Positions 1-32,181 of a stretch of DNA of 32,181 nt are shown here, piece after piece; positions within the stretch are counted from its first letter, which is position 1, and each line of letters begins with the position of its first letter. Location of the stretch: positions 1-32,181 of IMG/VR virus record IMGVR_UViG_3300030330_001729, one strand, 5' to 3'. Made by a program: the position numbers and the translations under genes. A model generated the notes under the pieces. It saw only the letters and a list, made by a program, of their open reading frames with translations, was not told the DNA's origin and searched no databases. Source of the stretch: a virus. Lineage: Duplodnaviria > Caudoviricetes.

Positions 1-2
1 TC

Positions 3-1205
3 CTGAATCACCACGGGTCTGGTTCGTCACGGTGCTTGCTGCTCTCAGCACGCCGGAGGCCGCTGGACGAGAGAGGCAGGCGATGGCTCAAGGTACATGC
101 AAGCAATATGTGGGGTTACGACAAGGCTGACTATGACTCCCGCGCTGACTTCATTGATGACCGTATCGGTGAGATTGAGGCCATCGCCTACAACCCTGAA
201 GACCACATCGAACTATGGCGAAATGCCGACGAGCCGCTCCAGTACGTGGCTGCCTGCATGGCTCTGACCTTCGACGAGATCGGTGAGCGGATGATGGTTC
301 AGGCTGACGGCTCATGCAATGGGCTGCAGCACTACACCGCTGCGGGGCTGGATGAATTGGCTGCACCCTCAGTGAACCTGGTCCGAGGGGCCACCCCCGG
401 TGATGCCTATGAAGATGTCCTTCGATTTGTCATGCCAAAGATCGAGAAGGCTGCGGGCAAGGGGCATGAGTTAGCGAACAAGCTGATGCCCTACATGCTT
501 GAGAGCGGGCGGTCGATCCTGAAGCAGCCGGTTATGACCAAGAACTACAACGTCACCCACGTTGGAGCTAGATCCCAGATCCGGGCCGCCCTCAAGAAGC
601 ATGGGTATCCAACCCAAGAACTCTATGAAGGGGCCAGCTACCTATCTAGGAATGTTATGAAATCCGTGGGCGAAGCCTTCCCCGCAGCCCAAGCAATTAT
701 GTCTTGGATTGAGACATGCGCCCGCAAGATCGTGAATTCCAAAGCTGCCCAGCCCCTTAGCTGGGTCGGACCCACTGGATTCCCCGTGGTTCAGCCCTAC
801 CGAAACAACCGGCAATTCCGCATCAACACCCTGCTGCAGTCTGTGACGGTGGCTGCAGTTGATGTGAAGTCCCCTATTGCCAAGCAGAAGCAGATTCAGG
901 CTGCCAGCCCGAACGTCATTCACTGCTGGGATGGGGCGCATCAGCAGCTTACGGCGATTGAATGTGCCGAAGAGGACGTTGATATGGCCGGGGTCCACGA
1001 TTCGTACTGGAGCCATGCGGCCACGATGGATGACCTGCACGCGATCCTTCGCAGGCAATTCGTCCTGATGCACCAAGCTGATCTGGTCATGGATCTCTAC
1101 ACCCAGTGGAAGGGCCGGTATCCACGGGTCGAATTACCCCTGCCCCCATCCAAAGGGACGCTGGATCTTGAGCTAGTCAACGATTCGCCGTACTTCTTTC
1201 ACTAG
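3..1205 (+). CDS. Single-subunit (T7/mitochondrial family) DNA-directed RNA polymerase, C-terminal part; 5' end lies outside the window
   Basis: Motif A DGSCNGLQH, motif B RSILKQPVMTKNY, PNVIHCWDGAH, motif C VHDSYWSH, C-terminal YFFH; frame is open from base 3 (LNHHGSGSSRCLL), so the TTG at 36 is not the true start. Confidence 0.97.
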   Translation: MNHHGSGSSRCLLLSARRRPLDERGRRWLKVHASNMWGYDKADYDSRADFIDDRIGEIEAIAYNPEDHIELWRNADEPLQYVAACMALTFDEIGERMMVQADGSCNGLQHYTAAGLDELAAPSVNLVRGATPGDAYEDVLRFVMPKIEKAAGKGHELANKLMPYMLESGRSILKQPVMTKNYNVTHVGARSQIRAALKKHGYPTQELYEGASYLSRNVMKSVGEAFPAAQAIMSWIETCARKIVNSKAAQPLSWVGPTGFPVVQPYRNNRQFRINTLLQSVTVAAVDVKSPIAKQKQIQAASPNVIHCWDGAHQQLTAIECAEEDVDMAGVHDSYWSHAATMDDLHAILRRQFVLMHQADLVMDLYTQWKGRYPRVELPLPPSKGTLDLELVNDSPYFFH

Positions 1206-1220
1206 CGTTGGAACGAGTCA

Positions 1221-1775
1221 ATGGATAAACAGAAGCAATTTGCATTGATATTTTCGACTGGCCCGACATGGGACCAGAAGACTAGACAGATGAGCCGCAA
1301 GGGCAAATGGAGGCTGGCGTGGGCCAACCCCCAGTTGTTCTACACCCTGATGGGTTCATGGCTTGTCGGGGCTGTATTCCGAACTTCAATCCGGCACGTG
1401 GCCGTGACAAATGGCACGGTTGTATTGAATCAGAACTTCCAGGAGATTAGGTTCTGGTCTTACGAGGCGTTTGTACGCATCTACCCCAACATCGTCGCGT
1501 ATGTTCCATTAGGCAACACGCTGTCTGTTGATTGGGAAAAGTATGAAAACCTTCCTAAGCGGAGCCTTTTCTACGCCACCTTTGCTCGCTTTGCCATGCT
1601 ATTTACTTGCGGCCTGTACCAATGCGACAACTGTGTATCCACAGCTAGGGCTGTGCTGAAGGACGCGGGGGTCTATGTTCCACGGTCAGCGTGGCATCCT
1701 AAAAAACTCGTAAGTTGGCTAATGGAGAATGGTTATGGCTGTCTACCCGGCTCGCCTCCCTCATACTGTGAGTGA
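1221..1775 (+). CDS. Hypothetical protein, possibly permuted papain-like (NlpC/P60 superfamily) peptidase/amidase
   Basis: 184 aa; His in IRHVAV precedes DNCVS and a later P-x-x-L motif, the His-before-Cys order of permuted papain folds; function is inference. Confidence 0.5.
   Translation: MDKQKQFALIFSTGPTWDQKTRQMSRKGKWRLAWANPQLFYTLMGSWLVGAVFRTSIRHVAVTNGTVVLNQNFQEIRFWSYEAFVRIYPNIVAYVPLGNTLSVDWEKYENLPKRSLFYATFARFAMLFTCGLYQCDNCVSTARAVLKDAGVYVPRSAWHPKKLVSWLMENGYGCLPGSPPSYCE
1403..1418. repeat. 16-bp palindrome copy 1 (CGTGACAAATGGCACG, 1 mismatch)
   Basis: Matches CGTGCCA-AA-TGGCACG at 15/16; lies inside CDS 1221-1775. Confidence 0.75.
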
Positions 1776-1947
1776 ACTTATTGATGACCTTGACAAAGTA
1801 ACCCCCCGCCCGGCGGTTGAGGGGCCGATTACTGATGATGAAACCTTGCAGAAACTTGTGTTCGATGCTGGACGGAGATCCATCGTAGACGAACTCATGC
1901 GTCTAAAAAACAGAACACAGAAGGAGAGCATTCATGGGAGCGCCTAG
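1735..1947 (+). CDS. Small hypothetical protein, T7 gp6.5-like position and motif
   Basis: GGAG RBS 1724-1727 before ATG 1735; AGRRSIVDEL motif typical of the small gene preceding portal in T7-like phages. Confidence 0.65.
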   Translation: MAVYPARLPHTVSELIDDLDKVTPRPAVEGPITDDETLQKLVFDAGRRSIVDELMRLKNRTQKESIHGSA

Positions 1948-2170
1948 TATTCCAAGCAACAACGCTCCAGCCACTACTGTCGCAACAGTCGAAGAGGAAC
2001 CAGGGCTGGTAATGAAGGTCGATGACCCTGCCAAGCCGCCTCATACCGAGAAGACAGAGGCCCAGCGGCGTGCCGAAAGAGGCACTGAAGGCACTAGACA
2101 GAGCCTTGTAATTAACCAGCTAGGCGGGGTGGGCATGAATGTGCCGAGCCAAGGGGTCGGTAAAGGGTGA
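1934..2170 (+). CDS. Small putative virion assembly protein (T7 gp6.7/7.3-like position)
   Basis: AAGGAG RBS; 78 aa low-complexity Pro/Ala-rich protein directly upstream of and overlapping the portal gene. Confidence 0.6.
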   Translation: MGAPSIPSNNAPATTVATVEEEPGLVMKVDDPAKPPHTEKTEAQRRAERGTEGTRQSLVINQLGGVGMNVPSQGVGKG

Positions 2171-3771
2171 TCGACCAGACAATTCGCAAGGACTTCCTGC
2201 TGTACGACAGCCAGAGGCAGGAATCCTTAGAGCGTGCTAGGCACTGTGCCAGCCTTACAAAGCCGTGGGTACTTCCCCCGGACGGCTGGTCAGAAGACCA
2301 GCCCCTAGATTCGACTTTCTCCTCTCTGGCAGCCCGTGGAATTACTAATCTTGAAGGGCGGCTATTGCTCGCCCTGTTTCCACCCGGTATGCCATTCTTC
2401 CGATTCAGACCATCGAGCCGTTTCCGTTTCGATCCGGGCGTAGACCCCCAGCAGTTGAGCGAATTTGCTGACCTCCTGCGATTGCAGGAAATGGTCATTA
2501 TGGCTCACTTAGAAAGCATGGACAGAGCCGGTCACGGAAACGCTCGACGGGCTGGATTTCGTTCCCGAATGAGGACGGCGATCAGCCAACTCCTTATTAC
2601 CGGGGATGTCCTGATCCACATGTCTGATGACATGAATCTCAGGGTTTTCCGCAGGGACAATTACGTCACAAAGCGGGATTCGTCCGGCGATATTCAGTGC
2701 CACATTACTCGTGAGAGCATTGATCCCCTGACCCTTTCCGCACAGCAGCTTGACCAACTCGAACTAGACTTCGACACCCTTGCCGCAAAGCCACACCATG
2801 ACCGGATGGAAGACTTATTCACCCGCGTCTCTTGGAACCCTATCTCGAAATCGTGGCTGATCGAGCAAGAAATCAAAGATAAGAAGATTCTTGAGACTAC
2901 TGAGAAGGTCACACCGTATTTCAGCGTGGCCTTTGAGCTACCCCCAGCCGCCAATTATGGCCGAGGCTTGATCGAACAGAACCTTGGCGACGTTCGATCA
3001 ATGAATGAGCTTACCGAGCGGCTGCTGGATTTTGCGGCCCTATCGAGCAAGCTGCTCTTTGCTGTGGACTACAGCAGCCAGGTCCGGCCAGAAGATTTAG
3101 CACGTTCAACCGGCGAGGTGATTCAGGCCCGTGTCCAATCTGGACAGGTTACGGACATCGGGATGCTCAAGGTAGACAAGCTGCAGGATTTCAACATTGT
3201 CGGCACAACACGCGAAAGCATCCGAAAAGACCTATCGGTCACGATGCTGATGGAGAGCGAGTCAACTCCACGCGGGGAACGAGTCACGGCATTCCAAGTT
3301 CAACGAGTAGCAATGGAACTTGAAGGGGCTTTGGGAGGCGTATACGCCCCCATCGCTGACGCGATGCAGATTCCTTTGATTGAAAGGCTCATTTCGGTCC
3401 TGAATAGCAAGGGCGTGCTGCCAACCTTGCCTGATGAATCAGTCGAGGTAGAAGCTGTGACCGGAATCCAAGCTCTCTCTAACGAGTCTGACAACAGCAA
3501 ACTCATGCAGCTTATGCAAACGATTGCACAGCTTGGTCCCGAAACAATGGGCCGAATCGACAAAGGCATCCTCATGGATCTTCTGGTACGGCAGTCCGGC
3601 ATTTACGAGCCGGGACTCGTTAAGACTGATGAGCAAATCCAGCAAGAAGAACAGGCTGCACAGGAAGCAGCCATGAAGCAGCAGATACAGGCACAAGCGT
3701 TACAGACGGGTGGCAAGATTGTGGAGCAGAACGCCGCCCAACAACCTATAGAGGAAATGGTAAATGTCTGA
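2167..3771 (+). CDS. Head-to-tail connector (portal) protein, T7 gp8-like
   Basis: 534 aa; ARGITNLEGRLLLALFPPGMPFFRF, YVTKRDSSG, NYGRGLIE, RGERVTA, ELEGALGGVY motifs; Gln/Ala-rich C-terminus. Confidence 0.95.
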   Translation: MIDQTIRKDFLLYDSQRQESLERARHCASLTKPWVLPPDGWSEDQPLDSTFSSLAARGITNLEGRLLLALFPPGMPFFRFRPSSRFRFDPGVDPQQLSEFADLLRLQEMVIMAHLESMDRAGHGNARRAGFRSRMRTAISQLLITGDVLIHMSDDMNLRVFRRDNYVTKRDSSGDIQCHITRESIDPLTLSAQQLDQLELDFDTLAAKPHHDRMEDLFTRVSWNPISKSWLIEQEIKDKKILETTEKVTPYFSVAFELPPAANYGRGLIEQNLGDVRSMNELTERLLDFAALSSKLLFAVDYSSQVRPEDLARSTGEVIQARVQSGQVTDIGMLKVDKLQDFNIVGTTRESIRKDLSVTMLMESESTPRGERVTAFQVQRVAMELEGALGGVYAPIADAMQIPLIERLISVLNSKGVLPTLPDESVEVEAVTGIQALSNESDNSKLMQLMQTIAQLGPETMGRIDKGILMDLLVRQSGIYEPGLVKTDEQIQQEEQAAQEAAMKQQIQAQALQTGGKIVEQNAAQQPIEEMVNV

Positions 3772-4582
3772 CGAAGCTAGTGCAGGCGGCAACCAGCCAG
3801 CGCCAACATTCGGAATTCAAGCCTCCGGGCAAACTCCACAGCCTGAAGCGGAAACAGTTGAAGGTGCGACAATCACGCCGCTCAACCCGCCTGACGAATC
3901 AGGAAACCCTGAAAGCATGTCGGCCAGAATGTGGGCAGATAAATTTAAGTCACCAGAAGACATGGAAAAGTCTTATCTGGAACTGGAAAAGAATTTTCAT
4001 TCCAAGCCCAATACAAGCGAAATGGGTGTTGATGCCCTGCTTGAACACGCTGGGCTTCGCGGGGATGAACTTGCTACTAATTGGTCACAACAAGGCAGCT
4101 TGACAGACGATCAATACCAAGCGTTTGCAAAAATCGGATTGTCTCGTGAGCTAGTTGACACATTCATGCGAGGTGAAGCAGCCAACGCACAGAACACTGT
4201 GTACAGGCAAGAAAAGATGATCCAGAAAGGACATGATCTTGCTGGCGGCAAAGATGAGTTTCAGGCTTTGATGCGGTGGGCAAACGACAAGCTGCCCCAA
4301 GATCGCATTGCAGAGCTTGAAGCCAGGATGAATGACCCTAGACAGTTTGAGGGAGCAATCAAAGAGATGCTCTGGGACTGGCGAGACAGCACTGGTCGAG
4401 GCGGAATCAATAAACAGATTCTTGCTGGCGAAGCAATGCCCAATGTTTCAGCGGGATTCCAAACCGTTGATGAGTACCTAACCGCGATGCAGAGTCAGAA
4501 GCGGCAGGGCAAGTTTGACCCTGTATTCCTGAAGCGAATGCAGAACACCCCGAACCATATCATCAACGGAGTAGATAGATGA
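3764..4582 (+). CDS. Capsid assembly scaffolding protein, T7 gp9-like
   Basis: KFKSPEDMEKSYLELEK motif, AGGKDEFQALMRWA; acidic; located between portal and capsid; GAGG RBS. Confidence 0.9.
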   Translation: MSDEASAGGNQPAPTFGIQASGQTPQPEAETVEGATITPLNPPDESGNPESMSARMWADKFKSPEDMEKSYLELEKNFHSKPNTSEMGVDALLEHAGLRGDELATNWSQQGSLTDDQYQAFAKIGLSRELVDTFMRGEAANAQNTVYRQEKMIQKGHDLAGGKDEFQALMRWANDKLPQDRIAELEARMNDPRQFEGAIKEMLWDWRDSTGRGGINKQILAGEAMPNVSAGFQTVDEYLTAMQSQKRQGKFDPVFLKRMQNTPNHIINGVDR

Positions 4583-4995
4583 ACGACGCAAGACTAAACA
4601 TGCAAGCAATTAACTTGCAAATGAAGCACAACCTGCGACCTGCTTTCACTATTCGTGCTGGCGGTGGTGGGATCTATTGCCACCTCGTACATGGCGCTAC
4701 TGGTGAATATAAGTTTGGCGGCGGCGGAAACACTGAAGAGGAGGCATTTGCCCGTGCGTATGAGAAATTTGAAACAGCGCCGGACAGCCCCGACGCGAAA
4801 GCCGTCCAAGCTGAGAATGAAAATCTCCGTGAGCAACTCGCGGCTATGGAGTCCAAGCTGGAAAACTCCACGCCTGATGCACTGGAGGCGAGCGACAGCA
4901 ATGGTTCGACATCTGATGATGCTGACGAAGTAGCTGAAGCACCTGTCAAGAAGACACGCCGCAAGCGAAAGTCCTCTTCATCAACACCGTTTTGA
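4579..4995 (+). CDS. Hypothetical protein with coiled coil and basic C-terminal tail
   Basis: 138 aa, ATGA overlap with scaffold stop; ENENLREQLAAMESKL coiled coil; KKTRRKRK tail. Confidence 0.7.
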   Translation: MNDARLNMQAINLQMKHNLRPAFTIRAGGGGIYCHLVHGATGEYKFGGGGNTEEEAFARAYEKFETAPDSPDAKAVQAENENLREQLAAMESKLENSTPDALEASDSNGSTSDDADEVAEAPVKKTRRKRKSSSSTPF

Positions 4996-5007
4996 TTTAA
5001 CCTTTCC

Positions 5008-5042
5008 GCACCTGATGGCCCTCCGGGCTGTTGGGTGTTTTT
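5008..5042 (+). terminator. Intrinsic terminator-like hairpin upstream of the capsid gene
   Basis: CACCTGATGGCCC-TCC-GGGCTGTTGGGTG stem with several G-U pairs, followed by TTTTT. Confidence 0.65.
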
Positions 5043-5072
5043 GCAGATATGAGCCTGACCGCAATGGGATAA

Positions 5073-5094
5073 CTACGTGCCAAATGGCACGTAG
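5073..5094. repeat. 16-bp palindrome copy 2, extended to 22 bp (CTACGTGCCAAATGGCACGTAG)
   Basis: Perfect core at 5076-5091; intergenic, between the terminator and the capsid RBS. Confidence 0.9.
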
Positions 5095-5165
5095 CCTCAT
5101 GGGCGTGAAGACAACTCACTGCGTTGTTTACACACCAACCCCACTCCCATTTTGAGGAAAATGAT

Positions 5166-6410
5166 ATGACTGATATTGGTTCAACCTATCTGACCAGAGG
5201 TCTGATGGATGAAGCGCAAAGTACACCAACAGATCGTGATATGGCTCTTAAGCTGTTTTCGGGATCGGTCCTGGAAGCCTTTCGCCAGAAAACAGTTTTC
5301 TACGATAACACTGGATCGTTCATGGCCCAGCGCACACTTACTGGTGGTGATACCGCTAAGTGGCCTGTGATCGGCGACGATCTTGAGCTTTACAACATTG
5401 GTAACTGGAACGTCGATGGTGACGGCACTTCGTTTGAGAATGCCGCAGACATCGCATCAGACGGCGGTATCCTTGGTGGCTACCACACCCCCGGTGAATT
5501 TATCAAGGGACGCAAGGTAAATCTGTCCGAGAAGGCCGTGACCGTGGACGACGCCCTGGTCGCCGCAATCGATGTCCCCTTCATCGACTTGGACTTGAGC
5601 CACTTTGACGTTTTGCAGCCATTTGCGACCAAATTGGGCCGGTCCCTGGCTATTGATAATGATCGCAAGATTGCAACTATTGCAATGAACGCTGCGAAGT
5701 CTGCTGATGAAACCGGCGTGTATAAGGGCGGCTCACACGTTCTTCGTACTGGGTCCAATTCGGTCGCCACTGCTTACGAAGACAGCCAAGTTGGCTCAAG
5801 CAAGTTCCGTGCAGACGTTGCGGAATTGGCTCAGAACTTTGATGACAAGCATGTGCCTGAAGATGGCCGCTATCTGTTCGTCAGCCCATACATTCGTCGC
5901 ATCCTTCGCCACGAAGGTACTGGCTGGGCGTTCGGCCCATCGGCACAGACTGCAGTTTCACCGAATACGAGCGAAACTGCTATCTACGGCCCCGCTGGCA
6001 ACCCTTACAGCCGCGATCAAACTTCGCGTCCTTGGGATGTCAACATGCGAACTGTTGGAATGCTCGAAGGTTTCAACATCATCATTACGACTTCGCTCCC
6101 CGGCACTGCGCCTTATGGGTGGCTCGAATCAACGAGCGGTCGCTACAACCTAATTAACTCCCGTCTTGGAAAGTACGACTTCAACTGCACGGGTGATGAC
6201 ACTGACACAGCAAAGCCTGCCGCTATCGCACTCTGCGGTGCGCAGGAAGGCAATGCAGCTATCGGCATGGTTCAGGCTGCGGGCATGAGAACCGTTGTCC
6301 AGGATGATGAGCGCAGGAACGTAAAATTCCTAAAGTCCCAAATGCTAGTAGGTTACGACGTTCTTTCGCCTTGGTGCGCGGGAATGATCGGAGTCGCTAC
6401 GACCTCTTGA
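5166..6410 (+). CDS. Major capsid protein, T7 gp10-like (HK97 fold)
   Basis: LKLFSGSVLEAF, RTLTGGDTAKWPVIG, EKAVTVDD, FDDKHVPEDGRYLFVSP motifs; GAGG RBS 5154-5157 favours ATG 5166 (414 aa). Confidence 0.93.
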   Translation: MTDIGSTYLTRGLMDEAQSTPTDRDMALKLFSGSVLEAFRQKTVFYDNTGSFMAQRTLTGGDTAKWPVIGDDLELYNIGNWNVDGDGTSFENAADIASDGGILGGYHTPGEFIKGRKVNLSEKAVTVDDALVAAIDVPFIDLDLSHFDVLQPFATKLGRSLAIDNDRKIATIAMNAAKSADETGVYKGGSHVLRTGSNSVATAYEDSQVGSSKFRADVAELAQNFDDKHVPEDGRYLFVSPYIRRILRHEGTGWAFGPSAQTAVSPNTSETAIYGPAGNPYSRDQTSRPWDVNMRTVGMLEGFNIIITTSLPGTAPYGWLESTSGRYNLINSRLGKYDFNCTGDDTDTAKPAAIALCGAQEGNAAIGMVQAAGMRTVVQDDERRNVKFLKSQMLVGYDVLSPWCAGMIGVATTS

Positions 6411-6426
6411 TACGCATGGTTGAGTC

Positions 6427-6463
6427 TAGGGGGGAGGGTTTTCCTCCCCCCTATTCTCGTTTT
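6427..6463 (+). terminator. Post-capsid terminator (T-phi equivalent position)
   Basis: TAGGGGGGAGG-GTTTT-CCTCCCCCCTA 11-bp stem followed by TTCTCGTTTT, just after the capsid stop. Confidence 0.8.
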
Positions 6464-6476
6464 ACGCGAGATTGAC

Positions 6477-6695
6477 ATGACCAGACAGACCAGTAATGGA
6501 ACAAGGGAAGTTGTGCGGCTCAGTCCAAATGATTGGGCTGGAATTCTTGCCGTCGCTTTCACGATTCTTGTGACGATATTCATCGCAGGAATAACAATCG
6601 AATCACGCTTGACAGAAGTGCTTACTCGTCAAGAACAACTACAAATCCGCATCGAGCGCGTGGAAGCGCAGATCGACATGAGAGGAGACTCCTGA
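6477..6695 (+). CDS. Small single-TM protein with C-terminal coiled coil (holin-like architecture)
   Basis: 72 aa; hydrophobic WAGILAVAFTILVTIFIAGITI followed by heptad-rich ESRLTEVLTRQEQLQIRIERVE. Confidence 0.6.
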   Translation: MTRQTSNGTREVVRLSPNDWAGILAVAFTILVTIFIAGITIESRLTEVLTRQEQLQIRIERVEAQIDMRGDS

Positions 6696-7249
6696 TGGCT
6701 TATGGAGTAGAAGCCTTCGTGCTGCGCACTGCAAAGCGGCACTGGCGCAAGGCGTACCAAAGTGATGTGGCGGCTTCGCCAGATCCAAGTGATCTAATTT
6801 TCAACCCTACTACTGAAGCACCGAATGGTGGGCTTGATAATTCTGACGTTGACCAAGGTTTCACTGACACTGATGGCTGCAATCTTGCAAAGCTGACTGT
6901 GTATGGCAACCATTCGTCTGCAGACGGCAAGGCTGTAGACATGCTTCTGTCGGGCTACAGCAAAGTAGCAGGCGGGACACTTTGGGTTCCAAGCTACATC
7001 GGTCGCTTCCGCTGGACTCTTGGCACGCTCGTTGGCGTGGCAAGTTCAGACGTTGACAACACCCAGAACTTTGCCGATCAGGTACAGCTTGTCGATGGCG
7101 ATACAAGTGTGCGGATCATTACCGACACGGTAAACAACGTCGCCTCTGTCACGGTTGACCTTGAAGGCGCAAGCTGGCTCAAGGTTCAGTGGGACACTGC
7201 ACCAGGAACGGAGCCTGACAGCTTTAATGCTCTGGTAAGCCTCTTCTGA
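6695..7249 (+). CDS. Hypothetical beta-rich protein, probable virion component
   Basis: AGGAG RBS 6683-6687, TGATG overlap; 184 aa, Asp/Thr/Val-rich, in the structural module. Confidence 0.65.
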   Translation: MAYGVEAFVLRTAKRHWRKAYQSDVAASPDPSDLIFNPTTEAPNGGLDNSDVDQGFTDTDGCNLAKLTVYGNHSSADGKAVDMLLSGYSKVAGGTLWVPSYIGRFRWTLGTLVGVASSDVDNTQNFADQVQLVDGDTSVRIITDTVNNVASVTVDLEGASWLKVQWDTAPGTEPDSFNALVSLF

Positions 7250-9393
7250 TGTACCTTCCATTTGCGACCCTGTGCCAGCAGCATGATGTACATGCGATTT
7301 ACTGGCGAGAGATGGTCAATGATGGGACAAATGATTGGCTTATTAACGACGCATATCGCTCGCCATTTGACGAACTGAGCTTCCCTAAGCTCGCGTTCCA
7401 TTACCCATTAGACGATAGCGTGGTATCTACACCGGGTACGACACGAGAAACAGTCAATGGGCAAATTGGCACTTATGACCAGACCACGCCAACCTTTTCG
7501 ACTGGGCCGACCTCCTCGATCAGCAGTGTTTATGGACGTAACGGCGGAATCAATAACCGCGATGTCCTCACAAGCACAACATCAAAAGTAACTTCCATGA
7601 TGGGACCAATCCCTTCATCAAGTTACTTGAATCCTGCGGGGATTACTGCCTCATTTAGTTTAGCTTGCTGGTTTCGTATCAATGATCTTGATACTTCGTT
7701 TAACCCAAGTGGTGACGATGGCGGCAAAACAAGCATCACGCTTGTAGGTGTGCAGGATCACGATGCTACATTCACTGCCAAAGGCTTTACTGCAAGGCTA
7801 ATTCTACAACGCAGATGTGACAGTGGGGCAATTCCGGGGTTCTGGCTACGAGGGGAAATGAGTGGGTCAAACACCATTCCTGATGCTGGATCTGCAACTA
7901 CCTCAATTACAACAGACCCAGCCGAAACGCCATACGACGCTGCGGTGCAGAATGAGACATGGCATTACGCCGTATTAAATATTGCCGCTGCACCGACCCC
8001 CGGCACAGGAACAATGTCCCTATGGGTCGATGGAACAAAGGTACAACAGCGTACATATAGCGGCCTCACGTTCCCTGCCACACCACGATTTAGAGTTGGA
8101 ATCAACACGACCATAGGCGCATCTACTGACTACTCCATGCGTGATGGTCAAATTGCGTATGTGTCCGCGTATAAAGCACCTTTGAATCAACAAGACCAAA
8201 GGCGGCACTACAACTCAATGCGGCGGCCTTTGGATATGAAGGTCAACCACAATTCCTTCAATAACATGTATTCGACTGAGCCAATGACCTCAGTAGGCAG
8301 CTTTACCGAAACAGACTTGACATATTGTCCTACCGCCCAGCGTGCGCAACATCGCCACGATGGCCGATGGGTAAATATGATTAGGCTTAATTCACCCCTA
8401 TATGACGCTTCGGATGAAACTCTTGATGATGAGCTTGAGCAGTACAACGGAGCGTTACCACGTCACTGGCAGTTAAAGCCCGATTTGGCTGATCCAGGAA
8501 CTTGGACAGCAGACGATAGAGATCAAAAGCATCGCTTCAACTTAATGATGGCGACAGGCGGTTATAGGATTAGACTTGACGGCCCCACAGAAATCGGGTC
8601 AGGCCCGACGATTATTGCCGGGTTTGATGGAGTCAACGCTCCGCGAGGAAGCGCGTACCCAACATCCTCGTCTAATCCAGACAATCAAAATGCGGGTCGA
8701 GATCACACTGTTATTTGGGACATGAAGGGCGGGGGTGAAAACACGCCCCGGATGACATGGACATTCAGTGAGGGTACGAGTAGCTCACTAGAAAATAATG
8801 ACGAAGTTGAGGGAATTGATGGCCCGGACGGCTTTGCCTTATCTCGCACCGGAGCAATCAATGACACAGGAGTCAATAAATTTGACTTCTACTGCCCTTG
8901 GGAAACCACAACTGCGGATCGGGATCAGACAGTCTCGACTTCAACATCTGCTGGCAAATCAAACACATATCAAGCCATTGGCACTGCTGCTGGAAAAACA
9001 GGAATGACCGTACAGGTGGTCAATCCCAATGGCCTCACCAGCGACAACTACAGGGAAGATCGAACTCCAAGTCAATACGAGGGATTTGTATCAGATCCCG
9101 AGGACACTGTTGTTCGTGTAAATCGTCATGGTGAACCAGCGCTGCCAAGATTCCTGTACTGCAATCGAAACTCAAACTCTACGGGCCTAGATGTACCCGC
9201 ACAAGGCAATGACTTCTGTGTAGACCAAAACCGCTATGGCCCTATTGCTGTATTCGGTGAATCATTAAAGGCACATGAAGTGACACGAATTCTTCGTGTA
9301 ATGCACGGACAGCCATTGATGCGAACCCGGCCAGGACTTCGATCACCGCTGCGACACTTTCAGTTGACAGCCCCGACAAGGAGCATGACATGA
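7249..9393 (+). CDS. LamG/concanavalin-A-like domain protein, probable virion fibre/spike or decoration
   Basis: 714 aa; FHYPLDD, SFSLACWFR, TWHYAVL, LWVDG, DGQIAYVSAYKAPLN...HYN pattern typical of LamG-like jellyrolls; Thr/Gly/Ser-rich. Confidence 0.7.
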   Translation: MYLPFATLCQQHDVHAIYWREMVNDGTNDWLINDAYRSPFDELSFPKLAFHYPLDDSVVSTPGTTRETVNGQIGTYDQTTPTFSTGPTSSISSVYGRNGGINNRDVLTSTTSKVTSMMGPIPSSSYLNPAGITASFSLACWFRINDLDTSFNPSGDDGGKTSITLVGVQDHDATFTAKGFTARLILQRRCDSGAIPGFWLRGEMSGSNTIPDAGSATTSITTDPAETPYDAAVQNETWHYAVLNIAAAPTPGTGTMSLWVDGTKVQQRTYSGLTFPATPRFRVGINTTIGASTDYSMRDGQIAYVSAYKAPLNQQDQRRHYNSMRRPLDMKVNHNSFNNMYSTEPMTSVGSFTETDLTYCPTAQRAQHRHDGRWVNMIRLNSPLYDASDETLDDELEQYNGALPRHWQLKPDLADPGTWTADDRDQKHRFNLMMATGGYRIRLDGPTEIGSGPTIIAGFDGVNAPRGSAYPTSSSNPDNQNAGRDHTVIWDMKGGGENTPRMTWTFSEGTSSSLENNDEVEGIDGPDGFALSRTGAINDTGVNKFDFYCPWETTTADRDQTVSTSTSAGKSNTYQAIGTAAGKTGMTVQVVNPNGLTSDNYREDRTPSQYEGFVSDPEDTVVRVNRHGEPALPRFLYCNRNSNSTGLDVPAQGNDFCVDQNRYGPIAVFGESLKAHEVTRILRVMHGQPLMRTRPGLRSPLRHFQLTAPTRSMT

Positions 9394-9782
9394 AAGCGTG
9401 CCATTTGGCACTGTGTGCATTGCTACAGGGATGTTCAATGTTCCCAAAGCAAAGCAACACCAGTGCATCTTCAGCATTTGATGGGATTACAAGTATTGCT
9501 ACGCCCACAACGGACGCTTGCGGCAGCCTCGCAATGCTTTCATGGATTGGCGGACTCTCAATCCTTGGCGGCATAGCGGCTCTAGTAATTACTCGCGGCA
9601 GCATGGGAATGCGTGCCGTAGCTATTGGGGTCGGACTTGTGCTTCTGAATTACGCAGTAGCCCAGTACGCCCATGCAATCTTCGTCCCGATCCTTGTTGG
9701 ATCAGGACTTGTTTCTGTCACCTATGCCTTTGTTGTAGTTCGTAATGCGATAAAAGCAAAATCGGAGTTACCTGAAAAATGA
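9390..9782 (+). CDS. Putative lipoprotein with three C-terminal transmembrane segments
   Basis: AAGGAG RBS; N-terminal MKACHLALCALLQGC lipobox-like sequence; three hydrophobic helices in the C-terminal part. Confidence 0.7.
   Translation: MKACHLALCALLQGCSMFPKQSNTSASSAFDGITSIATPTTDACGSLAMLSWIGGLSILGGIAALVITRGSMGMRAVAIGVGLVLLNYAVAQYAHAIFVPILVGSGLVSVTYAFVVVRNAIKAKSELPEK
9397..9412. repeat. 16-bp palindrome copy 3 (CGTGCCATTTGGCACT, 1 mismatch)
   Basis: 15/16 match; 7 nt into CDS 9390-9782. Confidence 0.8.
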
Positions 9783-9889
9783 TGAGTACCATCTGGTTCA
9801 CGCTTCTCGTCGGCTTTGCCTGCTTTGTTGGAGGCGTTATTTGCCGTCCATACGTGTGCAAATGGCTTCCTGGATCTGGCTGCAAGTAG
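9779..9889 (+). CDS. Small Cys-rich single-TM peptide (36 aa; not in the ORF track)
   Basis: MMSTIWFTLLVGFACFVGGVICRPYVCKWLPGSGCK; GGAG RBS 9764-9767; ATGA overlap with upstream gene; fills the gap before 9896. Confidence 0.65.
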   Translation: MMSTIWFTLLVGFACFVGGVICRPYVCKWLPGSGCK

Positions 9890-9895
9890 GTCGAT

Positions 9896-10747
9896 ATGTC
9901 AGAACTAAAAACAAACAACATCAACACCTACGATGCCACTGATATCAAGCTGAAGTCCGACCTTGTAAGTAACAGCACGGAAAATGTCCTAGTCGGGGGA
10001 GTAGTTACTGCCGGGACCACGACTGCTCCAACGGGAGGTGAGAAACTCAGGGTCAATGGTGATGCGGTAATTACCGGCTCTACTACGCTTGGAAATGCTG
10101 TTACTGTTTCTACAGGCGGAATTGACGTTGACGCTGGCGGAATACAGGTTGACGGCGGACTAATCGTAGACTCTGGAACCTGCCGATTCGATGAGAGTGT
10201 AGAGGTCGTTGCTGGCGGACTCACCGTCACGGCTGGCGGGGCAAGCATTAACGGCACGACTGCCGTTGCGGGCAATACGTCCGTGACTGGCAACATGACC
10301 GTCGCCTCTGGGACCACGAGCCTTGGCGGGGCATTAACTGTTTCTACTGGAGGGGCCACGATTACTGGCGGCCTCGAAGTTGATGGTGTCGCGTTTTCTG
10401 GCGGCGGCGGTGGGACCAACAATATCAAAGCCTCGATTTGTGGTGAGCTTGACCTCACGACTACCACCGATGCCAGCGGCAACGTCACTCGCCAGATGGC
10501 AAATCTGAACACGCAGAATTCCCAAAATGCGTCTATGACCCAAAGTGGACATGACATCGTGGTAACACTAAGCCCTGCGATGAGCGACACGGCGTATCAC
10601 GTGCATGTCAGCGGGGTAAATGTTGAAGTCAATAAAGACAGCACAAGCCAATTTACTTTGGTCTTGAAGCAAGAATGCCACTTGGGCAATGATGAAACGG
10701 AAACCACTTCCGATATGCACATCGGAATACTTGTACTGGACTTCTGA
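9896..10747 (+). CDS. Tail fibre/spike-like protein with repetitive beta shaft
   Basis: 283 aa; repeats such as GGIDVDAGGIQVDGGL and GGLTVTAGGASING; Gly linker then a compact beta C-terminal domain. Confidence 0.7.
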   Translation: MSELKTNNINTYDATDIKLKSDLVSNSTENVLVGGVVTAGTTTAPTGGEKLRVNGDAVITGSTTLGNAVTVSTGGIDVDAGGIQVDGGLIVDSGTCRFDESVEVVAGGLTVTAGGASINGTTAVAGNTSVTGNMTVASGTTSLGGALTVSTGGATITGGLEVDGVAFSGGGGGTNNIKASICGELDLTTTTDASGNVTRQMANLNTQNSQNASMTQSGHDIVVTLSPAMSDTAYHVHVSGVNVEVNKDSTSQFTLVLKQECHLGNDETETTSDMHIGILVLDF

Positions 10748-11379
10748 TGAGAACAACACTTCAAGCTGTTCAGGAAATGGCACGCAGGCTAGGCAAGCAC
10801 CCCCCTGCCGGACTTGACACCGGCGGAAATTCCTTACAGGCACAGCTTGAGCGAGTCCTAGACGATGCTTCTAATTCCGTTCAATCAGAAGGCTGGTTCT
10901 GGAATACTAAGCACAACATTACTGTTACTCCTACTGGTAGCAAGATCCAAGTGAATCAATTGGAAAATGTTGCCGATATAGGTGTGTCGCCCATCTATGC
11001 AACAATTTTCCATGTCGATACTGACGGCACTGATTCCAACGTGAATGTCGTTCGCAATGGTGATTATCTATACAACCTCACGGACAACACCGACACGTTT
11101 ACTAGCAGCATAAAGCTAACCTATACATACAAACGTGAGTTTGAAAATGTCCCAGAGGCGTTCCAGTCCTGGATTATTGCATTGGCGAGTTTCAACTACA
11201 ACCGGCATTACATCGGTGATAAATCAAGCGATGGTGCTTTGCAGGTAGAAATGCAAGACGCACGCCGACAGGCGACACGCGAAGAAATACGATCCGCTGA
11301 TGTCAATGTTTTAAATACGCAGGAAATGCGGCAAATACGGGGTCGCCGTAGAACCCCTGATCGGAGTGTGTACGAGTAA
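10747..11379 (+). CDS. Tail tubular protein A (T7 gp11-like adaptor), copy 1
   Basis: 210 aa; TTLQAVQEM...VQSEGWFWNT...LYNLTDNTDTF...FENVPEAFQSWI motifs. Confidence 0.88.
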   Translation: MRTTLQAVQEMARRLGKHPPAGLDTGGNSLQAQLERVLDDASNSVQSEGWFWNTKHNITVTPTGSKIQVNQLENVADIGVSPIYATIFHVDTDGTDSNVNVVRNGDYLYNLTDNTDTFTSSIKLTYTYKREFENVPEAFQSWIIALASFNYNRHYIGDKSSDGALQVEMQDARRQATREEIRSADVNVLNTQEMRQIRGRRRTPDRSVYE

Positions 11380-12011
11380 TGGCTACAACAGGCATGACTT
11401 TCGTTGAGGCAATCAACGAGCTTGTGGAGACAATCAATGAGTTTCCGATGTCCGGGTCAGCTAAGCCCAGCGCGGCTGATCCTGTTGATTCCACTTCGAT
11501 CTATGCAAGAGCGGAAACATTTATTGACCGCGAAAGCCGTCGCCTGCAGGCTCTTGGGTGGCCTGAGAACACCACTTTGGCCCGGCCTGTCACTGCAGAA
11601 AGTGGCGAGAAGACAGTGCTTGTAGAGTCATTTCTTAGTGTACGCGCTGCCGGTCCTGACCAGCATCGAAGCCTTGTCATGCGAAAAGACGGCACTAACA
11701 CCAAGCTGTTTGATGCTGACAAGCAGTCATTTGACATCACAAGCGATGCCGATGGAACTGTGTATCTCGACACTGTTGAAGAGCTTGACTTTGAGTACCT
11801 GCCAAACCACCTACAGGACGTAATTGTTGCCCGTGCAAAGATGACGTTCCAGCGGCGCATTCAGGGCAATCCTGAGACAGATCAGCAGCTTCTTCAAGAA
11901 TACATGCAGGCTGAACAGTTGGCTTTCCGCAACAAGCCAGACCTCGATCAGAACTTCAACATTCGTCCCATGCTTGGGGCGACTGAGCAACAGGAACAAC
12001 GACGTAGATGA
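11379..12011 (+). CDS. Tail tubular protein A (T7 gp11-like adaptor), copy 2 (divergent paralogue)
   Basis: 210 aa; TFVEAINEL...LQALGWPENT...LFDADKQSF...LDFEYLPNHLQDVIVARAKMTFQ...G, same motif order as copy 1. Confidence 0.8.
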   Translation: MATTGMTFVEAINELVETINEFPMSGSAKPSAADPVDSTSIYARAETFIDRESRRLQALGWPENTTLARPVTAESGEKTVLVESFLSVRAAGPDQHRSLVMRKDGTNTKLFDADKQSFDITSDADGTVYLDTVEELDFEYLPNHLQDVIVARAKMTFQRRIQGNPETDQQLLQEYMQAEQLAFRNKPDLDQNFNIRPMLGATEQQEQRRR

Positions 12012-14542
12012 ATCAACCAGTTATAGAGTCAGTCCCCAGCCTTTCACAAGGCATTTCAAGACAGGCTCCTTCGCTGCGATATCCAGGTCAAGTTGAAGAT
12101 GCCAAGAACGTCAATTTCTCCGTGGTAGACGGAGCAAGGAAACGGCGAGGCACTGTTCCTCTAAAAGAACTTACCGGCAATGCTGGAAGCCAAACTGAAT
12201 ATCGAATTCATCGTATCGAACGAGATGATGGTGAGGAATACGCAATCATCTATGGCACTGGTTACCTGAACATTGTTGATATCAACAGCGGGGCCGAGGC
12301 CCAAATTATCGGCAGCCCTTCAAGCTATCTTGGCAACGCTCGGGCCGATCAAATCAAGTTTTCAACTATTGCAGATGCCACATTTGTAGTAAACAGTGCC
12401 AGACAAGCGTTCTGCACAAACGACACGTGTGATGAAATTGACGCTGCTACGATGCCGCACTTGCTCAAGCGGACGAGTATTAGCCCGCTAAGGTTTTCGT
12501 TTGAAGCTGTCCCGTGGAAAAACAGATCGTTCAACCGGCAAATTATTAAAAAGCGAAGCGATACAAGCTGGGCTTATATCAGCTACAACGGATCAACTTC
12601 GCTGCCACTGCTCTATGACATGGGGGCAGACTATGTACAGAAAGCCATTGAAGGCAATGGCAAAAGCCCGCGTGCATCACTGAAGATCAAGTCTTTCACG
12701 ACTACCGAACAGAATAGCGTTACAGACGAGGCTACAAACCAATCGTGGACGCACGCTAATACGATAACGACTTATCCATTGAATCCTGGAACATGGCCTC
12801 CTGTTTACCAATTTATTGAAACCGACCCATACCCAAACACTATTTGGGCGCAGGCTGTTGAAGGGTTGGCGGCATTCAAATGGGGCAAGGTGATTTGCAC
12901 AGGCGGACCTTTGCATCAGGCTGACACTGTTGTCCAAGTTTCACCAGACATGATTGTGGAACACATGTTGTCCGTTAGCGGCACTACTGTTCTCCGTGGC
13001 GACAACGACACTGACCCCCCTCCCCCATTTGTGCGTGACCCTGTAACTGGCGCAAATGGCGGCATTCCAATCAGGGATATCAGCTTTACCCGCAACCGTC
13101 TTTGTATTGCTTGTGGCGAATACCTTTGTTTTAGCGCCATCGACAATCTGTACCAGTTCTATATGGAAGAGCCTCCCACTCTTACTGATTCGGACCCGAT
13201 TGTCGTTCAACTGGCCTCCTCAGATGTCAGCCTTGTTGACTTTGTAGTCCCGTTCCAAAAGTCACTTATTGTTCTGACCTCTAGCGGGCAGCAATTCGAG
13301 ATGACAGCATCCGAGGCATTTACACAGTCAACTGCTTCCATTTCTCCGTCTACGAAATATGAGACACAGAATTGTCGCCCTGCCCAAATTGGCAACCGAA
13401 TGCTTATGGTTGGCAGTAGCGCTGACTACTCCACGCTCTTGGAGTACGTCAGTAACGAGCGGACACTCAGCAACACTGCTATTGACTTGACAACGCATGT
13501 TGATGATCTTCTGCCTAAAGAATCGCTATCTGTGCTTACTGCGCCATCTCAGGAAATGACTTTCATCATTCCTAAGATTGAAAATGAGGTCGATGTCGGC
13601 AAGACAATAACTTCAAATGCCGATGGGGCATTTAACGCCACTTCAACATGGGTTGGCACGGATACTCCTGACCAGTGGGACACAATCATAGTGACCACCA
13701 TCGTCAGCATGACAGGTACAGAAGCATCGCCTGACTACCCAAGCACTGCACCAGATGACCCATCTGCGGTCGATTCTGTTATGTACGTTCATCGCAGTCA
13801 TACCATTGGCAATGAGCGCAAGCAGTCTGCCTGGTCCCGTTGGACATTTGGCAATGACCGTCTTCAGGACGCTCGTGTCTACGATGACATAATGGTGTTG
13901 CTTCGCAAAGAAAAGGTTGGAGCCTACTGGAAGCTCAAACTTGACACCCTCAACTTGTCAGAAGGCCAAGATTCACCTACTGATTTCCCGTGGAATCCAC
14001 ACCTTGACCATCGGGAATACTTTGGCGGAGGAACTTACACTAGCAATAAGACGCGATGGACCTGTGACGGGCTGACTATTGACACTATCATTACAGAAGA
14101 TGGTGAAGAGTACGCCGCCACGAACAACGGCACATATGTATTCGGTCCTGACAATGTGGACATATCCTCGAAAAAGGTGTACTTGGGCCGGAAGGTCGTG
14201 TCTGAGCTAACCCTGTCAACGATCTTTCCGCGTGATAGACAAGGGCGAGCCAACACAGAGGGCCGCATGTCACTCCAGAAGTTGGTAGTCGGCCATCACC
14301 GGACTTCTGAATACGACATTACAACCACAACAACTAACGCCTTAGCTTTGCCTCGTGCCGAACGATTTACTGCCGCAAGCGCATCGACGCTTGAGACAGG
14401 AAAATCAACAGCCTGGATAAGTGGCAAGAACGACGAGACAACTATCAAGCTGCAGTCTGACAACGCCAAGCCTTGCGTTTGGGTGTCAACTGAAGCTCAT
14501 GGCGTACACAGTACAAGCCTGCGGGAGAACCGAAATGGGTGA
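12008..14542 (+). CDS. Tail tubular protein B (T7 gp12-like nozzle)
   Basis: 844 aa; PSLSQGISRQAPSLRYPGQ, VVDGARKRRG, IRDISFTRNRL, DSDPI, KQSAWSRWTF motifs. Confidence 0.93.
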   Translation: MNQPVIESVPSLSQGISRQAPSLRYPGQVEDAKNVNFSVVDGARKRRGTVPLKELTGNAGSQTEYRIHRIERDDGEEYAIIYGTGYLNIVDINSGAEAQIIGSPSSYLGNARADQIKFSTIADATFVVNSARQAFCTNDTCDEIDAATMPHLLKRTSISPLRFSFEAVPWKNRSFNRQIIKKRSDTSWAYISYNGSTSLPLLYDMGADYVQKAIEGNGKSPRASLKIKSFTTTEQNSVTDEATNQSWTHANTITTYPLNPGTWPPVYQFIETDPYPNTIWAQAVEGLAAFKWGKVICTGGPLHQADTVVQVSPDMIVEHMLSVSGTTVLRGDNDTDPPPPFVRDPVTGANGGIPIRDISFTRNRLCIACGEYLCFSAIDNLYQFYMEEPPTLTDSDPIVVQLASSDVSLVDFVVPFQKSLIVLTSSGQQFEMTASEAFTQSTASISPSTKYETQNCRPAQIGNRMLMVGSSADYSTLLEYVSNERTLSNTAIDLTTHVDDLLPKESLSVLTAPSQEMTFIIPKIENEVDVGKTITSNADGAFNATSTWVGTDTPDQWDTIIVTTIVSMTGTEASPDYPSTAPDDPSAVDSVMYVHRSHTIGNERKQSAWSRWTFGNDRLQDARVYDDIMVLLRKEKVGAYWKLKLDTLNLSEGQDSPTDFPWNPHLDHREYFGGGTYTSNKTRWTCDGLTIDTIITEDGEEYAATNNGTYVFGPDNVDISSKKVYLGRKVVSELTLSTIFPRDRQGRANTEGRMSLQKLVVGHHRTSEYDITTTTTNALALPRAERFTAASASTLETGKSTAWISGKNDETTIKLQSDNAKPCVWVSTEAHGVHSTSLRENRNG

Positions 14543-15167
14543 GCCAGTCTCAACAACTATCGCCGTCATTGGTCTTATGACTTCTGTTGCTGGTGGTATT
14601 TACAGTGGCCTTCAGCAGTCAGAAATGGCTGAAAGACAGAATGAGGCTATTGAGGCTGCAAAGAAACGAGCGGCTCGGAACCTTAAGGTTCAGGCTGGGC
14701 AACACCAGAAGAACAGGGATCTGCTGACACGGACGGCTTTGCGTAAAGCTGACTACGCCGCCCTACAGGAATCTTCCGCTCGTGCTGTGGCACGTGGACG
14801 AGCCAAGGCTGCATTGTCTGCGGGCGGTCGAGTCGCGTCTGCTGGCACATCGTCATTAGCACTACTTGAGCAAATTGAACTTAAGTCTTCGTGGAAGCAG
14901 TACATGATTTCCGAAGGGGCCAACATTGAAGTTCAGAACGCTAACAACGCCTATGACGCTGCAATGATCGGCGCGACACAGCAATACGAGGAACAATGGT
15001 TTGGTATGGATAACCAATTAACCAACTCTGTTGGACAAGGCTTCGGAAGCGGGCTGGCTGGGTTTGGCGGTGGATTGTCTATGACTGCCAGTGGACTTTC
15101 AATTTACAACTCAACAAACCCGCCACCCGGCGACCCCGGCGGGGGAGGTGGCGCACCAGATGGCTGA
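14535..15167 (+). CDS. Internal virion (ejection) protein, T7 gp14-like
   Basis: GGGAG RBS; MGEPVSTTIAVIG start; Ala/Gly/Gln-rich helical 210 aa with Gly-rich hydrophobic C-terminus; position after gp12. Confidence 0.75.
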   Translation: MGEPVSTTIAVIGLMTSVAGGIYSGLQQSEMAERQNEAIEAAKKRAARNLKVQAGQHQKNRDLLTRTALRKADYAALQESSARAVARGRAKAALSAGGRVASAGTSSLALLEQIELKSSWKQYMISEGANIEVQNANNAYDAAMIGATQQYEEQWFGMDNQLTNSVGQGFGSGLAGFGGGLSMTASGLSIYNSTNPPPGDPGGGGGAPDG

Positions 15168-17235
15168 ACGCAATAGAACAGCAGATTTCACAACGGACAC
15201 CAGTACGCCTACGTACAGTATGCCGTCAGCCGCTAGTCCAAATATCCAGTTTGCAGCAACGACCCCCAGATTTCAATCACAGGCTGGCCTTGATCTCGGC
15301 AGAGCATTGCAGCAATTCGGGGCAAGCACTGCTCAGGCTGCTTCTGTAGCCAAGAGCCTTGCAAACAAGAATGCCGCCGCAGGACTCAGTATCCTTGAAG
15401 GCGAGCGAATTGCCACTCAGTTGAAGTTTCGCTACGACGAAAAGAACTTTGAGATGGATATCGCTACCGATGAAGGCACGGTAAATCTCCGCGATTACAC
15501 CCTTGAAAGCATTGGCATTCGCATGGAAGCCAATGGTGGGAATGTGGGCGAGGCGGTGCGTGACACCACATTGGAATTGATTTCCTCACAGTTGCCAGAG
15601 GACGCTTCGGATCTTGAGAAAAGTGCGTACATGAGACGGGCATTCAAGCCTGTGTATGACTCAATGCTCAAGTATTACAACGATGATGTCCTGGCTCCAC
15701 ATAAAGAGCAGATTCAAAATGCTTGGGCGGTCCAATTTGCAGACATAAGCGGCCAGAATAACAAGCCGATTTCCGCTGCAAAGATTTGGGAGACATCAAA
15801 GTCAGCCTCTCAAGGGTACTGGTCACGCGATGAAGTCCCACAGATCATGGTGGACATTGCCGAAGAACACACAGATGACGGCAACTATGATCTAGCTATA
15901 GCTCAAATCAATTTGATTCCAGACGAAGATAGATACAAGACCTTGAAAGATGATGCGCTGAAGCGGGTATCCAAGGTCCGTTTAAGAGAGGTAATACCCC
16001 AGCTTGGTGAGCAACTGGACAGCCTTAACTCTGGAAGTATCTACGCGGGCTTTCCAATAATGAGCGATGATCTTGCCAAAGCCGCGTCTGATATTGCGTC
16101 TGACCCAAACCTAAGTCCATCTGAACGTGGGCAAGTTATAGATGCGATTGAGTCATGGGCAGTCAACTCGACTCTGCCAATGTTTACACGTGACATGGTA
16201 ATCGACCAAATTGATAATACTGTCGAAGCGTTTAGGCCCGGCGGTCTCAGTGATCCTGAATACACCAAGATGAAGTCTCGTATTCCGGGTGAAGATGAAA
16301 TGCGGGCGAAACGAAAAGCCCAAAGAGAGGCTTTAGACGATAAAGCCAATGACCTAATTAGTCAGCACATTCTTCGCGGGAAAACTGAAGTTCCGCCTCC
16401 AAGTGACCAAGTTCTTTATGCCCAGCTTGAGGAAGTGGACCCTGACCAAGCGGCAACATGGCGGCTCCAATACGAAGCAAGGCGTGACAGGGACTTGAAA
16501 GCCGCTGACAAGATGGATCAGGACAAGCAGTACGTCGATCTATCTATGAAACTCAGCAACATTTCTGACCTTACTGAACGACGCACTTACTTCCGCAACA
16601 ACATTTACGGCGAAGAGGGTTATCACGACGGCGTAAATCTCAATAATGAGCAGTTCGATGCCCTTCGCAAAATGGCCGGAATTGGAACTGACTCTGAAGG
16701 AATTGACTTTTCTGCTTACGGTGTTGACTGGGAGGGTTTAATTGAAACCGCTCGAAGCGAGTACGCCGCTGCCGCAGACGGGCAATGGACGCGAACCGGC
16801 GGCGGAGGCGGTCACTGGACCTGGGTAGAAAGAGAACAACCAGACGGCTTTGAGGCAGATTGGAAAAAAGCAGAAAATGAGATGCGATATGAAATCTTCA
16901 TGTTGACTAACGATGAAGAATTTAGATCCAAATTTCTTGCAAGTGATGATGTTGTATACAAGCGAATGCTTGTCCAATCACTATACGACCAAATGTTCAC
17001 CAAGTGGATTGGTCCGAGCATGAGTCAAAAGGAACGCCTAGAGGCAGAGATTCGCAAAGACCAGAGGACCGAAATTCAGACCAAAGAATCTTACAACACT
17101 CCTTGGCCCGAGCGAGAACTAGGCGAAAACTATGGGCTAATTAGATATCGAGGAATTTGGTATCGCGGAGATGCTAAAGAAAAGATGACTGAAACATACA
17201 CCCCGCCAGAAGCAAACAAGGATGATGGTAAATGA
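15160..17235 (+). CDS. Internal virion (ejection) protein, T7 gp15-like position
   Basis: GGAGGTG RBS before ATG 15160; 691 aa helical; DLGRALQQFG N-terminal pattern; call rests mainly on synteny. Confidence 0.65.
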   Translation: MAERNRTADFTTDTSTPTYSMPSAASPNIQFAATTPRFQSQAGLDLGRALQQFGASTAQAASVAKSLANKNAAAGLSILEGERIATQLKFRYDEKNFEMDIATDEGTVNLRDYTLESIGIRMEANGGNVGEAVRDTTLELISSQLPEDASDLEKSAYMRRAFKPVYDSMLKYYNDDVLAPHKEQIQNAWAVQFADISGQNNKPISAAKIWETSKSASQGYWSRDEVPQIMVDIAEEHTDDGNYDLAIAQINLIPDEDRYKTLKDDALKRVSKVRLREVIPQLGEQLDSLNSGSIYAGFPIMSDDLAKAASDIASDPNLSPSERGQVIDAIESWAVNSTLPMFTRDMVIDQIDNTVEAFRPGGLSDPEYTKMKSRIPGEDEMRAKRKAQREALDDKANDLISQHILRGKTEVPPPSDQVLYAQLEEVDPDQAATWRLQYEARRDRDLKAADKMDQDKQYVDLSMKLSNISDLTERRTYFRNNIYGEEGYHDGVNLNNEQFDALRKMAGIGTDSEGIDFSAYGVDWEGLIETARSEYAAAADGQWTRTGGGGGHWTWVEREQPDGFEADWKKAENEMRYEIFMLTNDEEFRSKFLASDDVVYKRMLVQSLYDQMFTKWIGPSMSQKERLEAEIRKDQRTEIQTKESYNTPWPERELGENYGLIRYRGIWYRGDAKEKMTETYTPPEANKDDGK

Positions 17236-20200
17236 GCCAAGCACAAACTGGTCCGGCTATTAACCCGGAAGAAATCGTGCCAAATGGCACGCCTGCAAAT
17301 GCAGAGGCTCAAGTCCAAACAACTCCCGAAACGCCGGAACAAGAGTACAAGGCACGTATGTCGCCTGATGACTTGCGTAAGGCAATCAGTGAACGAGCGG
17401 CAACTATGTCCGCTGACGGTAAAAGCCAAGAAGAGATCACTGAAGCCCTACAAACTGAATTTGGTCAGCAAATGCCTGAGCCGTCACCTGAAGAAGCAGG
17501 AACGGTTCAAGCCATGCAGTCTGGCGAAGTAGCCAAGTATGACGCTGATAAGCTCATAGAAGCTGCTGGTCAGCCTGATGTTCCGGGCATTGGCGGTATC
17601 ACGGAAGAGGAACTAGAAGCCCGTGCGCCGGAGGCTGAAAAGCAGCGGCGAGATCAACTGCCTGTCCTAGATAGGATGGTCGAAAACTACACAGGCTTCT
17701 ATCACGACGCTCATGGCAATATTTCGCCAGAAATGCAGTTTATCGAGCAGTGGATTGACCGGCCTATGTATGGCGGATTTATTCCACGTGATCCAATCAA
17801 TTCACTTTCCTATGCCCTGAGTGCTGCACGCGGCGCAGGAAAGATGCTTCTTTCTGTCAACAATATGATTCTGGGTGCTGCCGGATATGAACTGGATGAG
17901 CTACCAAATCCTGACACCGCACTGGGAACAAGCCAGAACAACTGGGGACCGGGCTTTGTCGAAGGCGGCACACAGTGGGGCTTGACTGCCCTTGCTGTCG
18001 CGTCGGGTGCTTACGCCCTTGCTCCTGGTGCAACGGCTGCTGCTCCGGGCTTTACAGGTGTGTTCTCTGGCACTGTCGGAGACATGGTTGCGTTTGACCC
18101 ACGCCAACCAAGCCTTGTCTCACTGGCTCGTGAGTTCACTGGCCCAGAATTGCAAGAGTACATGATGAACAAGGGGGGCTTATTTGCCTTTGCTGCACCA
18201 TTTGTTGGTGAAGAGGCTGATGATTTCCTAAAGCTGTTTGATCCTAAGTACATTGCCGAAACTGGCGGTGGTCAGGCTGTCGCCCGTTCTGCATTAGCAC
18301 TAGAAGGCTTCTTTGCCGCCATGACTATTGGTGGATTCTTCAAGGCTATCGGCGGGTCAGTACGCGGCTTTGACGCTATCGGAAGAGGCTTCGACTCCAG
18401 TACGCCTAAAGCCTCCGCCACCCCTATTCCGGGTGTTACGCAAGATCAGTTCCAGAAACTAATGATGGAAATGCCCCCGGAGATCCGCGATCTTCCGATG
18501 GATTCCGAGGCAGCCAAACGCTTTGCTCGCTATGTAAGTGAAGTTGTTGCGCGTGGAGCTAGAGCCGAGCAGTTGTACGCTGAAGGTTTGTCTAACCGCG
18601 AAGTGATTAGCAGGCTCGATGATGAGTTCGGTGGCACTGTCCAACAGCTTAAAGATGAGCATTGGCTTGAAGGCCAAGCAATCATGTTCTATCAGGCAAT
18701 GAGGAACACAGACAATCCTGTCACCATGCGACAAGCCCGTATTGCTGTAAATGGATTTGCTAAAGCTGGGCAAGATGTAACAAACAACTTCTTTGTCTCC
18801 CCCGCTCTTACCAAAGAAGCAGATGAAGCTATTGGTCGGCAGGCTATGGCTCCGACTCGTGAAGAACGACTGCAGCAAGTGTACGAAGCTGACTATAAGC
18901 AGCGGGTCAAAGATGCCGAGGCTGAAGGGAAGCCGATTCCAGAAAGAGCCACATCTGAAGATGAGGTGCTGCAACGTGGCGCTCAAGTTGAGTATGACCA
19001 GAAGCGGCAATCTATAATTGATGAAATCCGAGAGTCTCGCGGCATAGGTGATGACACTGATGCGTATGACGCTGAAACGGATAGACTTGTTAGACAAGCA
19101 GTCAAAAAGTTTGAAGCAGAGAACGTCAATCCACGGGAATATGGAGGCAGTGCTGCAGTCGTATTGAACCCACGGCCTTGGGTACAAGAAAAACTGACCC
19201 CCGCTGAAAAGCGATTTTGGGAAGAAGAAGCTGCTGGCGGCCTGGCCCAAGAAATGCGGGAAGCTGGGATCTACTACAAGGATGGCAAACTTGAAGTCCA
19301 TGATGCTGGGCTGGCCGACGATTACCTTTCAGACCTACTGGCTCTTCCACCGCAGGACCGCCCAAAGTTGCCGCCGTCGTTTTACCGCGAAGACTTCCTT
19401 AACAAGTTCAAAGACCCTGATGGCAACCTTATGGGTACTTCTCGCCCCGGCCAAGTCCAAGGACCGCTTAGGCCACCCGGTGACAGGCGACTGTTTCAGA
19501 CAGATGCCGAAGGCAACGTCAAAGGCAGCGTGCGTATTGACGAATACGATGAAGCAGCATTTATCACCTTGTACAAAACTGCTGACATTGACACAGTGAA
19601 CGAGGAAATGGCTCACGTGCTACGGGGTCAGCTTCTTGGCCCACGTGCAAAGCATCTGGCGAAAGGTAACAAGGGTACGCTCAAGCTCGATGAGATTGAA
19701 AAGGTTGAAGAACACTACGGCGTTGTCGATGGAAAATGGACAGAAGACCAAGAAGAAGCATTCGCCCGCGATATGCGAGCATTCATTCTGGACAACCAAG
19801 ATAGTCCAGAACTAAGCAAGGAATTTTCTTGGATGGCTGCCCATCTAAGAACTGTCCTGGATGACGCTAAGAATGGCGGCCTGTCCCAAGAACTAACTGA
19901 CGCTTCCGTAAACCTGTGGGCAATTCTGAAGAATAAGCGCAACTTGCCTATTCGGTACGGAGACAACCAGTACATTCCGGCACAGGACTGGTCCGCACTC
20001 ACTGCACGTATTGCAGAGCTTGAAGAACAGGGCATACCTTGGCAGTCCGTGATCGACCACAACGACTTGCTGGCTAATGCCGGGCTTCGCCAGACTCTTG
20101 ATGGCAAGGGCGATCTTCAGAAAATCGTTGCACTCTCCGATGACCTAGCCCGCGAAATGCGAGAGAAAAACGTACTTGGCAGACCCAAGGGCGATACACA

Positions 20201-23123
20201 GCTAAATGACAGCGCGTATCAGTTGTATGCAGACCTGACCGGGCAAGATGTTGATGAAGCTATTGCGATGCTTAGCTCCACCAACCATGTGGCTCAAGAC
20301 TTGGACGATCAGGTTGTAGCTGGAAATATCATTCTTGTTGGCGTGCTTGAAGACCTTATGGAATCCGTCAAGCGAGCGGACAGAAGCCAAAAGGTTACTG
20401 ATTTGGCGATAGTCCAAATGAAGTACATGAAGTTCCAAGAACTTTCAAATGTAATCGCTAGGCTGAAAACGCAAACTGGCCGAGCGTTGCGGGCCTACCG
20501 ATGGCCGGGCCATGTGCTTCCGACCGAGAAAGCATTGCAAAACGAAGAAGTCGCACTGGAGTATCTGAGGCAGGCTCGCGGAGAGCGGAGGTTTGGTGAT
20601 CCAGGAACAATTGCTGGGCAAGAGCTTCTTGACAACCTTCGTGGCCTAACTGTTGTGGATGATGCACGACTTATTGCTGAGACTGTTCGTGACGCTAACA
20701 GGCAGTGGGGTTCAAGAGCTACTGGTGTATTCCATGAGTTCTACGTCAACGGCCTGCTTGCCAGTGGAACTACGTGGGCCGGTGTGTCCACTGTGTCGCC
20801 GCTCGCAATTATGTTCTCTGAAGGTGGAGCCAAGCTGCTTTACTCTGGACTTATGGCAACAGTAAGCCGAGAGCAACGAGCCGTTTTCAAAGAGACACTG
20901 AACAACATCGGCCTTTATTTGAGCAACCTTAAGAAATCGGCAAACTACGCGGCTAGGGCATTTATGAAAGAAGAAGGCGTGATGATGGGTCCATCGGCAC
21001 GCCTTGACGATGCTGAGTTTGTGCGGCAAGCCACGAAGATTAACTACGAAGGTGACAACTTCATCCTTCAAGGTCTTGCTGGCCTATCAAACTTCCTTAC
21101 CCGGAATGTTGTTCGGCTTCCATCACGAGCCATTACCAGTGTTGACGAATTCTTCCGACAGCTTGTTGGTCGCACTGCAGCAATGAACGAGGTCACAACT
21201 ACGAACCTAAATACAATGCTTAAAAGCGCTCAGGATCACGGCAAACTGCCGTTTGAAGATGCCAATGGCAAGCCTATTGATATCTACCACCCTGAATTCC
21301 AGAAGTGGATGAAGGAAGACACTCAGGTAGAAGCGCTAAATAAGGCTGTAAAGAGAGACTATGAGCGAATTATCAAAGATGGCCGGTTGCGAAACAGGAC
21401 CGCACTTCTTGAAGAAGCAAGGCAAGACCCTGCTGTCATAGCAATGCAAGAAGAGAACCGAGTCCGCGCTGGGTTTATGATAAATGAATACATCGACCGC
21501 GAAGCCAGAAAGCAACCCGCCGATGTAGTCAAGAAAGTAGAAGACAAATCAAAGGACGTTGTGCTTCAGGCGGAGCTTGGGGAATTTGGGCAGAAGATCC
21601 AGGGCGTTCTTGATGCTTCTCCAATGGGTTCGTTCCGTGTGGTAGTCCCCTTCTACCGCACTCCAGTCAACTCGTTCAAAAGGGCTGCTGTGTACCTTTC
21701 CCCTGCTTCGGCTGCTGGCGAAGTTGCAATTCGGTTGCACCGGACATTTACAGGCAAGGGGTTTACCTTGCCGCAAGACAGTCAAATCAAATGGTTTTAC
21801 AAGAGCCATCTGGAAGACCTTGCCTCGAACGATCCACGCCGTGTAGCCGAAGCACGAGCCAAGCAGCTTGTTGGCACTGGCATGATGCTAACCGCATTTG
21901 AGCTTGTTTCTAATGATCGCCTTTCGGGAGCAGGCCCGGAAGATCCTGAACTACGAAAAGCGTGGATGGCGACGGGCTGGCGGCCTTATTCGATCAAGAT
22001 TGGCAACACTTGGTATTCCTACAGAAAGATGGACCCTGCGGGAACAATGTTAGGTGTCATTGCCGACTTCCACGAAATGTCTATTGACAACTCTGCTTAC
22101 GGAGAAATTCGTGAAGCTGAAGCTGTCCACGTTGCAGTTCTATGCTCACTCCTTATGTCCTTCAAAGACAAGTCCATGTTGCAAGGTATGGATCAAATAC
22201 TAGAAGTTGGCAGTAACCCTCGTAGTGACAAGGCTAAGACAACAATGAGGCGGCTCATGGTTAGCGCTACGCCCGGCGTAAATGTTCTGGGAGCGTTGCA
22301 GCGTAAGGTCATTCAGCTTATTAATCCTGAGATTCGTGAGGCACGCAATCTCGTTGACCAATATCGAGAGAACACCTTGCTGGGCGACGCCACTAAAGTA
22401 CCACCAAGGTACGACACGCTTGGCAGGGAAGTTACACGTAATGTGGCTGAGACTCCGATAGCCATGCGGGTCGCAAACCTGTTTACGCCATTTGAAATGT
22501 CACCTGAAACTGCAGACCCCGCCAGCATAGCAATGGCCGCGTGGAAAATTCCACAGACCGCACCAAGGGAAGAACAGTACAACGTGGACTTGACTACGTT
22601 GCCCGGCATTGATGGACAGTGGACAGCACACGAGTCACACCAGATGCTTATTGGTTCATCAGCAGGTGATCGGGTTATTCGCCTTGAGTATTCCGACCCG
22701 ACTACTCCCGGTGCAAGGCCCAAGATGTACACACTTGAAGAGCTTGTGGTTGCTCACTGGAATGGAGAGTTCAAAGATGAAGGCCGCAGAATGGCGGAGT
22801 CAATGTCTAAGAGTGATCCAGAGGTGACACAGATTCAAGAGTTCATGTCTGAGCAGTTGACTCGTTACCGCAGGGAGTCATTGAAACGGCTTACTGGATA
22901 TGTTGACAGACCTGGCTCTCGTGTTGGTGGACTTATCCCTGAAGTTGAATCAGCAATGGTGGCAAACGAATTGCACGAGGCTCGCGTTCAACTGAAATTT
23001 GACCAAGACCGAGGAGCGGCTTCTGGAGCAATTCAGCAACAAAGGCGGTTTATCAAAGGTCTTGTGGACCGTGAAAGTGAACTTCAGCAGTTGATTGAAC
23101 AAAGCTCTATGGGGGGTAATTGA
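17232..23123 (+). CDS. Large internal virion (ejection) protein, T7 gp16-like
   Basis: 1963 aa; EFYVNGLL, LPSRAITSVDEFFR, VVPFYRTPVN, GWRPYSIKIGNTWYSYRKMDP motifs seen in large core proteins of T7-like phages; synteny. Confidence 0.8.
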   Translation: MSQAQTGPAINPEEIVPNGTPANAEAQVQTTPETPEQEYKARMSPDDLRKAISERAATMSADGKSQEEITEALQTEFGQQMPEPSPEEAGTVQAMQSGEVAKYDADKLIEAAGQPDVPGIGGITEEELEARAPEAEKQRRDQLPVLDRMVENYTGFYHDAHGNISPEMQFIEQWIDRPMYGGFIPRDPINSLSYALSAARGAGKMLLSVNNMILGAAGYELDELPNPDTALGTSQNNWGPGFVEGGTQWGLTALAVASGAYALAPGATAAAPGFTGVFSGTVGDMVAFDPRQPSLVSLAREFTGPELQEYMMNKGGLFAFAAPFVGEEADDFLKLFDPKYIAETGGGQAVARSALALEGFFAAMTIGGFFKAIGGSVRGFDAIGRGFDSSTPKASATPIPGVTQDQFQKLMMEMPPEIRDLPMDSEAAKRFARYVSEVVARGARAEQLYAEGLSNREVISRLDDEFGGTVQQLKDEHWLEGQAIMFYQAMRNTDNPVTMRQARIAVNGFAKAGQDVTNNFFVSPALTKEADEAIGRQAMAPTREERLQQVYEADYKQRVKDAEAEGKPIPERATSEDEVLQRGAQVEYDQKRQSIIDEIRESRGIGDDTDAYDAETDRLVRQAVKKFEAENVNPREYGGSAAVVLNPRPWVQEKLTPAEKRFWEEEAAGGLAQEMREAGIYYKDGKLEVHDAGLADDYLSDLLALPPQDRPKLPPSFYREDFLNKFKDPDGNLMGTSRPGQVQGPLRPPGDRRLFQTDAEGNVKGSVRIDEYDEAAFITLYKTADIDTVNEEMAHVLRGQLLGPRAKHLAKGNKGTLKLDEIEKVEEHYGVVDGKWTEDQEEAFARDMRAFILDNQDSPELSKEFSWMAAHLRTVLDDAKNGGLSQELTDASVNLWAILKNKRNLPIRYGDNQYIPAQDWSALTARIAELEEQGIPWQSVIDHNDLLANAGLRQTLDGKGDLQKIVALSDDLAREMREKNVLGRPKGDTQLNDSAYQLYADLTGQDVDEAIAMLSSTNHVAQDLDDQVVAGNIILVGVLEDLMESVKRADRSQKVTDLAIVQMKYMKFQELSNVIARLKTQTGRALRAYRWPGHVLPTEKALQNEEVALEYLRQARGERRFGDPGTIAGQELLDNLRGLTVVDDARLIAETVRDANRQWGSRATGVFHEFYVNGLLASGTTWAGVSTVSPLAIMFSEGGAKLLYSGLMATVSREQRAVFKETLNNIGLYLSNLKKSANYAARAFMKEEGVMMGPSARLDDAEFVRQATKINYEGDNFILQGLAGLSNFLTRNVVRLPSRAITSVDEFFRQLVGRTAAMNEVTTTNLNTMLKSAQDHGKLPFEDANGKPIDIYHPEFQKWMKEDTQVEALNKAVKRDYERIIKDGRLRNRTALLEEARQDPAVIAMQEENRVRAGFMINEYIDREARKQPADVVKKVEDKSKDVVLQAELGEFGQKIQGVLDASPMGSFRVVVPFYRTPVNSFKRAAVYLSPASAAGEVAIRLHRTFTGKGFTLPQDSQIKWFYKSHLEDLASNDPRRVAEARAKQLVGTGMMLTAFELVSNDRLSGAGPEDPELRKAWMATGWRPYSIKIGNTWYSYRKMDPAGTMLGVIADFHEMSIDNSAYGEIREAEAVHVAVLCSLLMSFKDKSMLQGMDQILEVGSNPRSDKAKTTMRRLMVSATPGVNVLGALQRKVIQLINPEIREARNLVDQYRENTLLGDATKVPPRYDTLGREVTRNVAETPIAMRVANLFTPFEMSPETADPASIAMAAWKIPQTAPREEQYNVDLTTLPGIDGQWTAHESHQMLIGSSAGDRVIRLEYSDPTTPGARPKMYTLEELVVAHWNGEFKDEGRRMAESMSKSDPEVTQIQEFMSEQLTRYRRESLKRLTGYVDRPGSRVGGLIPEVESAMVANELHEARVQLKFDQDRGAASGAIQQQRRFIKGLVDRESELQQLIEQSSMGGN
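17276..17291. repeat. 16-bp palindrome copy 4 (CGTGCCAAATGGCACG, perfect)
   Basis: Perfect core 44 nt inside CDS 17232-23123. Confidence 0.9.
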
Positions 23124-23124
23124 C

Positions 23125-23400
23125 ATGAGTTCTGAACTTGAAGGCATGGCAAATCTGTATGACGATTATTTGCTGATGCTTCTAAAAAACGGTCGCACTG
23201 TTATCAATGACAATGGCGACATCGTTCAAGTACCCCTGTCTGCTTCTGACCTGAACGTCATTAGGCAGCGATTGAAGGATTGTGGCATAACAGCCATACC
23301 GACCAACAGCAACCCTATTGGTCACATTGTCGAAGAGATGCAGCGGCGTGGTCGCAAGCTACCCGCCCTTGATGATTCAGAAGACGCAGCAACCGCTTAG
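23125..23400 (+). CDS. terS: Terminase small subunit, T7 gp18-like
   Basis: 91 aa; SASDLNVIRQRLKDCGITA motif; upstream of TerL. Confidence 0.8.
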   Translation: MSSELEGMANLYDDYLLMLLKNGRTVINDNGDIVQVPLSASDLNVIRQRLKDCGITAIPTNSNPIGHIVEEMQRRGRKLPALDDSEDAATA

Positions 23401-23412
23401 GGGATTATTTAT

Positions 23413-23709
23413 ATGTCATGCAATGACTGTGACCACTCGAAAGAGGGGTACAGCCTTGTCTTCGTGGACTGGGTGGACTCCTGTGAACCAGCAGATAATT
23501 CAGACATTGATGTCTATGACATGCCTGAGCCGCAACGGCTTTTCAATGTGGGGTTCTTGCTGCATGACGAAGAAGACCACATAGTGGTCGCTGGTGGTTT
23601 CAAGCCTGCACTTGAAACCTTTGATTATGTGATTGCTATACCGCGTGTCGCCATCAATGCGATCCGTCCACTGGACATGTTCAGCGGAAACACGAACGAG
23701 GATGCCTGA
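23413..23709 (+). CDS. Small acidic hypothetical phage protein
   Basis: 98 aa; LVFVDWVDS...VGFLL...IVVA...IAIPRVAI pattern recurrent in phage hypothetical proteins. Confidence 0.7.
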   Translation: MSCNDCDHSKEGYSLVFVDWVDSCEPADNSDIDVYDMPEPQRLFNVGFLLHDEEDHIVVAGGFKPALETFDYVIAIPRVAINAIRPLDMFSGNTNEDA

Positions 23710-24569
23710 TGGTTCCATTTCAAGTCGAAGAAATAAGCCGAAACGTACACGTGGTTCGGATAGATGCCTCATCTTCTGGATTCGATTGGCAATGCTTGCT
23801 CTCATCGGATCGACACCACGACAACGGCCACACCAGTCACAAGCTAGAAAGAAAGCACCTGGAAATTGCCAAGGCAACCGGGGCCGGAATTGTAGATGTG
23901 GGCGATCTTCACTGTGCCATGCAAGGCAAGTGGGACAAGCGATCAGACTTGACTGCTACTCGCCCAGAGCAGCAGAACGGAAGATATCTGGACTCGCTGG
24001 TCGAATGTGCCGCCGATTTCTACGCCCCATACGCGGAGAACTTCATCGTCATAGGTCGCGGAAACCATGAGCAGTCGATTCTGAAACGGCATGAGACTGA
24101 CTTGACCGAGCGGACATGTGAGCGAATGAGCCAATTAAGTGGGTCGAAGGTCTATGCTGGGGGCTACGGTGGATGGATTAGATTCATCTTCCATGAAACC
24201 AAGACCCGGCGGCAAGTGGTCAACCTCAAATACTGGCACGGAGCGGGCGGAGGCGGCCCTGTGACGCGAGGTGTCATCAGAACCAACAGGATGGCCGTAT
24301 ACCTCCCTGACGCTCATCTGGTGGTCACAGGCCACACACACGATCAATGGCTCGTCCCCATTGCTAGAGAGCGTCTGACGCAGCGTGGGGCCGTCACAAT
24401 GGACGAGCAGTTGCACGTTCGGTGCGGCACGTACAAAGACGAGTACGGAGACGGCCATTCGGGCTGGCATATCGAGCGAGGCGGACCCCCGAAACCAATC
24501 GGCGCTCAATGGCTCCGGTTCTATCGGGAAGGTAATCATGTGAAATACACGGTGTCACGAGCAAAATAA
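23709..24569 (+). CDS. Calcineurin-like metallophosphoesterase
   Basis: All five motifs present: SDRH, VGDLH, GNHE, WHG, GHTH; 286 aa. Confidence 0.88.
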   Translation: MVPFQVEEISRNVHVVRIDASSSGFDWQCLLSSDRHHDNGHTSHKLERKHLEIAKATGAGIVDVGDLHCAMQGKWDKRSDLTATRPEQQNGRYLDSLVECAADFYAPYAENFIVIGRGNHEQSILKRHETDLTERTCERMSQLSGSKVYAGGYGGWIRFIFHETKTRRQVVNLKYWHGAGGGGPVTRGVIRTNRMAVYLPDAHLVVTGHTHDQWLVPIARERLTQRGAVTMDEQLHVRCGTYKDEYGDGHSGWHIERGGPPKPIGAQWLRFYREGNHVKYTVSRAK

Positions 24570-24588
24570 ACGTGCCAATTTGCACGTT
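24569..24588. repeat. 16-bp palindrome copy 5 (AA-CGTGCCAATTTGCACG-TT, 2 mismatches in core)
   Basis: Core 24571-24586 with flanking AA/TT symmetry; fills most of the 30-nt gap before terL. Confidence 0.7.
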
Positions 24589-24599
24589 GGAGAAAGTCA

Positions 24600-26306
24600 A
24601 TGGACGAACGCAAGCAATTAGAGGCTTATGTCGAGCGGCTTGCGAGTGATTTGGAGTTCTTTGCGGCTGAATTGTGGGACGCTATTGACATGCCTCCACT
24701 TGCTCGCCACCAGAGGCAGCAATGCCGCTGGCTGCAGGAAGGCCCGTACCGAAGAGGCATTCGAGCTTTTCGAGGTGCATCGAAGACCTGGCTAACGCTG
24801 GGGTATTGCCTTTGGCTGTGGTTCAACAACCCTGAAGAACGCATCTTGCTGATCTCTAAATCGGAAAAGCACAGCCGGGATTCGCTGTTCATGATCCGAA
24901 GGTGGATCAATCAAGTCCCTTGGCTGGCTCATTTGGCCCCTGACCGGCGTGCCGGGCAGCGTGACAGTGCCACAAAGTTCGATATCGGCCCGGCTACCGA
25001 TGATCGAAGCCCGTCATTTACGGCTGCTTCGGTTTCCGGCCAGATCACAGGGTCACGTGCTACTTTGGTCATTCTCGATGACGCTGAAACGAGTGAAAAC
25101 TCGATTAGTGCCGAGATGCGTGACCGGCTCAGGGATCAGGTTCGTGAAATTGAGAACGTCCTGGTCCCCGGCGGACCCGGTTGTGTGGTGCTGGGAACGC
25201 CTCACCACCAAGAAAGTCTCTATGACAAGCTCCGCGAGGGCGGATATTCGTTCCAAGCATGGCCCTGCCGCTACCCTAGTAGCGCCGAAAAGACTGATGA
25301 CCTTGCTGATGCGATGATTGAGGATGTGGAAACGGGATTTGCCAAGGAAGGCGACCCTACATGGCCTACCCGATTCACCTCCCAAGAGCTTGACGAACGC
25401 GAAGGTGCGTTAGGCCGGTCTTCCTTCAACATGCAGATGATGCTTCGGACCCATGCTGCAGACGGCGACCAGTATCCGCTGCGGCTTTCGGACCTCATTG
25501 TCCACCCTGTCAACGTAAATCGCGCCCCATTGACCATTGCGTGGGGCCAAACAAATGACCGTGGCGGCACAACTCGCATTCAAGAAATACGAAGCCTTGG
25601 TTTTAACCTTGATGGCTTCTTCGCCCCCATCATGTTCTCGAACGATTGGGCTAATTACACAGGTACATACATGTGGATTGACCCTTCGGGCCGGGGTGCG
25701 GATAAAACAGCATTCGCCATTGTCAGCCACCTGAACGGGACACTATTCACACACGCCGTGGGTGGACTCGATGGCGGATATTCATCCATGACCTTGGAAG
25801 GGCTGGCCCTTCAAGCTCAAACTCACCGAGTTAATCGGATTTACATTGAAAGCAACTTCGGCACTGGAATGCTTGAACAGCTATTCCAGCCGGTTCTACA
25901 GCGGTATTTCATACCCAAAGGCGACGATCAATGCCCAGACGGCTGGGCAGCAAGCATCGAGGGTGTCAGAGTCAGCGGCCAGAAAGAAGTCCGCGTGATA
26001 TCCGCCCTGGAACCCATCATCAATCAGCACCGCCTTGTGATTGACCCCTCAGTGGCTCGAAATGAAGAATTACAGCGGCAGTTCACCCGGATCACTCGTG
26101 ATCGGAACTGTCTTCGGCACGACGATGAACTAGAAGCTCTAGCTATGTGCGTGAAAATGTGGGAAGACGTTATGAACGCCGACCCTACACGCGGAGCCGA
26201 AAGACATCGAGATATGGAATATCAGGCGAAACTAAGGGAGCAATACATGTCACTAGGCAAAACATACGGCGGGAGCCGCTGGTTCCAGCATCAGGGGGTC
26301 AACTGA
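24600..26306 (+). CDS. terL: Terminase large subunit, T7 gp19-like
   Basis: 568 aa; Walker A AFRGASKTW, GQITGSRA, Walker B VILDDAE, LGTPH, nuclease IDPSGRGAD and HDDELEALA; GGAG RBS. Confidence 0.96.
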   Translation: MDERKQLEAYVERLASDLEFFAAELWDAIDMPPLARHQRQQCRWLQEGPYRRGIRAFRGASKTWLTLGYCLWLWFNNPEERILLISKSEKHSRDSLFMIRRWINQVPWLAHLAPDRRAGQRDSATKFDIGPATDDRSPSFTAASVSGQITGSRATLVILDDAETSENSISAEMRDRLRDQVREIENVLVPGGPGCVVLGTPHHQESLYDKLREGGYSFQAWPCRYPSSAEKTDDLADAMIEDVETGFAKEGDPTWPTRFTSQELDEREGALGRSSFNMQMMLRTHAADGDQYPLRLSDLIVHPVNVNRAPLTIAWGQTNDRGGTTRIQEIRSLGFNLDGFFAPIMFSNDWANYTGTYMWIDPSGRGADKTAFAIVSHLNGTLFTHAVGGLDGGYSSMTLEGLALQAQTHRVNRIYIESNFGTGMLEQLFQPVLQRYFIPKGDDQCPDGWAASIEGVRVSGQKEVRVISALEPIINQHRLVIDPSVARNEELQRQFTRITRDRNCLRHDDELEALAMCVKMWEDVMNADPTRGAERHRDMEYQAKLREQYMSLGKTYGGSRWFQHQGVN

Positions 26307-26659
26307 TGCCTTGGGTTACACAAGATGCAGAATGGACAACCCCGCCTGTTGGCGTAAGTTCTATTTGGCAATATGCCGGTGATTACATCAAGCTAAATCC
26401 TCTGGGAACTAGCTATAGCTATGTGACGCACATTCCAATGACGATGATTTGCCTCAACGGGACACTCAAGCTGGGCATCAAGATCAAAGATAAAACGGAA
26501 GGTGATCCTAAGCCAGGATGCTTTGAAACTGATATTTGGGAATATTACCAGTATCACGTGAATCGTGGGAATTTCACTCAGGTCAAAGGCTACTGGAGAT
26601 CGCCTTCGCAACGAGGTCGGGCCAGAATGTCACTGTTGAGCAAGGGCATCAAGAGATAA
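26306..26659 (+). CDS. Hypothetical protein
   Basis: TGATG overlap with terL stop; 117 aa; fills the gap to the next gene. Confidence 0.55.
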   Translation: MPWVTQDAEWTTPPVGVSSIWQYAGDYIKLNPLGTSYSYVTHIPMTMICLNGTLKLGIKIKDKTEGDPKPGCFETDIWEYYQYHVNRGNFTQVKGYWRSPSQRGRARMSLLSKGIKR

Positions 26660-26947
26660 ATGGAAGACGTTAATCAAGCTCTCCACATCGTGGAGACGCT
26701 GGGCTTCCCCATCTTTATTGCCGTGGTCTTGATCGCGGGAATGTATCTGATGTTGCGCTGGATGATGAACACTCTTCTCAGCAAGCTGCAGCAGATGTGG
26801 AACATGATTGTAAAGCTGATCGACAGGATTCGTGCCCTGGATAATTCAATCATCAGGCTCGAAACCATGATTCGATTGATGAAGGATTTACCCCCCGACT
26901 GGGAACGGTTGGGAAAACTAGATGACCAAGACCGCAGGGTCGATTGA
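26660..26947 (+). CDS. Holin-like single-TM protein (YvrJ/BhlA-like architecture)
   Basis: 95 aa; VETLGFPIFIAVVLIAGMYLML TM followed by amphipathic coiled coil; holin role is inference. Confidence 0.6.
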   Translation: MEDVNQALHIVETLGFPIFIAVVLIAGMYLMLRWMMNTLLSKLQQMWNMIVKLIDRIRALDNSIIRLETMIRLMKDLPPDWERLGKLDDQDRRVD

Positions 26948-26955
26948 GGAACACT

Positions 26956-27051
26956 ATGCCCTATAAGAAATCCACCGGAAAAGTCTCCCCCTACAAGGCC
27001 ACTCCCAAGAAGAAAAGACCTTCCAACCGGAAGCCCAAAGGGAAGAAGTAG
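26956..27051 (+). CDS. Small Lys-rich peptide (31 aa; not in the ORF track)
   Basis: GAGGA RBS 5 nt before ATG; MPYKKSTGKVSPYKATPKKKRPSNRKPKGKK. Confidence 0.65.
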   Translation: MPYKKSTGKVSPYKATPKKKRPSNRKPKGKK

Positions 27052-27074
27052 AACAAGGGGGGCCGAAGCCCCCC
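27050..27074 (-). terminator. Terminator between convergent genes, best oriented for the minus strand
   Basis: Minus strand reads GGGGGGC-TTCG-GCCCCCC-TTGTTCT (C-UUCG-G tetraloop followed by a T-rich tail). Confidence 0.75.
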
Positions 27075-27082
27075 CCCATAGT

Positions 27083-27439
27083 TCAGGCGTACACAACTTT
27101 GCCAAATATGGCTGTCTGAAGAAGTACGTCAATATCTACGCCGTCATGCTCAAGATCGACAATCCTGCCAAGGATCTTGCCGTCAATCTTGTCGAAAGCG
27201 TCCAGGATCATGTGGCGAGTGACGTAATGGATTTTCAGGCCACCATCATCGTCTATTTCACGAACTTCAACATGGTCTTCGCCAACATCCAAGAGATTCC
27301 AATTAGGGAATCCAGACCACCAGTGTCCCTGACCAAAGAGCGTGGCATTTGCCATGACCTTTCCAAGCAGATCAAGAAGCTGCACTCTGATGACTGGGAG
27401 ATTTCTGCCGCAGGGAGCAAACCGAACCGAGGAAGTCAT
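27083..27439 (-). CDS. Hypothetical phage protein, the only supported minus-strand gene
   Basis: GGAAAGGG RBS before ATG 27439; C-terminal DIDVLLQTAIFGKVVYA motif recurrent in phage hypotheticals; own UUCG terminator downstream. Confidence 0.75.
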   Translation of the reverse strand: MTSSVRFAPCGRNLPVIRVQLLDLLGKVMANATLFGQGHWWSGFPNWNLLDVGEDHVEVREIDDDGGLKIHYVTRHMILDAFDKIDGKILGRIVDLEHDGVDIDVLLQTAIFGKVVYA

Positions 27440-27650
27440 AATTGACCCTTTCCATTTGGCCGGGGCGAATTCCCCGACAAGGTGCTTACGGGGTAACCAC
27501 CGGAAACCTGACAGGATCGGTCGATCTTTTTCTCCAATTCTTAGCCGCCGTAAACTTCAGGGGCGAGTTCGACTCCCCGAGTTCAACTCCCCCCTTTCCC
27601 TCATTATCTTGTTCCAATGGCTGACGGCCCTAAAAACGCCGTTTTTGAAA

Positions 27651-27666
27651 CGTGCCATTTGGCACG
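27651..27666. repeat. 16-bp palindrome copy 6 (CGTGCCATTTGGCACG, perfect)
   Basis: Perfect core, 4 nt upstream of the oxygenase RBS. Confidence 0.9.
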
Positions 27667-27679
27667 GTTTGGAGTTCCC

Positions 27680-28147
27680 ATGAGACTGCTACTTCCTAAT
27701 GTTCTCACTGATGAAATGGTGGAATCACTACTCACCACACACACTAGAGAACACATCCACAGGAATGATGCTTGGGATACCGGAGTAATGCCTGACTTGT
27801 GCCAAATTGTCACAGAGCATATACCTGCAAAGGTAGGTGGCAATGCCTACTTCAGAGTAGAGACCAGATCCGCTGGTCACACCAAGCACTATGACGGGTG
27901 TAAGCTGGATAAGACCCCAAATCACATGCCCTGGTGCAAGTGGTCTGCAGTGTCTCTCCTCACGCCGCCTAGCAGCTTCTCTGGAGGCGAGTTCAGTTTC
28001 TTTGACCCAGAAGAGGTCTACCGCGAGGAACTGCACAGGAGCCTTCTCCTGTACTCCTCAGGGGCAGACAATGATCCACAGCTACATCAAGCTGCACGGC
28101 ACTGGGATGGAAGGCGAACAATGCTCCTGATGTTTTTTGAGGGGTGA
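27680..28147 (+). CDS. 2OG-Fe(II) oxygenase (prolyl-4-hydroxylase-like)
   Basis: HYD (HxD), WSAVSLL...FSGGEFSF, distal LH and GRR (2OG-binding Arg); GGAG RBS 27671-27674 favours ATG 27680 over 27617. Confidence 0.85.
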   Translation: MRLLLPNVLTDEMVESLLTTHTREHIHRNDAWDTGVMPDLCQIVTEHIPAKVGGNAYFRVETRSAGHTKHYDGCKLDKTPNHMPWCKWSAVSLLTPPSSFSGGEFSFFDPEEVYREELHRSLLLYSSGADNDPQLHQAARHWDGRRTMLLMFFEG

Positions 28148-28470
28148 AAATTTCACCGGGGAAATTTACGAGGGGTAGTACGTGATGAATCCCGCTGCTC
28201 TACCCCCCCTTGGCCCCTAGCCCGCAAGCCATTCTAGCCACGGGAAACACCACAACAAAACCACAGATTGAAAGGGGCAGGGGGCAGGATCGGCCGTGCC
28301 TGTACGCCAGCCCGCGATCACGCAGTGAGTGTGTGGTCCATGGTGGACTTGAACCGCTAACAGAACGTGCCATTTGGCACGGTATTGGGTCCGTTTGGTT
28401 TTTCGTACATGCGTCATATCCGACGCGCACCAACAAAGCCCGATCTGTTTTTTTTCTTTTATTCTCTATA
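28148..28470. other. Non-coding region, probable genome terminus/terminal-repeat junction
   Basis: Lies between the end of the late module and the first early promoter; no convincing ORF; G and C runs, palindromes and a poly-T tract. Confidence 0.55.
28366..28381. repeat. 16-bp palindrome copy 7 (CGTGCCATTTGGCACG, perfect)
   Basis: Perfect core; intergenic, about 95 nt upstream of the first early promoter. Confidence 0.9.
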
Positions 28471-28474
28471 CCTG

Positions 28475-28503
28475 TTGCAATGACCTATCCGATAGGTTAT
28501 CTT
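28475..28503 (+). promoter_or_regulatory. Sigma70-type early promoter with palindromic spacer
   Basis: TTGCAA-N17-TATCTT; spacer contains perfect inverted repeat ACCTATC-C-GATAGGT (28483-28497); T-rich tract upstream. Confidence 0.7.
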
Positions 28504-28541
28504 CCACCTATCAATAACCACCTACTAGGAAAGGTAACCAA

Positions 28542-28862
28542 ATGAAACAGACACAGAAAATCGGCAAATCAAAAGAAGCTAGACGGGTTTGCATCTGGAA
28601 CCGTGCAATGATCGACGCAGGGTTTCCCATCGGTCAACCCATCAGCGTAACGGCCAAGGGTAGCCGGGTAATCATTGAACCCGTCAAGGAATCACGGAAA
28701 AAGGTATCTGGTGTAACTAATCACGGGAACCTGCTTCCCGTCATCGACATGAAAGAAACAAAGTCTCTCAGCCTGTCCGGTTTGGGCGATATTGGCGACA
28801 CAGTACAGATCGCCATCACCGATGGCCGCATCACCGTATCCCGCATCTCATCCACCTACTAG
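28542..28862 (+). CDS. AbrB/SymE-like swapped-hairpin protein, putative DNA-binding regulator
   Basis: RVCIWNRAMIDAGFPIGQPISV...VIIEP and a second similar half PVIDMK...GDTVQIAITDGRITV; first early gene. Confidence 0.6.
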   Translation: MKQTQKIGKSKEARRVCIWNRAMIDAGFPIGQPISVTAKGSRVIIEPVKESRKKVSGVTNHGNLLPVIDMKETKSLSLSGLGDIGDTVQIAITDGRITVSRISSTY

Positions 28863-28880
28863 AAACAGAAAGGCAAAGCC

Positions 28881-29240
28881 ATGACCAGCTACAGCGACGA
28901 CGTTACATTTGAAAACCGCACACAGACCAGAATGGGTATCCGCACCCGTTATCTAGGATATGGTAAATGGTCCGTTACAGAATGCCGATCAGCGTGCGAC
29001 ATGCCGACCAGAAGAATCCGATTCCGTGGACAATTCGACCGTGTTCAGGACGGCCACAGAGCAGCAGCGCAGGCGTGGATTGATAAACACATCAAAGATG
29101 GCGAGGGTACTTGGAGAGATGATGCCAAGATCGTCAATTTTGGGTTGGCATTCGGACCGGATGACTACTTCTGGACATGGACAATCGGCAAAGAATCAAC
29201 AGAGCCATTGAATCCCGAAATCGGCGGCGGAATCGCCTGA
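28881..29240 (+). CDS. Early hypothetical protein
   Basis: 119 aa; leader motif plus GAAAGG RBS. Confidence 0.75.
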   Translation: MTSYSDDVTFENRTQTRMGIRTRYLGYGKWSVTECRSACDMPTRRIRFRGQFDRVQDGHRAAAQAWIDKHIKDGEGTWRDDAKIVNFGLAFGPDDYFWTWTIGKESTEPLNPEIGGGIA

Positions 29241-29245
29241 ACCTC

Positions 29246-29280
29246 TCCCAGCATGGCTCAACGGCCATGTTTGGGATTTT
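29246..29280 (+). terminator. Intergenic hairpin (terminator or RNA processing site)
   Basis: TCCCAGCATGGCT-CAAC-GGCCATGTTTGGGA then TTTT, just after the stop at 29240. Confidence 0.6.
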
Positions 29281-29336
29281 AGCGTTTGACCAGGTCCCTC
29301 AGATCATCCCACCTACTAAACAGGAAAGACAAAACC

Positions 29337-29843
29337 ATGACCACAGAAACAATGGCAATCGGACCAATCGTAGAAAATACAATCCTCATCAATGAAACCC
29401 TGAGCGCGCTTCTCTGGGAATTGAACGGGCTGAATCCCAAGCGCGCCATGGGGTATCACAATGAACTGGCCCAAATGGGGTTTGTGTGTGATTTCGCTGG
29501 GGCATGTATCCCAGAACAGGATGAATGGCCAGAAGGCGTCACCCATGACGATTTGGGAGAGGTTCAGGATGAGATCATCGAATACCTACAGGATCACCAC
29601 ATCCCACCATACTGCTATCTGGGAACGCATGAAGGCGACGGCGCATCTCTGGGGGTCTGGCCCGATGTCGAGTCTATCGAGATGGCAATCCAGGACGGAG
29701 AAATTCTTTCATTCGACGACAATGGGCAAGCATTGCCCGAGGGATATACCGGCGATGCCGTGTATACGAATGATCACGGCAACATGACATGTGGCCATGT
29801 CGTTAATGGCGAATTCGTGAAAACCTACTGGGACTGCGTTTGA
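29337..29843 (+). CDS. Early acidic hypothetical protein
   Basis: 168 aa; leader motif plus AGGAAAG RBS; YLGTHEGDGASLGVW and NDHGN motifs. Confidence 0.8.
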   Translation: MTTETMAIGPIVENTILINETLSALLWELNGLNPKRAMGYHNELAQMGFVCDFAGACIPEQDEWPEGVTHDDLGEVQDEIIEYLQDHHIPPYCYLGTHEGDGASLGVWPDVESIEMAIQDGEILSFDDNGQALPEGYTGDAVYTNDHGNMTCGHVVNGEFVKTYWDCV

Positions 29844-29851
29844 TCCCATTC

Positions 29852-29883
29852 TGGCCCATTGTGCCTAGCGGCATGATGGGCTA
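29852..29883 (+). terminator. Intergenic 14-bp hairpin (terminator or RNA processing site)
   Basis: TGGCCCATTGTGCC-TAGC-GGCATGATGGGCTA with 3 G-U pairs; weak T tail. Confidence 0.55.
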
Positions 29884-29894
29884 TTCTGTACGCG

Positions 29895-29923
29895 AGGCAA
29901 TAGCCTAGCCGATAGACTACAAT
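29895..29923 (+). promoter_or_regulatory. Probable sigma70-type promoter with weak -35
   Basis: AGGCAA-N17-TACAAT; spacer TAGCCTAGCCGATAGAC matches the 28481-28497 spacer at 12/17 positions. Confidence 0.55.
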
Positions 29924-29952
29924 ACTCATCCCACCTACTGAGAGGAAACGAC

Positions 29953-30288
29953 ATGGCCGATTTAGACAAATTCATCGAAGCATTCATTGAGGCTATGTGT
30001 TGGACAAATGAACACGAATTGGGCGAGGCTGAATTGTCCGATGAAATCCGGCTCGACATTGCCGCCGATTGTCGATCATTCTGGAGACGGTTCGGATGCT
30101 ACGTGGAACCATCCCACCAAACCCCACAGCAGGCAGGCCATGACTTCTGGTTGACCAGGAACGGGCATGGTGCGGGCTTCTGGGATGGCGATTGGCCTGA
30201 GCCATACGCTGAAATGCTCACAAAAGCATCGGAATCATACGGACCATTCGAGCCATACATGGGCGACGATGGCCTGATCTACGTTTGA
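29953..30288 (+). CDS. Early hypothetical protein (GHDFWLTRNGHGAGFWD family)
   Basis: 111 aa; leader motif plus GAGG RBS; motif recurrent in phage early genes. Confidence 0.85.
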   Translation: MADLDKFIEAFIEAMCWTNEHELGEAELSDEIRLDIAADCRSFWRRFGCYVEPSHQTPQQAGHDFWLTRNGHGAGFWDGDWPEPYAEMLTKASESYGPFEPYMGDDGLIYV

Positions 30289-30320
30289 AATCATCCCACC
30301 TACTAAGAGGAAAGCATCCC

Positions 30321-30587
30321 ATGAAAATTATCATTGATACCGATTCCACCTACGCGCCATGTGCATACTTGATATGCGCGATTGACGATTCCGGCGACTG
30401 GGATACCCGCGACGAATCCCGTACCGTCCTAGTTCAATCCGACTGGGACCATCCCGGCATCGCTTCCACGTTCGGCTGGACTGGTGATCAAGACGATCCC
30501 GAATCCATCACCGATGCCGGGGAATACCTTGACAGTATCGCGGGTGATCCCGCGTACGCGGTTGAAGATCCTGGATATCTCACCTGA
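30321..30587 (+). CDS. Early acidic hypothetical protein
   Basis: 88 aa; leader motif plus GAGG RBS; VLVQSDWDHPGIASTFGW, C-terminal EDPGY. Confidence 0.8.
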   Translation: MKIIIDTDSTYAPCAYLICAIDDSGDWDTRDESRTVLVQSDWDHPGIASTFGWTGDQDDPESITDAGEYLDSIAGDPAYAVEDPGYLT

Positions 30588-30619
30588 ACCCATCCCACCT
30601 ACAAAGAAAGACCCATCCC

Positions 30620-31165
30620 ATGACATTCAACAAAACCATCGTCACAATCAACGGCAAGTCCGGCATCTTTTATTGCGAGCCGCACATGGTCAAGCTGCCA
30701 TCCCACGCAGAAACTCAGCGCGAAGACTGGGAAACAGAGGCATTCCCAATCTGGGTGGATGACCAGGGCCGATATGAAACCATGATCGAGCGTAGCGGCT
30801 ACTTTTCCTACGATCTTGAAGAGATTGAGCGGCTGCTACGCATCTTCATGTTGAATGAAGGCTATGCAGAGGACGATTTCCCACATGACATGGCGAAGAC
30901 GTTCACATATCCCATCTATGTTGAGGATCTAAACGATGCGAATCTGATTGCAAACGTGACTGATGATGATGAAATATACGACATCATCGACCGCGTTCTG
31001 TCGGGGTCGCATCCCCAGCACGAGCTTGCGCGTGATCCGTGGCATGATTACGGGGTCATTCGCATACATTCCGCAACGGATAAATGTAATGCCATGAAGG
31101 CGGCCCTCGAAATCGTTGATACCTTGAATTGCGCGAATTACACCGCAAAAATGAATGAGATATGA
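30620..31165 (+). CDS. Early acidic hypothetical protein
   Basis: 181 aa; leader motif plus AGAAAG. Confidence 0.75.
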   Translation: MTFNKTIVTINGKSGIFYCEPHMVKLPSHAETQREDWETEAFPIWVDDQGRYETMIERSGYFSYDLEEIERLLRIFMLNEGYAEDDFPHDMAKTFTYPIYVEDLNDANLIANVTDDDEIYDIIDRVLSGSHPQHELARDPWHDYGVIRIHSATDKCNAMKAALEIVDTLNCANYTAKMNEI

Positions 31166-31196
31166 ACCCATCCCACCTACCGGAAAGGACAGGCAA

Positions 31197-31397
31197 ATGA
31201 AAGACTTCTATGACAACTATTACGGGCAGCTAGTCGGGGCCACCATCTTGGGGTTCTGGCAAACGGATGAAGAAGGTGAGAAGTGGCCGACATTTCTCAT
31301 CCGACTGGAGAAAGGCGACGAGGTAACCGTCACCCTGTCATGCGACGAGGAAGGCAACCGACCAGGTTTCGCATTCATTGAAGAGGTGAAGGAATGA
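31197..31397 (+). CDS. Early hypothetical protein (SxDxEGN motif)
   Basis: 66 aa; leader motif plus GAAAGGA RBS; LSCDEEGNRPGF. Confidence 0.8.
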   Translation: MKDFYDNYYGQLVGATILGFWQTDEEGEKWPTFLIRLEKGDEVTVTLSCDEEGNRPGFAFIEEVKE

Positions 31398-31582
31398 AGA
31401 CCATCACACTGAGGACTGCGAGCGGCATACCCATCCGACAGGTTGAACTTGTGAGTGTAAGCGTGCCTATACGCAAGCGAACACACAACCGAACAACATT
31501 CTTCACGTATCAAGAGGGTAAGGATTCTGAAGGAAACACCTATAGCGTCCGTTCATCAGGAACATGGAGGCAATGCAGATGA
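31394..31582 (+). CDS. Early small basic hypothetical protein
   Basis: 62 aa; GAGGTG RBS; ATGA overlap with upstream gene. Confidence 0.6.
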   Translation: MKTITLRTASGIPIRQVELVSVSVPIRKRTHNRTTFFTYQEGKDSEGNTYSVRSSGTWRQCR

Positions 31583-31872
31583 CCGACCAGAACATCCCAT
31601 CCCACGAGCAACTGGTCAAGAAGATACAGGAGTTCCTTAACACGCAACCTGATAACGACGCGGTTGAACGGTTCTACTGCAACCAGGTGCTTCCATACGA
31701 CAAGCGTTCGATCACAGAGATCCTGTCCGTATACAACGAGGCTGATGACTGGTGTGAATGTGAAGACCGTGACATCTATGACACTGAGTTCTGGGATGAC
31801 GGCGAACACGAGCATGTTTACAAACACCACTACCGTTGCGGCGACTGTGGAAAGATCACACAAATCGGCTGA
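31579..31872 (+). CDS. Early hypothetical protein with putative Zn-binding motif
   Basis: GGAGG RBS; ATGA overlap; WCEC...KHHYRCGDCGKITQIG. Confidence 0.75.
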   Translation: MTDQNIPSHEQLVKKIQEFLNTQPDNDAVERFYCNQVLPYDKRSITEILSVYNEADDWCECEDRDIYDTEFWDDGEHEHVYKHHYRCGDCGKITQIG

Positions 31873-31873
31873 C

Positions 31874-31902
31874 TTGACAGGCTATATGATAGCTGGTACA
31901 AT
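31874..31902 (+). promoter_or_regulatory. Near-consensus sigma70 promoter
   Basis: TTGACA-N17-TACAAT; spacer contains the inverted repeat GCTAT-ATG-ATAGC. Confidence 0.85.
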
Positions 31903-31943
31903 AGGCCATGTCACTAATCCCACTTACTAGGAAAGGAAAAACC

Positions 31944-32153
31944 ATGAGTGAGAAAAAAGACAATGCAGATCAGGAATACGGAATGCGCATAACCATCCAC
32001 TGCCGAAGTGAAGAAGAGGCAAATCGGTTCATGGCGGAACACGAGGCTAAGAAAAAGAACGCTACAACTGGATTAGAGTTTGAGGACAAGGCGGACAAGA
32101 TGTTCAAGGATGTCACCGCCCACGTGAACAAGCGACTGACCCAGAAAGACTGA
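31944..32153 (+). CDS. Early hypothetical protein
   Basis: 69 aa; leader motif variant plus AGGAAAGGA RBS. Confidence 0.7.
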   Translation: MSEKKDNADQEYGMRITIHCRSEEEANRFMAEHEAKKKNATTGLEFEDKADKMFKDVTAHVNKRLTQKD

Positions 32154-32181
32154 CCCCACCCCACCCGGCGGGCTTACCGGC

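Follow-up and report, generated by a model that had tools for sequence, protein, structure and literature searches.

A phage RNA polymerase lineage that includes AG-11 is the probable nearest viral relative of mitochondrial RNA polymerases

The window analysed here, the whole 32,181-nucleotide stretch of a Caudoviricetes virus record (IMG/VR IMGVR_UViG_3300030330_001729), begins inside a gene for a single-subunit RNA polymerase (RNAP) and continues through T7-like virion genes to the terminase region. Its features, with the basis of each assignment where one applies, are as follows.

3..1205, + strand: C-terminal 400 aa (residues 404-803) of a single-subunit RNAP; PF00940, 371.6 bits; 5' half off the contig
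3..17, + strand: LNHHG motif of organellar type (NPQG in T7); motif alignment
306..332, + strand: motif A including the catalytic Asp (T7 D537); alignment
522..548, + strand: motif B/O-helix with Lys and Tyr (T7 K631, Y639); alignment
798..911, + strand: specificity-loop segment, 38 aa; alignment
993..1016, + strand: motif C, VHDSYWSH, with His-Asp at T7 H811/D812 and Trp replacing the T7 Gly; alignment
1221..1775, + strand: 184-aa ORF following the RNAP gene, with no Pfam or PHROG match; motif pattern
2167..6410, + strand: portal, scaffold and major capsid protein (T7-like head module); domain/PHROG matches, portal tree
5076..5091, no strand: 16-bp palindrome upstream of the capsid gene, one of seven copies
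10747..23123, + strand: two tail tube genes, nozzle, gp14-like and large internal virion proteins (podovirus tail/ejection)
23095..26306, + strand: small and large terminase region; domain/PHROG matches

The plus-strand frame at 3..1205 encodes 400 aa and runs off the 5' end of the contig, and all seven RNAP motifs quoted in the initial annotation are present in it. The complete 803-aa gene was recovered at metagenome locus L175 (339-2750), which is 99.86% identical to the window at the nucleotide level over a 2,091-bp overlap and whose protein ends in 400 residues identical to the window ORF; in the cluster representative P0002, encoded on a 38.7-kb contig, 394 of the 400 residues of this C-terminal half are identical. 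The full-length protein contains PF00940 RNA_pol (368.9 bits) and PF14700 RPOL_N (144.6 bits). Alignment to T7 RNAP shows that the catalytic residues of motifs A, B and C are intact, with D505, K577, Y585, H710, H735 and D736 corresponding to T7 D537, K631, Y639, H784, H811 and D812, and by this alignment ORF 3..1205 is assigned as the catalytic half of a T7-type single-subunit RNAP. The 38-aa specificity loop has the modal length of eukaryote rows and of the phage and prophage lineage defined by the trees below (hereafter the lineage), the T7 loop being 42 aa long, and a PAFxH motif precedes the intercalating hairpin, as in the organellar-type core. Fourteen residues precede alignment position 15 in the 803-aa protein, making the N-terminus short and phage-like, without an extension; in a 440-row set, the corresponding stretch spans 11-47 residues in the lineage and 25-598 in eukaryotes.

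The initial annotation had read the motifs of this enzyme as mitochondrial-type rather than T7-type, and the similarity scores bear this out. In phmmer searches against the PDB, through which alone the human and yeast enzymes were compared, as pairwise matches, the 400-aa fragment scored 235 bits with Rpo41, 207 with POLRMT and 119-120 with T7, and the full-length protein scored 361, 302 and 218 bits, respectively. In a 76-row alignment, 17 eukaryote rows share 40.2% identity with the C-terminal half, 29 lineage rows 42.1% and 29 outside rows 31.3%. An AlphaFold model of the RNAP (pLDDT 92.3) likewise retrieves the yeast and human mitochondrial enzymes with the best E-values, whereas by global TM-score the modelled shape is nearest to T7 elongation complexes, at 0.81-0.85, and reaches 0.59-0.67 with mitochondrial structures; we take this ranking to reflect the modelled N-terminal arrangement and not as evidence of function. 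An ESM Atlas search returned generic viral RNAP clusters only.

Discrete motifs follow the same pattern. In the 440-row set, HD[SAC][YF]W occurs in 93/93 eukaryote-clade rows, in 128/181 lineage rows and in 0/166 others, the lineage count, but not the 0/166, being inflated since part of the lineage rows were collected with the pattern VHDS[YF]WT. PV[VI]QPY is found in 59/93, 102/181 and 0/166 rows of the same three groups, and the NH-type motif in 82/93, 112/181 and 2/166. The organellar and T7 versions of these motifs given in the initial annotation agree with the actual sequences (PDB alignments, the T7 row L163 and the eukaryote rows). As organellar marks, the HD(S)YW, P.VQPY and NH-type motifs stood, and the first two are not widespread, being absent from the 166 outside rows; the terminal YFFx, LR..F and MT..YGVT are present in outside phages as well and are not diagnostic. 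Signature columns number 16 for eukaryotes plus lineage, four for lineage plus outside rows and two for eukaryotes plus outside rows. Judged from these alignments, the phage RNAP carries the core signature motifs of the Rpo41/POLRMT/RpoT class, with which it also has in common its best PDB matches, loop length and hairpin context; it differs from that class in being phage-encoded, in its 803-aa length without an N-terminal extension and in its position outside the eukaryote clade.

That position was obtained with row sets that were enlarged with HMMER representatives and then with a reciprocal IMG/VR scan seeded by the eukaryote alignment. FastTree analyses of 294, 351 and 440 rows gave the same sister placement of the lineage and the eukaryotes. 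In the 294-row tree, 58 eukaryote-type and 80 phage-size rows are united with SH 100; in the 440-row tree, the lineage comprises 181 phage or prophage rows (SH 99) and joins, with SH 100, 93 eukaryote-type rows (SH 99), most of which are assigned to eukaryotes by tree position. Named eukaryote rows cover land plants, two fungi, an amoebozoan, chlorarachniophytes, red algae and an apusozoan; the trees contain neither mitochondrial linear-plasmid RNAPs nor rows named as animal, yeast or excavate. Also left out were L159 (a fragment), L183-L188 and redundant plant and outgroup rows, and proteins longer than 1,500 or 1,200 aa were trimmed to their last 1,100 or 1,000 residues before alignment. All 12 cultured reference phages fell outside the lineage in the FastTree sets, and G546 (L211/L334), which lies inside the lineage in one tree and outside it in another, was not counted as a member. 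With IQ-TREE under LG+C20+F+G4 (PMSF; 60 rows by 759 columns, seven rows having odd composition), support was 100/100 for the eukaryotes, 99/96 for the lineage and 100/100 for their union, whose stem measures 0.38 (bootstrap correlation 0.998). Maximum-likelihood placement of the full gene among cultured phage, prophage and organellar RNAPs, which the initial annotation had proposed as a check, thus puts the phage RNAP beside the eukaryote organellar clade as its sister and not inside it. The next branch out consists of five prophage RNAPs (L098, L137, L140, L145 and L107; support 100/99) from Acidobacteriota, Planctomycetota and Actinomycetota MAGs, and N4 gp16 together with six divergent RNAPs attaches among the outside rows (quick LG+G4 tree, joint support 99). 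In smaller sets of 33 and 40 rows, lineage monophyly is weaker (SH 76-89), and the eukaryotes may therefore nest within the lineage.

We considered whether this placement could be an artefact of the tree or of sampling, with the likeness arising through slow change or convergence, or with the true sister, such as the linear-plasmid RNAPs, lying beyond the sample. The rows were initially gathered by similarity to the query, plasmid RNAPs are absent from the trees and some rows have odd composition. Against this, neither the lineage nor the eukaryotes are long-branched, the joint clade keeps full support under the C20 PMSF model, and the scan that started from eukaryotes recovered the same lineage, its best viral rows falling there. 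An AU test on 33 rows rejected a grouping of the lineage with the five nearest prophage RNAPs to the exclusion of eukaryotes, with p = 1.3e-5 under LG+F+G4 and p = 1.9e-5 under PMSF with a profile derived from the free guide tree; these p-values hold for those two models. The discrete shared motifs that are missing from the 166 other rows point the same way, and we consider an artefact quite improbable.

A sister topology by itself gives no direction, so that an ancestral phage could in principle have acquired its RNAP from a pre-LECA eukaryote or a proto-mitochondrion. However, the next branch and all deeper branches are phage or prophage, no viral row from the reciprocal scan falls inside the eukaryote clade, the lineage lacks the eukaryotic N-terminal extension, and its portal proteins form a matching phage group (see below). 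Such a reverse transfer is very improbable in our judgement. Transfer from phage to eukaryote is thus the direction we favour, and we hold with high confidence that no other sampled viral enzyme is nearer to the organellar RNAPs than that of this phage group, which is known but unstudied.

Several other RNAP loci surfaced during these searches. Four proteins within the eukaryote clade are encoded on mid-sized contigs: P0042 (a 44.7-kb contig), P0092 (43.5 kb), P0063 (60 kb) and P0035 (99.7 kb). Divergent T7-like RNAPs of 790-1,090 aa occur in Planctomycetota outside the lineage (L212-L216, L226, L227 and L201-L203), some of them on chromosome-scale contigs. The metagenome locus L183 has an RNAP match with no open frame above 200 aa under table 11, possibly because of stop-codon recoding.

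The genome around the RNAP gene is that of a podovirus. The RNAP gene sits directly before the virion module, as it does before the structural genes in phiKMV, and the self-encoded single-subunit RNAP together with predicted T7-like podovirus virion genes is a trait of Autographiviridae; T7, SP6, phiKMV and other cultured members share the RNAP fold, the catalytic residues and the T7-like virion module. Of the initial annotation's "intact podophage genome", the podovirus virion genes were confirmed, while the contig proved to be a 32-kb fragment that begins inside the RNAP gene. Within the tail module, two adjoining gp11-like tail tube genes, each encoding 210 aa, lie at 10747-12011, and by size such a pair is also present in L001 and L002. 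In a portal tree, 47 of 54 lineage loci plus the window (48 rows) fall on one side and 18 others on the opposite side (SH 99); the lineage portals therefore form one group, and the RNAP and virion genes travel together.

Replication genes lie upstream of the RNAP gene in relatives, where integrase, RecT/ERF/Sak4 annealing proteins, an SF2 helicase, a separate primase and a resolvase are encoded; the 79%-identical relative L177 carries primase-like and resolvase-like genes there, and an exact DNA scan of IMG/VR for the upstream part of the window phage gave 0 matches. When 12 lineage contigs (eight of them at least 90% complete) were compared with six controls, DNA polymerase A was found in 0/12 versus 6/6, full T7 gp4 in 0/12 (its primase half only in 5/12) versus 6/6, and integrase in 8/12 versus 3/6. 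The T7-type replication module that characterises Autographiviridae, comprising DNA polymerase A and the gp4 primase-helicase, is thus absent from these relatives. The lack of a T7 replisome in relatives and an RNAP identity of at most 35.2% among the best 60 of 2,730 matching phage records (50,697 searched) distinguish this phage from cultured Autographiviridae. The same counts for DNA polymerase A and gp4 lend no support to a Twinkle-like helicase or Pol gamma in the lineage. In a Phycisphaeraceae prophage (L084, 6323-8155), a fused, divergent 611-aa zinc-primase-helicase replaces the SF2 helicase and primase, and its PDB search gave no match to Twinkle or gp4.

Part of the lineage has been catalogued before. 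The consulted text of PMC12361551 describes AG-11 as a marine Autographiviridae group of 23 genomes, with host NA for 23/23, and lists the lineage members L240, L242 and L246 in it. AG-11 is described there as having no DNA polymerase, SSB or exonuclease and as carrying primase and helicase upstream of RNAP, which fits the lineage. L240 lies inside the RNAP lineage and is also among the rows nearest to the window's portal. By this proximity to AG-11 genomes, and by the upstream primase and missing DNA polymerase of its relatives, the window phage would belong to the AG-11 grouping. The main text of PMC12361551 contains 0 occurrences of "mitochond" and of "planctomy", and the lineage is wider than AG-11, with 181 rows including prophages versus 23 genomes. 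The reading of the initial annotation is supported with two refinements: the phage genomes are not new as a set, since the lineage contains AG-11, and the lineage has the RNAP alone in common with mitochondria, with no T7-type DNA polymerase or full primase-helicase.

Relatives provide the host evidence, which comes from their prophages and bins and does not extend to the window phage's own host. A pattern scan of 185,579 GTDB species gave 158 relatives; six of the best 80 belong to the lineage (four Planctomycetota, one Chloroflexota and one Mycobacterium bin), the scan pattern itself matching just 123/181 lineage rows. In G001, a Phycisphaeraceae MAG, a complete prophage of about 40.7 kb lies between housekeeping genes on a 285-kb contig, flanked by a perfect 44-bp repeat at a tRNA-Pro end; the neighbouring Ffh is present once, at 57-88% identity, in 14/15 relatives. 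In G003, of the same family, the terminase and integrase genes lie next to tRNA-Arg and host genes. Profile searches found lineage members in 3/144 genomes of G001's family, 2/401 of its class and 3/401 of its phylum, each count including G001, with one further member unstable. In all, seven Planctomycetota MAGs contain a lineage phage, five of them on short contigs assigned by binning.

These hosts bear on the identity of the ancient donor, for which a different carrier is compatible with the same tree: a prophage of the alphaproteobacterial endosymbiont, the lineage having since switched hosts or having alphaproteobacterial members beyond the sample. A phage lineage can move to other hosts in the course of 1-2 billion years, two lineage contigs (L083 and L087) are binned in non-planctomycete MAGs, and the contrast between 2/400 Planctomycetota (centre genome excluded) and 0/401 Alphaproteobacteria in profile searches is not significant alone. 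A planctomycete host for the IMG/VR member L236 also found no support, the tRNA-Thr fragment beside its integrase matching just 1/401 Planctomycetota, at 84%. On the other side, about 40 proteobacterial loci (counted manually from record titles) and four further alphaproteobacterial loci all fall outside the lineage, and integrated members were found solely in Planctomycetota MAGs (G001 and G003). We give the alphaproteobacterial donor a substantial chance, though short of even, and think a planctomycete host of the ancient donor rather unlikely.

Cermakian 1997, Filee and Forterre 2005, and Shutt and Gray 2006 are reportedly among the earlier works cited on this topic. The consulted portions of PMC9169541 and PMC8979003 derive mitochondrial RNAP from a T-odd phage, likely through an infected alphaproteobacterium, and those of PMC10386132 date the T7-mitochondrial RNAP split and name T7, gh-1, phiKMV and cyanophages. 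As far as the searched literature goes, a phage origin of mitochondrial RNAP is accepted and the donor lineage is unnamed; no report of the lineage-organellar RNAP sister relationship was found there, most subscription journals being outside its scope. In its consulted part, PMC13468126 names Planctomycetota as the source of 2.24% of the LECA proteome with no mention of a phage RNA polymerase, and the consulted part of bioRxiv 10.64898/2026.05.08.723234 also finds a Planctomycetota signal in LECA, part of which may be artefact.

With a living sister lineage, three questions become open to testing. The first is the form of the enzyme before the need for TFB2M/Mtf1. The second is the joint arrival of RNAP, Twinkle and Pol gamma; the lineage, with no DNA polymerase A and no full gp4, argues against joint arrival, or for later loss. 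The third is the carrier bacterium, with planctomycete prophages now in hand and Planctomycetota a proposed LECA donor in the consulted part of PMC13468126. The lineage also gives AG-11 its first host lead and supplies a set of single-subunit RNAPs yet to be characterised.

How the enzyme works in its own phage can be sketched from gene order. In a phiKMV-type layout, host RNAP reads the early region and the phage RNAP reads the late genes. By analogy, early transcripts, including that of the RNAP gene, would be made by host RNAP; the phage RNAP would then use its specificity loop and hairpin to read phage-specific late promoters, probably needing no TFB2M/Mtf1-like factor, and DNA synthesis would fall to a host polymerase. 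The 803-aa RNAP likely transcribes the late virion genes. In the general annotation of the 34 window ORFs and 90 upstream ORFs of relatives, no rRNA-methylase-like match appeared. The mitochondrial RNAP would have derived from an ancient temperate phage of the lineage or its stem, and the N-terminal extension and factor dependence would have been acquired after transfer to eukaryotes. As far as sequence comparison can tell, the virus from which eukaryotes obtained their mitochondrial RNAP is likely to have no closer living relatives than this uncultured phage group. We are fairly sure of the reading as a whole, in which the RNAP of the window belongs to a lineage that includes AG-11 and is sister to organellar RNAPs, likely serves late virion transcription and points to a donor of phage origin. 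Tentatively, and with more doubt than belief, one may go further: mitochondrial RNAP would come from a temperate, DNA-polymerase-less podophage of Planctomycetota and not from an alphaproteobacterial prophage, separately from Twinkle and Pol gamma, and the lineage enzyme would be a factor-independent intermediate between T7 RNAP and POLRMT.

A 16-bp palindrome has seven copies in the window (1403, 5076, 9397, 17276, 24571, 27651 and 28366; 0.12 expected), two of which shortly precede the capsid and large terminase genes, and is a candidate operator or promoter element. Its exact core was not found in 10 related loci, and a sigma-54 reading was dropped after 0 exact matches. A T7-style late promoter consensus was sought and none was found; the search turned up only the palindrome and a repeat in the early region, where a conserved 12-30-bp sequence immediately precedes the starts of some seven small early genes (28518-31949). 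Following the RNAP gene, an ORF of 180-226 aa with no family match recurs in L001, L003, L004, L006, L007, L083 and L085, and the order of a His followed by Asp/Asn-Cys in the 184-aa ORF of the window and these counterparts suggests a permuted papain-like enzyme.
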